Shown in pieces: positions 1-64,000 of a stretch of DNA of 64,000 nt. A program made the translations under genes and the position numbers. The DNA is from an uncultured Acidobacteriota bacterium (lineage in GTDB: Bacteria > Acidobacteriota > UBA6911). How positions within the stretch are numbered: position 1 is the first letter of the stretch; each line of letters starts with the position of its first letter. Where the stretch lies: assembly GCA_963809485.1 (NCBI GenBank), contig CAWEJX010000004.1, positions 128,001 to 192,000 on the forward strand, read 5' to 3'. The notes below the pieces were generated by a model. The model worked only from the letters and a program-made list of their open reading frames with translations, ran no database searches and was not told where the DNA came from.

Positions 1-1250
1 TCGCTGTGTCCCCCATCCAGGTCAATAGCAAGAATCCTCAGGAGACCATCCATTCGATTCAGGCCCGGGATGCCGATATTCTTTTCATGTGCAGCATGCC
101 GCGTACGGGAATATCCTCCGGGAACATCGCTGCAGCCATAGGCAATCTGGATATCCCTGTAATACTTTTCCCTCAGGACCTTGACCTGATCATGGTGGAA
201 GCGGACCTGGTGGCGGCGTTTCGGATGAGAGGCACCCCGGCCATGCTTGCCAATTCCGACACACACGCAATGGAGCTTTTAAAAATTGCCGCGACTCCCA
301 GGATACTGGAAGGCAAGCGCGCCGTCATTTTCGGCAGGCCCTTCGACTCGTCCAGCGTGCCGGCCCTTAACCTCAATGAAGACTATGTCTACCGGCACAC
401 GGGCGTCCGGATCAAGTACCGCCCGATAGAGGAATTGGCGCCACTTCTGCAGACCGTCGACGAAGCAAGCGCCCGGAAGGAAATGGAACGGTGGAAAAGG
501 GAAGCTTCAAACATCGTGGAGGCCTCGGACCAGGCGATAATGGACGCATCCCGTCTGTATGTGCTGTTACGCTCCATTGTCGACAAGGAGGGATTGTCCG
601 CAATCTCGATCGATTGCCTGAGCTTCTCCTTTGACGCCAAGCCCACCCTCCCTTATCCCTGCCTCTCGTTTACCAGATTGCGGGACGAAGGGATTGCCGC
701 TCCCTGCGAAGCCGACGTATGCGGGCTTTTGACTTCCATGCTTCTACAGGAGATCAGCCGGAAGCCATCCTATTTTCATAACGTATCCTCGGTGGATGCG
801 AAGAATTCCAGTATTGTGCTCCGCCATTGTGTCGCTCCGCTGAAGCTTCTGGGATCCGATGTCCCGCCACTGCCGTATGTCCTGCGGGACTATCACGGGA
901 TGGGAAGAGGCGTGACGCCGGAAATCGAATACCCGGCGGGAGTCGAGGTCACCATGGGCGGATTCAGCAAAGACCTGAGAAGCTTCGTCTGGTGGCCGGG
1001 AATGATCAAGGCAGGAGTCAACGATAAGGCCCGTCCCTCTTTCCCCAATATGGCCTCTTCTAAAATGCGCCGGTACTGTTCCAACAGGGCGGAAGTGAAA
1101 ATAAAGGATACCGATCATTTTATTCAAAAGATCTCCGGGATCCATCAGGTGATGGTCGCCGGAAGCTATGTGGGTTCTCTGCACGACGCAATGCTTAGGA
1201 TGAATGTAGACCTTATCGGGCCTTCCGATCCCAAACCGCCCGAAGTGTAG
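1..1250 (+). CDS. L-fucose/L-arabinose isomerase-like protein (5' end outside the window)
   Basis: Frame is open from the window edge. Motifs 'LSAISIDCL', 'PCLSFTRLRDEGIAAPCEADVCGLLT', 'HC.AP' and a terminal 'GIHQVMVAG' resemble the fucose-isomerase C-terminal fold. Confidence 0.55.
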   Translation, partial: AVSPIQVNSKNPQETIHSIQARDADILFMCSMPRTGISSGNIAAAIGNLDIPVILFPQDLDLIMVEADLVAAFRMRGTPAMLANSDTHAMELLKIAATPRILEGKRAVIFGRPFDSSSVPALNLNEDYVYRHTGVRIKYRPIEELAPLLQTVDEASARKEMERWKREASNIVEASDQAIMDASRLYVLLRSIVDKEGLSAISIDCLSFSFDAKPTLPYPCLSFTRLRDEGIAAPCEADVCGLLTSMLLQEISRKPSYFHNVSSVDAKNSSIVLRHCVAPLKLLGSDVPPLPYVLRDYHGMGRGVTPEIEYPAGVEVTMGGFSKDLRSFVWWPGMIKAGVNDKARPSFPNMASSKMRRYCSNRAEVKIKDTDHFIQKISGIHQVMVAGSYVGSLHDAMLRMNVDLIGPSDPKPPEV

Positions 1251-1257
1251 GAGGTTC

Positions 1258-1620
1258 GTGGAAGCGGAAAACATGGGAGTGTTCCCAATTCAGTGGCCCT
1301 TGCGAGGGAATCTCGGGCAATCCGCAAGAGAAACCCATGGGAATACATTACTTGGAGCCGTTTTCACGAGGAATCCGGCGGGATGACTCGATCGCTGCAT
1401 GCCATTTCGCACGGAGAATTGGCCGCCGCTTTACAGTACCACTTTGTTCGGACCGGTAGTATTCATTGGAATGCTGCTATATCCTGTGATCTGCACGGCC
1501 GAAGCTATCCGCGGAAAACAATCCACTCCGGGAATCGGCGCAAAAACGACAAAACGGGCTGTCGCAATTCTCGCTCTTGTCTGGCTCGCGTACTGGGTAG
1601 CCCGGCTGTTCCTGGAGTAG
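1258..1620 (+). pseudogene. DUF2752-like membrane protein, disrupted (apparent internal deletion plus frameshift)
   Basis: 'GMTRSLHAISHGELAAALQYH' is in one frame and 'LFGPVVFIGMLL...VWLAYWVARLF' in another. The usual upstream CP..CG segment is missing. AGGAGG RBS before GTG at 1258. Confidence 0.5.
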
Positions 1621-1849
1621 CAGCGGGCTTCGAAGAACAGAGCGAAACGGTCATTCACACGATGGCGGCCGGCTTCACTCTTATACGGGTCCGATTGGCA
1701 CGTCGGCTCCGGGCCGTTAGCCTGAATTTGGCAAATATCCTCCGAGATAGCCGGAAGTTTTATGGTGGGTGTACACTCACAGAGGCTTAATCGCAACCAA
1801 TGAAAAATAATGGAAGTTTCATGCGCCGTGGATAGCTTTAAAGCTTTTT

Positions 1850-1932
1850 GAACCGCGGAATGTCGAATGATGAATATCGAATTTCGAATGTCCTTCTGCG
1901 GTTCGACATTCGAAATTCGATATTCATCATTC
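1850..1932. repeat. Perfect 28-bp inverted repeat built from 7-mer units
   Basis: GAATGATGAATATCGAATTTCGAATGTC (1865-1892) and its exact reverse complement (1905-1932), with a 12-nt loop. Confidence 0.9.
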
Positions 1933-2026
1933 TCTTTTCTGTTTCTTCAGGACGCACCCCGGAACGGTAGAACCTTTTCAAGTCACGCCGCATTAGGCGG
2001 CGGTTTGCCCTAATGCGAATGACAAA

Positions 2027-3241
2027 TTAGGCCAGAAGCTCCTGGGCACGGATCAGGCGTTCCTGCACTCGGACTCCGTTCGGGCACCGGATGGCGCAGG
2101 AAGAGCACTCGCTGCAACGCACGCTGCGGATGCTCCTGGGCAGATCCATGAAATTTAGGCGCGCCTGCTCGAGGCTGCCGCCGAAATCGTTGTAGGCCAG
2201 AAAACGCAGCTCGTCCGTGACCGGCACGCCCTTCGGGCACTCTCCCTTGCACTGGTAACACATGCGGCAGTAGAGTGGGCGGTTCTGCTCATTGCGAACA
2301 TATAGCAGCTTCTCGTCGGCCGGGGTGAACGATCCCGTCATGGCCCGGATGTTCATATCCACTTCTTCGACGCTCTCATGATGCGGAACCGTGGTGCCTA
2401 TCGCGGGATTCCTCAAAACCCATCGGATTGCCGCCACAGGAGTTTCTTCAGCCTTCAGGACGGGCTGTTGGGAAAAATCCTTGGGCGGTTCGGTCAACCC
2501 GAATTCCTCCAGGCGCTTGGGAGGCCACTTCTCCGGTTCTGCCGTAAATTGCCCGGGCGCGGTGGTCAAACCTATGACGACCTTCATTGCCACTACGCCA
2601 ATGCCGGCGTCGCGCAGCTTTTTAATCGCCGCATCCCTGAAAGGAGCGCCAATCGCATAGCTGTAGGAGGTCTGTACGACGTCCAACCCGCATTTGATTA
2701 TGTGGTCCACCATATTGTTCGGGTCATGGGTGCTGCATCCTGCGAAGCGGATTTTCCCCTGCTTCTTGAGCATTTCCATGGCCTCCATCGCTTCTTCTGG
2801 TATTCTTTCCGGCGCATCCCGGGCGGCCAGCAGATAGACGTCCACGTGATCCGTGCCGATTGTCTGCAGGCTGGCGTCGATGTCCTTGAAGATTGCCGCT
2901 TTGGTCGCCCCACCGGTCTTGGTTGATATCAGGATTTTGTCCCTCTTGCCTTTGATGGCTGTGCCAAAGACCTTTTCACTGCGTCCTTCCCCGTAGTGCC
3001 GCGCGGTATCGAAGTAATTGATTCCCCGGTCGATGCAGTGCGCAATGACATCGGTGAGGGGATAGTTGCCCAGGCCGTATCCGACACCCGAAACCTTCAG
3101 GCCGGTCTTGCCCAGCGTTCTATAGGCGATCCCGGCTGGCGCCTGGGATGCCGCTTCAAGGCTGCGTGAAGAGATCAGCTCGGCAGCGGGCAGCATAAGT
3201 CCTGCTTGCAGGAATGTCCTGCGTGATGACCTACATTTCAT
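2027..3241 (-). CDS. Tat-exported aldo/keto reductase with C-terminal Fe-S domain
   Basis: SRRTFL twin-arginine signal; 'YRTLGKTGLKVS', 'GINYFDTARHYG', 'ISTK'; C-terminal CRMCYQCKGECP and CSECSSCAIRCP. GGAGG RBS before ATG 3241. Confidence 0.85.
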   Translation of the reverse strand: MKCRSSRRTFLQAGLMLPAAELISSRSLEAASQAPAGIAYRTLGKTGLKVSGVGYGLGNYPLTDVIAHCIDRGINYFDTARHYGEGRSEKVFGTAIKGKRDKILISTKTGGATKAAIFKDIDASLQTIGTDHVDVYLLAARDAPERIPEEAMEAMEMLKKQGKIRFAGCSTHDPNNMVDHIIKCGLDVVQTSYSYAIGAPFRDAAIKKLRDAGIGVVAMKVVIGLTTAPGQFTAEPEKWPPKRLEEFGLTEPPKDFSQQPVLKAEETPVAAIRWVLRNPAIGTTVPHHESVEEVDMNIRAMTGSFTPADEKLLYVRNEQNRPLYCRMCYQCKGECPKGVPVTDELRFLAYNDFGGSLEQARLNFMDLPRSIRSVRCSECSSCAIRCPNGVRVQERLIRAQELLA

Positions 3242-3494
3242 AGAGCCTCCTCCCGGCAGGGTTTTCAAAATTCGGGATCTAAAATAAGGCTTCCTGAAAA
3301 TCTATTGATTTACACGTTTCCTGCATTGTTGCACGATAACGGCAGGATTTTCAATCCAGTCGGCATTTTTGCAGGCAAGGCGGAAAAGGGCGTGCCCCAA
3401 CCCATGCGTTCTCCTTCGGAGCCCTCTTGTAAAAGTATCCTCCGGCAGAGCCGACGGATTTCCCAATGGATTGCGTGTCTCTGTCCTGCCGGCC

Positions 3495-3530
3495 AGTGGA
3501 AAAATCAGCACTGTTGTTGATTTTTCAACA
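3495..3530 (+). promoter_or_regulatory. Tandem palindromic enhancer sites, probable binding sites for the sigma54 activator
   Basis: TGTTGA-N4-TCAACA (3515-3530) and a degenerate copy AGTGGA-N4-TCAGCA (3495-3510), 20 bp apart, ~75-110 bp upstream of the -24/-12 element. Confidence 0.55.
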
Positions 3531-3603
3531 CCTGCTTTGGCTGGGAAATAAATACCCAATAAATAAATCATTCATAAGCAATTACTTATAGGAATGCATC
3601 CTC

Positions 3604-3619
3604 TGGCTCGCTTATTGCG
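3604..3619 (+). promoter_or_regulatory. Sigma54 -24/-12 promoter of the metal efflux operon
   Basis: TGGCTCGCTTATTGCG has GG-N10-GC spacing. A GAFTGA activator is encoded in the same cluster. Confidence 0.75.
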
Positions 3620-3664
3620 ATTCCTGAAATGGCTTGATTCATCAAAGCCTGAAAGGAGCTGCAA

Positions 3665-4171
3665 ATGAGAAAATCGTATATAAACCTGGCCGCAGTACTC
3701 TTTATGGCCGCCGCTTCCGGTATTGCCGGCGTGAAAGTATCACCTGCCGAACAATTGCTTGGTCAGTATTTCCTGATTCATAAAAGCCTCGCATCGGACT
3801 CAATCGAGGGCGTTTCGGCCGCCGCGGCCAGGATAGCCGACATCAGCCGCCGCACTGCTGCAGCGGAGGTGAACGGCAAAACGCAGTTGATTGCGCTTTC
3901 CGCTGCAGCGGCAAAACTTCGGGCAACCGACCTGAAGTCAGCTCGAAACGGATTTGGCGAATTGAGCAAAAATCTGATTGCATTTTTGCAGGCAAATCAA
4001 GCAAAGACGAATCCCCCCTATCAGTTCTATTGTCCCATGGTCAAAAAACACTGGCTGCAGCCTGCCAAAGAGGTCCGCAATCCCTACTTTGGCAGCTCCA
4101 TGCTCAAGTGCGGTGAATTGGTTCAATCCGGCCAAGCCGCAGGGCAATCCGGCGGACACAATAAACATTGA
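3665..4171 (+). CDS. Secreted DUF3347-type metal-binding accessory protein
   Basis: Signal peptide; 'YCPM...WLQ...VRNPYFGSSMLKCG' motif; first gene of a Cus-like operon. Confidence 0.8.
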   Translation: MRKSYINLAAVLFMAAASGIAGVKVSPAEQLLGQYFLIHKSLASDSIEGVSAAAARIADISRRTAAAEVNGKTQLIALSAAAAKLRATDLKSARNGFGELSKNLIAFLQANQAKTNPPYQFYCPMVKKHWLQPAKEVRNPYFGSSMLKCGELVQSGQAAGQSGGHNKH

Positions 4172-4207
4172 TCCGCAGGCTTCGAATCCGCCTGCAATGG
4201 AAGAACT

Positions 4208-5548
4208 ATGGTTGAGCGAGCCAGATTCAGATCATTCTCTCGTTGGGTTGCTGTGCTGATACTGCCCCTCATCCTGATGCCGCCATTTGCGGAGGCCCAA
4301 GCAGGCAATCCGCAAGACACCATCGAATTTCAGGCGAAGGAAGCTGATGCAGAATTACCGCCTGTGAATCTTGAGCATCTGATAAGGCAGATGCTTTGGG
4401 GGAATCCTGAACTTCAGGCTGCCCGCAAACGCTGGGAAGCAGCCCAAAAACGTCCCGGGCAGGAAAGAGCGCTCCCCGATCCCACGGTCCGCTTCGGCTG
4501 GTCAAGCGCCGGAGCTCCCTATCCGGGAGCAGGATTGGGCAGCGCACCCACAGCGAACCTTGGAATAGAGTTTTCCCAGAGGATCCCCTTCCCCGGCAAG
4601 CGCGGATTGAAAGGCAGCATGGCCCAGCAGGATGCCCGGGTCGAGTCGTTTATGTTTGAGGGCTCCGAATTGAACCTCGTCGCCAGGCTCAAATCCGCCT
4701 TTTACGCACTGCAGTTCGCCTACGACGCGATCGACGTGCTAAACCGAAACCAGATTCTCCTGGAGCGGCTGGCAAAATTGGCTGAAAACCGCTACTCCGC
4801 AGGCCAGGCAACCCAGCAGGACCTCATCAAATCCCAGGTCGAGCTTTCCCTGATTGAAACGCGGCTGCTTGAAGCTGAGCGCGAAAAGCGAAGCATGGTT
4901 GCGGAAATCAATTCGCTGCTGAACCAGGACGTCGGCGCCGGTCTTGGCCGGCCGGATCCCATCGAAATTCCGGCGCTTCCATCCCTTGAATCCATACAGA
5001 AGTCAGCCATGGAATCATCGCCGACACTTCGCGCCCAACGCGCAACCATCGACAGCCGGCGGTTTGGCCTCGAGCTGTCCCGACGCGAACACTATCCGGA
5101 TTTCGAAGTCATGGGCGGCTATTTCAACCAGGGCTCGATGAAGGATATGTGGGAGTTCCGCATCCAGATGAACATCCCGTTTTTTTTCACCCATAAACGG
5201 AGGCTGGCGGTAGAAGAAGCGGTCGCGCGGTTGAGTGAGGCGCAAAAAACCTATGGGGCCGGAGAACAGATGATTAGTTACCGGATCAAGGACCAATACC
5301 TGGCAGCCGAAAATTATCGCCGTTTGATGGATCTCTATCAGAAGCTGATCGTTCCACAGGCGAACCTCGCGCTGGAATCCTCGCTATTCAGTTATGGCAC
5401 GGGGAAGATCGACTTCCTCTCCGTCCTGTCCAATTTTTCCTCGATCCTGGAAAACGAAATGAAGTTCTACGAAAACCGAGCCCGGTTCCTTCAGTCGCTT
5501 GCCGTCTTGTCGGAACTGGCCGGAGAAAGCGCAGGCATCCAATCATGA
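4208..5548 (+). CDS. TolC-family outer membrane efflux protein (CusC-like)
   Basis: Two OEP repeats ('ALPDP', 'QRIPFPGKRGLK', 'YPDF'); ATGA overlap with the adaptor gene. Confidence 0.9.
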   Translation: MVERARFRSFSRWVAVLILPLILMPPFAEAQAGNPQDTIEFQAKEADAELPPVNLEHLIRQMLWGNPELQAARKRWEAAQKRPGQERALPDPTVRFGWSSAGAPYPGAGLGSAPTANLGIEFSQRIPFPGKRGLKGSMAQQDARVESFMFEGSELNLVARLKSAFYALQFAYDAIDVLNRNQILLERLAKLAENRYSAGQATQQDLIKSQVELSLIETRLLEAEREKRSMVAEINSLLNQDVGAGLGRPDPIEIPALPSLESIQKSAMESSPTLRAQRATIDSRRFGLELSRREHYPDFEVMGGYFNQGSMKDMWEFRIQMNIPFFFTHKRRLAVEEAVARLSEAQKTYGAGEQMISYRIKDQYLAAENYRRLMDLYQKLIVPQANLALESSLFSYGTGKIDFLSVLSNFSSILENEMKFYENRARFLQSLAVLSELAGESAGIQS

Positions 5549-6876
5549 AGAATTTTGTTCTTGGATTCTTTCTCGCCGTCATCGTCCTGACTGGCGGTTA
5601 TTTCGCTTACTTCCGACTGAGCGGCGACACGGCCGGAGGAACTGCGCAACCTGCGAGGATCCTGTATCACTGCCCCATGCATCCTACCTATGTTTCCGAT
5701 AAACCAGGAAACTGCCCGATCTGCGGCATGGAACTGGTTCCTATCGAGCCCTCCCCTTCCTCCAATTCGCACGCCGGCCGGGAATCAAACGTGACGGGCG
5801 CTGACTCAGGCCAGGCAAGTGTTGTCGAACCGGCTGTCCCCGGGTATGCGCCCGTCATAATTCCTCAGGACCGGATCCAGAGCATGGGAATCACGTTTGC
5901 CGAAGCCCGCCGCATGGAGTTGGACCAGAGTTTCCGGACCTATGGAAGGATCACCTACGACGAAACCAGGATCCATCACGTCCATACGAAGTTTGAAGGA
6001 TATATTGAGACTCTGTACGCAAATTATGTCGGGGAGTTCATAAAAAAAAGCCGGCCTTTGTTCAGCATCTACTCGCCGGAGCTCTTTGCCACCCAAAATG
6101 AATACCTGTTGGCCCTCCGCGCCCGGGAGCAGATGCCTCAGCTCGGCGGCGACGATACCTTCGCCGTAGCCGGGAATGTGGATCTTGTCGCCGCGGCGCG
6201 CCAGCGCCTCGCCCTTTGGGATATCGGCGACCGGGAGATCCGGGAGATCGAGAAAACCCGCAAACCTATACGGGCGCTGACCATTTATTCGCCGGTGGCG
6301 GGCTATGTTACGGGGAAAACAGCCGTTCAGGGACTGAAGGTAACCCCAGGCGATAACCTGTACGATATCGTCGACCTCTCGGTTGTCTGGGTGCTCGCAG
6401 ACGTCTACGAGGTGAATCTCCCCTTCGTTAACGTGGGCCGGCCCGCCAGCATGACTTTGGCTTACCGGCCAGGAAAAACCTGGCATGGGCGGGTAGATTT
6501 CATTAATCCGACCGTTGATCCGGCAACGCGAACCGTCAAAGCCCGCCTTGAATTTGCGAATCCGGGCAATGAACTGAAGCCGGATATGTATGCCGATGTT
6601 GTCATCAGCGGAACCAGGGGGACGGGTGTTGCTGTGCCGGAGAGTGCCGTGATTGCTACCGGGGAGCGAGATATCGTTTTCGTTTCTAAGGGAAATGGGG
6701 TGTTCGAGCCGCGCGAAGTTATCCTGGGAGTCCGAGTGCGGAATTTATGCGAAATCAAACAAGGCGTCTCGGAAGGCGAAAAAGTGGTGACGGGGGCGAA
6801 CTTCCTCCTCGATTCGGAATCAAAGCTCAAGGCCTCTGTCTTAACCGGGGCCGGAGAGCATGGACATGGCCAATGA
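5545..6876 (+). CDS. cusB: RND periplasmic adaptor with heavy-metal-binding domain
   Basis: 'YHCPMHP...PGNCPICGMELVP'; 'IYSPEL', 'LKPDMYA', 'FLLDSESKLK'. Confidence 0.9.
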   Translation: MKNFVLGFFLAVIVLTGGYFAYFRLSGDTAGGTAQPARILYHCPMHPTYVSDKPGNCPICGMELVPIEPSPSSNSHAGRESNVTGADSGQASVVEPAVPGYAPVIIPQDRIQSMGITFAEARRMELDQSFRTYGRITYDETRIHHVHTKFEGYIETLYANYVGEFIKKSRPLFSIYSPELFATQNEYLLALRAREQMPQLGGDDTFAVAGNVDLVAAARQRLALWDIGDREIREIEKTRKPIRALTIYSPVAGYVTGKTAVQGLKVTPGDNLYDIVDLSVVWVLADVYEVNLPFVNVGRPASMTLAYRPGKTWHGRVDFINPTVDPATRTVKARLEFANPGNELKPDMYADVVISGTRGTGVAVPESAVIATGERDIVFVSKGNGVFEPREVILGVRVRNLCEIKQGVSEGEKVVTGANFLLDSESKLKASVLTGAGEHGHGQ

Positions 6877-6900
6877 TGCGTCTGCCGGCGAGGCTGATGA

Positions 6901-7298
6901 GTCAGGCACCTCCGGCAAAGCCGGAGGCTTGAAAGATTTGAACCGCTCAAAGCGGTTGGACTAGTTACGCCGGTCTTGAACGCTGACTTACGCGGGCAAA
7001 AGCCGATGAGGCGCTTCCGATCCCCGCAGGGGCCAGCGCTCCGCGCTGGACAGTTTTCTGCGGCGGCACTGTGGCAAGCGCCGTGCGGCAAGGAGATGAA
7101 GGGTATGAGGAACCGGGCGTTTGCCACAGTACCGCCGCAGAAAACTCCATCGGAAGCGCCTCATCGGCTTTTGCTCGCCGACCCTCGCCGAACAAATCGG
7201 CGTTTGTCAGCGCTTTTGTCAGCGTATCTCAGCGTTTCAAAATACGGAGCTGTCAAACTCCATAAGTCCCCCGGCAGAGCCGGGGGTTTACCAATAGA
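6901..7298 (-). mobile_element. Non-autonomous IS200/IS605-ended palindromic element, copy A (long form)
   Basis: Subterminal hairpins CCTCCGGC-AAA-GCCGGAGG, AACCGCT-CAA-AGCGGTT and CCCCCGGC-AGA-GCCGGGGG. Near-identical to 50721-51112. No transposase. Confidence 0.75.
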
Positions 7299-7301
7299 AT
7301 T

Positions 7302-10300
7302 ATGATAGAAAAAATCATTGACTGGTGCGCCCGGCAGAAGTTCGTGGTGCTGGTGTTCGCGGCTGCGGTCGTGGCAATTGGCATATGGAGTCTGCAAAAT
7401 CAGCCGGTTGACGCCATCCCCGACCTCTCGGATATACAGGTCATCGTTTACTCCCGTTGGGACCGGTCTCCGGATATCCTCGAGGACCAGGTGACCTATC
7501 CGATCACGACCGCCTTGCTCGGGGCGCCAAAAGTCAAAGCCATCCGCGGCTATTCGGATTTCGGCTTTTCCTATGTCTACATCATCTTCGAAGACGGCAC
7601 GGATATCTATTGGGCTCGAAGCCGCGTGCTCGAGTATCTAAGCAAGGTGATTCCCACGCTGCCGCCCGAGGTGAGGACCGAGATCGGGCCCGATGCAACC
7701 GGAGTTGGATGGGTGTACCAGTATGCGCTCGTGGATGAAAGCGGCACGCACAGTCTGGCCGACTTGAGGTCGTTTCAGGATTGGAATCTCCGCTATGCCC
7801 TGCAGTCGGTTCCCGGAGTGGCGGAGGTGGCGACCGTTGGCGGTTTTCAGAATCAGTACCAGGTCACGGTCGACCGTGAAAAACTGAATGCCTACAACAT
7901 CTCCGTCACGGAAGTGGCCAATGCTGTGCGCAACGCCAACGTTGAATCCGGAGGCCGGTTAATCGAGTTTTCCGGCCGGGAGTATATGGTTCGCGGCCGT
8001 GGTTACCTAAAATCCGAAGGCGACCTCGAACAGGTTGTTATAAAAACCGATAACCGGGGCACCCCGGTTCTGCTTCGTGATGTCGCCCGGATTGAGCGAG
8101 GCCCGGAGATCAGGCGCGGCGTGGCCGACCTGGATGGCAAGGGCGATGCCGTGGGCGGCATCATTGTCATGCGCCACAGTGAGAACGCCGACAAAGTCAT
8201 CAAACGGGTAAAGGCGAAGCTTGCGGAACTTGAGCCTTCCCTTCCAAAGGGTGTAAGGGTCATTAATACCTACGACCGCTCCGAGCTGATCGAAGCCTCG
8301 ATCGACACGCTGAAGCATGAGCTGATTGTGGAAATGATCATTGTCAGCGCTGTGATCCTGGTTTTCCTCTGGCACATCCCGTCGGCGCTGATCCCGATTG
8401 TGACCATCCCGGTTGCCGTGCTTCTCTCATTCATTCCCATGCGCATGATGGGGCTCAACTCCAACATCATGTCGCTGGCCGGGATTGCCATTTCTATTGG
8501 CGTTTTGGTCGACGGAGCAATTGTCGAGGTCGAAAATGCCTATAAGAAACTGGAGCTTTGGACGGAGGGCGGGCGCCAGGGTGATTTTCACGAAGTCCGG
8601 CTCCAGGCTCTCAAAGAAGTGGGTCCCTCGGTTTTTTTCTCGCTTCTGGTCATCGCCATAGCCTTCCTTCCGATTTTCACGCTGGTTGACCAGGAAGGCC
8701 GACTCTTCAAGCCGCTCGCCTTCACCAAAAATTTCGCTATGGCCATCGCAGCTATCCTTGCCATCACGCTCGATCCGGCGATGCGCATGCTTTTTGCCAG
8801 GATGGATTATTTTCAATTCCGGCCAAAACCGTTGGCCTGGATTACGAACCAGTTGCTCGTGGGAAAATATTATAAGGAGGAGAAGCATCCTATCAGCCGC
8901 ATCCTCTTCCGGATTTACGAGCCCCCTGCACGATGGGTTCTTCGCCATCCCAAAACAACTATTGCGATTGCGCTGGTTCTCGTCTCGACCACGGTTCCAA
9001 TCTATTTCCGGTTAGGCAGTGAGTTTATGCCTCCGCTGAACGAAGGCACGATTCTTTACATGCCGACAACTCTTCCTGGAATCTCAGTCGCCGAAGCCCA
9101 GCGCGTATTGCAGCTCCAGGACCAGCTGATCAAGAGCATTCCCGAAGTGGAAAGGGTTTTTGGAAAGGCCGGGCGCGCAGAAACCTCCACCGATCCGGCG
9201 CCGTTCTCGATGATGGAAACGACGATCCTCCTGAAACCCAAAGCAGAGTGGCGGCATAGAATGCAGTGGTACTCGAGGTGGTCTCCCGAATGGCTAAAGA
9301 ATTTGGTTTTCAGGCGAATCTGGCCGGACCGGATTACGTGGGATGAATTGATCGATGAAATGGATGCAACGGTCCGGATTCCGGGCATTACCAATGCCTG
9401 GACCATGCCGATCCGGGCCCGCATCGATATGTTGACAACGGGCGTAAGGACCCCGATCGGCATCAAGATCTTTGGCCCCGACCTGAAAGAGATAGAGAAG
9501 ATCGGCGCCCATCTTGAGGCAATTATGAAGGATGTTCCGGGTACACGCTCTGTTTATGCCGAGCGGGTAGCCGGTGGTTACTTCGTCGATTTTGACCTGA
9601 AGCGCAGCGAATTGGCCCGGTATGGCTTGTCGGTGGCCGACGCTCAAAACGTGATCACGTCGGCCATCGGCGGTGAAAACGTGACAACAACCATCGAAGG
9701 GCGCGCAAGATATCCGGTCAACGTGCGCTATCCCAGAGAATTGAGGGACAACTTTGAGCGTTTGAGCCAGGTTCTGGTGTCGACTCCTTCCGGAGCTCAA
9801 ATACCAATCTCGCAGATCGCCGATATCAAGCGCGTAAGTGGGCCGTCCATGATTCGCAACGAGAACGGCATGCTCGCCGGTTACGTTTTCGTGGACCTTG
9901 CCTCAAAGGACATTGGCGGATACGTCGAATATGCGAAGAAAGTCGTTCGGGAAAAGCTTTCGCTTCCTGCCGGTTATTCTCTGGTCTGGAGCGGCCAGTA
10001 TGAAAACATGCTCCGGGTCAGAGAACGTCTCAAGATCGTTGTTCCCATCACGCTGTTTCTCATCTTCACCCTTCTGTATATGAACACCAAGTCGGTCGTG
10101 AAGGCCTCCATCGTCATGCTCGCCGTACCATTTTCCCTGATCGGCGCTGTCTGGATAATGTGGATCCTCAACTACAACATATCGATTGCCGCCTGGGTCG
10201 GCATGATTGCGCTGATGGGGCTCGATGCCGAGACGGGCGTTTTTATGCTTCTGTTCCTGGATCTGTCCTATGAGGATGCGAAGCGAAAAGGGCAGCTGAG

Positions 10301-10583
10301 AAGCAACGCGGAACTGATTGAGGCAATCATCCATGGCGCCGTCAAACGGGTTCGTCCGAAAATGATGACTGTGTCGGCCGCATTTATGGGTTTGATGCCC
10401 ATCATGTGGTCGGTCGGCGCCGGCTCGGACATGATGAAAAGGGTGGTCGCCCCCATGGTGGGCGGGCTGGCCACATCATTTGCGATGGAGTTGCTGGTCT
10501 ATCCGGCCATTTATTACCTCTGGAAATGGCATTCTGATGTGAAGCATCAGGCCCTCACTTCTCCGAGAGGAGCATTGCTATGA
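7302..10583 (+). CDS. cusA: CusA/CzcA-family heavy-metal RND efflux pump (Cu/Ag type)
   Basis: 'DAIPDLSDIQVIV', 'GPDATGVGWVYQYAL', 'GSEFMPPLNEG', 'TSTDPAPFSMMET', 'AVKRVRPKMMT'. Confidence 0.95.
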   Translation: MIEKIIDWCARQKFVVLVFAAAVVAIGIWSLQNQPVDAIPDLSDIQVIVYSRWDRSPDILEDQVTYPITTALLGAPKVKAIRGYSDFGFSYVYIIFEDGTDIYWARSRVLEYLSKVIPTLPPEVRTEIGPDATGVGWVYQYALVDESGTHSLADLRSFQDWNLRYALQSVPGVAEVATVGGFQNQYQVTVDREKLNAYNISVTEVANAVRNANVESGGRLIEFSGREYMVRGRGYLKSEGDLEQVVIKTDNRGTPVLLRDVARIERGPEIRRGVADLDGKGDAVGGIIVMRHSENADKVIKRVKAKLAELEPSLPKGVRVINTYDRSELIEASIDTLKHELIVEMIIVSAVILVFLWHIPSALIPIVTIPVAVLLSFIPMRMMGLNSNIMSLAGIAISIGVLVDGAIVEVENAYKKLELWTEGGRQGDFHEVRLQALKEVGPSVFFSLLVIAIAFLPIFTLVDQEGRLFKPLAFTKNFAMAIAAILAITLDPAMRMLFARMDYFQFRPKPLAWITNQLLVGKYYKEEKHPISRILFRIYEPPARWVLRHPKTTIAIALVLVSTTVPIYFRLGSEFMPPLNEGTILYMPTTLPGISVAEAQRVLQLQDQLIKSIPEVERVFGKAGRAETSTDPAPFSMMETTILLKPKAEWRHRMQWYSRWSPEWLKNLVFRRIWPDRITWDELIDEMDATVRIPGITNAWTMPIRARIDMLTTGVRTPIGIKIFGPDLKEIEKIGAHLEAIMKDVPGTRSVYAERVAGGYFVDFDLKRSELARYGLSVADAQNVITSAIGGENVTTTIEGRARYPVNVRYPRELRDNFERLSQVLVSTPSGAQIPISQIADIKRVSGPSMIRNENGMLAGYVFVDLASKDIGGYVEYAKKVVREKLSLPAGYSLVWSGQYENMLRVRERLKIVVPITLFLIFTLLYMNTKSVVKASIVMLAVPFSLIGAVWIMWILNYNISIAAWVGMIALMGLDAETGVFMLLFLDLSYEDAKRKGQLRSNAELIEAIIHGAVKRVRPKMMTVSAAFMGLMPIMWSVGAGSDMMKRVVAPMVGGLATSFAMELLVYPAIYYLWKWHSDVKHQALTSPRGALL

Positions 10584-11269
10584 AACGATTGACGGTTACT
10601 CTGCTTGCCTGTTTCTTTCTCCTTGCAGGGAATGTATGGGGAGAAACTTTTCAGGTTGAACATGACCATTTCTGGCGCGGCTGCAAGGGGAAGCTGGTGT
10701 TCGGAGAAAGCACGGTCGAGTTTATCGCGGCGAAGAAGGAACACTCGCAGCTTTGGAAATACGAAGACATCCAGCAGGTGGCGATTGCTCCCGGCCGGAT
10801 CTTGATCCTCACCTATGACGCCAGGAAAATCGACCTCGGCGCCGATCATCTTTTCAACTTCAAGCTGCTGTCCGGAACGTTGAGCGATCAGTTTCGAAGG
10901 GAGATCGAAAAGAAGCTGTCTCGTCCCCTCGTTTCCGCCATTTTGCCCGAGCGGAATAAGCCGCGGTTTTCCATTCCCGCGCGCCACCGGCTGTTTCTGA
11001 ACGACTCTCAGGGCGTCCTGGAATTTGGGGAGGAATACGTGGTATATCGATCCCAGACTTCCAAGGATTCGCGCGTCTGGCGCTACGACGAGCTGATGGA
11101 TGTTGGCAGCACGGGCCCGTTCCAGCTCCGCATCGGAGCGCTCCAGAAAACGGGTGGAGAATACGGAGAGGAAAAAAACTACGTCTTTGACCTTAAGCGG
11201 CGGATTACACCGTCGGAATATGATTTTATCTGGGAAAAAATCAACCGGCGCCTGATCAGCGGAAAGTGA
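10580..11269 (+). CDS. Secreted hypothetical protein with an internal two-fold repeat
   Basis: Signal peptide; ATGA overlap with cusA; repeated 'F...H.H....G.L.FGE..V.....S..W.Y.++..V' units. Confidence 0.7.
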   Translation: MKRLTVTLLACFFLLAGNVWGETFQVEHDHFWRGCKGKLVFGESTVEFIAAKKEHSQLWKYEDIQQVAIAPGRILILTYDARKIDLGADHLFNFKLLSGTLSDQFRREIEKKLSRPLVSAILPERNKPRFSIPARHRLFLNDSQGVLEFGEEYVVYRSQTSKDSRVWRYDELMDVGSTGPFQLRIGALQKTGGEYGEEKNYVFDLKRRITPSEYDFIWEKINRRLISGK

Positions 11270-11440
11270 ATCGCAGCAACCTCCTGCTTGACAATTTCAC
11301 TGAGACGGCAGGTCCCGGATTCAAAGTTGCGGCTTGACCCCAAAAAGCCCGGAACCTGAACCTGAGACCCGGGGCTTTGGCTAAAAAGAGCGACAGCATG
11401 AACCACCGGGTTTATTATTAACAGTTGAGGGATTGGAAAT

Positions 11441-12898
11441 ATGACAGCCCCTACAATACTTATTGCCGACGACGACTCCAGCTTTCGCCGGGTTCTGGAA
11501 TACCAGCTGAAGCAGGCCGGTTATGTCGTCCTGAAAGCCGAAGATGGGAGGAAAGCCCTCGAGATTTTTTCACAAAATCGCTGTCATGCGGTATTGACGG
11601 ACCTGGACATGCCTGAGCTTTCGGGGAATGAACTTCTGAAGGCTATCAAGCAGCAATCTCCCGACACCCCGGTCATTGTCATTACGGCCTATGGCACGAT
11701 CGATTCTGCCGTGGATGCCATGAAGGCCGGGGCATTCCATTATGTGACAAAGCCCGTAAACCGGGACGCGCTGCTCCACACGCTGGATCAAGCTCTTAAA
11801 TTCGCCGGATTGATAACGGAAAACCGCAATTTGCGCGAAGCAGTGTCCACGGCATTCAGATTTGAGGGGGTCGTGGGCCATACGAAAGCCATGCAGCGCG
11901 TTATCGATCAGGCGACACGGCTTGCGCATGTGGACACCACGGTTCTGATCGAGGGCGAAAGCGGGACGGGCAAGGAAATTCTGGCCAAGGCGATTCACTT
12001 CAACAGCGCGCGTAAAGGGATGCTGTTCCTCGTAATCAACTGCAGCGCAATTCCGGATACGCTATTCGAATCCGAGCTTTTCGGATATCGCAAGGGAGCT
12101 TTTACAGGCGCCATCGCGAACAAGCCGGGCAAATTCGAGGCGGCGGACGGGGGCACGGTCTTTCTGGATGAAATCGGCGAGCTTCCTGCGCAGCTTCAGG
12201 CTAAGGTCCTGAGGGTCGTGCAGGAGAATGAGATCGACGTAATCGGTGAAACCAGGCCCCGCAAGATTGATGTTCGAATTATTGCGGCCACAAACCGGGA
12301 TCTCCGGCAGATGAGCGCAGAGGGTCAATTCCGGCAGGATTTGTATTACAGGTTGAGCGTAGCCACTCTGCAGGTCCCGCCGCTGCGCAATCGCAGGGAG
12401 GATATCCCTCTCCTGGTACGCTCGTTTTCGGAAAGCATAAGCAGGCACCTGGGAAAACATCCGGTTACCATCGGTAACGACATCCTGCGCAGGCTGGAAA
12501 TGCACTCCTGGCCCGGGAATGTCCGGGAACTGGAGAATGCGGTTGAAAGATTGATCGTGTTTTCCCAAGAGAGCGTCGCCCGTTTGGAGGATCTGCCGGA
12601 TGAAATACTCCGGCCCCGCCTGACCGTCGGAAAAGCCTTGCTCAGTGTTCCGCCGGAAGGGGTCTCGATGGCAGAACTTGAAAAAGAGCTGGTGATTACG
12701 GCTCTCGAGCGGACTTCCTGGAATCAGACCCGGGCAGCCGATTTCCTGCATATCTCCCGGAACGTGCTCATTTATCGGATGCAGAGGTATCGCCTCGGAC
12801 CCTACAAGGACCTGCCTTCAGATGCGGCAACACTCCCGCCCGAGGAAGAGGGCAATGACGCCGCAGCCAAGGAACCCATACAAACGGAACGACAATGA
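11441..12898 (+). CDS. Sigma54-dependent response regulator (ZraR/AtoC/NtrC family)
   Basis: Receiver domain (DD..D..K), [30 protein letters not shown], Fis-type HTH. Confidence 0.95.
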
Positions 12899-14016
12899 AT
12901 CCCGACGCACCGAAAAACCCGGCGCACGTGAATCTGAAGGCCGGGATTGTTGCTGCTTTCGTTTTGATAATCACCGTTCTGCATTTCTCAACCAGCACCG
13001 AACACCTGTATCTTCATCAGATTTATCAACGAAGCTATTACATACCGATCGTGCTGGCCAGTTTCTGGTTCCAGATACGGGGAGGCTTGGCTACAGCGGC
13101 TGTTTTAAGTTCGCTGTACGTCATTCACATCTGGCGTGATTGGTCGCACCATCCCGACTATTCGTTTCAGCAGTACGCCGAGATTGCCATGTATCTGCTC
13201 ATAGCCGTGCTGCTGGGATATCTGTCGCAGGTTCAACGCAAGACTCGGGAGCAGCTGGAACAGGCAGGGTCTCAACTAAAAGCAGCCTACCAAAAACTCA
13301 GTGAGACCTACGATCAGTTGCGGCACTCAGAACGTCTGGCGTCATTGGGTCAGCTATCCGCCGGCATTGCTCATGAGATTCGAAATCCGTTGGGTTCCAT
13401 ACAGGGAGCCGTTGAGATTCTCGCGCAGGATCTACCGGCGGAGGATCCAAAATCCGAATTTGCCCAAATCGCCAGGAAGGAAGTATCCAGGCTCGAAAAA
13501 CTGACGAGTGAAATACTGCAGTTTTCAAAACCAGCTCCACCCAGGCAACTGCCGACCGAATGGCGGGAAATTGCAGATGCCGCCAGAAGGCTGTGTGCCG
13601 ATCGGGCTGTACGAAAGGGGATTGAGATTGTCGATCAGGTCGGTTCCTCCGGCAGACCGATTTTTGTGGACCCCGAACAGGTGAAACAAGTGCTGATTAA
13701 TATCCTGATAAACGCTATACAGGCTTTGCCCGAAGGAGGGAGCCTTGCAATTCGGGATTATCAGGAGAAAAACGAATCGATTTTGTCCATCCGGGATAGC
13801 GGTCCGGGAATCGATCCTGCACAGCTGGACCACATTTTTGATCCATTCTTCACAACCAAGCGTGAAGGCACCGGTCTGGGACTATCGATTTCGTTTCAGC
13901 TTGTGAAAAACAACGGAGGCCGGATCTGGGTGACCTCCGAACCTGGGAAGGGCGCGTGTTTTCATGTAGGTTTTCCCGTTCATCCAACCACTGCAAAACC
14001 TTTAAATGAAAACTGA
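12895..14016 (+). CDS. Membrane sensor histidine kinase
   Basis: N-terminal TM helices; H-box 'AHEIRNPL'; N box 'NILINAIQA'; 'DSGPGI', 'FFTTKREGTGLGL'. Confidence 0.95.
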   Translation: MNPDAPKNPAHVNLKAGIVAAFVLIITVLHFSTSTEHLYLHQIYQRSYYIPIVLASFWFQIRGGLATAAVLSSLYVIHIWRDWSHHPDYSFQQYAEIAMYLLIAVLLGYLSQVQRKTREQLEQAGSQLKAAYQKLSETYDQLRHSERLASLGQLSAGIAHEIRNPLGSIQGAVEILAQDLPAEDPKSEFAQIARKEVSRLEKLTSEILQFSKPAPPRQLPTEWREIADAARRLCADRAVRKGIEIVDQVGSSGRPIFVDPEQVKQVLINILINAIQALPEGGSLAIRDYQEKNESILSIRDSGPGIDPAQLDHIFDPFFTTKREGTGLGLSISFQLVKNNGGRIWVTSEPGKGACFHVGFPVHPTTAKPLNEN

Positions 14017-14020
14017 TCGT

Positions 14021-15181
14021 CTAACCCGCGGCAATTTCGTTCAACGCCGTTGCCGCCTGACGGACATCCTCCTTTGTTGAGAGAATTCCGACGCTGAACC
14101 GCACCACACCTTGAGGAAATGATCCAAGGTGTTTGTGCGCGTAGGGAGCGCAGTGCAATCCGGCGCGGACCGCTATTCCATACCGTTCATCCAGTATCGC
14201 CGCGAGTTCCGTAGGCTCGAATTCCGAAAAATTGATTCCCACAAGGCCGATCCGTCCTTCCCCCCGGCGTTCGGCAATAGCCCTGTCAGCGCCGTACCAG
14301 TTAAACAATTCAGGGGCTTTGAAGGCGCGGTAAAATTCGGCGATCAGGGCTCTTTCGTGAGCCAGGATACTTTGTACCCCACGGTCCAGCAGAAGCTTTA
14401 CGCCCTCCCGCAGGCCGGCAATTCCAAAAACATTGGGAGTCCCTCCTTCGAGGCGATGAGGCAACTCTGATGGTTGAACCGGCGACGATGAGTCTCCCCC
14501 GGTCCCTCCCTCGCGCCACGGAGACACCTCAACACGTTCTCCGACCAGTAGTCCGCCGGTCCCCGTGGGGCCGAGCAGCGCCTTGTGCCCTGTAAATGCC
14601 AGCAGATCGATGCAATCACTATCGAAATCAATCGGCACCACACCTGCGCTCTGCGACGTATCGACAAGGAAGACCGAGTTGCGTTCGCGCACAATCCTGC
14701 CTATCGTGCCGATAGCCTGGATTGTGCCGGTCACATTCGAGGCATGGGTCAGGGCAACCAGGCGTGTGGATGGCTTGAAAGCTTTTGCCACCTCATCAGG
14801 ATCGATGACGTGATCGCTGCCGGCCTGCAATCGAGTCAGCGTAATGACGCCATGCCGCTCCATCTGATTCAGCGGGCGTGAAACCGAATTGTGCTCCAAT
14901 ACGGAAGTAATCGCGTGATCTCCCGAACGGAGCACCCCCTTGATCGCCATGTTGAGCGCGTCGGTTGCATTCAACGTAAAAACCACGCGCTCCGGGCGCC
15001 TGAATCCCATAAGACGGGCAATCAACCTCCTGGTCTCATCCACCATCGCCTCCGCCTCAACGGCCAGGCGGTGGCCGCTGCGTCCCGGATTGGCTGCAGC
15101 CGACCGGATGAAGGCATCCATGCCTCGATAGACCTGCTCCGGTTTGGGAAACGATGTCGCTGCATTATCCAGGTAAATCAT
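14021..15181 (-). CDS. Class V aminotransferase, cysteine desulfurase/selenocysteine lyase-like
   Basis: 'IYLDNAATSFPKP', 'EHNSV', 'HASNVTG', PLP lysine in 'TGHKALLGP', 'RAGLHCA'. Confidence 0.9.
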   Translation of the reverse strand: MIYLDNAATSFPKPEQVYRGMDAFIRSAAANPGRSGHRLAVEAEAMVDETRRLIARLMGFRRPERVVFTLNATDALNMAIKGVLRSGDHAITSVLEHNSVSRPLNQMERHGVITLTRLQAGSDHVIDPDEVAKAFKPSTRLVALTHASNVTGTIQAIGTIGRIVRERNSVFLVDTSQSAGVVPIDFDSDCIDLLAFTGHKALLGPTGTGGLLVGERVEVSPWREGGTGGDSSSPVQPSELPHRLEGGTPNVFGIAGLREGVKLLLDRGVQSILAHERALIAEFYRAFKAPELFNWYGADRAIAERRGEGRIGLVGINFSEFEPTELAAILDERYGIAVRAGLHCAPYAHKHLGSFPQGVVRFSVGILSTKEDVRQAATALNEIAAG

Positions 15182-15198
15182 ACTGTGCCTCCCGAGCC

Positions 15199-16245
15199 TC
15201 AGTTGCCGACATAACGAGCATAGAGGGATTTGGCAACCGCTACATCGTATGTGCCGTTGATAATGGCCCGTCCGTCAGGAAAAACGGTCAACTGATAGCC
15301 GTCAATGGTTGCTTTCAGTAGAAACCGGTTGCGTTTCAGATGGGCGAGCGGGCCGAGTCTTTGGGCCAACTCTTCCAGGTCGATCCGGGTGTCTTCACGC
15401 CGTCTGATTTGCACCGAGTTACGACCGCAGAGTGTCGTCACATCGGCGCCCAATCGTCCATCAAGATAGGCAAAATCCTTAAGCCCGCAGCACGGACAAT
15501 CGCGTTTCCGGTGAGGAGCGCCGATCGCTTCGTGGCGGTTGTCCCAAAGATCTGTGGATATTATTTTGCGGTTTACGGCTTCCCTTCTGCCTGCCAGAAT
15601 TTTAAGCGCTTCTGCCACCTGAGTCGCAGCAATGACTGAAACGATCGGGCCGATCACGCCGGCAGTGTCGCAGGAGGGCGATACGCCGGGCGGGGACGCA
15701 TCCTCGAACACGCAACGCAGGCAGGGGGTTTCTCCCGGCAGCACTGGAAATGTCAGCCCATAGGATCCCACACACGCCCCATAGATCCAGGGGACATTAT
15801 TTTTTACCGCATAGTCGTTGATCAGAAAGCGCGCCTCAAAATTATCGGTGGCGTCCATAATCAGGTCAAAGCCGCCAAGAAGATGGTCTGCGGACGCGGC
15901 ATTCAGGTCCTCAACCAGCCCTTCAACCTTGATCAGCGAATTTGCGCAGCAAAGCTTTCTCTCGGCTGCTATGGCTTTGGGCATAACAGCCTTGACGTCT
16001 TCCTCGTCGAACAGTATCTGCCGCTGCAGGTTGCTCTCCTCTACAAAATCCCGGTCGACAATGCGCAACGTGCCGACACCTGCACGCGCAAGCAGCGAAG
16101 CCTGCACCGTGCCAAGGGCTCCGCAGCCGACAATGACGACGCGCGAGGCGATGATTCGCGCTTGCCCCTCCTGACCGATTCCCTGGAATAGAACCTGCCT
16201 TGAATAGCGCGAATGCACCGGGGTAATAGTGCCTGATGTCGTCAT
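15199..16245 (-). CDS. ThiF/MoeB-family adenylyltransferase
   Basis: 'RYSRQ', GCGALG, 'DRDFVEESNLQRQ', 'DATDNF', and CxxC Zn motifs (PCLRC, CPCC). Confidence 0.9.
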   Translation of the reverse strand: MTTSGTITPVHSRYSRQVLFQGIGQEGQARIIASRVVIVGCGALGTVQASLLARAGVGTLRIVDRDFVEESNLQRQILFDEEDVKAVMPKAIAAERKLCCANSLIKVEGLVEDLNAASADHLLGGFDLIMDATDNFEARFLINDYAVKNNVPWIYGACVGSYGLTFPVLPGETPCLRCVFEDASPPGVSPSCDTAGVIGPIVSVIAATQVAEALKILAGRREAVNRKIISTDLWDNRHEAIGAPHRKRDCPCCGLKDFAYLDGRLGADVTTLCGRNSVQIRRREDTRIDLEELAQRLGPLAHLKRNRFLLKATIDGYQLTVFPDGRAIINGTYDVAVAKSLYARYVGN

Positions 16246-16325
16246 GGATACCTCCCGGGGCCAATGATTCCTCCATCAGCCCAGCAGCCACGATAGCCGT
16301 AACCGGCCGGCATCATGGCCAATCT

Positions 16326-17295
16326 TCATACAGGTATGTTTTGAAACAGTATTGACGAATGATACCTATCCGCGGAATCGGGCAGTATCACGACTATGAG
16401 TTTTCCCTCGTTTTCCGGCCGTGCGGCAACTTTCACGGCAGCTGCCGTCGCCGCTCCGGAAGAGATGCCCGCCGTGATGCCCTCTTCTTTGTGGAGGCGA
16501 TGGGTCATTTCAATCGCCTCGTCGCTGGTCACTCTCTGCACCTCATCCACGATGCTGAGATCAAGGACCTCCGGCTTGAAGCCGGCGCCTATGCCCTGGA
16601 TCTTGTGCGGACCTGGTTTTGGAGGTTCGCCATGGATGACAGCGGTCAGCACAGCTGATTCGGAGGGCTCAACTGCGACGCTCCACAGGGATTTGTGCAT
16701 TGCCCGCTCAATATACCGGCTCACACCCGTGATGGTTCCTCCGGTTCCTACTCCCGCAACCAGAATGTCGATCCCGCCGTCTGTATCATTCCAGATCTCC
16801 GGCCCCGTGGTCTGATAGTGGATTTCCGGGTTGGCCGGATTTTTAAACTGCTGCGGCATCCAGTACTTCTTCGGGTCCGAAGCAACAATTTCTTCGGCCC
16901 TGGCAATGGCACCCGACATCCCCTTGGCGCCCTCAGTCAGGATTACGTCCGCCCCGAACGCCTTCAGCATTCGCCTTCTTTCGAGCGACATGGTTTCCGG
17001 CATCGTCAGCACCAGCGGATAGCCCCGGGACGCTGCGACGAATGCCAGGGCTATGCCCGTATTGCCGCTTGTGGGTTCGACAATGGTTACGTCGCTGGAC
17101 CCAGGCTTCAGGATTCCGTCACGTTCCGCCGCCCAGATCATGGATGCCCCAATCCGGCATTTGACCGAATAGGATGGATTGCGGCCTTCAATTTTTGCCA
17201 CCACAACGGCGGGCAAGCCGGCGGTGATACGGTTCAGTTTGACAAGCGGGCGTATTACCGATGGAAAGCGAGTTGTCGTCATATATTTTTGCCAT
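16326..17295 (-). CDS. cysK: Cysteine synthase A, with a single-base frameshift near 17249
   Basis: The true N-terminus [16 protein letters not shown] (ATG 17295, AGGAG RBS) is one base out of frame with LVKLNRI. Motifs '[11 protein letters not shown]', 'EPTSGNTG', 'GVGTGGT', 'PHKIQGIG'. Confidence 0.92.
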
Positions 17296-17379
17296 ATTCT
17301 TCTCCTGATTCGCATTTCTCCCGAAATCGAAATCAACCTCCACGATCCGACGCTCAACCGAAAAGCGGGCCCCCCGTCT

Positions 17380-17827
17380 CTAGATCGAGTATGTCAGAGC
17401 CGTAGCTTTCTGCCTCCTGGCCTCATCATCGACCAGGTCCTGGAAACTGGTCCGGTCATACACATCCGAAACCGCTTTTGCCGCGCGCTTCCACATGTCG
17501 AGGAAAACACAGTTGCCGGAAAGAGTGCAGCTTCTAGCAGACATGCCGGTCATGCATTCAACCGGGACCAGAGGGCCCTCGACGAATTGCACAATCTCTC
17601 CAACCGATAATTGCGCGGGGTTGCCGGGCCAGAAAATATCCTCCCTCCGCTCCGCGCCGCGACTGGACGAATCCTGCCTGCCTTAGCTGGCCCAGGATGA
17701 CTTCGAGGAAGCGCAAAGGGATCGCCTGAGTGTCTGCAATATCACCGATCCTGATCGGGCCCTCGCCGTGCCTCCGGGCCAGTTCAAACACCGCTCGAAT
17801 TGCATACTGGCATTTCTGGGAAACCAT
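17380..17827 (-). CDS. Rrf2-family (IscR/CymR-like) regulator, frameshifted in the G4 run at 17617-17620
   Basis: '[10 protein letters not shown]', '[12 protein letters not shown]'. After removing one base it continues '[20 protein letters not shown]...C...C', retaining three Cys. Confidence 0.9.
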
Positions 17828-17899
17828 TTTACTCCGCGATGCGCTAATCGAGTGGCGCCTTGGATCACGCTATTCATGCCCGGGTCCCTGTGCATCAGT

Positions 17900-19738
17900 T
17901 TATTGCCTACTGATGACAAAAACGGCCATGTCGGCAAGCAGGTTTATGTCATCCTCGACCACACGCCCCTCCTCCGTATCCAGGGCGATGCATTCGTGAA
18001 TTTGTATTCCCCGTTTCCGGCAGAACTCCTCAAAATCGGAAATTGACAGGAAACGGATATTGGGCGTGTTGTACCATTCATGGCGCAGCAGCCCTGACGC
18101 TACAGGAGATCTTCCTTCGTCGTGGAGCATGGCGCGCAGCTTGTGATAGGCAAAATTCGGAAAACTTACGATAGATTTCCGGCCCACTCTCAACATGTCG
18201 GCGATCAGGCGCTCCACATCATGGACGGCCTGAAGGGTGTGAGACAGAACCACATAGTCAAACTGCGCATCCGCGAACGCAGCCAGGCCCAGGTTGAGAT
18301 CCGCCTGGACGACATCGAAACCCCGCTGGAGGCTGGAAAGGACATCCTCCTGGTTGAGTTCAAGCCCCAGGAGCTTCCGCTCGCCATGCAAGTGGAGCTT
18401 CGCCAGAAGCGATCCTCGGCCGCAGCCGAGATCCAGCACGCTGGCTTCCGGCTTTATCAGCTTCACGATTTGATCATAGTCAAGCCTGGGCGAGCGTTGC
18501 GCCCCGAAGATGCTCGCCGGTGCATAGATATAGACGTCGTCCTCTTCGAAGCTCCTGGGTGTCCCTTGGTGGACATTATCCAGGAAAGCGCGTACAAGCT
18601 CCCCATAAATGGGCAGATCGTCCGGCAGCAGAAAGGCATCATGGCCGCACTTGCTGGCAATGTTGCAGTAGCTGACCGGTTTCCCGAGAGCGATAAGCGA
18701 ATGCGTCAGCTCGAGGGACTGCTCCGGCGGAAACAGCCAGTCGCTGGTAAAGCTTGCTATGAGCCAGCGGCATTGTGATCGGATTAGGTTTGCCTTGAGC
18801 TCCTCCGCGGTTCGCCCGAGATCGAACAGGTCCATGGCCAGGGACAGCTTGATGTAGCTGTTGGCATCGAACCGTTCAACAAACTTGTCTCCCTGGTAGG
18901 CCAGATAGGAGCCGACGCTGAATTTCTTTTCGAACTCGGTTTCGATTTCGCGCGGCCGCAGCCGGTCTGCGCCAAACTTCTCCCGCATGGATTCCGGAGA
19001 GAGGTAGGTGATGTGGCCCAGCATGCGGGCCAGCGCAAGGCCGGCCGCAGGAACCGCGCCGTTATCGACATATTGGCCGCCGTTGAAGTTGGCGTCGCGC
19101 CGTATAGCATTGCGCCCGACCACATCAAAGGCCAGGGCTTGCGTCGTCAAGCGGGCTGAAGTGGCAAGCGCAACCGCTCCGGCCACCTCGCCGGGATATT
19201 GTATGGCCCACGTCAGGACCTGCTGGCCGCCCATGGATCCGCCGATCACCGCAAGAAGGCGGCGAACCCCAAGGTGCTGCACAAGCCTTCGTTGTGTATT
19301 GACGATATCGTGAGTTGTGATGGTCGGGAAGTCGGCTCCATACCTGCGTCCCGTTTCCGGATTCAGGCTGTTCGGCCCGGTAGTTCCGCGGCAGCCGCCC
19401 AGGGCATTCGGGCAAATAAGGAAATACCGGTCCGTATTGATCGCTTTTCCGGGTCCGACCATGATGTCCCACCAGCCGGGATCATCGGCTGCATCATGGC
19501 GAGCTACGTGGGAATCGCCGCTCAATGCATGGCAGATCAGAATGGCGTTGTCCCTGGCCTCGTTCAGCCGGCCGTAGGTCTCGTATGCCACCGCTATATC
19601 CCGGATCTGCCCGCCCAGTTCAAGCTCGAGCGGGTCCCGGAATTGGCAGCTTTGGACATGCCTGAGAGGGCGGGAGGAGCGAACGCTGTCACTGCTTTGA
19701 AATGTTTCGGCCATTTTGGCTTCACGATCCGGCTGCAT
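17900..19738 (-). CDS. metX: Homoserine O-acetyltransferase fused to a MetW-like methyltransferase domain
   Basis: 'HALSGDSH', 'GGSMGG', 'SDWLFP', 'GHDAFL'; C-terminal 'VLDLGCGRG', 'SFPNFA', 'WYNTPNIRF'. Confidence 0.92.
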   Translation of the reverse strand: MQPDREAKMAETFQSSDSVRSSRPLRHVQSCQFRDPLELELGGQIRDIAVAYETYGRLNEARDNAILICHALSGDSHVARHDAADDPGWWDIMVGPGKAINTDRYFLICPNALGGCRGTTGPNSLNPETGRRYGADFPTITTHDIVNTQRRLVQHLGVRRLLAVIGGSMGGQQVLTWAIQYPGEVAGAVALATSARLTTQALAFDVVGRNAIRRDANFNGGQYVDNGAVPAAGLALARMLGHITYLSPESMREKFGADRLRPREIETEFEKKFSVGSYLAYQGDKFVERFDANSYIKLSLAMDLFDLGRTAEELKANLIRSQCRWLIASFTSDWLFPPEQSLELTHSLIALGKPVSYCNIASKCGHDAFLLPDDLPIYGELVRAFLDNVHQGTPRSFEEDDVYIYAPASIFGAQRSPRLDYDQIVKLIKPEASVLDLGCGRGSLLAKLHLHGERKLLGLELNQEDVLSSLQRGFDVVQADLNLGLAAFADAQFDYVVLSHTLQAVHDVERLIADMLRVGRKSIVSFPNFAYHKLRAMLHDEGRSPVASGLLRHEWYNTPNIRFLSISDFEEFCRKRGIQIHECIALDTEEGRVVEDDINLLADMAVFVISRQ

Positions 19739-19741
19739 GGG

Positions 19742-21049
19742 TTATATCTGCGATGCAGTCAAAGCCTGATCGAAGTCCTCGCGGATGTCCTCGATGTCCT
19801 CGATGCCGACTGAGACCCGTATATACTCTTGATTGACCCCGGCTTTCCGCTGCTCCTCCTCGGTCAGTTGGGAGTGGGTGGTGGAAGCAGGGTGAATGAC
19901 CAGTGTTCTGGCATCCCCGATATTCGCAAGGTGACTGGCGAGTCGGACATTGTTGATAAACTTTATCCCTGATTCCCTGCCGCCTCGAATGCCGAAACCC
20001 AGGATGGCGCCGGCGCCTTTCGCCAGGTAGCGCTGCGCAAGCTCGTAGTGCTTGTGGCCCGGCAGGCCGGGATAATTGACCCAGGTGACCGCGGGGTGTT
20101 TTTCAAGCCATTGAGCCAGCGTTAGTGCATTGGCAACATGCCGCTCCAGGCGGACATGCAGTGTTTCCAGCCCAAGCAGGAAAAGAAAGGCTGCAAAGGG
20201 ACTCATGCATGCGCCCGTGTCCCGGAGCCAATGAGTGCGGATGTGAAGGATGTAAGCCAGATTCCCCAAAGCCTTGGTCGCTTCCGTAAAAACCAGGCCA
20301 TGATAGGCTTCATCCGGCGCTGCGAATTCGGGCCATTTTTCAGGATTTTGCGCCCACGGGAACTTTCCGCTGTCGACAATTGCCCCGCCGATGTGCACGC
20401 CGTGGCCGCCGATGAATTTGGTCGTCGAATACACGACAATGTCTACTCCGTGGTCGATGGGACGGAAAAGCGCCGGAGTCAGGACGGTATTGTCAACAAT
20501 CAGGGGAAGCCCGCGCTGATGGGCGAGATCGGAGATTTTTCGGAAATCAGGAATGTCGTTTTTGGGATTGCCCACCGACTCGAGATAGACAAGCCGTGTC
20601 TTGTCATCGGCCAACCGGCTGATCTCTTCCGGATGATCAGGATCGAAGAAGCGCGCCTCGACGCCCAATTTCCTGAAGGTCTGGGAAAAAAGCGTCCATG
20701 TTCCGCCATATAAACTGGTTGAGGAGATGAAATTCTGCCCGGAATGGGCAATCGTCAGAATTGCGGCCGTAATAGCCGCCTGGCCGCTCGAGAATGCCAG
20801 GCCGCCGATTCCACCATCAAGGGCCGCCAGGCGTTTTTCGAGTACATCGCAGGTGGGATTCATCAGCCGCGAGTAAATATTGCCGGATTCCTTCAGCGCA
20901 AAAAGGTTGGCGGCATGCTCGGGACTTTGGAAAACGTAGCTGCTGGTTGCATAGATCGGGACGGCGCAGGCCCTTGTCGCCGGATCCGGTTCCTGTCCTG
21001 CATGCAGCGCCAAAGTTGCCAAACGGTGCCTGTTGCTTCCTTCGCTCAT
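19742..21049 (-). CDS. metY: O-acetylhomoserine sulfhydrylase (aminocarboxypropyltransferase)
   Basis: 'GNIYSRLMNPT', 'YGGT', 'STTKFIGGHG', 'HLANIGDARTLVIHPASTTHSQL'. Confidence 0.95.
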   Translation of the reverse strand: MSEGSNRHRLATLALHAGQEPDPATRACAVPIYATSSYVFQSPEHAANLFALKESGNIYSRLMNPTCDVLEKRLAALDGGIGGLAFSSGQAAITAAILTIAHSGQNFISSTSLYGGTWTLFSQTFRKLGVEARFFDPDHPEEISRLADDKTRLVYLESVGNPKNDIPDFRKISDLAHQRGLPLIVDNTVLTPALFRPIDHGVDIVVYSTTKFIGGHGVHIGGAIVDSGKFPWAQNPEKWPEFAAPDEAYHGLVFTEATKALGNLAYILHIRTHWLRDTGACMSPFAAFLFLLGLETLHVRLERHVANALTLAQWLEKHPAVTWVNYPGLPGHKHYELAQRYLAKGAGAILGFGIRGGRESGIKFINNVRLASHLANIGDARTLVIHPASTTHSQLTEEEQRKAGVNQEYIRVSVGIEDIEDIREDFDQALTASQI

Positions 21050-21093
21050 TCCTCCTCCTCTTTCCCAGCAAAGTATTTTATGAATCCGAATTT

Positions 21094-21127
21094 CTTAATA
21101 GTTCACTAAAACGATCGGGATTGTCAA
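21094..21127 (-). promoter_or_regulatory. Promoter (-35 TTGACA) overlapped by an IscR type-1-like Rrf2 operator
   Basis: Minus strand has TTGACA at 21127-21122. AATCCCGATCGTTTTAGTGAACTAT (21122-21098) matches 20/25 positions of the IscR type-1 consensus ATASYYGACTRWWWYAGTCRRSTAT (consensus recalled from memory). Confidence 0.65.
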
Positions 21128-21197
21128 GTTATAATTCCAGAATGTTTCTTTTATGGGTATGGGTGAATACAAATGCAGCCGGATAAACTACTAAGGA

Positions 21198-22008
21198 TCA
21201 GCGTTGGTCAGCGTTATAGCTTGGGGGATGGACTTTGGTAAATTCAAGCATCAGAGGCAAAACCTTGTCGATTGAAGTCAGTTCCTGTGTGTGATCAAGT
21301 CCCTCCACAACCTGTACCTGAACACTGGATCCCTCGAGCAGCGCCCCATATTCCGCGATTCCGGCCATTGCCCCATCATTGTCCGAGCCGGCCAGCCAGA
21401 GCGTCGGGCAACGGATATCTCCGGGCTCAATCCTGCCCCATTCCAGCATGCTGCTTGCCTGAGCGACAATCAGCGGCATGTTGCGCCTCAACAGTTGTTC
21501 CTGATCCTGCGGGGAAAGCGATTCAAGGTTCAGCGTTCCATCCCGTTGGGCGTTCAGAATGGGCAGCCAGTGGTCGCGGAAGTCCGATCGTGAGCAGGCG
21601 GAAATCACCCGATGCCCCCAAACCAAAGCTGATGCCTATCATGATGAAACTGGCGACACGGGCTGATTGTGCAGCCAGGTAACGCGCGATATTCCCGCCC
21701 AGGGAATATCCCCAAAGCGCAAAGCGTTCGATGCCGCAGGCATCCGCCACTGCAAGGACATCCTGGCAGTGCTTCTCAATGGCGTAATCCGATACCGCCA
21801 GGGGCTTGTCACTTTCGCCGTTGCCCCGGATATCGACGGCAATCACCTTGTAGTCGTTCTTGAGCCGGTCCACGTAACCTGCGTCGTGCCAGACCTGCCG
21901 GCTCTGAAGGCCGCCGTGCAGCAAAAGGATGGGCGGTCCGGTCCCGTTGACATCATAGGTAATCCGGACCCCATCGGATGAAACAGCGAAGCCTGCGCTC
22001 ATAGTCAC
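21198..22008 (-). CDS. Alpha/beta hydrolase, frameshifted near 21590
   Basis: 'LLLHGG', 'DIRGNGESDKP', GYSLG nucleophile elbow; the second frame supplies 'CPTLWLAGSDN' and 'GLDH'. Confidence 0.8.
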
Positions 22009-22058
22009 ACCCGTGAAAGTAGGTGGAAGAACACAATTGGGGCCGCATTATCCGGGCT

Positions 22059-22443
22059 TTATCTTTGCGGATTCTTCGACGTTGGCCTGAGTGTCGCATC
22101 GTTGCCGGCGAGTCCGTTCTTGATTTGGTCATAAAGACCCGGGTATTTCGCCTGCAGGTCCTTATCTTTGAGCTTCTTCGCCAGGGTTTTGCCGTCTTTG
22201 GTTTTTACCGTATAGACCGTTCCCTGCGAACTCCGGAGTATGGTGACGGTTCTGTCCCTGCTTTCGAGGTAGCCGATGACAAGATCTTTTCCGGCTGAAG
22301 CCTTCGCCGTTTGTTCCTGCTTGTTTGCCGCTGACCTGGCAGGATCGATGGCGCCCTGGGCAAAAGAGGGATCAGACACCGGCACGGCGAAGCAGGAAGC
22401 AAGAATGCCAAGGGAGAGGAATGCTGCTCTTTGTAGGTTTCAT
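22059..22443 (-). CDS. Small secreted hypothetical protein, frameshifted just after the start
   Basis: ATG 22443 'MKPT' is one base out of frame with the signal-like 'RAAFLSLGILASCFAVPVSDPSFA'; the body is ORF 22059..22385. Confidence 0.55.
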
Positions 22444-22654
22444 TAGGCACCCCCGTGGTCAGCATTTATAAAGTCGTCCTCGATCCAGCTCGAGGATTGG
22501 ATCATCAGGTATCCGTATTATCTCTCCGGACAGCCCAGGCTGCAACATTGGAGGCCGGCAAAACAATTTGATCCGGCAGGGTTTCGGGACTTGGAGTCCT
22601 GCAGCCAATAAGATCACTGCCAAAGACTCAATGGCGCGGCCAGGCAGAAGTCCC

Positions 22655-23107
22655 TCATCGTCTGCCGATGCCTTCAGCCCCCGTTATCTCGGACGACGGA
22701 GCGAAATACATTCTGCTCACAACAGCGAAGAGAACTCCGGTGGACCAGCCGCACATCAGTATTCCCGTCAGCGCCTCCGCCGCCGCGAAGATACGCCACT
22801 GATCGGGCAGGACGAGGTCGCCATAGCCAACGGTGGTGTATGTGACGGCGCTGAAGTAGAAAGATGTCCTGAAATCGGGGAAAATCTTCCACCAGGTCAA
22901 AACAGATGCCCAGCTGGCGATTTCCGACAGATGAGCCGATAGCATGCCTGCGGCAACCAGGATCAGGATTGAGACGGCATGCCAGAAGTGAAGGACCTTT
23001 GGCCTGGGAATCCGGCTCAGGCGGCGGAGCATCACCGTCATCGCGAGTGCATGAACTACAACACACACGGCAAGCAGAACAGCGGGCATCACCAGACGTA
23101 TAAGCAT
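22655..23107 (-). CDS. Potassium channel family protein (Ion_trans_2, pore only)
   Basis: 'SFYFSAVTYTTVGYGD' selectivity filter flanked by TM helices. Confidence 0.9.
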   Translation of the reverse strand: MLIRLVMPAVLLAVCVVVHALAMTVMLRRLSRIPRPKVLHFWHAVSILILVAAGMLSAHLSEIASWASVLTWWKIFPDFRTSFYFSAVTYTTVGYGDLVLPDQWRIFAAAEALTGILMCGWSTGVLFAVVSRMYFAPSSEITGAEGIGRR

Positions 23108-23393
23108 CGCTCAGCGTCCTTGCGGTTTCCGGATCAACGAATTGAAAACCGGGACCGAGGTTTGAATTCGTGCCTGAAAAATGACGGATGAAGGTGATCA
23201 TAGTCCGTTGCTTGTCTTGCGTCCATATATTTGTCCGCTTCTCCCGGCCGGGCTCAAAAACCCCTTGCGCGAAGCCCCGGCCTGGGGCATAAATTATGGG
23301 CCCTGAACAAAGCCTCGAAGCTGAATGTTCGCCTGGAGCGTTCCGGGACATCAAGAGGGTTTAAATTCGCGTTCAGGTCAAGGAGTGAAAAAT

Positions 23394-23699
23394 ATGAAAG
23401 GCATTTGCATTCTGACTGCGGTTGTGCTTTTTGCCGCAGCCCCGATATTGTTGTGGGCCGCAGAGGATGGGGCGGCTCTTTATGAAAGCAGGTGTTCCAT
23501 GTGCCACGGCGCCCAGGGGGAAGGCAATCCTGATGGAGGGCTGCCCGCACTCAAGGGAACCTCGTTGACTGCAGAGAAAATCATCGCCCTGCTCATGAAG
23601 GGCGAAAAAGATAAGACAATCCACGCGGATCCGATCAGCGACCTGAAAGAAGAGCAAGCTAAAGCTATCACGGATCACGTGACAAAAATGAAAAAGTAG
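23394..23699 (+). CDS. Small monoheme c-type cytochrome
   Basis: Signal peptide; 'GAALY...CSMCHG..GEG'; AGGAG RBS. Confidence 0.88.
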   Translation: MKGICILTAVVLFAAAPILLWAAEDGAALYESRCSMCHGAQGEGNPDGGLPALKGTSLTAEKIIALLMKGEKDKTIHADPISDLKEEQAKAITDHVTKMKK

Positions 23700-23715
23700 C
23701 AGGCGAGAAACCACG

Positions 23716-23750
23716 CAGGGGTGCCCTGCCGGGCACCCTGTATGCCTTTG
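23716..23750 (+). terminator. Probable intrinsic terminator after the cytochrome c gene
   Basis: GGGTGCCC-TGCC-GGGCACCC hairpin with a weak T tail. Confidence 0.5.
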
Positions 23751-23988
23751 GCTGCATCGGATGATGCAGCGCCTCTTGTGAACCTCCCTTTCGGTAAGGT
23801 CTATTTTATATGGTCGCGTTAATATATTCACGCAATCAAAGGGCATGGCCTGCCCCGCCGCGTTCCACACAATGAACTGCATACATCCTCGGCTCTTGAA
23901 TCCGCCTGCAATTCCCATTTCTCTATCCAATCCACTTTCGTTACAATAAACACTACATCTGACAATCCATACAACAGCCGAGGAATAT

Positions 23989-24859
23989 ATGCTCGCTCAA
24001 ATCGTCCTAACTCCCGCAGAATCAAAAAAGCTCATCGCAAAGGCTGTGGCCAGGTTAGAGGCCGTGCAGCAGGCAGTAAAGAAAGGGATCGTCGCACTCC
24101 ATCCCAGCAGCAGCACCTACTTCATCGTGGAAGAAATCACCGGATCAAAACCGAAGACTAATTACTGGGTATGCGGCGTGGTCACGCCGAGGGGAATGTG
24201 CGTGGAAATGGCAATGGTGCTCGGCAGTGGGCTGACTCCCCGCGAAGACAAGGCCGATCCCGGCGATCTTCAGGGGACATGGGTGATAGAAAAGGGCCAA
24301 TTGGGAGGCGAAGAGAAGCTATCCAGCCTGCTCTACCGAATGACAGCCTCCGACGTCTACGTCAAAGGCGTCAATGCGCTGGATCCGGAAGGGAATGTCG
24401 GCATTCTCTTCGGTCTTGAGGGATCGATGGGATATATCCAGGCCGCGAGAAGGAAAAGAAACTTTACCATCATCTATCCGGCCGGACTGGAAAAGCTCAT
24501 TCCTATCCCGGTGAAGGAAGCGGCGAAAGAGGCAAAGTTCACCCGATATGAGTCGGGTATGGGAATGCCTGTTGGGCTTTTTCCTTGTCCAGCAGGTGTC
24601 ACGGTCAACGAAGTGACGGGCAATCCAGATACTGAGCGGCGCTTCGGCAATACCCGTCGCGTCGGGCGGCCTGGGAGGCGCGGAAGGGGCGATCACGCTT
24701 GTCCTGAAAGGGAAGCCTGATGAGGTAAAGAAGGCGCTCGATTTCGTTGAACAGTCGAAAGGAGCCAGGCTTCCGGATCTCCGTCTCTGCAACTGCAACG
24801 ATTGTCCGGTGCCAAATTGCAGGTTCCCGATGGCGGGTAAACGGTGGGCTTCGCTGTAA
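23989..24859 (+). CDS. Conserved hypothetical protein with a Cys-rich C-terminus, frameshifted near 24616
   Basis: 'LTPAESKKLIAKAV', 'VKGVNALDPEGN', 'GLEKLIP'. The shifted frame gives 'AIQILSGASAIPVASGGLGGAEGA...CNCNDCPVPNC' to TAA 24859. Confidence 0.7.
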
Positions 24860-25031
24860 CATTCCGCTCCACAATTTACCGGCCCTTCCCGTCCGCAGTT
24901 TCCTCCTGATCAAAAACTGAAGAAAAGCGATATGCCGGAAGTCCCGGCCAGGCCCCAGACCTTCCGCTTTACTGATTTCCAGATGCTCTGGCTTTGTTCG
25001 CCAGAGTCGTCTATCGCGCTTCTCGCGCCGG

Positions 25032-25067
25032 GAGGTGAAGCTCCATGGGTTTATGGAGCTTCACCTC
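25032..25067. terminator. Perfect 15-bp hairpin between convergent genes
   Basis: GAGGTGAAGCTCCAT-N6-ATGGAGCTTCACCTC just downstream of the TonB receptor stop. Confidence 0.6.
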
Positions 25068-25098
25068 TCAAAACAGCTCTCTAATTCCGGGGCGCAGC

Positions 25099-28000
25099 CT
25101 AAAACTGGAACCGGGCGACTATGATCCCCGCTCGAGGTGCAACGGCCACGGTAGTCGTATTGATGTATCCGAAGCCGGAAATCGTCTGGCCGGTGGCCGG
25201 GTTTCTGGTTTGCGTGGCTTGGGCGTTCGTCGATGTGGGACTATTCATCTCGGTGCGGTTGAAAATGTTTGAGAAATCCGCCCGTATATTGATCGAGATC
25301 CCCTCCTTGATCGGGAAATTGCGCGCGAGACTCATGCTTTCACCGGGCCGGCGCTGCTGCCGGTAATCGTTGTAATACGCGGCTCCGGTGCCGAATTGCC
25401 CGGCAGGCGGATCGACCCAGGCGTTCTTATTCAGAACAAATTCCTGGTTCGGGTCGATGCAATGACAGTTGAGATCCTTGGTGTAGAGGTCCTCCCCCGG
25501 TACCCGGTTGGCATAGGTGTTCTGGAAGAGCACCGAGCTGAGCTGATTTTGCGCGACCGGAGCCAGAATCGGCATGCCGCTTGCGTACTGCAAGGTTGCG
25601 CCGATCGTCCAATCCCGGAGTATCCAGGACGCAATCTTGTTGGCATTCCATGTCGGCACGGTGTAATTCGCCGCAATCACGAAAACAAGGGGCCGGGAGA
25701 GCATGGAAAGGTACTTGTTCACGCGCCGGTCGAAAACATTGTTTATCGCTGCGCCGCTTACTCCCATAGCATTCCCCTGCTGCTCCGCACCCATGGTCAG
25801 CTCTTTCTGCCAGGTAAAAGCAGCGGTGAAATCAAGCCCATAGGAATAGCGTTTGGTAACCTTTGCCTGCAAGGAGTCATACCAGGTTCTGCCAAGGGGC
25901 GCCCACATATATCGGATCGCGGGCGTACCGGTGGTCGTGCCTGCAAACTGCGGAAACGGGCGCAACGACTGGGCTACGGTAGACGACATCGGAAAGCCCT
26001 CATAGGGCGGTATGTTGAATCCGCGTTGCGCCGCCAGCGACGAATTCAGCGGAGAGGTCAGCAGCTTCCGGTCATCCGCGTTGTTGACGTTGAGCCCAAA
26101 AGAGGCAATACGCTCGGCTGACAACGCATTGACATTGATCAGGTCGTTGGCTTCCCACCAGGCGCCGCGGTTGCCGACATAGGAGATCTCCACGACCAGG
26201 TTCCTTAAGATCTCGTGCTGAATGCCAATGCTCCATTGGAACTGCCTCGGCGGCCGGCCGGCGTTGCCATCGATTGCGACCGGGGGCGCGCTGAGCGTGC
26301 CTGCAAGAGGATACAAACCGGCATCCAAGACAGGCCATGGCCTCGGAGCAGGCATGCCGTTGCGCAAGAGGCCCGCCGGATTGCCGTATGCGGGCGAGTA
26401 ATACGGGTTGCTGGAGCCGACCTTCCAGGATGCCTGATTTTCGTTGGCTGTTTGGCCGTAAGAGACGCCCAATCCCATACGCAGGACGGTTTTGGGCGTA
26501 ATCTGATATGCGGCTCCCAACCGCGGACCGAATGCATAGGGGTATACCTCCGCGAAGTCACAGTTGCACTGACCCGGTCCGGAGCCTTCATAAATCACGG
26601 CCCCCAACAGGCCGCCCGCGGATGGATTCGGGGTTGTGGGCGAGAAACTCGCGATCCGGCCGTGCGGATCCTTGAAGTACTCCTGGTAATCCCATCTAAG
26701 TCCGTAGTCGAGCGTAAATCTACGGGTAACCTTCCAGGTATCCTGGGCGTATGCCGACCATGCGGATTTACCCAGCCGGGGGTCGCTGGGAACCCCGCTG
26801 TTGCCGTCAGCAATAAGCCCCAGGAGAAAACTCGCGTAGGGGAATCCAATGGTGCCACCCTGCAAAGGCTGCCCCAGAATCGAGGGAAGACCGGTCTGCT
26901 CCACGCCGAAGTTGTAATAACCGTAGGAGGGGGCATAGAGTGTGGTGGGATATTTCTCCTGGCGCAATTCCGCGCCGAACTTCAAGGTGTGGTTATCCTT
27001 CACCCATGTAAGGCTGGCGCTTCCGGAAGGTTTGAACATAACCGATTTGGTTTGCATATAGGGGCCCATGTTGCCGGTCGCCATGCTGACCGCTCGCGCC
27101 GACATGCCGCCGCGAGCCGCCGAGAGTCCAGAAATGAATGGGAAGACGGTGTACAGAGATCCCGGAAGACCGAGTTCTTTGAGCTGGTCAAAATTGGTAT
27201 CGTATGCGGGATCCAGGAACTGCAGATTCTGGACACCGGCAGCCAAATGAAGCACCATGGTCGGCGTGACGGTATAATCAAAGGCCATCTGCGCTATATA
27301 AGACTCCTGGTCCGTATTCCTTTCGGTGGAGACCGGAGAAGGAATGCCGTCTCCCCCCGGAGGCCCGGGCGCGTGCTGGTTCAGGATATCTGTCGATGAC
27401 CAGAAGAACGAAAGCTTGGTGCGGTTGCTCAGGTTGTGGTTGATTTTGAAGGCCGGGATGGTTCGAATGTTGGGGCTGTCCCAGGGATTCAGATAGTTAA
27501 GTGTCACAGCCGCGCTCGTGGGTTCCGGAATGAGATTTTGGATCTTAACCGCGACCGGATCGAATCGGTCCTGCGGAATTGTGTTATTGGTAAACGGATC
27601 TCGAACGCGCAGTCCGTTAACGAGGCGTTCGGTCTGCGGATCGTATATCGTGCCTTCCATAATTGGACGGCCAAGGGGATCGCAATTGGGATTCGCCGTT
27701 GGACAAAGATTCTTCCCTGTCAGAGCTTGGCGGAAATCGCCGCTGCGATAAGCGAGAGTGGGCATCGTATATGTGGTATTAAACTTGGTCACCTCGCGGT
27801 ACTCCTCGAAGCTGAAAAAGAAGAACGTCTTATCGTGGCCGTCGTAAACCTTTGGGATGTAGACCGGCCCGCTGAAGGTGAAACCATAGTTGTTCCTGCG
27901 TACGCGGCTCTTCCTGTTTATAAAGGGCGTACTTGCGTTTAGCGCTTCATTGGACCAGTAGTCGTATGCGCTTCCGTGGTAGGAGTTGGTGCCGGATTTC

Positions 28001-28716
28001 ATGGTGATATTGAAATAGCCGCCGCCGGCCTGTCCGAACTCGGCGGCGTAGTTGCTGGTCTGAATCGCGTATTCCTCAATTGCGGCCATGCTTTGCTGGC
28101 TCATCCCCGTGCTCTGCTGCAGCATTCCGTTTGTGGCCTCCATTCCGTCGACCCGGATGCTCATCGAGGCGGAAGGGGCGCCATTGACGCGAAACCAGGC
28201 TCTGTTCTGGTAGAGCGTGCCCGGAAGCAGCGTCATCACCGCATAGGGATCTCGAATGATATTGGAAAATCCTAAAATGGGCAGGTTATCCACGCGCGTG
28301 CCGGTGACATTATGGCTGAGTTCGCCGCTTTCTGTTTTCAGGAGCGGCGCATCGGCGCTGACCGAAACAGTTTCGGTGATGGTGCCGACCTCCATCGCGA
28401 TATCAATGCGCAATGTCTGCGCAACCATGACCGTGATTCCGGTTCGTAAATACTGCTTGAATCCGGCCTGGGTTGCCGTGATCTGATAGACTCCGACCGG
28501 CAGTTGGGCCAGGGTGTAATTGCCAGTCGCCGAACTGACAGTCTGATAAACGGCCCCCGTTTGTGTGTTTTTGGCTTCAATCTGGGCTTTCGGGATCATG
28601 GCGCCGGCCGGGTCCGAAATGGTCCCGGTTATGGTGCCCCGGTCGCTTTGAGCCGAAGCCGGGGCTGCTGCGAAGATTAGACAAGCAACTGCAATCAAAC
28701 ATGCAACTGAACGCAT
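25099..28716 (-). CDS. TonB-dependent receptor with N-terminal carboxypeptidase-regulatory-like domain (Oar-like)
   Basis: Signal peptide; 'GTITGTISDPAGA', 'SNYAAEFG', 'KSGTNSYHGS', 'YAQDTWKVTRRFTLDYGLRWDY'; C-terminal 'ARFQF'. AGGAGG RBS before 28716. Confidence 0.92.
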   Translation of the reverse strand: MRSVACLIAVACLIFAAAPASAQSDRGTITGTISDPAGAMIPKAQIEAKNTQTGAVYQTVSSATGNYTLAQLPVGVYQITATQAGFKQYLRTGITVMVAQTLRIDIAMEVGTITETVSVSADAPLLKTESGELSHNVTGTRVDNLPILGFSNIIRDPYAVMTLLPGTLYQNRAWFRVNGAPSASMSIRVDGMEATNGMLQQSTGMSQQSMAAIEEYAIQTSNYAAEFGQAGGGYFNITMKSGTNSYHGSAYDYWSNEALNASTPFINRKSRVRRNNYGFTFSGPVYIPKVYDGHDKTFFFFSFEEYREVTKFNTTYTMPTLAYRSGDFRQALTGKNLCPTANPNCDPLGRPIMEGTIYDPQTERLVNGLRVRDPFTNNTIPQDRFDPVAVKIQNLIPEPTSAAVTLNYLNPWDSPNIRTIPAFKINHNLSNRTKLSFFWSSTDILNQHAPGPPGGDGIPSPVSTERNTDQESYIAQMAFDYTVTPTMVLHLAAGVQNLQFLDPAYDTNFDQLKELGLPGSLYTVFPFISGLSAARGGMSARAVSMATGNMGPYMQTKSVMFKPSGSASLTWVKDNHTLKFGAELRQEKYPTTLYAPSYGYYNFGVEQTGLPSILGQPLQGGTIGFPYASFLLGLIADGNSGVPSDPRLGKSAWSAYAQDTWKVTRRFTLDYGLRWDYQEYFKDPHGRIASFSPTTPNPSAGGLLGAVIYEGSGPGQCNCDFAEVYPYAFGPRLGAAYQITPKTVLRMGLGVSYGQTANENQASWKVGSSNPYYSPAYGNPAGLLRNGMPAPRPWPVLDAGLYPLAGTLSAPPVAIDGNAGRPPRQFQWSIGIQHEILRNLVVEISYVGNRGAWWEANDLINVNALSAERIASFGLNVNNADDRKLLTSPLNSSLAAQRGFNIPPYEGFPMSSTVAQSLRPFPQFAGTTTGTPAIRYMWAPLGRTWYDSLQAKVTKRYSYGLDFTAAFTWQKELTMGAEQQGNAMGVSGAAINNVFDRRVNKYLSMLSRPLVFVIAANYTVPTWNANKIASWILRDWTIGATLQYASGMPILAPVAQNQLSSVLFQNTYANRVPGEDLYTKDLNCHCIDPNQEFVLNKNAWVDPPAGQFGTGAAYYNDYRQQRRPGESMSLARNFPIKEGISINIRADFSNIFNRTEMNSPTSTNAQATQTRNPATGQTISGFGYINTTTVAVAPRAGIIVARFQF

Positions 28717-29038
28717 CGGGTGTATCCTCCTATCGCCTGCAATTTTATTGGCGCACAGAAACACGCACCGCTTATGGCTCCCTTGCCAACTTTTCGACTA
28801 TTGCATCCCCTCTCAACCTATTGCCGCATCGCATAGCTCGCTCAGATTGGCGGCGGTGACAGCGCGCCCTTCTCGGGCAACAACGTCAAGGAACGGCAGG
28901 GGCGTTATCGGGCTCCACTGAAAATCTGTTTCTGTTTGACAATATTATCTGCGGCGGTGTCCATTTGCGTGAGTTGTACGCGCCGCTACTAATGGTGATT
29001 TTAAGCTAGTCGATTTGTCAACTCGTTGTCAAGAAAAT

Positions 29039-29058
29039 ATGTCACAAATATGTGACAT
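29039..29058. promoter_or_regulatory. Palindromic operator candidate in the divergent promoter region
   Basis: ATGTCACA-AATA-TGTGACAT, next to two minus-strand TTGACA hexamers. Confidence 0.5.
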
Positions 29059-29373
29059 GGAAGTGACCCGGGCGGCAAAACTATGCTATAGTTGTCGCGT
29101 CGTGGGGAATCTCCAGACCAGGCGCTTTTATCTAACATATTGCCTAATACCAGACGCGGCCGGGAATCCGTGGAGGGAGATCTCCGTTCTATGCAGGCGG
29201 CCTGTGAATCATGTTTTGGACAAAGCGGCGGCAGGCTGCCGCATCCCAAACCATCTATAATTTTTTTATAATTTTTTTCGGAGGTTGTGATTCCCGATGT
29301 GGTTGAAGAAAGCCTGACGCACTAAAAACACAGCTATGGACCAACAGGATCAAAAATCAGGAAAGGGCGGCTT

Positions 29374-31161
29374 ATGAAAAACAGAGCAAGTTGTTTGCTG
29401 ATAGGGATCTTTTGGGTGACGGCCCTTTTGTCGGAATCGCTTTGGGCCGCGGATATTACAAAGATCACGGTGCTGAATCCGCGAGGCGTTCAGCCCCCGA
29501 TACGCTTGATACCCATGGCTCCCCGCCTCGATACATTGGATGGGAAGACGATCTACGTCGTGGATACCAAGTATCCGTTGACAAGGCCATTCGTACAGGA
29601 AGTCTTCAATGTGCTCAAGGAGAGGTATCCAAAAACAAACTGGATATTCCGGGACAAAATCGGCAGCTATTTTGATGATGATCCCAAGCTTTGGGCCGAG
29701 ATCAAGGAGAAAGGCCACGGCATGGTTATGGCCGTCGGGCATTGAAGCACCTGCTCGCCGGCGGTCGCCGGCCATTGTATCTCGGTTGAGAAGTTGGGTG
29801 TGCCAAGTGCCCCCATCATTACCGAAAGGTTTCAGGACCTTGTCCGGACCATTTCATGGAAGAAGGGGGTGCCGAACATGCGCTTTACATTTGTTCCGCA
29901 TCCCGTTGCAGGCAAAGCCGCCGACATTTGCCGTCGATACTTGCTGGGCAACGATCCGCTGACAGGAAAGCCGGTTGTGGACGAACTTGTGGCGGCCTTG
30001 ACGCGACCGCTGTCCGCGGACGACATGAAGAAGGGATTTCTGACAAGAGATCCGCGGCCGAGAATGCTGAAACCTGATACCGCAGCAAACCTGGAAAAGC
30101 TATTCAATGACAGTCTGTGGACGGACGGGCTTCCTATTGTGCTTCCGACAGAAGACAAAGTCGCCGAGATGCTCAGGGCCACCAGTCACAAGGCGGATGA
30201 GACCGTAGGCACGATGCGTCCGTCGCCTCCGCACGAAGCGTGGGAATACACGGTCGAAATGGTTGCGGCCAACGCGGTGATGGCGGGAGCAAAGCCCGAA
30301 TATTTTCCGGTTATCCTGGCCCTGGCCTCAACGGGAGTGACCTCGCTTTTCACATCTACGACGTCTTTTGCCCGGATGATGGTGCTGAACGGGCCGATCA
30401 TCCAGCAGATCAATATGAACACAGGCATTGGAGCCATGGGACCTTTCAATCAGGCTAATGCCACGATTGGAAGAGCCTGGACGCTAATATCCAAGAACCT
30501 GGGCGGAGGAGGGGTTCCCGGCGAAACCTATTTGGGCAGCCAGGGCAGCAATCTCAATTACAACAATCTGTGTTATCCGGAAACGGAAGATGGCTTGCCT
30601 GCCGGGTGGAACCCTCTCCACGTGCAAAAGGGTTTCAAAAAGAACGACAGCGTCGTGAGCACCTTCACGGGCTGGAGCATCAGCAACTATGGCGGCTACA
30701 TAAGCCTGCCGCACAACGAAATCATGAAGTGGCAGCTGCAAAACTTTTTCACGAGCGGGACCGGAAGCAATGGGTCGGCTACTCTCCTGTTGGATCCCGT
30801 GGTCGCCAGAGACCTGAAGGATAGGTTTGACACAAAAGAAAAACTGGTCGAATGGCTCGCTCAAAATGCCACGACGCCGGCCTGGCATTACTGGGCTCGG
30901 GGAGAAGATCAGCTGAAACAGGCAAAATCGGGGGTCGAACCTTTTGCGTCCTATCTGAAATTGGGGGAGATTGCGTCATTGCCCGTTTCGCCCTTCCTCC
31001 GGAGGCCTATGGCTGCGAAGACTCCATCTCAAGGCAAGCCGCCCGACGGCCCTCCGCGCTCCCCGATCGAGATCATTGTGGTGGGAGGAGGCACGAATGC
31101 CTTCTGGGTTGCGGGAGACTTCAGCTATGTCTCCAGTGCTTCCGTCGACAAGTGGAGGTAA
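29374..31161 (+). CDS. Exported UGSC-type selenoprotein 1 (595 aa, Sec124 in U-S-T-C)
   Basis: ORFs 29374..29745 and 29794..31161 are in the same frame and separated only by TGA 29743-29745. Read-through gives 'AVGH-U-STCSPAVAGHCISVEKLGVPSAPII'. Sec-pathway signal peptide. Confidence 0.88.
29757..29772 (+). promoter_or_regulatory. Bacterial SECIS-like hairpin 1
   Basis: GCCGGC-GGTC-GCCGGC starting 11 nt after the UGA. Confidence 0.8.
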
Positions 31162-31281
31162 CGCGCCGCAGCGAAATTCGCCCACGGAATATCCTGTGGT
31201 TTTGAGTTTCCCTATGGAGTCGCAGTGCTGACGGTAATGCACGCGGTTCATGTCCATTTTTCGTTCAAAGGAGATCAGATC

Positions 31282-33042
31282 ATGAAAAAGAGGATCGGTT
31301 GGCCGGCATTCGCAGTTTGTCTCCTTGCCTGCCTTGTTATTTCGTGCACCCAAAATCCGGAACAGCGGACGCTTACGGTCTTGAATCCTGTCGGCTCGGC
31401 TTCTCCGACTCCGCTGATCCCGATGGCGCCTCGCCTGGATACGCTGGAAGGAAAGACCATCTATATCGTGGATGTGATGTATCCGCTCACTCATCAGCTA
31501 TTCGAAGAAATGCAGAAAGTGCTGTCCGAAAAATACCCCAAGACGAACTGGGTGGTCAAAAGCAAGGCGGGCACCTACTTTGATAATGACCCTAAACTGT
31601 GGGAAGAAGTCAAGGCGCAAGCCCAGGGAATGATCATAGGCGTCGGCCATTGAAGCAGCTGCACGCCGGCGGTCGCCAGCCATGCTATTACGGTCGAGAA
31701 ACTTGGAGTGCCCACAGCCCCCATCGTCACCAGTCGATTTCAGGATGTCTCAGAAGCCACTGCCGCCAGCAAGGGCATGCCCCGGGCACGATTCACTTAT
31801 ATCCATCACCCGGTTTCGAACAAGCCTGCGGCGGAGTGCCGAAAATACATCGAGGGCAACGATCCTTTGACCGGCAAACCGGTGGTTGAGGAGATTGTAG
31901 CCGCTCTAACCAAACCATTATCGGATGAGGATAAAAAGACCGGGTTCGTGGAAAAACCTCGGGAAAGGCTGCTAAAACCCGATACAGCGCAGAATCTGGA
32001 GCGCCAGTTTCTGGAAAATGGGTGGACCGACGGGCTCATGATAGCCCTCCCCACCGAAGCAAAGGTTTCAGAAATGCTCAAGGCGACCAGCCACAAGCCT
32101 GATGAGATCGTGGGCCAGATGATGCCTTCGCCGGCTCAGGCGCCGTGGAAATACACGGTCGAAATGGTTGCAGTCAACGCCGTGATGGCAGGCGCCAAAC
32201 CGAAACACTTCCCTGCCATCCTGGCTCTGGCTGCAACGGGGCAGGGTTCGCTGCCTTCGTCAACGTCCTCTATGGCGAGAATGATAGTCCTCAATGGACC
32301 CATCAGGAACGAACTAAAGATGAACATGGGAATAGGAGCGCTTGGGCCCTTCGATGAGACCAATGCGGTCATTGGAAGAGCTTGGACGTTTATCACCAAA
32401 AACCTGGGAGGGGGCGGAAAGGCCGGGACCACGTATCTCGGAACCTTCGGAAACAACTACAACTACAACAATCTTTGCTTTGCCGAAAAAGAAGAAGACC
32501 TCCCATCCGGCTGGAAACCGTTGCACGTACAAAAGGGCTTCAAGCAGGAGGAGAGCGTTGTGAGCGTGTTTAACGGCTGGACCTTGCTTAATTACAGCGC
32601 CTACAATCCGGATCCTTATCACGAGCTGATGAGACGTCAGATGGTAGCGCTGGAAATGAGCGGAGCCGGCGCTCATCATACTCCGGGTGTAAACATACAA
32701 ACCGCAGGGATGTTGATTATAGATCCGGTGACAGCAACGGCGCTTAAAGAGGATGAATCCTTCGAAACGAAAGAGAAACTCAACCAGTGGTTGACGGAAA
32801 ATGTGCACTTTACTATGTGGAACTACTGGAATGCCATGCCGGATTATCTCAAAAAGGCCAAGGAAGGAGTCCAACCGTACGCCTCCTTGTTGAAACGAGC
32901 GCCGGAGTCCGATTCCCCGCTGCAGCTTTTTAGCCCCAGGGCGGGAGTGGAAATTGTCGTGGTGGGAGGGGGAACCAATCCTTACTGGTACGCCGGCGAC
33001 TTCCGTTATCTGGCCAGCGCCTCTATAGACAAATGGAAATAG
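31282..33042 (+). CDS. Lipoprotein UGSC-type selenoprotein 2 (586 aa, Sec124 in U-S-S-C)
   Basis: In-frame TGA 31651-31653; 'GVGH-U-SSCTPAVASHAITVEKLGVPTAPIV'. Lipobox-like 'VISC', AGGAG RBS. Paralog of the preceding gene over its full length. Confidence 0.88.
31665..31680 (+). promoter_or_regulatory. Bacterial SECIS-like hairpin 2
   Basis: GCCGGC-GGTC-GCCAGC (one mismatch) starting 11 nt after the UGA. Confidence 0.75.
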
Positions 33043-33055
33043 TTGAGGTTGAAAA

Positions 33056-33622
33056 ATGAGATTCTCAACTGCTTGTGCGATCTTTTTGATCCTCGCATTG
33101 GCTTTTCTTGTTGCCTGTGCGGAGAAACCGGCCCCTGCCCCGGAGCAGAAGCCCGGGGCAGGCTTTTCGTCCGCTGATGCGGCATCGATCGGAACGACCG
33201 TGCCGGCGATGGTTGAACTCAGTGACATGTATGTTTCACCTGAAACATACGACCTCAAGGTGACGGTCGCTGAAATAGTTCGCGGCGAAAAGGCCGGAGA
33301 GTTTTTAAAGAAGGCAGGCGCATCCGAGACACAGATCGGGACTGATTCAGAATACCTTCTCGCGCGTGTTCGTCTTGAATACAGCGCCCGTGGCGCTCCG
33401 GGAGATAAGCCCTGGGAACTGAGCGGAGCGCAATTCAATGCTTACTCTGAAGAGGGCAAGCCCTTCGGGAGCGCCTCGATTGTGGCGTCGCAATCAGGTC
33501 TGACTCCATCGCTCCGTTCCGGGGATACTCTGGAATGCTGGCTTGCATTTGCGGTGGCGAAAAGTGACAGGAAACCGGTAATGACCCTTAATCCCGGAGG
33601 CGTCTGGTTTCGCCTTTACTGA
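33056..33622 (+). CDS. Lipoprotein, DUF4352/Ig-like
   Basis: Lipobox 'LVAC'; beta-rich pattern 'EYLLARVRLEY...LRSGDTLECWLAFAV'; starts 13 bp after selenoprotein 2. Confidence 0.65.
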   Translation: MRFSTACAIFLILALAFLVACAEKPAPAPEQKPGAGFSSADAASIGTTVPAMVELSDMYVSPETYDLKVTVAEIVRGEKAGEFLKKAGASETQIGTDSEYLLARVRLEYSARGAPGDKPWELSGAQFNAYSEEGKPFGSASIVASQSGLTPSLRSGDTLECWLAFAVAKSDRKPVMTLNPGGVWFRLY

Positions 33623-33878
33623 TGCGCACGGAGACGCGATCCCGCCTGTCCTGAAAAAGAATACCGGTGAGGGAAGGACGGCCCTCGATTTTGCCGGGCA
33701 GTCAAAAGGCACCAGACTTCCGGATTGCGTCTCTGCAGCCGCAAAGATGCAGCTCTCCTTTTTGCTCATCCCGACCATACCGGAAGTTTCGAGGAACGCC
33801 GTGGTCAAAGACAAATCGGCACAGGTGGGAGTTTGCCTGTTTTGCCCGCCCGGTGCCGGAGCGGAAATCCTTGCAGTA

Positions 33879-35240
33879 TCAGTGACTGGAAAAAGTCGTC
33901 TCCTGAGCCAACTGGTCGAGCGATTTGCCCTTGGTCTCTTTCTTGACGAACAGGAAGGCCGCCAGGGCGCCGACAACAGCCGGAATGAGGTAGAACAGGA
34001 AAGACACCCGCATCCCAAGCTGCATTCCCATGATGGCCCCGCTCACGATGGGAGCCAGCGCTCCACCCACCCGGCCAAACGCCTGGCACCAGGATACGCC
34101 GGTGTTTCGGAACTCGGTCGGATAGGCTTCGGCCATCAGGGGCTGCACGGCCGTGATCGCGTAATTGATGGCGAAACCCATGAAAATGCTGGCAGCCAAA
34201 ATGGTCGTGAAACCGCCGCCGACGAAGGCCATCAGGATTATGGAAAGACCCCCGACCAGATAGCTCATGATGAGGTTCGGCCTGCGGCCAATGATCTCGG
34301 CGACGAAGCCGGTCAGGCAGTTGGCGATGACTGCAGCCGCATTGTTGGCGATGGCCAGAGTATATGCGGAAGTCAGCTGGAAGCCTTTTTCCAGCATCAG
34401 GGAAGGCAGCCAGGCATTGAGGCCGTATACGGTGAAACAGCCGCAGAAGTATGTGATCCATACGCCCGCGGTGATTATGCGGTAATCCTTGGAGAAAAGG
34501 GCTTTGGGACCGGCGACTTTAGGAGCCGGCGGGACGACCAGAGCACCGGGGTCACGCGGAGTCACTTTGCCCGTGGCGCGTTTTTCTATTCGGGCGAGCA
34601 TTTCCACCGCTTCCTTTTTGCGCCCTTTGCTGGCCAGCCAGTAAGGCGACTCGTGCATCCGAAGATACAGGAAAATGGCGTACAGGAAAGGAACACCGCC
34701 GATCAGGTAGCAGATCCTCCATCCGTGATGCGGAACAAGGAGGGTAGGTATCAGCCCGCCCAGCACCCAGCCGACGATCATCCAGGCCATGCCGAATGTG
34801 ATGAACAGCGCGCGTCGGGGAGTAGGTGTGGATTCGGAGAATATGGTCGTAACCACCGGGATGCAGGCACCCAGGCCCACGCCGGCCAGAATGCGGAAGA
34901 ACGCGAACTGTGCGAAACTGGTGGAGAAGTAGATTGGAATTGTCAGCAGCGAATAGGCGGCGATGGAAAAGATAAGAGTATTTCTCCGGCCGATTTTGTC
35001 CGAGATGATACCGGCGCAAGCACCGCCGATGATCAGGCCGAAAAGGCTCCAGGACGACAGGCTGCCCGTCTGAACCTTGCTTAGAGCCCACTCGGCGGAA
35101 ATCTGGGGCATGGTATACGAAACAACCATGTAGTCATAGCCGTCGAAGACCATGGACATACCGAGGAAGAAAAACACGGACCAGGTAAACTTGTTGACCC
35201 CCAAAGAGTCCACTACTTCAGAAATGGTAAATTTTTTCAC
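33879..35240 (-). CDS. MFS transporter, aromatic acid:H+ symporter-like (PcaK/BenK type)
   Basis: 'FDGYD', 'ISDKIGRR', 'ESP.WL', 'EAYPTEFRNTG', about 12 TMs; GTG start at 35240. Confidence 0.88.
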   Translation of the reverse strand: MKKFTISEVVDSLGVNKFTWSVFFFLGMSMVFDGYDYMVVSYTMPQISAEWALSKVQTGSLSSWSLFGLIIGGACAGIISDKIGRRNTLIFSIAAYSLLTIPIYFSTSFAQFAFFRILAGVGLGACIPVVTTIFSESTPTPRRALFITFGMAWMIVGWVLGGLIPTLLVPHHGWRICYLIGGVPFLYAIFLYLRMHESPYWLASKGRKKEAVEMLARIEKRATGKVTPRDPGALVVPPAPKVAGPKALFSKDYRIITAGVWITYFCGCFTVYGLNAWLPSLMLEKGFQLTSAYTLAIANNAAAVIANCLTGFVAEIIGRRPNLIMSYLVGGLSIILMAFVGGGFTTILAASIFMGFAINYAITAVQPLMAEAYPTEFRNTGVSWCQAFGRVGGALAPIVSGAIMGMQLGMRVSFLFYLIPAVVGALAAFLFVKKETKGKSLDQLAQETTFSSH

Positions 35241-35653
35241 CTCTTGATTCTCCCTTTGCCAATCCGTCTGACAGGCATGACCCATCGGATGTGAAAGCTT
35301 GATCCGGCCTTGTATTCGCTTCCAACACGAATCTCTCACGGGATTTCCTGGAGAAGCTCGTATCGGAACCTATCTTTTTTATTTGTTCGAGGCTGCAGCT
35401 ATCAAGCCTTCATGCTGCAACCTGGAACCGGTAACATTCAATCGAGAGTATATATCTCCATCTGAGCCACCGCATCAGGAAAACTGTGAGAAATGCGGGC
35501 GGGCATGTTTCGGGACGGCGCCTATTGCTAAAGATCGATATTCGTCAGAGCCGTAAAGGCTCTTCCGCGGCTTTGCGATTGAAATGCACTTCTCTGCTGC
35601 AAGAGGAAAATTGATTTGATCGGCCCGGCGCTTGGACGAGGCCAGCTTGCCGC

Positions 35654-35961
35654 TAATTAGTTTCGTCGCGAAACTGGTTTGTGCCGCGTAGCGGCACTAT
35701 GATTTTAGCCCGGCCTTTCAAGGCCGGGAACCATGGTACAGCGAGCAGCGCGTCGCGTAGCGACGCCTGAGATTCAGCCGTCGCTACGCGACGGAAAACT
35801 TAACTCCTTTCGATCCAGGCCTTAAAAGGCCTGGCAAATTCAGCTGGCCGCTACGCGGCCTGACTCCAATTATCGGCTTCTATGTAATATCAAATATCCT
35901 ATTGACGGTTGAAAAATTTGGCTTTTTCACAAAACCCGAGTTTCGCGACAGAAACTAATTA
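35654..35961. repeat. REP/BIME-like GTAG palindrome cluster enclosed by 22-bp terminal inverted repeats
   Basis: Four G[CT]CGCGTAGCG[GA]C units (two per strand) plus two GGCCTT-NN-AAGGCC hairpins. Outer repeats TAATTAGTTTCGTCGCGAAACT ... AGTTTCGCGAC(A)GAAACTAATTA. Confidence 0.8.
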
Positions 35962-36152
35962 CATCGGTAAACCCCCGGCTCTGCTGGGGGACTCAAAGAG
36001 TTCGACAGATCCGTATTTTGAAACGCTGATAAAAGCGCTGACAAACGCCGATTTGTTCGGCGAGGGTCGGCGAGCAAAACCGGCGTAACTCCTCCAACCG
36101 CTTTGAGCGGTTCAAATCTTTCAAGCCTCCGGCTTTGCCGGAGGTACCTGAC
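35960..36152 (+). mobile_element. IS200/IS605-ended palindromic element, copy B (short form)
   Basis: Same three hairpins as copy A in the opposite orientation; preceded by TAAT, ends in TGAC; nested inverted repeats absent. Confidence 0.75.
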
Positions 36153-36173
36153 TGGATTCGGCATATACCCGGA

Positions 36174-37130
36174 TCAGGATTCCCGGAGAAGATGGCGATA
36201 GCTTTCAGGGTGCTGCTCGAGGTATTCGGACAGGGATTGGGCCGCGTGTCCCGTCAGTTTCGGAACCGTATCACTAACCTTGGACAAATCACCCATGGCA
36301 ATTTGCAGGAAATGGGTGACGAAAACGTCGACCTCGTAGTCATCCAGCCCGTGTCCGGTCAACATCCGGCGCTCGGCCTCGAATTTTTCCAGCCGGCTGG
36401 TCGAGCGTGTTTCCCGGGCTTCTTTGGGAGTCTGGGGCTGGTAAACGATTTCCCGGTTCAAGGCCGCGGACAACCGTTCGGCAGTCTCGACCATCGTGAG
36501 CGCCTCCGGGCCTGTTACATCATAAGTAAGCCCTTCATGCCCCATACCTGTCAAAACCGCAACGGCCGTTTCGGCAATATCGTCACGCGTAACCCAGGCG
36601 GCGCGCCCATCTCCGGCCGGCGCCCGGATAACGTCATCGGCCGAGACGCATTGCGGCACGTTATCGGTATACAGGCTAGCGCGCAGGATAGTGAAGGGCA
36701 TGCCCGAAGCCCGTAGGTGCTCTTCGGTGTGAAAATGGTCGTGCGCCAGGATGAAAGTGGCGTCGGGAGCCGCATTCATCACCGAGAGGTAGACGATGTG
36801 CTTCACCCCGGCAGCCGCTGCGGCATCCACGGCCGTAAGCTGCTGCTGCAACCGATCGTAGGGAGGAGGCGCCGTGTGATTCTTGGCGCTGATGTGGGCC
36901 ACTCCAAAACGGTCGCGGGCGGATACCAGGAACAATGTGTCGACACCGTTCAGCGCCCTGCGCATCGCGGCGGCATCGCCATAGGATGAAGCCTGAACAA
37001 CCTCGGCTCCCGGAAGTTGAGGCGCCCGCGCGGGATCGCGCACAATCAGCCGCTGAGTCCGTCCCCTCCGGGCCAGGCGCACTGCAATCCTGCCCCCTAC
37101 TTCCCCCGTGGCTCCGGTGATTGCCAGCAT
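36174..37130 (-). CDS. NmrA-like / atypical SDR NAD(P)H-binding oxidoreductase
   Basis: 'ITGATGEVG', 'AGVKHIVYLS', 'TEEHLRASGMPFTILR', 'YDVTGPEALT'. Confidence 0.88.
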   Translation of the reverse strand: MLAITGATGEVGGRIAVRLARRGRTQRLIVRDPARAPQLPGAEVVQASSYGDAAAMRRALNGVDTLFLVSARDRFGVAHISAKNHTAPPPYDRLQQQLTAVDAAAAAGVKHIVYLSVMNAAPDATFILAHDHFHTEEHLRASGMPFTILRASLYTDNVPQCVSADDVIRAPAGDGRAAWVTRDDIAETAVAVLTGMGHEGLTYDVTGPEALTMVETAERLSAALNREIVYQPQTPKEARETRSTSRLEKFEAERRMLTGHGLDDYEVDVFVTHFLQIAMGDLSKVSDTVPKLTGHAAQSLSEYLEQHPESYRHLLRES

Positions 37131-37237
37131 GGCTTCGGTCCTTGTGAAAATGATAGCCCTGAGATGGTTTGCACGCTCCGGAGGCAGGGATTTCATGCGC
37201 TCCAGTGAAATAAGGAGCGTGCGGGTTCTCCCGAGCT

Positions 37238-38392
37238 TTAAATCGCCTCGCTAAGTATCTCCGTCAGTTCTTCCAGCGTCAGTTGAACGGGATTGCCTTT
37301 TATGCTGCTTGACCTTTGAGCTTTGACGGCGATGCCGGGCAAATCCTTTTCCGTCAATCCGAAATCGGCAAGCCGCGGAACAGAGAAATCATCCCGCATC
37401 GAATGCAGCCATTCTACACCCTCTTTGGCTCCCGCCGATGCGCGGCCCGTCAGCAGGCGGGCAATCTCGTCGTAGCGGGGAATTGCAGGGGAGTCTTTAG
37501 CCCTGGCATTCAACGCTTTCAGGTTGGCCTCCATTACTATCGGCAGCAGGCGGGCGCAGACAACTCCGTGGGGGACAGGAATCATTCCGCCCAGGGGAGC
37601 GGCAAGACCGTGGACTGCGCCCAAGCCTGCATTCGTCAGAGCGATGCCGCCGAACAGGCTGGCCAGCGCCATATTTCCCCGAGCCTGGACGTTGCTGCCG
37701 TCCGCATAGGCCGCACGCAGCCAGAGGGCTGCGCGGCGGATTCCGTCGCGGCAGATGGCATCGGTGACGGGATTGGCAGCGTTGGATACAAACGGCTCGA
37801 TCAACTGGCACAGAGCGTCCATCCCGGTGCTCGCCGTAATGGAGGGGGGAACCGAGTGCGTCAGGTCGGGATCCACTACGGCAAGCCGGGGGAGCATACC
37901 GGGGCTGCGCAGGCTGACTTTAACGCGATGCTCGGGAGAAGCCAGCACGGCGTTTCGGGTCACCTCGCTGCCCGTGCCTGCCGTCGTCGGTATGCAGATG
38001 CACGGAGCACACGCTTGTGTCAAAGGAAGGCCTTTGCCGACAACCTCCAGATAATCGAGCGGATCGCCTGGATTGGACAGTAGCGCCGCAATCGCCTTAG
38101 CGCCATCCAATGCGCTGCCGCCGCCGAAGCCGATTACGACGTCGCATTCGGCATTCCTGGCAATCCGCACTCCATCCAGAATCCCGGGAATCGTCGGTTC
38201 GCCCGAAATGGAGAACAGGCTGCATGCGACGCGCTCAGCCTGCAATCCGGCAACGAATGGATCCAGACGGGCAGGCGTGCTTCCGGCAACGATCAAAGCC
38301 TTGCGCCCCAGAGAAGCTGCCGCAGGTATCGCCTCCCCGACTCTGCCGGAGCCGAATGCTATCCTGGTTGCGGTGACAAAATCGAAACGCAT
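37238..38392 (-). CDS. Iron-containing alcohol dehydrogenase
   Basis: 'GGGSALDGAK', 'IPTTAGTGSEVT', 'DPDLT', 'GAVHGLA', 'HG'. Confidence 0.93.
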   Translation of the reverse strand: MRFDFVTATRIAFGSGRVGEAIPAAASLGRKALIVAGSTPARLDPFVAGLQAERVACSLFSISGEPTIPGILDGVRIARNAECDVVIGFGGGSALDGAKAIAALLSNPGDPLDYLEVVGKGLPLTQACAPCICIPTTAGTGSEVTRNAVLASPEHRVKVSLRSPGMLPRLAVVDPDLTHSVPPSITASTGMDALCQLIEPFVSNAANPVTDAICRDGIRRAALWLRAAYADGSNVQARGNMALASLFGGIALTNAGLGAVHGLAAPLGGMIPVPHGVVCARLLPIVMEANLKALNARAKDSPAIPRYDEIARLLTGRASAGAKEGVEWLHSMRDDFSVPRLADFGLTEKDLPGIAVKAQRSSSIKGNPVQLTLEELTEILSEAI

Positions 38393-38454
38393 CGGATCAA
38401 CCCCAAAAGTCATTATACAAAGCCAGGGTCAGTGTTGCCCGGCCGGCGCTGCAC

Positions 38455-38952
38455 ATGCCCACCGTGTGCGGCCCATGCTATCACGCCGGAGCCTGGAGTG
38501 ATCGCTTTTATGTCGATGGAGGCGTTTGCACGGGAAGGCCGTATTTCGAGCAGCTGCTCTATTGCCGCCGTCATCCTGACAGCCTCGGGTATGGAGGCGG
38601 ATATTCCATCACTTTCCCCGATCTTCCGGGTTGTTGTTCTGACGGAGCCACTCCGGAGGAAGCTGTCAAACATGGTCGCGATGCACTTGGGTCCTGGCTT
38701 GCAGTTGCGCGCGAGTTCGGTGATAAAATTCCAATGCCTTTTTCCAAGGTAAGCGGACGTTTCGTTCAGCGTGTTCCTCGATCCCTTCATGCTCAACTCA
38801 TCGCCCGCGCAAAAATTGAAGGTGTATCCCTCAATACTTTGGTTGTTTCAATCGTATCGCAAGGACTTGGACAGCGGCAGGCCGAAATAATAAAAGACCC
38901 GTTGTCTAACTATTCGTTGCGGCGGACGGCGAAAAAGGCGCGCCGCCGCTGA
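38455..38952 (+). CDS. hicB: HicB-family antitoxin (start uncertain, no hicA partner seen)
   Basis: 'GGYSITFPDLPGCCSDGATPEEA' plus RHH domain 'SGRFVQRVPRSLHAQL...EGVSLN'. Confidence 0.8.
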   Translation: MPTVCGPCYHAGAWSDRFYVDGGVCTGRPYFEQLLYCRRHPDSLGYGGGYSITFPDLPGCCSDGATPEEAVKHGRDALGSWLAVAREFGDKIPMPFSKVSGRFVQRVPRSLHAQLIARAKIEGVSLNTLVVSIVSQGLGQRQAEIIKDPLSNYSLRRTAKKARRR

Positions 38953-39174
38953 AATACGGCGGAATTGGGGACCGGAAGTGGGGACAGTCACGAATGTCCC
39001 CAAACTCCGCACGATTATGCTTTAACCGGCTCCGCCGCCGCCCCCGATATCGGCAGGTTAAAGTTGTTCATTTCCACTGCGGCTTCGACCGTTTGTGATG
39101 GTTACAGCGCCCTGGGACAGGCGGACTCATTAACCATAAGCTTGGGCGAGGCGTGGACATCCATGAGATAGGTG

Positions 39175-39452
39175 GGTTCCAGTTTGCCGGCAGCAGTTCT
39201 TCTATCGGATGGATCTTGCGCTCCGGGAATGGCTTGGCACGGGAATGGGCCTTTACCAAGTCCAGGGTATCAATCCGACTCTGCAGTTGCTTCCGCCGGT
39301 CTGCCTCCGTTAAGCGACGACCTTGTCAATGCATCTGCTCCAATGTAGCATTCAAAAGGGCGATATGCGGTGCCGGTGCTTATCGCAGCGAAGTTGGCCA
39401 CCCCGAACCGAAGCGGCGTTCAATTGCCTTAATCCTCTTTCATGCGGCCAAC
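39175..39452 (-). pseudogene. Degenerate IS66-like transposase (TnpC) remnant
   Basis: Fragments 'CWPHER' (cf. CWAHxRR) and 'IEELLPANW' (cf. C-terminal ELLPWNW), with no intact ORF. Confidence 0.4.
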
Positions 39453-39592
39453 ATCGGTCAATAAAAACCAGGAAACTGCAGAAGCACACAGAAGGAGATG
39501 AAACCGCCCTATTTCGCTCAGCTTTAGGATATTTCCACAAGGTATCGAAGGCAGGGCAACAAAGCGGTTCTCGCTGATTTCAGGAGGAACAG

Positions 39593-39907
39593 ATGTCGAA
39601 GGCTGAAATAAATTCGGGTGTCTGCGGCCACGTTACGAACGTCGAAGCGTCCATGGACGGCAAAACCTGCAAACTGGCTATTACCAGCGACTGCAAAGCG
39701 ATTGAGCAGCTCGCGCTGGAACTTCCCCAGGTCAATCCCCTCCAGGAAATTTCCTCCAAGAGGGCAGTTCCACAAGCGCTCCAAATGGGCCTGAAGCACT
39801 GTTTTCACGCGGCCTGTCCTGTCCCGGTGGGGATTATCAAAGCCGTTGAAGTGGAAGCCAAGCTGGCACTGCCCAAGGATGCCGTGATCAAGGTATCCAA
39901 GGAATAA
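39593..39907 (+). CDS. Small conserved Cys/His protein (DUF6951-like)
   Basis: 'SGVCG', 'SDC', 'HAACPVPVGIIKAVEVEA'; AGGAGG RBS. Confidence 0.7.
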   Translation: MSKAEINSGVCGHVTNVEASMDGKTCKLAITSDCKAIEQLALELPQVNPLQEISSKRAVPQALQMGLKHCFHAACPVPVGIIKAVEVEAKLALPKDAVIKVSKE

Positions 39908-40041
39908 TTGCCATAGGACGACGCCGGGATCGGCACCTCCCTGCTCCCAATTTTTCATCCGGGAATTCCTTGTCGGCTCTACCTCAATGGCAGGACAGGG
40001 CATGTTGTCAAAATGGCATGCGGCTTTGCCAGGGGAGAAAA

Positions 40042-41013
40042 ATGGAAAGCGTCATCCCTTATCTGCTGCAATCCAATGAGCCGTCCATCCGCTATAAAAC
40101 GCGAGTGAATATACTGGATGAACCTCCCGATTCGGCTTCGATAAAAAAGCTCAGGGAAGAAATTCGCATGTCGCCGCGAGTCCTGGCGCTACTGTCGGAA
40201 CGAGGCCGGGACAGGCGTATCCCGTTTCATCCTTACGCCAAATTTTGCGGCGCGCACTGGGTGCTGGCGGCGTTGGCCGATCTTGGCTATCCGGCCGGCG
40301 ACAAAACGCTCGTTCCGCTGCGCGACGAGGTCCTGGGATGGCTCACCTCGAAGGAGTATGAGACCCGGCTCATCCGCCGCCGGAAGAGCGGCCCCGTCCG
40401 AATACACGGATCCGTCGACGGCAACGCGATATTCAGTATCCTGACGCTCGGACTTGACGATCCGCGCCTGGACATCCTGATCGGGCATTTGCTCGACAAC
40501 CAGTGGCCCGACGGCGGATGGAACTGCGATCTCAAAGCCAAAGGAACAACATCCTCATTCGACGAAACATGGCTCGCCTTTCGCTCTCTGGCGCTGCACG
40601 CGCGGCTGGCCGGGGACAGTAAATCCCGGAAGGCGGTAAAAAAGGCAGCGGAGGTCTTTTTGTCCCGTCGCTTGTGCTGGCGGCGGTCGAATGGACGCGT
40701 AATCAGGCAAAGCTACACTAAACTGAACTACCCCTACTATTGGCACTACAGCCTGCTGTCGGGTTTAAGAGTAATGGCGGAAGCGGGATTTATCCGCGAC
40801 GCGCGCTGCAAGGACGCTCTTGACCTGCTGGAAAGCAAACGCCTTCCGGACAGCGGATTCCCGGCAGAACACGCCTATTATCAGGCCACGACAAAAACAG
40901 TTCGAAGCGGACGCTCTCTGGTGAAATGGGGCGGAGTCAGCCGCCGCCATTTGAATGAATGGGTCACGGTGGAGGCTCTTACAGTACTGAAGGCAGCGGG
41001 CCGCTTTGTTTGA
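40042..41013 (+). CDS. Prenyltransferase/squalene-cyclase repeat (alpha/alpha barrel) protein
   Basis: 'QWPDGGWNC', 'YPYYWHYSLL', 'KRLPDSGFP', 'NEWVT'. Confidence 0.65.
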   Translation: MESVIPYLLQSNEPSIRYKTRVNILDEPPDSASIKKLREEIRMSPRVLALLSERGRDRRIPFHPYAKFCGAHWVLAALADLGYPAGDKTLVPLRDEVLGWLTSKEYETRLIRRRKSGPVRIHGSVDGNAIFSILTLGLDDPRLDILIGHLLDNQWPDGGWNCDLKAKGTTSSFDETWLAFRSLALHARLAGDSKSRKAVKKAAEVFLSRRLCWRRSNGRVIRQSYTKLNYPYYWHYSLLSGLRVMAEAGFIRDARCKDALDLLESKRLPDSGFPAEHAYYQATTKTVRSGRSLVKWGGVSRRHLNEWVTVEALTVLKAAGRFV

Positions 41014-41201
41014 TGCATCGCCGGATCACACATCAATAAACTCCAAAATCGCAATCCGGGAAGATAAAATCATTTCCCCGGGTGTAGAATCCCTTCGGAA
41101 TCAATGGGAGCAGCGAACGGCGGCCTTCACCGGATGGCTCAGATGAATAGAGATTCCACTCCGGTTGTATTGCTGTGTTTTTTGGGTCGGGCACTATTGA
41201 A

Positions 41202-41438
41202 GTCAGGTAACTCCGGCAAAGCCGGAGGCTTGAAAGATTTGAACCGCTCAAAGCGGTTGGACTAGTTACGCCGGTCCTGAACGCTGACTTACGCGGGCAA
41301 AAGCCGATGAGGCGCTTCCGATCCACGCCGAACAAATCGGCGTTTGTCAGCGCTTTTATCAGCGTTTCTCAGCGTTTCAAAATACGGAGCTGTCAAACTC
41401 TTTGAGTCCCCCGGCAGGGCCGGGGGTTTACCAATATC
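41202..41438 (-). mobile_element. IS200/IS605-ended palindromic element, copy C (intermediate form)
   Basis: Same ends as copy A; keeps only one arm of the outer nested inverted repeat. Confidence 0.75.
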
Positions 41439-41455
41439 ATTAATATTCGCTGCTG

Positions 41456-42514
41456 ATGTCAAAGCGCTTCGAGGAAACAATGCAGGAACAAGAACTCGGC
41501 GACCTGGGAATCCATCGCATCCCAATCCCGATCCCATTCCGTCAGGCCGGAGGGCCGGCCAACGCCTACGTCGTCGAAGAAGATAACGGTTTACTGCTGT
41601 TCGATACCGGCATCGGACTGGACGGGTCTCAAAAGGCCTTGGCCGACGGACTAACTCAGACAGGGCATCGTTTTGAAGAAGTGAACCGCATCGTTTTGTC
41701 TCACGGTCATATGGATCATTTCGGCGGAGCTGCCTGGGTCCTGGAACAAATCGGGCGGCCAGTTCCCGTCTCGATTCACAGCGCGGATGCGCACAAAGTT
41801 CTCGAATCGGGATTGCCGCTGCCGGTTCTCTTCAGGCAGAACGCCGGCTATCTTTCCAGGCTCGGATTGCCGCCATCGGTGCTGGAGGAGATAATGGCCG
41901 ATATCGGCAAAGAGTCCGGCATGGGCAGACAGTTGGCTGATGTGACGCCGCTCTGCCCTGGCGACATCCTGCGGTGCAAATACGTCACTCTCGAAGTCCT
42001 CCATATGCCCGGCCACACACCCGGCCTCTGCTGCCTTTACGAACGCAACCACCGGATATTATTCTCAGCTGACCACCTCCTCGAGAACGTGTCACCCAAT
42101 CCGCTTATCGAGCTCACGCCGGGAACCGAACCCGGATGGTTCAAACCGCTGGTTACTTACTTCGAATCCCTCGACCGGCTGCGCGGGCTTGCCATTGACC
42201 TTGTTTTGCCCGGTCATGCGGAGCCGTTCGGTGCGCACCTCGATGTCATCGATTCCCTCCATGCCTTCTATCGGCGCCGCCAGGCCAAGCTTCTGGATTT
42301 ACTCCAACGCGAACCGCGGACCGTCTACGAGCTCATGAGAGAACTCTTCCCTTCCAGCAGCGCTTTCGAACTCTTCCTGACGATGTCGGAAACCCTCGGG
42401 AACCTCGAGATGCTCGAGCATCAGGGCAAGATAAAGCGCGAGACTCATGGTGAATACCTGCGCTTCCAAAAAATTGCCGGTCGATACGGAGACAATTCCG
42501 TCAGAGAAATATAA
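41456..42514 (+). CDS. MBL-fold metallo-hydrolase with C-terminal winged helix
   Basis: HGHMDH, 'PGHTPG', 'ADHLL', 'PGH'. The start may be 41480. Confidence 0.88.
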   Translation: MSKRFEETMQEQELGDLGIHRIPIPIPFRQAGGPANAYVVEEDNGLLLFDTGIGLDGSQKALADGLTQTGHRFEEVNRIVLSHGHMDHFGGAAWVLEQIGRPVPVSIHSADAHKVLESGLPLPVLFRQNAGYLSRLGLPPSVLEEIMADIGKESGMGRQLADVTPLCPGDILRCKYVTLEVLHMPGHTPGLCCLYERNHRILFSADHLLENVSPNPLIELTPGTEPGWFKPLVTYFESLDRLRGLAIDLVLPGHAEPFGAHLDVIDSLHAFYRRRQAKLLDLLQREPRTVYELMRELFPSSSAFELFLTMSETLGNLEMLEHQGKIKRETHGEYLRFQKIAGRYGDNSVREI

Positions 42515-42520
42515 AGTGGA

Positions 42521-43897
42521 GTGGGAACGCCAGTGAAGGAACAAATCTTCAAATACCTGCAGGAAGCCGGAAAGGGAGTTTCGGCGGCTCAGATCCTCGC
42601 TGATGTACTGAAGATCGGTTCTCCCAACGACCATTCCTCCGAAAGTATCCTGGCAGGCCTCCTGGGCCAGGATCCGCGATTTGTTTTTGCTGCCGGCCTC
42701 TGGCAACTGCGTCTTCCCTCGGTAAGCGCCCCTGACTGGGACGACAGCCGCATCGTGGTTCTGCATTTGCAGACTGCGGACAATTCGGCGACCTTGCGGC
42801 ATTTTCGCGGTGCAGCCCGCTGGGCAGACAGACGCCTGAAGGAGTTTGCGTCGCCGGCAGCCGTCAGGATCCTGAGCCGGCTTCGCGATGAGATCGAACT
42901 CCATCTCCTGATCGTTTGGAGCGGCCGGGAGCTCGGGATTTGGAACGCATTGATGCAATCGATGAGGCTTGAAGTCTGGCGAGGAGATACTCTGTTCCTG
43001 CGAAACCTTGCCGCGCGGGCGCTGGAACGAGTGCCCTCAAAACTGCAGCCGGAGGACATGGCTCCAATACTGGGCCTCTCGCCTGCAGATGAGGAAAGGC
43101 CGCGTGAGGTGGTTGAATACCTGAGTGCATGTTGGCGGCTCCTTCTGCAGCGCGTTCCAGACGAGTTCTGCCGGACTCTCGATTCGCTCCGCGAATGGAT
43201 CGACGACCGGGGATCGGCGGTTGATTTTAGTCATTTCGCCTTCGGGCCGGACTTCTTACGTCAACTGCCCCGCACAGCCGGGGTATATATAATGACGAAC
43301 CGCGAAGGCAAAATCATTTATGTCGGCAAGTCCCGCAACCTTAGACGTCGCGTTTCCTCCTATTTCACGCCCCAAGCCCGGAATGATCCCAAAACCGCGA
43401 GGATACACGAGCGGCTGTATTCCATCGATGTCTGCACAACCGGAAACGAGATCGAGGCTTTGCTGGTGGAAATGCGCCTGATCAAGGATTTCCGGCCTGC
43501 CATCAACCTGCAGACCGAGATTCACGAAAACATGGCGGGCCAAACTGAAGGACGCAATCTCATCCTTTTCGTGGCTGACGAGGAACAGAAGAAAGCTGAA
43601 ATTTATCTGTTCCGGAATGGGCGCTTTGCCGGCCGGCAATCCGCTCCCCTGGGGCGTTTGCCGTCGAAGCGCCTGCAGGAAAAGATCCGATCCATCTTCT
43701 TCGCACAGGGCAGGATAAGAAAGCGGAAAGGTGAAACCTGGGAAAAGGAAATTGTATCCCGATGGTTCAACGCCAATCGGAAGCGCATGAACTATCTCGA
43801 TGTTGACGAAGCGGGCGACCTGACGCGCGTCAAGGAGCAGCTGACCCGCTACCTTTGCGACCCGGACAAGCTCGCGCACAAGGTCTACTACCGTTAA
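42521..43897 (+). CDS. GIY-YIG (UvrC/Cho-like) nuclease with a degenerate N-terminal region
   Basis: 'LPRTAGVYIM...IIYVGKSRNLRRRVSSYF...EIEALLVEMRLIKDFRPAIN'. Confidence 0.8.
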   Translation: MGTPVKEQIFKYLQEAGKGVSAAQILADVLKIGSPNDHSSESILAGLLGQDPRFVFAAGLWQLRLPSVSAPDWDDSRIVVLHLQTADNSATLRHFRGAARWADRRLKEFASPAAVRILSRLRDEIELHLLIVWSGRELGIWNALMQSMRLEVWRGDTLFLRNLAARALERVPSKLQPEDMAPILGLSPADEERPREVVEYLSACWRLLLQRVPDEFCRTLDSLREWIDDRGSAVDFSHFAFGPDFLRQLPRTAGVYIMTNREGKIIYVGKSRNLRRRVSSYFTPQARNDPKTARIHERLYSIDVCTTGNEIEALLVEMRLIKDFRPAINLQTEIHENMAGQTEGRNLILFVADEEQKKAEIYLFRNGRFAGRQSAPLGRLPSKRLQEKIRSIFFAQGRIRKRKGETWEKEIVSRWFNANRKRMNYLDVDEAGDLTRVKEQLTRYLCDPDKLAHKVYYR

Positions 43898-44136
43898 GCC
43901 GCAGCATATTTTACAGAACAAAATAAAACAAGAAGCAACCGGCCCCTGCAATGTTTTTCATCAAATGCAATTCCACCCCGAACGCCGTCTCTCTGGAAAA
44001 AAATTGGTAAGAGATTTGAGACCGCTGCAGGAAATCCTGAATCTGCCGGCAATCCCGGCCGAAAAGTAACAATGAACCCGATGAATGGATCGTAATGACC
44101 TGAGGATGCAGTCTGTGCTCAGTCGCTGCAGGCTGT

Positions 44137-45360
44137 ATGGCCTCGAGATACCCGGAGATTTCATTGAAAAGGCAACTTCTCATCTCAGGTGTTGCAGCTG
44201 CTTTGGCATTGCTTCTCATGATTCTCTGTGCCGCCGGACAGATTCACATTCCCCAATCGGCGCAGGCGCAAGCAAAGGTTGCCGCGGTCCCGAAGGCACA
44301 GCAGAAGCAGAAGAACAGGGACCGATTAAACATGGAAGTTCGCGGCCTGTATATGACCTCCTGGGTTGCAGGCACCAAACGGTTCCAGGAAATTGCCGAC
44401 GGCGTTTCGCGCTACGGCCTCAACGCCCTGGTCATTGATATCAAGGACTGCACGGGAAAGGTGGGTTACGACTCCGCGGTGCCGATGGTGGCGGAAATTA
44501 AGGCCCGCGAGCGGCGCATACGGGACCTGGATGGCGTGCTCGCTTACTGCCGCGAACGAGGGATCCACACAATTGCCCGCATCGCGGCCTTCCAGGATCC
44601 TGTGCTCGCAGGCGCGAGGCCCGAGCTTGCGATAAAGACGAGCGGCGGATCCGTCTGGACCGATAACAAAGGTCTATCCTGGGTGGACCCCGCCTCCCGC
44701 TGCGTTTGGAAATACAATGTGGACTTAGCCAAAGAAGCTGCGGCGCGGGGCTTTAACGAGGTCCAGTTCGACTATGTCCGTTTTCCGACCGATGGCCGGC
44801 TCACGGGACTGGTATATCCCGCCTACAAAGGCGATGTCCCCAAAAGACAGGTTATCAAGGAATTTTTCCAGTACGCGGACCAGGAACTCAAATCCATCGA
44901 CATCCTTGTCTCAGCCGATATCTTCGGGCTAACGACGGTCGCCATAGACGACCTCAATATCGGGCAGAAGATCGAGGATATAGCCCCATACGTGGATTAT
45001 GTCTGCCCAATGGTATACCCTTCGCATTTCCCGCCGGGCTACCTGGGCCTCAAGAATCCTGCCGAAGAACCCTACAAGGTCATCTTCGACAGCTGCTCGC
45101 GAGGGCTGGAGCGTATCAAAGGGCAACGGGCTAAACTGCGGCCGTGGATCCAGGATTTCGACATCGGTGCCCGTTACGACAGGCGCATGATCCTGGAGCA
45201 GATCCGGGCGCTCCGCGATGCGGGCGCATTCGGTTTCTGCTCCTGGAATGCGAGAAATGTATACACGATCAGCGATTACGAGGCCCCTCTTCCCCAGGCC
45301 AATCCCAACCCGCCGCCGCGTTCCACGCAGACCGCAAGCATTGGTTCCGGGCCGCAGTAA
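44137..45360 (+). CDS. Putative glycoside hydrolase (DUF4015-type), exported
   Basis: 'VRGLYMT', 'NALVIDIKD', 'GFNEVQFDYVRFP', 'CPMVYPSH', 'RPWIQDF'. Confidence 0.85.
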   Translation: MASRYPEISLKRQLLISGVAAALALLLMILCAAGQIHIPQSAQAQAKVAAVPKAQQKQKNRDRLNMEVRGLYMTSWVAGTKRFQEIADGVSRYGLNALVIDIKDCTGKVGYDSAVPMVAEIKARERRIRDLDGVLAYCRERGIHTIARIAAFQDPVLAGARPELAIKTSGGSVWTDNKGLSWVDPASRCVWKYNVDLAKEAAARGFNEVQFDYVRFPTDGRLTGLVYPAYKGDVPKRQVIKEFFQYADQELKSIDILVSADIFGLTTVAIDDLNIGQKIEDIAPYVDYVCPMVYPSHFPPGYLGLKNPAEEPYKVIFDSCSRGLERIKGQRAKLRPWIQDFDIGARYDRRMILEQIRALRDAGAFGFCSWNARNVYTISDYEAPLPQANPNPPPRSTQTASIGSGPQ

Positions 45361-45413
45361 ATCGCTGCCCGATTGCGTCTCTCCGCTGGAGGCGGCGGTT
45401 TACCAAAGTGAAT

Positions 45414-45613
45414 AAACTGACAATCCCCCAGCTCTGCTCGGGGACTCACAAAGTTTGGCAGTTCCGGGATCATTTAACGCCGACATACACCGACAAAACG
45501 CCGAAGAACGCCGATCAATAAGGCAACGGCCGGCGCTCCAGAGCCAAGGTAGTTCATCCAACCGCTTTGAGCGGTACACACTCAAGCCTCCGGCTCTGCC
45601 GGAGATAGTTGAC
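45414..45613 (+). mobile_element. Diverged IS200/IS605-ended palindromic element, copy D
   Basis: CCCCCAGC-TCT-GCTCGGGG, ACCGCT-TTG-AGCGGT and CTCCGGC-TCT-GCCGGAG hairpins; ends in TGAC; different interior with ACGCCGA repeats. Confidence 0.65.
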
Positions 45614-45913
45614 CTACTGGCTATCCCGGAGGACCTTCCCCGTGGCCTTGTCTTTCCAGTAAGCCCGCTGCTGGACCGGCCAGTTAAAGGTGATGGCCTG
45701 GTTGGGGCAATCGGTCGCGCAGCAGCCGCAGTACCAGCATTCATCCGGGTGCAGGATGACCGGGGGCATCTTTTCTTCCGGGTTGGGGATAAAGACATCT
45801 ACCTGGCAGACTTCCACGCAGTGGTTGCAGCCGGTACAGACATCAGGATTGAAAATTACCGGATTCGCCGGGCTGATAATATTGGGTAATGCATAAGTTT
45901 CTTTACGAGGCAT
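45614..45913 (-). CDS. 2[4Fe-4S] ferredoxin (AprB-like)
   Basis: CTGCNHCVEVC and 'PDECWYCGCCATDCP'. Confidence 0.9.
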   Translation of the reverse strand: MPRKETYALPNIISPANPVIFNPDVCTGCNHCVEVCQVDVFIPNPEEKMPPVILHPDECWYCGCCATDCPNQAITFNWPVQQRAYWKDKATGKVLRDSQ

Positions 45914-45924
45914 AACAGTTCTCC

Positions 45925-47858
45925 CTATTTTCTTTTATAGACTCCGGTGTAGTCCTTGTTGTGGGCTTCATAGTTCGCTTTCATATCGCCCCAGTAGTTC
46001 AGGGGCAGTTCGCCCGTCTTGACCTTGTTGTTCTCCAGCTTGACGGTAACGAACTTGTTCCATTCCGGCGGGTCTATGTCGGGGTAATCGATTCTGAAGA
46101 AGAACAGCGCACGGCTGCTGGCCTTGCGTGCCAGGGATGCATGGATGACAATTTGCGCGTGGGTCAGCAGGCTCAGGTCTTCGATACTGCGCATGAGTTT
46201 GTGGGGGTCGAGGGCATACAGCCTGGGCACAAAAACTTCTTGTATTTCTTTCAGAGAATCCAGCCCGATATTCAGCATCAGATTCCGTTTTGAATTCACT
46301 GCACCAGTACTGCAGGGTGCGGGCAATGCCGGCGTGCAGTTCTTTCCAGTCGATGCCGTCATTGCGATTTATCGGGGCGTAGACGCGGGCTTTTTCCAGA
46401 GCGATCTGGTCTCTGGATATTTTGCCTGCGCCTATCTGCCTGGCGTAGGCAGCGGCTTTTCTGCCGGCATACCGTCCGGTCGAAGCGGCGTAGCTGTGGT
46501 CGCCGGCGGAGAACATGTGATTCTCCGGCGATGTACAGACCGTCGAGGGTTGATTTCAGGTCCCAGTCGACGACGGGACCGCCACGGCCCGCTGTTAGCC
46601 AGTGGGACGGGCTGGTTCCTTCAATCAAGTTATAGTTCATCAGCAGGTGTTTGGCCGGGTCGAAGCCGGCTTTTTCATAGGAATTGATGATATTTCTGGT
46701 GGTAGATTCCTCGCCCAGCATCAGTTTCCAGGTAACCCGGCGTTCGACCTCGGACATGGCGGGGAAATCGCCGAAGAAGGGCAGGGCGTAAGTGCCATCC
46801 TGGATGCCCTTGATGATTTTTTGCCTGTTTTCCGGAGAAGGTCCCATCGCGCCGCCGTCCGGCCATCCCTGCAGAGGCCAGGGCAGCTTTTTGCCGTTGG
46901 CGTCGACCTGCTGGATATTCTCGAAACTGGCGTCGCTGGCGCCGCCGTACCAGGTATGCTTGAGCCCGGTGCCGAGCCCATGCGGCATAGTCTGTTCCAT
47001 CAGGGTAAGCTCGGCGCCGGCCCTCCAGGCCATGGCCACGCCGTCTCCAGTCTTGGTCCGGGAGCCGGGGAAGGTATTGTAACCGGCCAGCTCGGTATTC
47101 AGGAACCCGAGTGAATTACTGCCGGCGGTAGACAGTACGGCGGCCTTCGACTTGAAGACCATAAACTCGCCGGTGCGGTTGTTAAAGCCCATGGCCCCGA
47201 TTACTCTGGCTCCCTGGACGCCTCCCTCGGTCAGCAGGTTGGTAACCATGACGCGGTCGTAAATTTTCACGCCCAGCCGCTGGCACTCTTTCTTCAAAGC
47301 GGGCTTAAAGGTTGTCCCCCAGACGCGGACAGTCACCTCGGTGGCATGGTTGGGGCTCATGCGCGGAGAAAACATCAACTTGTCGTCATAGCGGCCTTCG
47401 GCTCCCACGTATTCGTCGTCGGTGTCCCGGATCTTGCCGCCCATCTGTTCCATTTCCAGCAACGTATCCCAGTCCTCACGGCATTGAATCTGGGTGCCGA
47501 TGCCGTTGGCGTAGGAAATCGGCAGCGGTCCGGTCGGCGGGTCGCCGGCATGAACCGGATGCTCCACAAGTCGCTTGGCCCAGTCATCGGGGTCAACCTT
47601 GGAATGGGGATTGGCCGGTGTGACACACCAGTGGTCGCAGCCGGGGCCTCCCGCACCGCTCCTGATGGTATCCGCCTTTTCCACCAGCGCCACTTTAACA
47701 CCGGTTCTGGCGGCGCTGATAGCCGCCCAGCACCCGGCGATACCCCCGCCGATAATCAGGACATCGGTTTCGATTTCCTGTTCCTTATCGTAGCGAATGG
47801 GATAAGGCCAGGGCGTCGGCTTGCCATATTTTTCCAGTAAATCCTGCCATTTGGTCAT
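45925..47858 (-). CDS. AprA/SdhA/NadB-family FAD-dependent oxidoreductase, with frameshifts near 46520 and 46283
   Basis: 'DVLIIGGGIAG', 'RSGAGGPGCDHW', 'TGDGVAMAWRAGAEL', 'GLYIAGE'. The downstream frames give 'STGRYAGRKAA' and 'ASLARKASS...RIDYP'. Confidence 0.85.
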
Positions 47859-47914
47859 ATCACTGCACTCCTTTCACAAGTGACGAACCGCGTAATAGAT
47901 CAACCATCATTGGG

Positions 47915-48805
47915 TTATCGGCTGTGTTCCATGCCCCAGGATTCGAACATTTTCCTATAGATTTCCGGCTGCGGAAAATCGGAATCCATCATCATCTGCT
48001 CGTGAGCAAACATGGATTCCTTATAAAACTTCCTTAGGCCATCCATGAATTCATTCAGTTTGGAAACCGGTATGGAGAATATCATCTCTCCGGGCTGCGT
48101 CAGTGCCCTGACATACTCGCCCGGATCCGGCAGATTTATCCAGTACTCGTTGTCCAATATCGGGTTTGTGATGCAAAACGCGCAGGAAATGGGGAAAAAA
48201 TTTGATTTGACCTTGGGCTTCTCTTCCTCCTTCAATGACAGGAGCATATCTCTCAGTTGATTGGTGTCCGAATAGATAAGCACAAGATCCGGCTCGAAGG
48301 CGGCTGACTTTAATGGACCCGTCATTATCCCGATATATTTGCCGTACTCAAAACGCTTGTACTGCATTTTGGGATCGCCGCCCTGTGCTCCGTCCTGTGC
48401 TTTTGGCGAATCGACCATTCCATATGCGAGCAGAGGACCCAGACACCAGTTGTCATCCTTGAGCATCGCCACCGTCATCCTGTCTCGCCTGGACAGTCCG
48501 AAGACCTGGCATTGAGCATAATGCTGGTTCTTATCTTTCCTGGGTCTGAAAGCTCCCTTCGGAATGTCGGCCTCCGATTTCAGCATCTTTACCGCTATAG
48601 GCGAGGTGCGAAGCACCAGCGATCGCTCCAATTCCTCTCCGAAATTGTTACAATCTTTCACGTTAAGCATCCGATTCCCCTCCTGCGGGTTTGGGACGGG
48701 TTGGGTTCCGGCAGCGGTCGCTGCCGCCGACCCGCCGCACGCTGCCACGATTGCGGATCCAAGCCCCATTTCCAAGATATTCCGTCTGGTGAACGACTCT
48801 TTCAT
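47915..48805 (-). CDS. DUF169 (ArCR-like) protein with a putative Tat/lipoprotein leader
   Basis: 'LRTSPIAVKML', 'CQVFGLSRR', 'NWCLG', 'FEPDLVLIY', 'PDPGE', 'EMIFSIP'; N-terminal 'TRRNIL...IVAAC'. Confidence 0.75.
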   Translation of the reverse strand: MKESFTRRNILEMGLGSAIVAACGGSAAATAAGTQPVPNPQEGNRMLNVKDCNNFGEELERSLVLRTSPIAVKMLKSEADIPKGAFRPRKDKNQHYAQCQVFGLSRRDRMTVAMLKDDNWCLGPLLAYGMVDSPKAQDGAQGGDPKMQYKRFEYGKYIGIMTGPLKSAAFEPDLVLIYSDTNQLRDMLLSLKEEEKPKVKSNFFPISCAFCITNPILDNEYWINLPDPGEYVRALTQPGEMIFSIPVSKLNEFMDGLRKFYKESMFAHEQMMMDSDFPQPEIYRKMFESWGMEHSR

Positions 48806-49024
48806 CGGCGAATCCTCACTCTCCATGCCGCTTGCAGGCTTATGCATTGATGCGAATCTATCCCATGCCGCGCCTTCATTGCAACAACCAACCGGGATGC
48901 CGTCATCAAACTCCCGCAGGGATGGAGGACGATCAATGTATTTGAAGGGCGCCAGGAAAGATATATCATCAATCATTACAAAGATAAACGCAGTTCAACT
49001 CCACTGCGACATCGGGAGGCGGGA

Positions 49025-50751
49025 ATGAAATGGGATCCTCTGTTGGCTTCCCTGATTTTTTTCTGTGTAGTACCCGCCTTATGCCTGAACAGGCCCGCCG
49101 CAGATCTCATCATCCGCAACGCAAAGATCTGGACGGTTGACACGGCACGCCCGGAGGCGCAGGCCGTCGCCATCCTCGGAGACCGTATCGTCGCAGTCGG
49201 CGCCAATCAGGAACTCGATGCCTGGATTGGGCCCGAAACCAGGATTATCGATGCCGCAGGGAAACGGCTGCTTCCCGGTTTCAACGACGCTCACGTGCAC
49301 TTCGAAACCGGTGGAGCCCGGCTCGACGAAGTGCAGCTGCACGAGGTGACCAGTCCACGTGAGTTTGCCCGGAGAATTGCGGATCGCACAGCCAGGGGCG
49401 CCAAAGGCGAATGGATTATGGGCGGCAACTGGGATGAAACGCGCTGGGACCCTCCACAGATTCCCGCCAAAGATCTTATCGATCCCGTTACGCCGGATTC
49501 ACCCGTTGCAGTGAGCCGGTACGACGGGCACATGATCCTCGCCAATTCACTCGCCCTGAAAGCCGCCGGAATCACCGCGCAGACTCCCGATCCCCGGGAG
49601 GCGTCATCGTCCGCGACTCTCGCGGTAATCCGACGGGCGCGCTTAAAGATGCTGCAGCCGATCTTGTCCTGAAGATCATTCCCGAGCCGACACACGCCCA
49701 GCGCCGCCAGGCAATCGAGCGGGCGCTTCAAATGGCTGCGTCCGTCGGGGTAACCAGCGTGCAGCACATGAATCCCGAGTATGCCGACATTGCGGTTTAC
49801 TCCGAGCTTCTCGACCAGGGAAAGCTGACCGTGCGCGTATATGCTGTCCCGCTGATCTCGCAATTCGAGGACCAGGCGAAAATCGGCATTCGCCATGCAT
49901 TTGGCAATCCCTGGTTGAGGATTGGGGCGCTCAAGGCATACGCGGACGGTTCCCTCGGTTCTGCGACCGCCTATTTTTTTGAGCCTCTGAACGATCAGCC
50001 CCAAAATCGGGGATTGCTTGCCGACCTGATGCACCCCGTCTCGGCCATGCAGGACCGGATGGCGAAGGCCGAGGCTGCCGGGTTGCAGCTCTGCGCACAC
50101 GCGATAGGGGATGCAGCCATTTCCACAATTCTCGATATTTATTCGGCCATCGAAAAAGCTCATGGTAAAGCCGACCGCCGCTGGCGTATCGAGCATGCCC
50201 AGCACATGGCCGCCGGGGATTTCGACCGCTTCGCCGGGTTGCGTGTCATTGCTTCGGTCCAGCCCTATCACGCGATCGACGACGGCCGCTGGGCCGAAGC
50301 CCGCATCGGGCGCGATCGTGCCGCCAGAACCTACGCATTCCGCACTTTCCTCGATCACGGCGTCCGCCTTGCCTTCGGAACCGACTGGTATGTCGCACCG
50401 CTCAACCCGATGCTGACGCTTTACGCTGCCGTGACGCGTGCAACTCTCGATGGCAGGAATCCAAATGGATGGTTTCCCGAACAGAAGCTCACAATCAGAG
50501 AAGCGATCGAGGCCTACACAATGGGTTCTGCCTATGCGGAGTTTCAGGACACGGTAAAAGGCTCCATCACTCCCGGGAAGCTGGCTGACATGGTCCTTCT
50601 GAGCGAGGATATTCTGAACGTTGATCCTGACAGGATTCGAGACATCAAGGTGCTGAAAACCTGGATTGGCGGCAAACTGATCTATGACGCCGAAGGCGCC
50701 TCACGACTCACACACGATGAGTCAGGTCCTCCGGCAAAGCCGGAGGCTTGA
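49025..50751 (+). CDS. Amidohydrolase-3 (YtcJ-like), exported, frameshifted in the C run near 49592
   Basis: 'PGFNDAHVH', 'DGH..LANS', 'DGSLGSATA', 'HAIGD', 'RIEHAQ', 'FGTDW', 'GKLADMV'. The last codons run into element copy E. Confidence 0.9.
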
Positions 50752-51112
50752 AAGATTTGAACCGCTCAAAGCGTCTAAGAAGTTACGCCGGTCTTGAACG
50801 CTGACTACGCGGGCAAAAGCCGATGAGGCGCTTCCGATCCCCGCAGGGGCCAGCGCTCCGCGCTGGACAGTTTTCTGCGGCGGCACTGTGGCAAGCGCCG
50901 TGCGGCAGGGAGATGAAGGGTATGAGAAACCGGACGTTTGCCACAGTGCCGCCGCAGAAAACTCCATCGGAAGCGCCTCATCGGCTTTTGCTCGCCGACC
51001 CTCGCCGAACAAATCGGCGTGTGTCAGCGCTTTATCAGCGATTCTCAGCGTTTCAAAATACGGAGCTGTCAAACTCTTTGAGTCCCCGGCAGAGCGGGGG
51101 TTTACCAATGTA
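50721..51112 (-). mobile_element. IS200/IS605-ended palindromic element, copy E (long form)
   Basis: Near-identical to 6901-7298, including both nested 26-bp inverted repeats. Confidence 0.78.
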
Positions 51113-51132
51113 ATCAAAGTCTTTCCTGTGCT

Positions 51133-52137
51133 ATGATCCGCAACAAAACAAGACTCTTCAAGCCGTTAAATCTCAAAGAAAGGGTTCCCCCGGTGCTCGG
51201 CATAGCCTGCGTCCTGATCGGAATTTTGCTTGCAGCGTCTGCCGCTCCCTGCGAATCACGCGCGCCAATCCCTGAAGAACCTTCCGTCGAATCGATCATG
51301 GCCAGGGTAGCCCGGAATCAGGACGAGGCACAGAAAATGCGGCAGGCTTATGTTTACAGTCAATCGTTGCTTCTGCGTTTCCGTCAAAGCAACGGGAAAG
51401 TGGTTCGGGAAGAGACACGCGAATATGCGGTAATGCCCACGGATACGGGAACAACAAAGGAACTGACCCGGTTCGCCGGCATCTATGAAAAGGACGGCCG
51501 CATGATCCCCTATTCCCAGCCGGGCTTCATCTATAAGGACACCGATATTGATGGCGAACTGATCAACGGCCTTGCGGATGACCTGGCAAATGACCGTAAT
51601 TCACGCGACGGGATCGCTGCGGATCTCTTTCCGTTGACTACGGAGGAGCAGCGCAAGTACCTCTTCAAGCTTGAAGAGACCGAAGAGCGCCGGGGACAGC
51701 TTGTCCACCGGATCACATTTAGGCCCGCGAATAAGCAGTGGGACGAAGCCGATGGAACCCCTTGGGCGGGTGAGATCCTCGTCGATGCAGCAGAATGCCA
51801 GCCTGTCCTCGTCACCACACGGCTGGCACAAGGCATTCCGATGCCCGTGCGTACCCTCCTGGGCACTAATCTCAAGGGGTTGGGATTCAGGCTTTCCTAC
51901 CAGAAATTCGAGGACGGTGTCTGGTTTCCCGTCGACTACGGGGCTGAGTTCGAGGTTAAAGTCCTCTTTGTCTACAAGAGGAGAATCGCCATTGCTCTTA
52001 CCAACAGCGCATTTAAGAGAGCACTTGTGGCTACAAACGTGACCTTCGAAACTCCCTCAAAGTTTAGCCCTCCTGCTGAAGAATCCGAAACCAGGTCGGT
52101 ACCGGAAGGTCCTCAGCAATCTCCGGACCAGCGATAA
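51133..52137 (+). CDS. Secreted hypothetical protein (beta-rich, LolA/MucB-like pattern)
   Basis: N-terminal hydrophobic leader; 'HRITFRP', 'WAGEILVD', 'DGVWFPV'. Confidence 0.6.
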   Translation: MIRNKTRLFKPLNLKERVPPVLGIACVLIGILLAASAAPCESRAPIPEEPSVESIMARVARNQDEAQKMRQAYVYSQSLLLRFRQSNGKVVREETREYAVMPTDTGTTKELTRFAGIYEKDGRMIPYSQPGFIYKDTDIDGELINGLADDLANDRNSRDGIAADLFPLTTEEQRKYLFKLEETEERRGQLVHRITFRPANKQWDEADGTPWAGEILVDAAECQPVLVTTRLAQGIPMPVRTLLGTNLKGLGFRLSYQKFEDGVWFPVDYGAEFEVKVLFVYKRRIAIALTNSAFKRALVATNVTFETPSKFSPPAEESETRSVPEGPQQSPDQR

Positions 52138-52153
52138 TTCGCCTTCCAGCCGG

Positions 52154-54256
52154 CTATTTCAGGTTTTTCCGGAGGAAAGTGTAAGCCAGGGCATTCATGT
52201 GCGCCGTCTGCTCGTTGTTTGCTGAGCCGCTGTGACCCCCCTCGATGTTTTCGTAGTAGCGGGCGTCATAGCCGAGATCCTTCATCTTGGCCATCATCTT
52301 GCGCGCATGGCCGGGGTGAACCCGGTCATCGCGGGTGGAGGTGGTGAAGAGCACAGGCGGGTACTTTTCGCCCGCCTTCACATTCTGATAGGCTGAGAAC
52401 GTCCGGATGAAATCCCAATCTCCAGGCTTATCGGGATCCCCGTACTCGTCCATCCAGGAAGCACCCGCCAGCAGGTGTGAATACCTCTTCATATCCAGCA
52501 GCGGTGACTGGCAAACAACCGCGCCGAAAAGCTGCGGATAGAGCGTGACCATATTTCCCATTAGAAGGCCGCCGTTGCTGCCGCCTAATGCTCCCAGATG
52601 CCTTGGCACAGTCACCTTCCGGGCAAAAAGATCCTCTGCAACTGCGGCAAAATCCTCGTAGGCACGAAGGCGCTTCTCCCTCAGGGCGGCCTGATGCCAC
52701 CGGGGACCATACTCGCCGCCGCCCCGGATGTTAGCCACTGCATATACGCCTCCCTGGGTAAGCCAGGCCCGGCCGACTCCGGCGTTGTAGCTCGGGGTGA
52801 GGGCAATCTCGAAACCGCCATAGCCATAGAGCAAAGTGGGATTTGTGCCGTCCAACTTGAGTTCCCTCCGGGAAACCTGAAAGTATGGAATCCGCGTGCC
52901 GTCCTTGCTGGTCGCGAAGTGCTGACTGACCTCCAATCCTTGGGCATCGAAGAAAGCCGGTAACTTCTTCAGCTTCTCCGGGGTTTTTCCAATGATTCCA
53001 TAGAGCAGGGTGGTGGGCGTCAGGTAACCGCTGGTGGTCATAAAGAAAGCATCGCTCTCCTCCGAATCGACAGCGTTGGCGGATATGGTGGCGAAGCCCG
53101 GCGCGCCGCTCAGGGGCCCATGCTTCCAGTCTCCCTTTCCCGGTGTGAGTACCGTAAGCGTGTTCTTTACGTCCTCGAGCGTGTTTAAGATCAAGTGATG
53201 GCGGGTCCCGCTGACTCCCGCAAGAGAAGTTCGCGAAGTCGGCTCAAAGAGCACCGTGAACTCGCGCTCGCCTTTAGTGAATCCCTCAAAGCGGGCTGCG
53301 AGGAGCGATCCTGCGGTATAGGTCTTGCCGCCCACGGACCAGGGGCTGCGCAGTTCAATAAGGAACCATTCCCGATAGGGCGTGGCCTGAGCATCCTCGG
53401 GAATTTCCATTTTCTTGAGCTCTCCGTCCCTGGTCCTATAGAACAACTCCATCGTGTAGAACGTCGGCCTCCGGGAGATGAAGTGACGCTCGAAGCCCCG
53501 GGTGTCGTCAACGAATGCGCTCACCGACATGTCCGTGACCTTGCCTTCGAACACTACTGAGGCGGAAGACAAAAGAGTGCCGCGCTTCCAGAGCTTGACA
53601 ATACGCGGATATCCCGAGGTTGTCATGGATCCCGGACCAAAGTCCGTCTCGACGTAGACATGATCCTTATCGATCCAGGAAATTCCGCCTTTGGCCTCCG
53701 GGAGCTCGAAACCGCCCTTAACGAATGTGCGCGTTTTCAGGTCAAACTCGCGCGTCACACTGGCATCGGCTCCGCCCCGGGATAGATTTATCAATACGTG
53801 CTGGTAGCCGCCGACTTTGAGGATCTGTGCCCCCTGCCATACCCAGTTTTCTTTCTCGGCCGCCCCCAGGGCATCCAGATCGAGGAGAACATCCCACTTT
53901 GGGATTGCCTTCCGATATTCCTCCAGCGTGGTTCGACGCCAAAGGCCCCGAGGATTCTTCGCGTCGCGCCAGAAATTGTAATAGTAAGGACCATGCTTGC
54001 TGACAGAGGGTATGCGTTCATTTGAGTCCAGGATCTTCAGCAGGTCAGCCTTCAGTGCCGCGAAATCCGCGGTCTCGGCCAACTCCCTTCCGCTTTCCGC
54101 ATTGCGGGCTCTAACCCACTCCAGGGCTATATCGCCAGTGATCTCCTCAAGCCAGAGGTAAGGATCCTCCGGTGCAGAGAACGCCTTGCTCATCTGCCCA
54201 CAAATCGGCCAGGCCACCGCCAAAACAAGCGCCAGGATGCCGCATAGAAACCTCAT
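52154..54256 (-). CDS. Prolyl oligopeptidase (S9A), exported
   Basis: 'DPYLWLE', 'YGYGGF', 'NIRGGGEYG', GGSNGG, 'DDRVHP', 'GGH'. Confidence 0.95.
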   Translation of the reverse strand: MRFLCGILALVLAVAWPICGQMSKAFSAPEDPYLWLEEITGDIALEWVRARNAESGRELAETADFAALKADLLKILDSNERIPSVSKHGPYYYNFWRDAKNPRGLWRRTTLEEYRKAIPKWDVLLDLDALGAAEKENWVWQGAQILKVGGYQHVLINLSRGGADASVTREFDLKTRTFVKGGFELPEAKGGISWIDKDHVYVETDFGPGSMTTSGYPRIVKLWKRGTLLSSASVVFEGKVTDMSVSAFVDDTRGFERHFISRRPTFYTMELFYRTRDGELKKMEIPEDAQATPYREWFLIELRSPWSVGGKTYTAGSLLAARFEGFTKGEREFTVLFEPTSRTSLAGVSGTRHHLILNTLEDVKNTLTVLTPGKGDWKHGPLSGAPGFATISANAVDSEESDAFFMTTSGYLTPTTLLYGIIGKTPEKLKKLPAFFDAQGLEVSQHFATSKDGTRIPYFQVSRRELKLDGTNPTLLYGYGGFEIALTPSYNAGVGRAWLTQGGVYAVANIRGGGEYGPRWHQAALREKRLRAYEDFAAVAEDLFARKVTVPRHLGALGGSNGGLLMGNMVTLYPQLFGAVVCQSPLLDMKRYSHLLAGASWMDEYGDPDKPGDWDFIRTFSAYQNVKAGEKYPPVLFTTSTRDDRVHPGHARKMMAKMKDLGYDARYYENIEGGHSGSANNEQTAHMNALAYTFLRKNLK

Positions 54257-54328
54257 GGATATCCTCCCATAACATCCGGAATTTAGCGATAAAAGCGATA
54301 TCGATATGCCGCAGAGCAGCGGCACTTC

Positions 54329-54757
54329 CTAAATTCCCTTCTTCGATACCGTAATTGCGCCTACCTGGGTAAACAACGCCCGTGTGTCGGCGACATCCCA
54401 ATGCTCACAAAGCTTTCCGTCCCGGAGACGGAACATATCCACGACATCATATTTCACCTTGTTGCCCGTAGGTGGAAGGTCGAGAAAGCCTTTGCCGGTA
54501 TGGGTGCCCGTGATCGTGTTGTAAACGAAAACAAGATCGCCGTCGGCAACTATCTGGTTGATGGTCGCACATTGGTCCGGAATCGCGGCGAAAAAGCCCA
54601 CGTGAAATTCGATGAAGCCTGCCTTGCCCTGGTTGGCGTCGGGATTGTGCTGGATATAGTCGTCGTGCATATACCGCCCCACCGCATCCAGGTCGTGCTT
54701 TTGAAAAACCACTTCATAGAATTCCCGGACAACTTTTTTATTGTTTTCGGCACTCAT
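54329..54757 (-). CDS. SnoaL-like / ester cyclase (NTF2 fold)
   Basis: 'NKKVVREFY', 'YIQHNP', 'GTHTG..LPPTGNKV', 'EHWDV'. Confidence 0.88.
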   Translation of the reverse strand: MSAENNKKVVREFYEVVFQKHDLDAVGRYMHDDYIQHNPDANQGKAGFIEFHVGFFAAIPDQCATINQIVADGDLVFVYNTITGTHTGKGFLDLPPTGNKVKYDVVDMFRLRDGKLCEHWDVADTRALFTQVGAITVSKKGI

Positions 54758-54954
54758 ATCGGTTCCTTCTTCAAGAGAGCCTGTTTTTGTTGTGTAACCC
54801 ACAATACCCCGAAGCGCCCCATCGACCGTTGTACACTGATTTTATAGTAATTGTCGGCGTTCATCGGCGCCTTTATCAGCGTACGTCGGCGTTATTGAGG
54901 ATCCCCTTTTCGCTGGCTGCCTCATCGCGGCTTGAAAATCCACCGGGCCGATCC

Positions 54955-56719
54955 CTAGGGGGATTTGGTCGAAGCCGATGCCTGGTACACTATTTCCCCA
55001 TTAATCATGGCCAGCTTAACCTGCGTCTGGTGTATTTGAGTGACTGGAATCCTGAACGGATTGCGGTCCAGCACCAGCAAATCGGCGAGCATGCCTTTCT
55101 CGATGCTGCCGGTTCGGCTGCGGTTGCCCATATGGCGTGCCGCGTTCACCGTAAACAAATCGAAAGCTTGCTGCAATGGGATTTTCTCCGCCTCGCCCAG
55201 AGCCTCACCACCGCCGCCCGGCTTCTGACGCGTAATCAGGGTTTCTATTGCAATCCATGGATTGACGGACGGCACTACATTCCAATCGGACCCAGCTACA
55301 ACCAGCGCGCCTGAGTCGATCGCTTCCTTAACCGGGGTCCACCGCTTCATGCGCTCTGCACCGACCGCTTTGGCTATATCGGGAATGATCGGGTTCGGGT
55401 ACCAGATGTAGGGAGACATCTCGAAAGTGGCCTGGATATTCCGGGCGCGGCCAAAATCGCTCAATTGCACGAAACTGTTGTGCCCGACGCTATGCAGGTT
55501 TCCGCTGAAGCCATTTGCTTTGCGCGCCGCCTCGATGGCGTCCAACCCTGCTCGCACCGCAGCGTCGCCCGCCGTGTGTATTTTCACTGTGAGCCCTCGC
55601 GCATCGAAACCAGTGACTGCTGCATTGAGCAGCTCGGGCTTTACCATCAGCAGCCCCTGTGCTCGGGCGTCATCCGAACCCGATGCGTCGGCATACGGTT
55701 CCACCATCGCCGCTGTGTGGCTGTCTGTTGGTACGCCATCGAGGATAATTTTGACGCAGTCCGGCTTGAAGCGGTCCCGTTCGTACAGATTCCGAAGATC
55801 TAAGGCATCGTTCGGCGAACCCTGATAGGAACCGGAATCGGCGGGGCTCCATAGGATGCATCCCCTGACCCGCTGCTTTAATACGCCTTGATCGGCGAGC
55901 CCCGCATAGGCTTTCAAGCTGTTTTCGTCGACAACCGCATCTGTGAAGGACGTAATCCCATAGGACAACATTTCCGACAGAGCCCAACTCAAGGCCCTGG
56001 TGCTCTCCTCGCCGGTGTAAGGAGGAACGGAGCTTCGCACGAGTCCGGCGGCAGACTCGCGCAGCACTCCGGTAGGTTCTCCTTTCTCGTCCCGTTCGAT
56101 GATCCCCCCGGGCGGATTCGGAGTCGTTGCGGTAATACCGGCAAGCTGCAGCGCTTTCGAGTTTGCCCATATGCTGTGTCCACTGATATCGGATAGCACC
56201 ACGGGATTATCAGGCGCCACTCTGTCCAGCAAAGATCGATGCAAACCCTCTTTGCCAAACGAAGCCGCATCCCATTGCCCGCCGCTAATCCATTCTCCCC
56301 GGGCGTGCTTGATAACGCAGCTCCTGACCGTATCAAGAATTTTCTGCGGCAGGGAACCTTGCGGGAAATTGCAGGCCAGCTGCTGCAATCCCCCGCTCAT
56401 AGGGTGCACATGCATGTCGTGCAGCCCCGGCACTACTGTGTCGCCGTGCAGATTTATGATCCGGGTCTGCGGCCCACGAAATTGCCGGACCGATTCATCA
56501 TTTCCCACGGCAATGATGACGCCCTTGCGCACAGCGAGCGCCTGCATCCAACCGCCAGGTGTGTAGATCTGGCCATTGCCGAGAATCAGATCCGCCGCCT
56601 CCCCGGTGGAGGCGCTTGCAGTCGCCGGACTGTTTCCGGGTTTGTGCCGGCATCGCAATCGTTCCTCCGGTCCACAGAACGATTGCCGTAATCGCGGCGA
56701 TATACCGGAAGCCATTCAT
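54955..56719 (-). CDS. Amidohydrolase-3 (YtcJ-like), exported, frameshifted after the signal peptide (~56635)
   Basis: GGAGG RBS and 'MNGFRYIAAITAIVLW...' at 56719 lie in a different frame from 'ADLILGNGQIYT', 'PGLHDMHVH', 'HTAGD', 'GSDW'. Confidence 0.88.
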
Positions 56720-56785
56720 CGAGAACCTCCTTTGACAAAAGCAGCAATGTTTATGGAAACGGCAAACGAATCCGGCCATTGAAAT

Positions 56786-58507
56786 TCACAATATTATGCC
56801 CGGTCTGCATTCGCGGTCTCTGGAATTCAATGCATTGCGGTTCTGGCTTTTAGTCAGTTCAGTCTTTGCCATTTGGCCGTAAAGCTGTGCCTTTGCGTAA
56901 TATGTCATAGCATCGGCCCACAAGGCCATCTGCTTCTTCGCATCGGCCGAAAGACCCGCGAACGAGGATCTGTCCATGCCCTGAGCATAGGCCGCCATCG
57001 CCTGGTCGAGCTTGTCTTCAATACTCGCTGCAATTGCCGGCGTGAGGTAACCGGCCTTGGCATTCATGTCGTGTTCGAAGGAATCGCAGGCGTCCCAGTA
57101 CAGATCCAGTGCATCCTTATCCGCCTGCTTCACAACCGCTTTGGGATCGGTCGCCAGTTTGATTTTGACATATTCGCCGGTCGCGTAGGCCGGGATCCCC
57201 CGGCCGCTCGGGGTGCCCGTCTGCAGATAGGCAGTGAGATCCGCAGGGAAAAAGATCGCCTGGCTGACTGAAGTGTGGCTGTTGGAAATTTCCTGAACTC
57301 CGGGTTTATTGCGGTTCCACGCAGCCTTCCCCGAATCGTACCAGTCGCATGAGGCAAACAGGTTTTTGCCAAACGCAAAATTGACAGTGGCAGTGGGCGC
57401 TTCTTTCAGAAACTGGAAAAGTGTGTCATAGCGGGCATAGGTGCCGATTTCCGCCAGCCATTTCGGATTAAAAGCCTCAAGCGACTTGCCAACCAGGTGG
57501 TTTGTCTGGACCACAAATGGACCGGGTTCACCTCTTTCGCCGGGGTGGCTCAAGTGGAAGTGATCGGCGGTGCCTTCAAATACGGAGATATTCCCCGAAG
57601 AATCCGTCAGTGTGAAACCGCCGGTAACTCCGGCCTTGGGCGTAGATTTAAGATATTCGAGAGCCTCAGCAGGCGATGCGGTCAGTTGAGCCAGGTAATG
57701 GAAGTAAACCTCCGGCGCAACGCCCCAGACGGGATTATCGGACATGATGGCTGTCATGGTCCAGGCCAGGCCCTTGCTGTTCATTGCATAGTTCGAATTG
57801 ACTCTTCCCGCGTAGGTTTGACCCACAAAACTGGCTCCCCGGGCAGGAAATGCCAGAAGTATTACGTTGTTCATCGCTTCGGTCTCGGCCATGGAGGTTA
57901 TCCCGTGGATCGGCTTTCCGTCCGGCGTCATGGCCCCTGCTGCAGCGAAGGTATTGCAGGAATGAAAGCCGCTTCCTGATATGGCTGGGAGAGCAGCTTT
58001 GGGCGTTGAGATGCGGGTCTCAGCCGGATAAGGCGCTTTGGGTCTTGACCAGAGCTCCGTCGGATAAATCATGAGCATAATCAGGTCGAGGTAGCTCATC
58101 TCGTATCCCTTATTCCTGCATCCCTCCACAATACCGTGAAGCCATTCCCTGTAGACCGGGTTATGCCGGGTTAGGTAGTAGTCCCAGACCCGCATATCGC
58201 TCTCTGTTGTTTCCCGTCCCAGGCTGTCATAGAGGCGGCTCTTGAATATTGCGACATTATGCACGATTGCTGCGGCTGCCTGTTCGCCGTACTGAATGCC
58301 CATCTCGCGGTCGGTTCCGGAGACTGTCACAACCTGAGGGAACCCAGTGGACAGATAGGGTTGGGACGGGACCGCTGCGGCCCTTTCAGGACTCGATATT
58401 GCGCGGCTCTTTTGCGCGCTGCTCGAAAAACCGGTCATCCAAAACACGATTACACAAACAACAAGAACTACCCCCGATCTGTGCCAAATACGATGATTTG
58501 TGTGCAT
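56786..58507 (-). CDS. Exported C45-family (Ntn-hydrolase) peptidase/acyltransferase-like protein
   Basis: Signal peptide; 'GTDREMGIQYG'; autoprocessing-like 'S-CNTFAA'; 'MNSKGL', 'QTNH'. Confidence 0.75.
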   Translation of the reverse strand: MHTNHRIWHRSGVVLVVCVIVFWMTGFSSSAQKSRAISSPERAAAVPSQPYLSTGFPQVVTVSGTDREMGIQYGEQAAAAIVHNVAIFKSRLYDSLGRETTESDMRVWDYYLTRHNPVYREWLHGIVEGCRNKGYEMSYLDLIMLMIYPTELWSRPKAPYPAETRISTPKAALPAISGSGFHSCNTFAAAGAMTPDGKPIHGITSMAETEAMNNVILLAFPARGASFVGQTYAGRVNSNYAMNSKGLAWTMTAIMSDNPVWGVAPEVYFHYLAQLTASPAEALEYLKSTPKAGVTGGFTLTDSSGNISVFEGTADHFHLSHPGERGEPGPFVVQTNHLVGKSLEAFNPKWLAEIGTYARYDTLFQFLKEAPTATVNFAFGKNLFASCDWYDSGKAAWNRNKPGVQEISNSHTSVSQAIFFPADLTAYLQTGTPSGRGIPAYATGEYVKIKLATDPKAVVKQADKDALDLYWDACDSFEHDMNAKAGYLTPAIAASIEDKLDQAMAAYAQGMDRSSFAGLSADAKKQMALWADAMTYYAKAQLYGQMAKTELTKSQNRNALNSRDRECRPGIIL

Positions 58508-58778
58508 TGCCGCCTTCCTCCCTTCCGGCCTGGATTTCCGACGATTATGGCACCTTTGCCAGGTTATTTCATTCCCGGAGACATATTCTTCTCACCCGCA
58601 GGGCTGTTGCCGGGATACCAGGAGCCTTGGAGTCATTGAGGCTCAATGGACCCGGCTCCAAGGCCCAATAATTTCGTGCCCAATGAGTTCTATTTTCGCT
58701 TGCGGTATGCAATGAAATGCCCTATATGTCAATTTAAATGCCCATAATTTATTTAGGTTCCCAATTGCGGAGGAAGAA

Positions 58779-60536
58779 ATGAAGAACAAGATACTGATTG
58801 GCAGTTCTCTGATCGTGCTTATTGCCTTGATTTGCATTGCGATAGCGCCGTCCGCGACAGGTCAGGCCGGCGCGGATAAGGAGTGCGAGGAACTGCTGTT
58901 AAATGTCCTGAATCCGTCGATTTCGACCAGGATGGTGGCGAGGGTTCCGCTCGCCCCCCGTGCCGACACCCTGGAAGGGAAAACCATCTATATGGTCGAC
59001 CTGCAATGGGGCGGGCCCGAAGCCGCGTACAGCGTTTTTGAGGAGATGCAGGGCTGGTTCGCCCGAAACATGCCTTCGGTTAAGACCGAGGTTCGAAGGT
59101 CCAAAGGAGGCTGGATGGGCGGCGATGATCCCGAACTCCGGAAGGAGATAATTGGAAAGAAGGCTGCCGGCGTTATCGTCGGGATCGGTGGCTGACATGG
59201 CTGCGTATCGGCCGTGAGCCGATTCGCCAGAAGACTTGAAGAAGAATCCAAAATACCCACCGTTGGCGCCTCCGGCATCAACGTTGTGAAATTCAAGGAT
59301 TACGAGCTTAAATACTCCAACGGCATGCCCATCCGTTATGTCGCGTTCCCTTTTCCCGTCGCGGGCCAGCCGAAATCCGTACACAAGGCCTATGTCGAAG
59401 GGAAAGATCTCCTGGGCGGGAAACCAATGATGCAGGCGATCATTGAAGCGCTTACAAAACCTCTTACCGATGAGGAAAAGAAAAGCGGAATTCCTCCGGA
59501 AGGGGCCCCGCAGCCGAGGCTGCTGAAGCCCGATACCGAGGCCAACCTGCAGCGTCTGTTCAAAGAAAAAGAGTGGACGGACTTTAATCCCATCATCCTG
59601 CCCACAGAGGAAAGAGTCGCCGCGATGCTCAAGGCGACCAGCCACAAGCCCAACGAGGCGGTGAGCAAAATGGGTTCGCGGGAATTGACCGTGGAAAAGG
59701 CGGCTGCTATTGCCGTCATGGCCGGCGCAAAACCCGAATATTTCCCGACCCTTCTCGCAGTTCTTACCCAGGCGGGGTCTTTCGGCAACTCCACAAGTTC
59801 CATGGCAAGCATGATCGTCGTGAACGGGCCGATCCGAAAGCAATTGGGAATGAATTCGGGAACCGGAGTGATGAGTCCCTATAGCGAGCCCAACTCGGTC
59901 ATAGGCAGGGCCTTCGCGCTGGCGGGCAAGATCATGGGGGACTTGCGTCTCAAGGAAACCGTCTATACGTCGATTGGCAACAATCTTCAATACAATAACG
60001 TGTGTATCGCGGAGAACGAGGAAGAGCTACCCCAGGGATGGGAGCCTCTCAGTGTGGAACTGGGCTACAAGCGGACGGACAATGTCGTCAGCATAGGCAC
60101 CGGATGGAGCTACATATCGAGTGTGGGTGAGGCCCAGCTGAACCATCCGCCCCATATGATGTTCCGGGACTACATGAGATCCCTCGCCGGAATGGGGGCT
60201 ACGATCATCATGGATCCGACCGTAGCCGGCCTGCTCAGGGACGCGCACGGCTTCAAGACAAAGGCCGAACTGAGTGAATGGCTGTCGAAGAATGTGGAAG
60301 TAGCCGCCGCCACCTATTGGGGGAACGGCGTCAACGCTACTGCAAGCTCGCCTATGGCGTTCCAGGGGCTGGAACCTTTCGCCACATGGAAAAAAGTCCC
60401 TCCTGAAACACTGATCAAGCCGTTCACGAATGCCAAAGCCATCCAGTTTGTGGTCGCAGGCGGAAAGATCCAGACCACCTGGTTTGCAACGGATTTCAGA
60501 CTCGGCCGGGGGATTTTGATCGACAGCTGGAAATAG
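58779..60536 (+). CDS. Exported UGSC-type selenoprotein 3 (585 aa, Sec139 in U-H-G-C)
   Basis: ORFs 58779..59195 and 59214..60536 are in frame across TGA 59193-59195: 'GIGG-U-HGCVSAVSRFARRLEEESKIPTV'. Signal peptide; paralog of the two genes at 29-33 kb. Confidence 0.88.
59203..59227 (+). promoter_or_regulatory. Bacterial SECIS-like hairpin 3
   Basis: ATCGGC-CGTGA-GCCGAT starting 11 nt after the UGA, extended by GCG/CGC across a T-T mismatch. Confidence 0.78.
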
Positions 60537-60642
60537 CCAACCAGGCAGAGACTGTGCCCTTGGTATCCAGAGCAACAAAATCATCCTCCCCCGGGGAACG
60601 GGGCATTTTCCCCATCCTGATGCAAATGGGGGAAACAATTCC

Positions 60643-60713
60643 CTCACGCGGAGGCGCGGGGGGCGCGGAGTTAGGGAATGATTCTATCCGCGCCCCCCGC
60701 GCCTCCGCGTGAG
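60643..60713. repeat. Perfect 27-bp GC-rich inverted repeat
   Basis: CTCACGCGGAGGCGCGGGGGGCGCGGA (60643-60669) and its exact reverse complement (60687-60713). Confidence 0.9.
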
Positions 60714-60770
60714 TTCTTTTTAGGCTTCTGTTGTTCTGCAACGATATATCTGCAGCTTTTGGGAGTATAT

Positions 60771-62416
60771 ATGCCGCAAATCAGAAGGAAGCTGAGCCGG
60801 ACCGTGCTTTCTGGAATCATCCCAATATTTATCCTTTTAAGCGCTGCGCTAATTTTGCACACAGGCACAATCCCGGCGCGCGCCCAGGCTTTCGCGGACC
60901 TGAAAACGGCGCTGGTGGACTACTCGAAGGCGGATATGGAGCCCGGCAAGGATTGCGAGGCGTTGAGCGAGTTCAAGTCGAAGGAGATTGTGCAGATCAC
61001 GGCGGCAACAATACCCGCCACCGCCGCGGTGCCTGCCTACTGTCGCGTCACCGGTCTGCTCGATCCCGAGATCGCGTTCGAGGTGAGTCTGCCGGCCAAG
61101 TGGAACGGCCGCTTTTATATGATCGGCAACGGCGGCCACGCGGGCGAGGCGCTGGACGATGCCAGGCCGCGTCTCGCAGCGCAACGCATGCCTTGCAGGT
61201 CGGATTCGCCGTCGCGCAGACGAATACGGGCCACGACTCGCGCAAGGAGCCGGGCGCGACCTTTGTGCTGAGCAATCCGCAGAAGGCAATCGACTATGCC
61301 TACCGTGCGGTGCACCTCACGGCCACGACCGCCAAGGCACATCACGAAGGACTATTACGGCAAGCCGGTTTCCAACGCCTACTGGAACTCCTGCTCCAAC
61401 GGCGGGCGCCAGGGCCTGATCGAGGCGCAGCGCTTCCCGGAAGACTTCGACGGCATCGTGGCCAACGCGCCGTGGCTGGATCAGACGGGTTTCACGATCG
61501 GCGCAATGTGGAACCAGAAAGCGCTCAGCGAGGCGCCGGTCACGGCTGCCAAAATGGCGCTGGTGGCCGACAAAGTCATGGCTAAATGCGATGCGATCGA
61601 CGGACTCAAAGACGGATTGATCGACGATCCGCGCAAGTGCACCTTCGATCCGGCGCGCGACGTCCCGGCCTGCAGCGCGGACACGGATGGCGCAGACTGT
61701 CTCACCGCCGCCCAGGCAGCGGCAATCGCCAAGGTTTATGGCGGTCCGGTGAGCAACGGCAAGCCCTTCTTCCCCGGTTTCATGCCGGGCAGCGAAGCGG
61801 TGATGCCGAACCTGTTTCGGCGGCGGCACCGGCAGCGGGTGGATGAACATGATCGTGAGCGCGCAGCCGGATGGCAAGCCCGCGGATTTCGGCCTGGCGG
61901 AAAACACGATGCGTTATCTCGTGCACAAGCCGCCGAAACCGGATTACGATTACAAGACGTTCGACTTTCGACCGCGACATTCACATGCTGGACGACTGGA
62001 GCAAGCAGGCCGATGCGAAGAATCCGGACCTTTCGAAATTTCAAAAAGCGCGGCGGCAAGCTGCTCATGACCTATGGATGGGCGGACTCGATCCTGCAGC
62101 CGATGATGGGCGTGAATTACTACGAGCAGGCAGTGGCCAAGAACGGTCCGGATACGACCGATTTCTTCCGCCTGTTCATGGTGCCGGGCATGTCGCACTG
62201 CAGCGGCGGCATCGGTCCGGATCGCCACGATCCCGATGACGGCGATCATCAACTGGGTGGAAAAGGACAAAGCCCCGGACTCGATGCTGGCGAAGCCGCG
62301 TCGTGGACAACCAGGTGGTGCGCACACGCCCGTTGTGCCCATACCCGCAGGTGGCGCGCTACTCGGGCCAGGGCAGCATCGACGATGCCGCCAACTTCCG
62401 CTGCGTGGTGCCCTGA
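60771..62416 (+). CDS. Tannase/feruloyl esterase family hydrolase, exported, multiply frameshifted
   Basis: 'LPAKWNGRF..GNGG', 'TNTGH', 'CSNGGRQG', 'FPEDFDGI', 'CDAIDGLKDG', 'GWADS', 'PGMSHCSGG', 'RPLCPYP' spread across several frames. Confidence 0.85.
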
Positions 62417-62468
62417 TTTGGGGCCGCGAAATATTCACGGACACACCTCTTGGAACAGGAGAACTGCC

Positions 62469-64000
62469 ATGAGAATTCCATCGGCCGCCGCTTTGTCCGT
62501 TTTTGCATTCTTTGCCTTGTTCGCCTGTTCCCGGCAGCCGGAGAAGACCGGATCCGCCATGAAAACGCTGAAAATCGAGCCGCTGAAGTTTACCGAGCGC
62601 ACATTGCCCAACGGACTGCGCGTCTATGCAATGCCTGACACGAATACGGCGAACGTATCGGTACAGGTCTGGTATGACGTGGGTTCGAAGGACGATCCGG
62701 CCGGCCGGTCGGGCTTCGCGCATCTCTTCGAACACATCATGTTCAAAGCGACACGCAACATGCCCGCGGAGATGCTCGACCGCCTGACGGAAGATGTCGG
62801 CGGCGAAAACAACGCATCCACCGGGGACGACTTTACGAACTACTACGAAGTCGTCCCGGCCAACCACCTCGAGCGGTTGTTGTGGGCGGAGGCCGAACGG
62901 ATGGGCTCCCTTGTCGTCGATAAGGCGATTTTTCTTTCCGAGCGCGATGTCGTGAAGGAGGAATTCCGCCAGCGCGTCCTGGCCTCCCCCTACGGCAAGC
63001 TTTTTCTCTATCTACCTCAGACCAATTTCTCCGTGCATCCGTACGGGCGCCCGGGCATCGGCTCGATCAAGGATCTGGACGCGGCCACGATCGAGGACGT
63101 GCGGGCCTTTCACGCCACGTACTATCGACCGGACAATGCGGTGCTGGTCGTTTCCGGAAATTTCGATCCCTCTCAACTTGACGGGTGGATCCATAAATAT
63201 TTCGGACCGATCCCCGCACCGAAACGGCCGATCCCCCGCGTAACGGCCAAAGAACCGGCGCGCACCGCTCCGCGCGCATACACCGTCTACGAACCAAACA
63301 CCCCGCTGCCCGCGGTATCGGTTTCCTATCCGTCCCCGGAAGCGTTGAGCCCCGACCAGGCGGCGCTGAGCGTGCTCGACGCCATCCTGTCCAAGGGCGA
63401 AAGCTCGAGGCTCTACCAGTCGATGGTGTACACACAGCAGATCGCGACGGAGGTGTTCACCCTCTATGATCCGACACGCGATGCGGGCGCCTACAGCCTG
63501 ATAGCGATCCTGAGCGAGGGCAAACCGGCGGATGACGGCCTCAAGTCTTTAAGCGCCGAGATCGCGCGCGTCCGCGACGGCGCGGTCACCGCAGCCGAGC
63601 TCGATGAAGCGAAGAACGAGCTGGTCTCCGAAACCCTGCGCGGCCGCGAGACGGCGTTCGGCCGGGCTATGGAGCTGGCAAATTCGGTGATGCGCTACCG
63701 CGACGCCAGGCACGCCGACAAGTTGCTGGACGAGATCCAGACCGTCAGGGCGGAGGACGTTCATCGGGTGGCGAGGAGGGTGATTGACGACGGCAAGCAG
63801 GTGACAATCCGTTATCTGCCGGAGGAGGCCAAACCGCCGGGCGTCGGAAGCGACGCGATCGCGTCAGCGGCAACCATTCAAGCCCAGAAGCTCGACATCC
63901 CACAGGATGAGATCCCATCCTATGTTCTTGCGCCGGAAGCCGAGCGCGCGAAGCCGCCGGCGCCGGCTGCACCCGTAGCGGCAAAACTTCCCGCTCCGTG
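62469..64000 (+). CDS. M16 (pitrilysin-family) zinc peptidase lipoprotein, running off the window end
   Basis: Not in the ORF track. ATG 62469 with AGGAG RBS, lipobox 'LFAC', 'LPNGLRV', 'VWYDVGS', HLFEH (HxxEH), 'NAST', 'YYRPDNAVLVVSG'. Confidence 0.92.
   Translation, partial: MRIPSAAALSVFAFFALFACSRQPEKTGSAMKTLKIEPLKFTERTLPNGLRVYAMPDTNTANVSVQVWYDVGSKDDPAGRSGFAHLFEHIMFKATRNMPAEMLDRLTEDVGGENNASTGDDFTNYYEVVPANHLERLLWAEAERMGSLVVDKAIFLSERDVVKEEFRQRVLASPYGKLFLYLPQTNFSVHPYGRPGIGSIKDLDAATIEDVRAFHATYYRPDNAVLVVSGNFDPSQLDGWIHKYFGPIPAPKRPIPRVTAKEPARTAPRAYTVYEPNTPLPAVSVSYPSPEALSPDQAALSVLDAILSKGESSRLYQSMVYTQQIATEVFTLYDPTRDAGAYSLIAILSEGKPADDGLKSLSAEIARVRDGAVTAAELDEAKNELVSETLRGRETAFGRAMELANSVMRYRDARHADKLLDEIQTVRAEDVHRVARRVIDDGKQVTIRYLPEEAKPPGVGSDAIASAATIQAQKLDIPQDEIPSYVLAPEAERAKPPAPAAPVAAKLPAP

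What the first reader, a model, noticed from the sequence alone, without database searches (positions are those of the whole stretch)
29374..33042. Tandem pair of hidden, exported UxxC selenoproteins read through an in-frame UGA
Seen: four ORFs in the track are really two. Each ~123-aa signal-peptide ORF ends in TGA and is followed in the same frame, with no other stop, by a ~450-aa ORF lacking a convincing start. Read-through gives GH-U-STC and GH-U-SSC, with U at residue 124 in both. Known: UxxC followed by '..VE+.G.P+..I' is the active-site pattern of UGSC-type and PrdB/GrdB-like selenoproteins, and the characterised PrdB/GrdB enzymes are cytoplasmic. Inference: these are a periplasmic and a lipid-anchored selenoenzyme fused to a large uncharacterised C-terminal domain (WTDGL..LPTE, AVMAGAKP, NYNNLC, terminal DKW[KR]). 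I know of no described function for them.
Basis: partly seen in the sequence, partly recalled or inferred. Interest (0 to 1): 0.92.

Follow-up and report, generated by a model that had tools for sequence, protein, structure and literature searches.

The report
Exported UGSC-family selenoproteins, hugely expanded
Two neighbouring genes that look broken by a stop codon most likely each encode one long exported selenium-containing protein of unknown function, and this soil or wetland bacterium carries about forty such genes.

Summary
Window 29374-31161 and 31282-33042 are each one frame of about 590 codons, interrupted only by a TGA at codon 124.

Evidence that the TGA encodes selenocysteine:
- selA, selB, selD and tRNA-Sec are all in the genome.
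- 40 of 52 paralogs carry TGA at the same aligned column.
- 27 of those 40 have a hairpin with a GU loop starting 19-23 nt after the UGA. The background rate is 9.8%.
- The hairpin codons show almost no synonymous change among orthologs.
- Natural CxxC homologs exist.

Copy 1 has a signal peptide and copy 2 a lipobox. A small exported protein follows them and is a conserved neighbour. A link to GrdB/PrdB is not supported.

The larger finding is a genus-wide expansion in uncultured Acidobacteriota. All 24 same-genus genomes searched have 9-45 copies, and this genome has 58 matches. Databases list these genes split in two as hypothetical proteins. The function is unknown; a periplasmic selenol/thiol redox enzyme is my best guess.

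The parts
29374..31161 (+). Gene 1: 595-aa exported UGSC-fusion selenoprotein (P0001), one in-frame TGA
   Evidence: Pfam UGSC 92.2 bits against cut-off 25; AF2 model pLDDT 92.3, pTM 0.91
29374..29448 (+). Signal peptide of gene 1 (about residues 1-25, MKNRASCLLIGIFWVTALLSESLWA); the cleavage site is inferred by eye
   Evidence: passes the heuristic; model pLDDT below 60 for residues 1-20
29470..29934 (+). UGSC-family domain of gene 1 (residues 33-187), flavodoxin-like alternating strand-helix fold, spanning the TGA
29743..29745 (+). UGA read as Sec124 of gene 1 (GH-U-STC)
29757..29772 (+). bSECIS-like hairpin of gene 1: GCCGGC-GGUC-GCCGGC, stem starting 14 nt after the U of UGA
   Evidence: the same hairpin with suppressed synonymous change in orthologs
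29986..31158 (+). C-terminal domain of gene 1 (residues 205-595) with no known family or fold. Columns identical in 52 of 52 paralogs here include D251, P258, A298, M303-G305, P312, G340 and N362
31282..33042 (+). Gene 2: 586-aa lipoprotein-type UGSC-fusion selenoprotein (P0002), one in-frame TGA
   Evidence: Pfam UGSC 108.9 bits; 57% identical to gene 1
31336..31347 (+). Lipobox V-I-S-C (Cys22) at the end of the signal peptide of gene 2
   Evidence: sequence pattern only
31651..31653 (+). UGA read as Sec124 of gene 2 (GH-U-SSC)
31665..31680 (+). Imperfect bSECIS-like hairpin of gene 2: GCCGGC-GGUC-GCCAGC, with one C.A mismatch; it fails my strict criterion
33056..33622 (+). 188-aa small exported protein 13 nt downstream of gene 2. 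Conserved neighbour of this subfamily. Weak DUF4352 similarity, below cut-off
58779..60536 (+). Third family member in the window: 585 aa, signal peptide, Sec139 (TGA 59193-59195), GG-U-HGC, hairpin AUCGGC-CGUGA-GCCGAU
25099..28764 (-). Divergent TonB-dependent receptor. It is context only and is not systematically linked to the family

Best explanation
Each of the two genes encodes one protein of about 590 residues. The in-frame UGA at codon 124 is decoded as selenocysteine by the genome's SelA/SelB/SelD/tRNA-Sec system. Decoding is helped by a short hairpin with a GGUC loop that starts 14 nt after the UGA.

The proteins are exported: gene 1 by a cleavable signal peptide, gene 2 as a lipoprotein. 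The N-terminal domain of about 155 residues belongs to the known UGSC selenoprotein family and is flavodoxin-like. Sec124 and Cys127 sit at the turn from a strand into a helix. This domain is rigidly packed against a C-terminal domain of about 390 residues that has no known family or fold.

The genes belong to a family of 52 near-full-length paralogs in this genome. Forty of them carry Sec, and most of those are exported.

The following is inferred, not shown, and I give it roughly one chance in three. The Sec/Cys pair acts as a selenol/thiol redox or nucleophilic centre working on a small organic substrate, perhaps one bearing a carboxylate. The substrate would be held by invariant polar residues of the C-terminal domain (D251, T259, E295, N349, N362, R367, E403). 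The paralogs would then differ in substrate.
For: Machinery:
- selA is present (462.6 bits).
- selB wing domain is present.
- selD is present and itself carries an in-frame TGA.
- tRNA-SeC(tca) is present.

Recoding:
- The Pfam UGSC domain spans the TGA.
- The AF2 model is continuous, with pLDDT above 95 around residues 110-140.
- 40 of 52 paralogs have TGA at the same column, and 37 of those 40 have Cys at +3.
- 41 of 58 PF24696 matches in the genome carry an in-frame TGA, by my count of the rows.

SECIS:
- 27 of 40 Sec copies have a perfect stem of at least 5 bp with a 3-7 nt GU-containing loop starting 19-23 nt from the UGA.
- The same search finds 2 of 12 non-Sec copies and 2815 of 28728 other codon positions.
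- At least 8 unrelated stem sequences sit at the same distance.

Orthologs:
- 11 sites in 10 loci from other MAGs/SAGs show GH-TGA-S[ST]C. By record title these are Acidobacteriota, one Gammaproteobacteria and one Thermodesulfobacteriota.
- Codons 5 and 7 after the UGA are invariant at the nucleotide level. Codons 2 and 12-16 use 5 to 6 different codons, except codon 15 with 2.
- Codon 2 uses all four Thr codons. The stretch between the TGA and the next start codon is therefore under protein-level selection.

Sec/Cys pair:
- 7 of 33 full-length database homologs have Cys at the column, 6 of them as CxxC, including GHCSTC.

Export:
- 34 of 40 Sec paralogs pass a crude signal-peptide test, against 795 of 2496 control ORFs.
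- All 7 orthologs inspected have signal peptides by eye.

Domain packing: pTM is 0.91 for the full-length model.
Against: - There is no experimental evidence of Se incorporation.
- Rfam finds no RNA family in the window.
- The minimum free energy of the 68 nt after each UGA is not better than shuffles: z = -0.81 for copy 1 and +2.21 for copy 2.
- The copy 2 hairpin has a C.A mismatch and fails the strict test, as do 13 of the 40 Sec copies.
- Paralogs and orthologs are related by descent, so the hairpin counts are not independent events.
- Many homologs have L, M, S, A, G, T or H at the Sec column. The domain can therefore work without a redox residue, which weakens the catalytic reading.
- NCBIfam's UGSC equivalog model scores below its cut-off: 62.4 and 76.3 against 125.
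- For function there is no consistent gene context. Mo-hydroxylase, FAD, AFOR, esterase and CoA-transferase neighbours are only modestly enriched.
- I could not read model coordinates, so the distance from Sec124 to the C-terminal invariant residues is unknown.
- The genome is a MAG with 7.32% estimated contamination.
Confidence: 0.9

Rival explanations
1. The TGA is a true stop. Each locus makes a 123-residue exported peptide and, separately, a cytoplasmic protein of about 450 residues started at the downstream TTG/GTG.
For: This is the default table-11 reading. Public gene calls list the close relatives as 427-483-residue proteins. The copy 2 hairpin is imperfect.
Against: - The downstream start would fall inside a helix of a single Pfam and AF2 domain.
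- The 17 codons between the TGA and the TTG are conserved as protein, with synonymous change.
- TGA sits at the same column in 40 paralogs and in 11 ortholog sites.
- Full-length uninterrupted homologs of 545-667 residues exist.
- The complete Sec machinery is present.
Confidence: 0.03
2. Real selenoproteins, but the U-x-x-C site (with His123 in this subfamily) binds a metal or metalloid, or carries or senses selenium or sulfur species in the periplasm, rather than doing redox catalysis on an organic substrate.
For: - H-U-x-x-C is a plausible soft-metal site.
- Three tandem paralogs read UGAA and have no resolving Cys.
- The proteins are exported.
- Some paralogs sit next to Mo/W enzymes.
- Exported substrate-binding selenoproteins with metal-like sites have been proposed elsewhere (bioRxiv 10.1101/2022.07.06.499078, passages only).
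Against: - His before Sec is confined to one subfamily; others read GD-U, GG-U or SW-U.
- 37 of 40 Sec copies keep the +3 Cys typical of redox pairs.
- The large invariant polar set in the C-terminal domain looks enzymatic.
Confidence: 0.2
3. The C-terminal domain is the functional unit, either an enzyme or a binding module. The UGSC domain, with or without Sec, is only a regulatory or structural add-on, for example a redox switch.
For: - 12 of 52 paralogs have no Sec or Cys at the site, and none of these 12 keeps the +3 Cys. All 8 Dehalococcoidales/Chloroflexota-type full-length homologs aligned also lack Sec or Cys there, though 5 of them (GQLDTC) keep the +3 Cys. All of these still keep the C-terminal invariants.
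- E139, P144 and R51 of the UGSC domain are conserved whether or not Sec is present.
Against: - The costly Sec is kept in 40 paralogs and across phyla.
- Among the 150 best of 3619 representative clusters, hits either start after the TGA or carry the N-terminal domain. A few longer forms are unexplained.
Confidence: 0.25
4. Assembly or binning artefact, or pseudogenes: the TGAs are errors or decay.
For: The genome is a MAG with 7.32% contamination. Some family fragments and copies with several TGAs exist.
Against: - The same TGA is present in contigs of other metagenomes that cover it. No other letter is listed at 29743-29745, and records 1 and 22 bridge it.
- It is present in 10 independent loci from other assemblies.
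- All 24 same-genus genomes have the family.
- There is only one stop per frame of about 590 codons.
Confidence: 0.01

Closest known systems
UGSC-containing selenoprotein family (Pfam PF24696; NCBIfam NF041046). First reported from marine metagenomes by Zhang and Gladyshev (PMC2398784, passages read).
   Same: The N-terminal domain matches the Pfam model well above its cut-off. It has the U-x-x-C motif at the family's Sec position. Function is unknown in both. That paper also mentions a UGSC/'Unknown_1' fusion in its Figure S1A.
   Different: - The classic family is a stand-alone protein. The NCBIfam model has 147 positions, and stand-alone frames of 177-266 aa are seen in relatives.
- Here the domain is fused to a domain of about 390 residues, carries an export signal, scores below the NCBIfam equivalog cut-off, and is multiplied to 52 copies.
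- The paper suggested a thioredoxin-like fold. My model gives an alternating strand-helix flavodoxin-like domain.
- I could not open Figure S1A, so I cannot say whether 'Unknown_1' is this C-terminal domain.
Glycine/sarcosine/betaine reductase protein B and D-proline reductase PrdB (Pfam GRDB, PF07355)
   Same: They are selenoproteins with a U-x-x-C motif. Sec acts as a nucleophile or redox centre on a small amino-acid substrate (from my own knowledge). This serves as a working analogy for the mechanism.
   Different: There is no sequence membership. GRDB is not among the Pfam hits at E <= 1. In the whole genome it matches only one unrelated locus. Those enzymes are cytoplasmic and work with pyruvoyl partner subunits that are not seen here.
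Full-length Sec-less homologs in Dehalococcoidales/Chloroflexota MAGs (for example P0052, P0073, P0078; listed as hypothetical proteins)
   Same: They have the same two-domain architecture, with 51-57% identity over 95% of the length. The C-terminal invariants are the same.
   Different: They have no signal peptide. Leu or Met replaces Sec (GQLDTC, GHMDTL). Some carry an insertion of about 36 residues. They lie in operons with two DHDPS-like genes, DUF6282, URO-D-like genes and CoA-transferases.
[quoted passage not shown]
   Same: A signal peptide or lipoprotein signal combined with Sec. They are typically split at the TGA in databases.
   Different: The folds and motifs are unrelated. None is reported as a family with dozens of paralogs in one genome.

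Membership tests
UGSC family (Pfam PF24696) | Match to the family HMM above the gathering score | tested here: met
   92.2 bits (residues 33-187) and 108.9 bits (33-188) against cut-off 25. The third copy scores 31.3 bits.
UGSC family (Pfam PF24696) | Sec or Cys followed by x-x-C at the family's motif position | tested here: met
   U-S-T-C and U-S-S-C at residue 124. 37 of 40 Sec paralogs have Cys at +3.
UGSC family (seleno)protein, NCBIfam NF041046 (equivalog) | Score at or above the curated equivalog cut-off | tested here: not met
   62.4 and 76.3 bits against cut-off 125. These are related to the short stand-alone protein but are not equivalogs of it.
Bacterial selenoprotein (SelB-dependent UGA recoding) | selA, selB, selD and tRNA-Sec in the genome | tested here: met
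Bacterial selenoprotein (SelB-dependent UGA recoding) | Stem-loop with a G/U-bearing apical loop shortly downstream of the UGA | tested here: met
   Copy 1 has GCCGGC-GGUC-GCCGGC at +14. Copy 2 has the same hairpin with one C.A mismatch. In the family, 27 of 40 Sec copies pass against 9.8% background. Synonymous change is suppressed in the stem codons. Rfam has no hit.
Bacterial selenoprotein (SelB-dependent UGA recoding) | Homologs with Cys aligned to the UGA | tested here: met
   7 of 33 full-length database homologs have Cys, 6 of them as CxxC. None of the 12 non-Sec paralogs in this genome has Cys.
Bacterial selenoprotein (SelB-dependent UGA recoding) | Selenium shown in the protein | not testable with these tools
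   Needs 75Se labelling or mass spectrometry.
GrdB/PrdB reductase selenoproteins (Pfam GRDB, PF07355) | Match to the family HMM | tested here: not met
   Not among the Pfam hits at E <= 1. A genome-wide search finds only C20:1216512-1216865, which is not a UGSC locus.
Thioredoxin-fold redox proteins (suggested for UGSC in PMC2398784) | Thioredoxin-like fold around the U-x-x-C | tested here: inconclusive
Sec/SPII-exported proteins | N-terminal positive n-region, hydrophobic h-region and a cleavage site or lipobox | tested here: met
   Copy 1 has MKNR + LLIGIFWVTALL + SLWA. Copy 2 has MKKR + AFAVCLLACL + VISC. This rests on my own heuristic and inspection; no trained predictor was run.

The most novel reading that the evidence does not exclude
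The UGSC-fusion proteins are a previously unrecognised class of extracytoplasmic selenoenzymes built on a catalytic domain with a new fold. In one genus of anoxic-soil and wetland Acidobacteriota it has radiated into dozens of substrate-specific paralogs. These carry out reductive or nucleophilic transformations of organic matter in the periplasm. That would make these bacteria among the most selenium-dependent organisms known and tie soil carbon turnover to selenium supply.
Probability: 0.3. Interest if true: 0.8.

Novelty: new variant of a known kind. Interest (0 to 1): 0.62.

Why it matters
1. Annotation. Thousands of homologs in public databases are called as two fragments, or as a truncated 'hypothetical protein', because the Sec codon is read as a stop. 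The counts are 5239 hits among the 8000 candidates scored, and 3619 clusters at 50% identity for the C-terminal domain.

2. Biology. A single family contributes at least 40 selenoproteins in one genome and 9-45 family matches in every genome of the genus searched. Published record selenoproteomes hold 46 to 63 genes spread over many families (PMC12013277 and PMC13188914, passages). This points to a strong and unexplained selenium dependence in uncultured soil and wetland Acidobacteriota.

3. Structure and function. The C-terminal domain is confidently modelled yet matches nothing solved. The UGSC family has been without a function since 2008. The fused, exported, highly diversified form offers many natural variants (Sec, Cys and redox-dead) with which to work out what the family does.

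Tried and rejected
- Rfam scan of the whole window: 0 matches.
- Global folding of the 68 nt after each UGA: no better than shuffles. Only the short local hairpin is informative.
- TonB-dependent receptor as a systematic partner: 3 of 52 members have one within 3 kb, against 6.7% of random segments. Rejected.
- MFS transporter as a partner: 3 of 52. Not pursued.
- GrdB/PrdB membership: rejected.
- C-terminal domain:
  - Pfam at E <= 10 gave nothing.
  - A profile against PDB sequences at E <= 10 gave nothing.
  - Foldseek against PDB gave a best E of 0.072, to class I fumarate hydratase, with probability 0.08.
- Full-length model against PDB: it only picked up the flavodoxin-like N-domain.
- Sequencing runs: 20 rows hold part of the stretch, none as much as half of its words. 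They are soil, wetland and bioreactor metagenomes. The one RNA run gave 5 short contigs at 90-99% likeness, and none bridges a UGA. I therefore make no claim about expression.
- Neighbour families (xanthine-dehydrogenase-type Mo subunits, FAD subunits, FAD_binding_2, AFOR, carboxylesterase, CoA-transferase III): only modest enrichment, p from 0.0003 to 0.04, uncorrected and with clustered genes. This is not enough to assign a pathway.
- Complex prediction with the downstream 188-aa protein: not run. The tool takes table-11 proteins only, and I make no binding claim.
The NYNNLC Cys is in any case poorly conserved.
Full report
OBSERVATION

Under table 11 the region holds four ORFs:
- 29374..29745 (123 aa, ends in TGA), followed in the same frame by 29794..31161 (455 aa, TTG start).
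- 31225..31653 (ends in TGA), followed in frame by 31708..33042 (444 aa, GTG start).

Reading TGA as U gives two frames, each with exactly one non-standard codon: 29374..31161 (595 aa, P0001) and 31282..33042 (586 aa from the ATG that precedes a signal peptide, P0002). Sec is residue 124 in both, in GH-U-STC and GH-U-SSC. The TGAs lie at 29743-29745 and 31651-31653.

IS THE UGA DECODED AS SELENOCYSTEINE?

The genome is G000: 6.04 Mb, 21 contigs, 95.67% complete, 7.32% contamination. It has selA, selB, selD, which itself has an in-frame TGA, and a tRNA-SeC with anticodon tca.

The Pfam UGSC model (PF24696) aligns across the TGA: residues 33-187, 92.2 bits, and residues 33-188, 108.9 bits, against a cut-off of 25. 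The same model finds 58 places in this genome. By my count of the rows, 41 of them contain an in-frame TGA, and most have open frames of about 560-670 codons.

I built my own profile from TGA-read-through frames. It gives 52 near-full-length paralogs. At the aligned Sec column:
- 40 have TGA.
- 12 have S, A, G, T, L or M.
- None has Cys.

The +3 Cys is present in 37 of the 40 Sec copies and in 0 of the 12 others.

A short hairpin follows the UGA. In copy 1 it is GCCGGC-GGUC-GCCGGC and starts 14 nt after the U. I applied a strict test: a perfect stem of at least 5 bp, and a loop of 3-7 nt that contains GU and starts 14-34 nt from the UGA. Results:
- 27 of 40 Sec copies pass, always with the loop starting at nt 19-23.
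- 2 of 12 non-Sec copies pass.
- 2815 of 28728 other codon positions in the same genes pass (9.8%).

At least eight unrelated stem sequences occupy the same position in different subfamilies. Examples are GUGGUGGG/CCCGCCGC, GUUCGGCGA/UCGCCGAAU, GUGUUCA/UGAAUAC and CGGGGGC/GCCCUCG.

In nine sequences of the USTC subfamily (seven from other assemblies plus the two window genes), the six codons that form the stem-loop show almost no synonymous change. Codons 5 and 7 are invariant. Of the flanking codons 2 and 12-16, all but codon 15 (which has 2) use 5 to 6 different codons. Codon 2 uses all four Thr codons. This shows two things: an RNA-level constraint on the hairpin, and protein-level selection on the stretch that would be untranslated if the TGA were a stop.

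Of the 13 related loci fetched from other assemblies, I inspected 10. All 10 show GH-TGA-S[ST]C, at 11 sites. L019, L021 and L025 were not inspected.

Among 33 full-length database homologs that cover the site, 7 have Cys at the Sec column. Six of these are CxxC, including GHCSTC.

Points against:
- Rfam has no match in the window.
- The 68-nt fold energies are not better than shuffles: z = -0.81 and +2.21.
- The copy 2 hairpin has a C.A mismatch, and 13 of the 40 Sec copies fail my strict test.
- Paralogs are not independent observations.
- Nothing here shows selenium in the protein.

ANATOMY

Copy 1 begins MKNRASCLLIGIFWVTALLSESLWA, a signal peptide. Copy 2 begins MKKRIGWPAFAVCLLACLVISC, a lipobox.

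A crude signal-peptide test of my own passes 34 of 40 Sec paralogs, 6 of 12 non-Sec paralogs and 795 of 2496 control ORFs. By eye, three of the six Sec copies that fail also look exported, and two Sec copies carry twin-arginine motifs, RRAFFKG and RRAFLRD. All seven orthologs inspected have signal peptides by eye.

The C-terminal domain was modelled alone, as residues 205-595, with pLDDT 91.8 and pTM 0.91. It has:
- no Pfam hit at E <= 10;
- no PDB sequence hit at E <= 10 with a 78-sequence profile;
- no Foldseek hit at E <= 0.001, the best being 0.072;

Across the 52 paralogs, the columns identical in all copies are P36, E139, P144, D251, P258, A298, M303, A304, G305, P312, G340 and N362. Columns conserved at 46-51 of 52 include R51, T259, N349, R367 and E403; E295 is nearly invariant (90% or more) in the 78-sequence alignment. 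The NYNNLC Cys is kept in only 15 of 40 Sec copies and 3 of 12 others.

FAMILY SIZE AND SPREAD

A word-indexed search found 5239 proteins at E <= 0.001 among the 8000 candidates scored. The closest are fragments of 427-483 residues that begin after the TGA. Full-length proteins of 561-636 residues at 50-57% identity come largely from Dehalococcoidales/Chloroflexota. All named hits are 'hypothetical protein'.

The C-terminal domain alone finds 3619 clusters at 50% identity at E <= 0.001, and 2050 at E <= 1e-10.

The eight Dehalococcoidales/Chloroflexota-type homologs aligned have no signal peptide. They read GQLDTC or GHMDTL at the Sec site.

Within the window's genus, 24 of 24 other genomes have 9-45 PF24696 matches. 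Of 16 genomes from other families of the class, 2 have one match each, and both are short stand-alone frames. By my count, 139 of the 150 listed rows carry one TGA.

Record titles place the relatives in uncultured Acidobacteriota. Metagenome contigs that hold parts of the stretch come from soil, wetland and bioreactor samples. None holds as much as half of the sampled words.

CONTEXT AND FUNCTION

The two genes are followed 13 nt later by a 188-aa exported protein at 33056-33622. It has only a weak DUF4352 hit (E 0.041, below cut-off). Homologs of it lie within 3 kb of 8 of the 52 family members, against 1.1% of random segments. Seven of its 9 copies in the genome are near a family member. It also sits directly downstream of the orthologous gene in three other MAG loci, at 34-38% identity.

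The divergent TonB-dependent receptor is not a systematic partner.

Other neighbours are only modestly enriched. They are xanthine-dehydrogenase-type Mo and FAD subunits, FAD_binding_2 flavoproteins (one with a Tat signal), aldehyde:ferredoxin oxidoreductases, carboxylesterases, CoA-transferases and DHDPS-like proteins.

The paralogs without a signal peptide on contig C12 at about 77-102 kb sit among CoA-transferase III and DHDPS-like genes. The cytoplasmic Dehalococcoidales homologs are followed by two DHDPS-like genes and DUF6282, with URO-D-like genes or CoA-transferases around them.

This suggests that the ancestral cytoplasmic form works in organic-acid catabolism and that the exported Sec forms are a derived radiation. 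That is an inference.

My best mechanistic guess, at about one chance in three, is a periplasmic selenol/thiol redox or nucleophilic enzyme whose substrate pocket is formed by the C-terminal domain. Two rival readings cannot be excluded. In one, the site binds a metal or metalloid. In the other, the UGSC domain is merely accessory.

COMPARISON WITH WHAT IS KNOWN

The UGSC-containing selenoprotein family was described from ocean metagenomes, with 255 Sec forms and 21 Cys forms. It was noted as more frequent in non-marine samples. The paper suggested a thioredoxin-like fold and mentioned a fusion to a conserved 'Unknown_1' domain in its Figure S1A (PMC2398784, passages read; supplement not available). 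Reviews still list the family as being of unknown function (PMC9312934 and PMC13188914, passages).

The window proteins meet the Pfam definition. They do not reach the NCBIfam equivalog cut-off: 62.4 and 76.3 against 125. GrdB/PrdB membership is not met.

Published record selenoproteomes are as follows:
- 46 genes in Desulfosediminicola flagellatus (PMC12013277, passages).
- At least 57 in an Olavius symbiont (PMC13188914, passages).
- 63 predicted in a Methylomirabilota MAG (PMC13188914, passages).

With at least 40 from this family plus SelD, this genome is in that range. I do not claim it is a record.

I found no paper that links UGSC proteins, or large selenoproteomes, to Acidobacteriota. 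The searches were:
- 9 papers, none on this.
- 0 papers.
- 2 papers, neither relevant by the passages or abstract seen.
- 1 paper, seen only in the search listing.

The library does not hold most subscription journals.

VERDICT

The proteins are a fused, exported variant of a known selenoprotein family of unknown function.

It has three parts: a genus-wide expansion to dozens of Sec-bearing paralogs, a C-terminal domain with no solved relative, and systematic mis-annotation in public databases.

Noticed in passing
window 58779-60536 (+): Third UGSC-fusion selenoprotein in the window: 585 aa, signal peptide, Sec139 at 59193-59195, GG-U-HGC, with hairpin AUCGGC-CGUGA-GCCGAU. It is flanked by amidohydrolases, an S9 peptidase, and tannase and M16 peptidase genes.
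   Followed up: partly
G000 contig C4:341548-348037 (outside the window): Three tandem paralogs read SW-U-GAA, that is Sec without the +3 Cys. They have their own hairpin, GUGUUCA-GUC-UGAAUAC. A Sec site without a resolving Cys does not fit a simple redox-pair model.
   Followed up: no
G000 C12:202393.. and C4:293827.. (stop-to-stop frame starts as named): Two Sec paralogs carry twin-arginine-type signals, RRAFFKG and RRAFLRD, instead of Sec-type signals. Export of a folded selenoprotein would imply cofactor loading or folding in the cytoplasm.
   Followed up: no
window 33056-33622 (+); L018:4216-4770, L020:4223-4792, L022:4225-4794: A small exported protein of 184-189 aa is a conserved downstream neighbour of the USTC/USSC subfamily in this genome and in three other MAGs. 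It has only a weak DUF4352 hit, below cut-off.
   Followed up: partly
L043:3622-11492 and L044:1261-8275 (Dehalococcoidales MAGs); G000 C12 about 77-102 kb: Cytoplasmic family members without Sec sit in operons with two divergent DHDPS-like genes and DUF6282, plus URO-D-like genes or CoA-transferases. This is a possible handle on the substrate.
   Followed up: partly
G000 C8:80982-81905: The genome's selD carries an in-frame TGA, so SelD is itself a selenoprotein here.
   Followed up: no
G000 C20:1216512-1216865 (L046): This is the only match in the genome to the GRDB (GrdB/PrdB) model: 32 bits, model positions 223-344, open frame of 184 aa, no stop inside. It is unrelated to the UGSC loci.
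   Followed up: no
whole genome G000: My ORF set contains unusually many oxidoreductase copies: 41 ORFs like the xanthine-dehydrogenase-type Mo subunit, 21 AFOR-like, 18 FAD_binding_2-like, 17 CoA-transferase III-like and 52 ORFs like the TonB-dependent receptor. Some may be fragments.
   Followed up: no
window 29681-29807: In three metagenome DNA runs, the bin that holds the UGA and hairpin has several-fold higher summed contig depth than its neighbours: 77.9, 95.5 and 37.8 against roughly 0-30. The likely reason is that many paralogs and relatives share this conserved stretch.
   Followed up: no
window 4208-21049: Upstream of the finding lie three groups of genes: an RND efflux system with a heavy-metal-binding domain in the membrane-fusion protein (4208-10583); a sigma-54 response regulator and histidine kinase (11441-14016); and a sulfur amino-acid cluster (14021-21049) with a class-V aminotransferase, ThiF-like and PALP enzymes, a hydrolase-MetW fusion and a Cys/Met PLP enzyme.
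   Followed up: no
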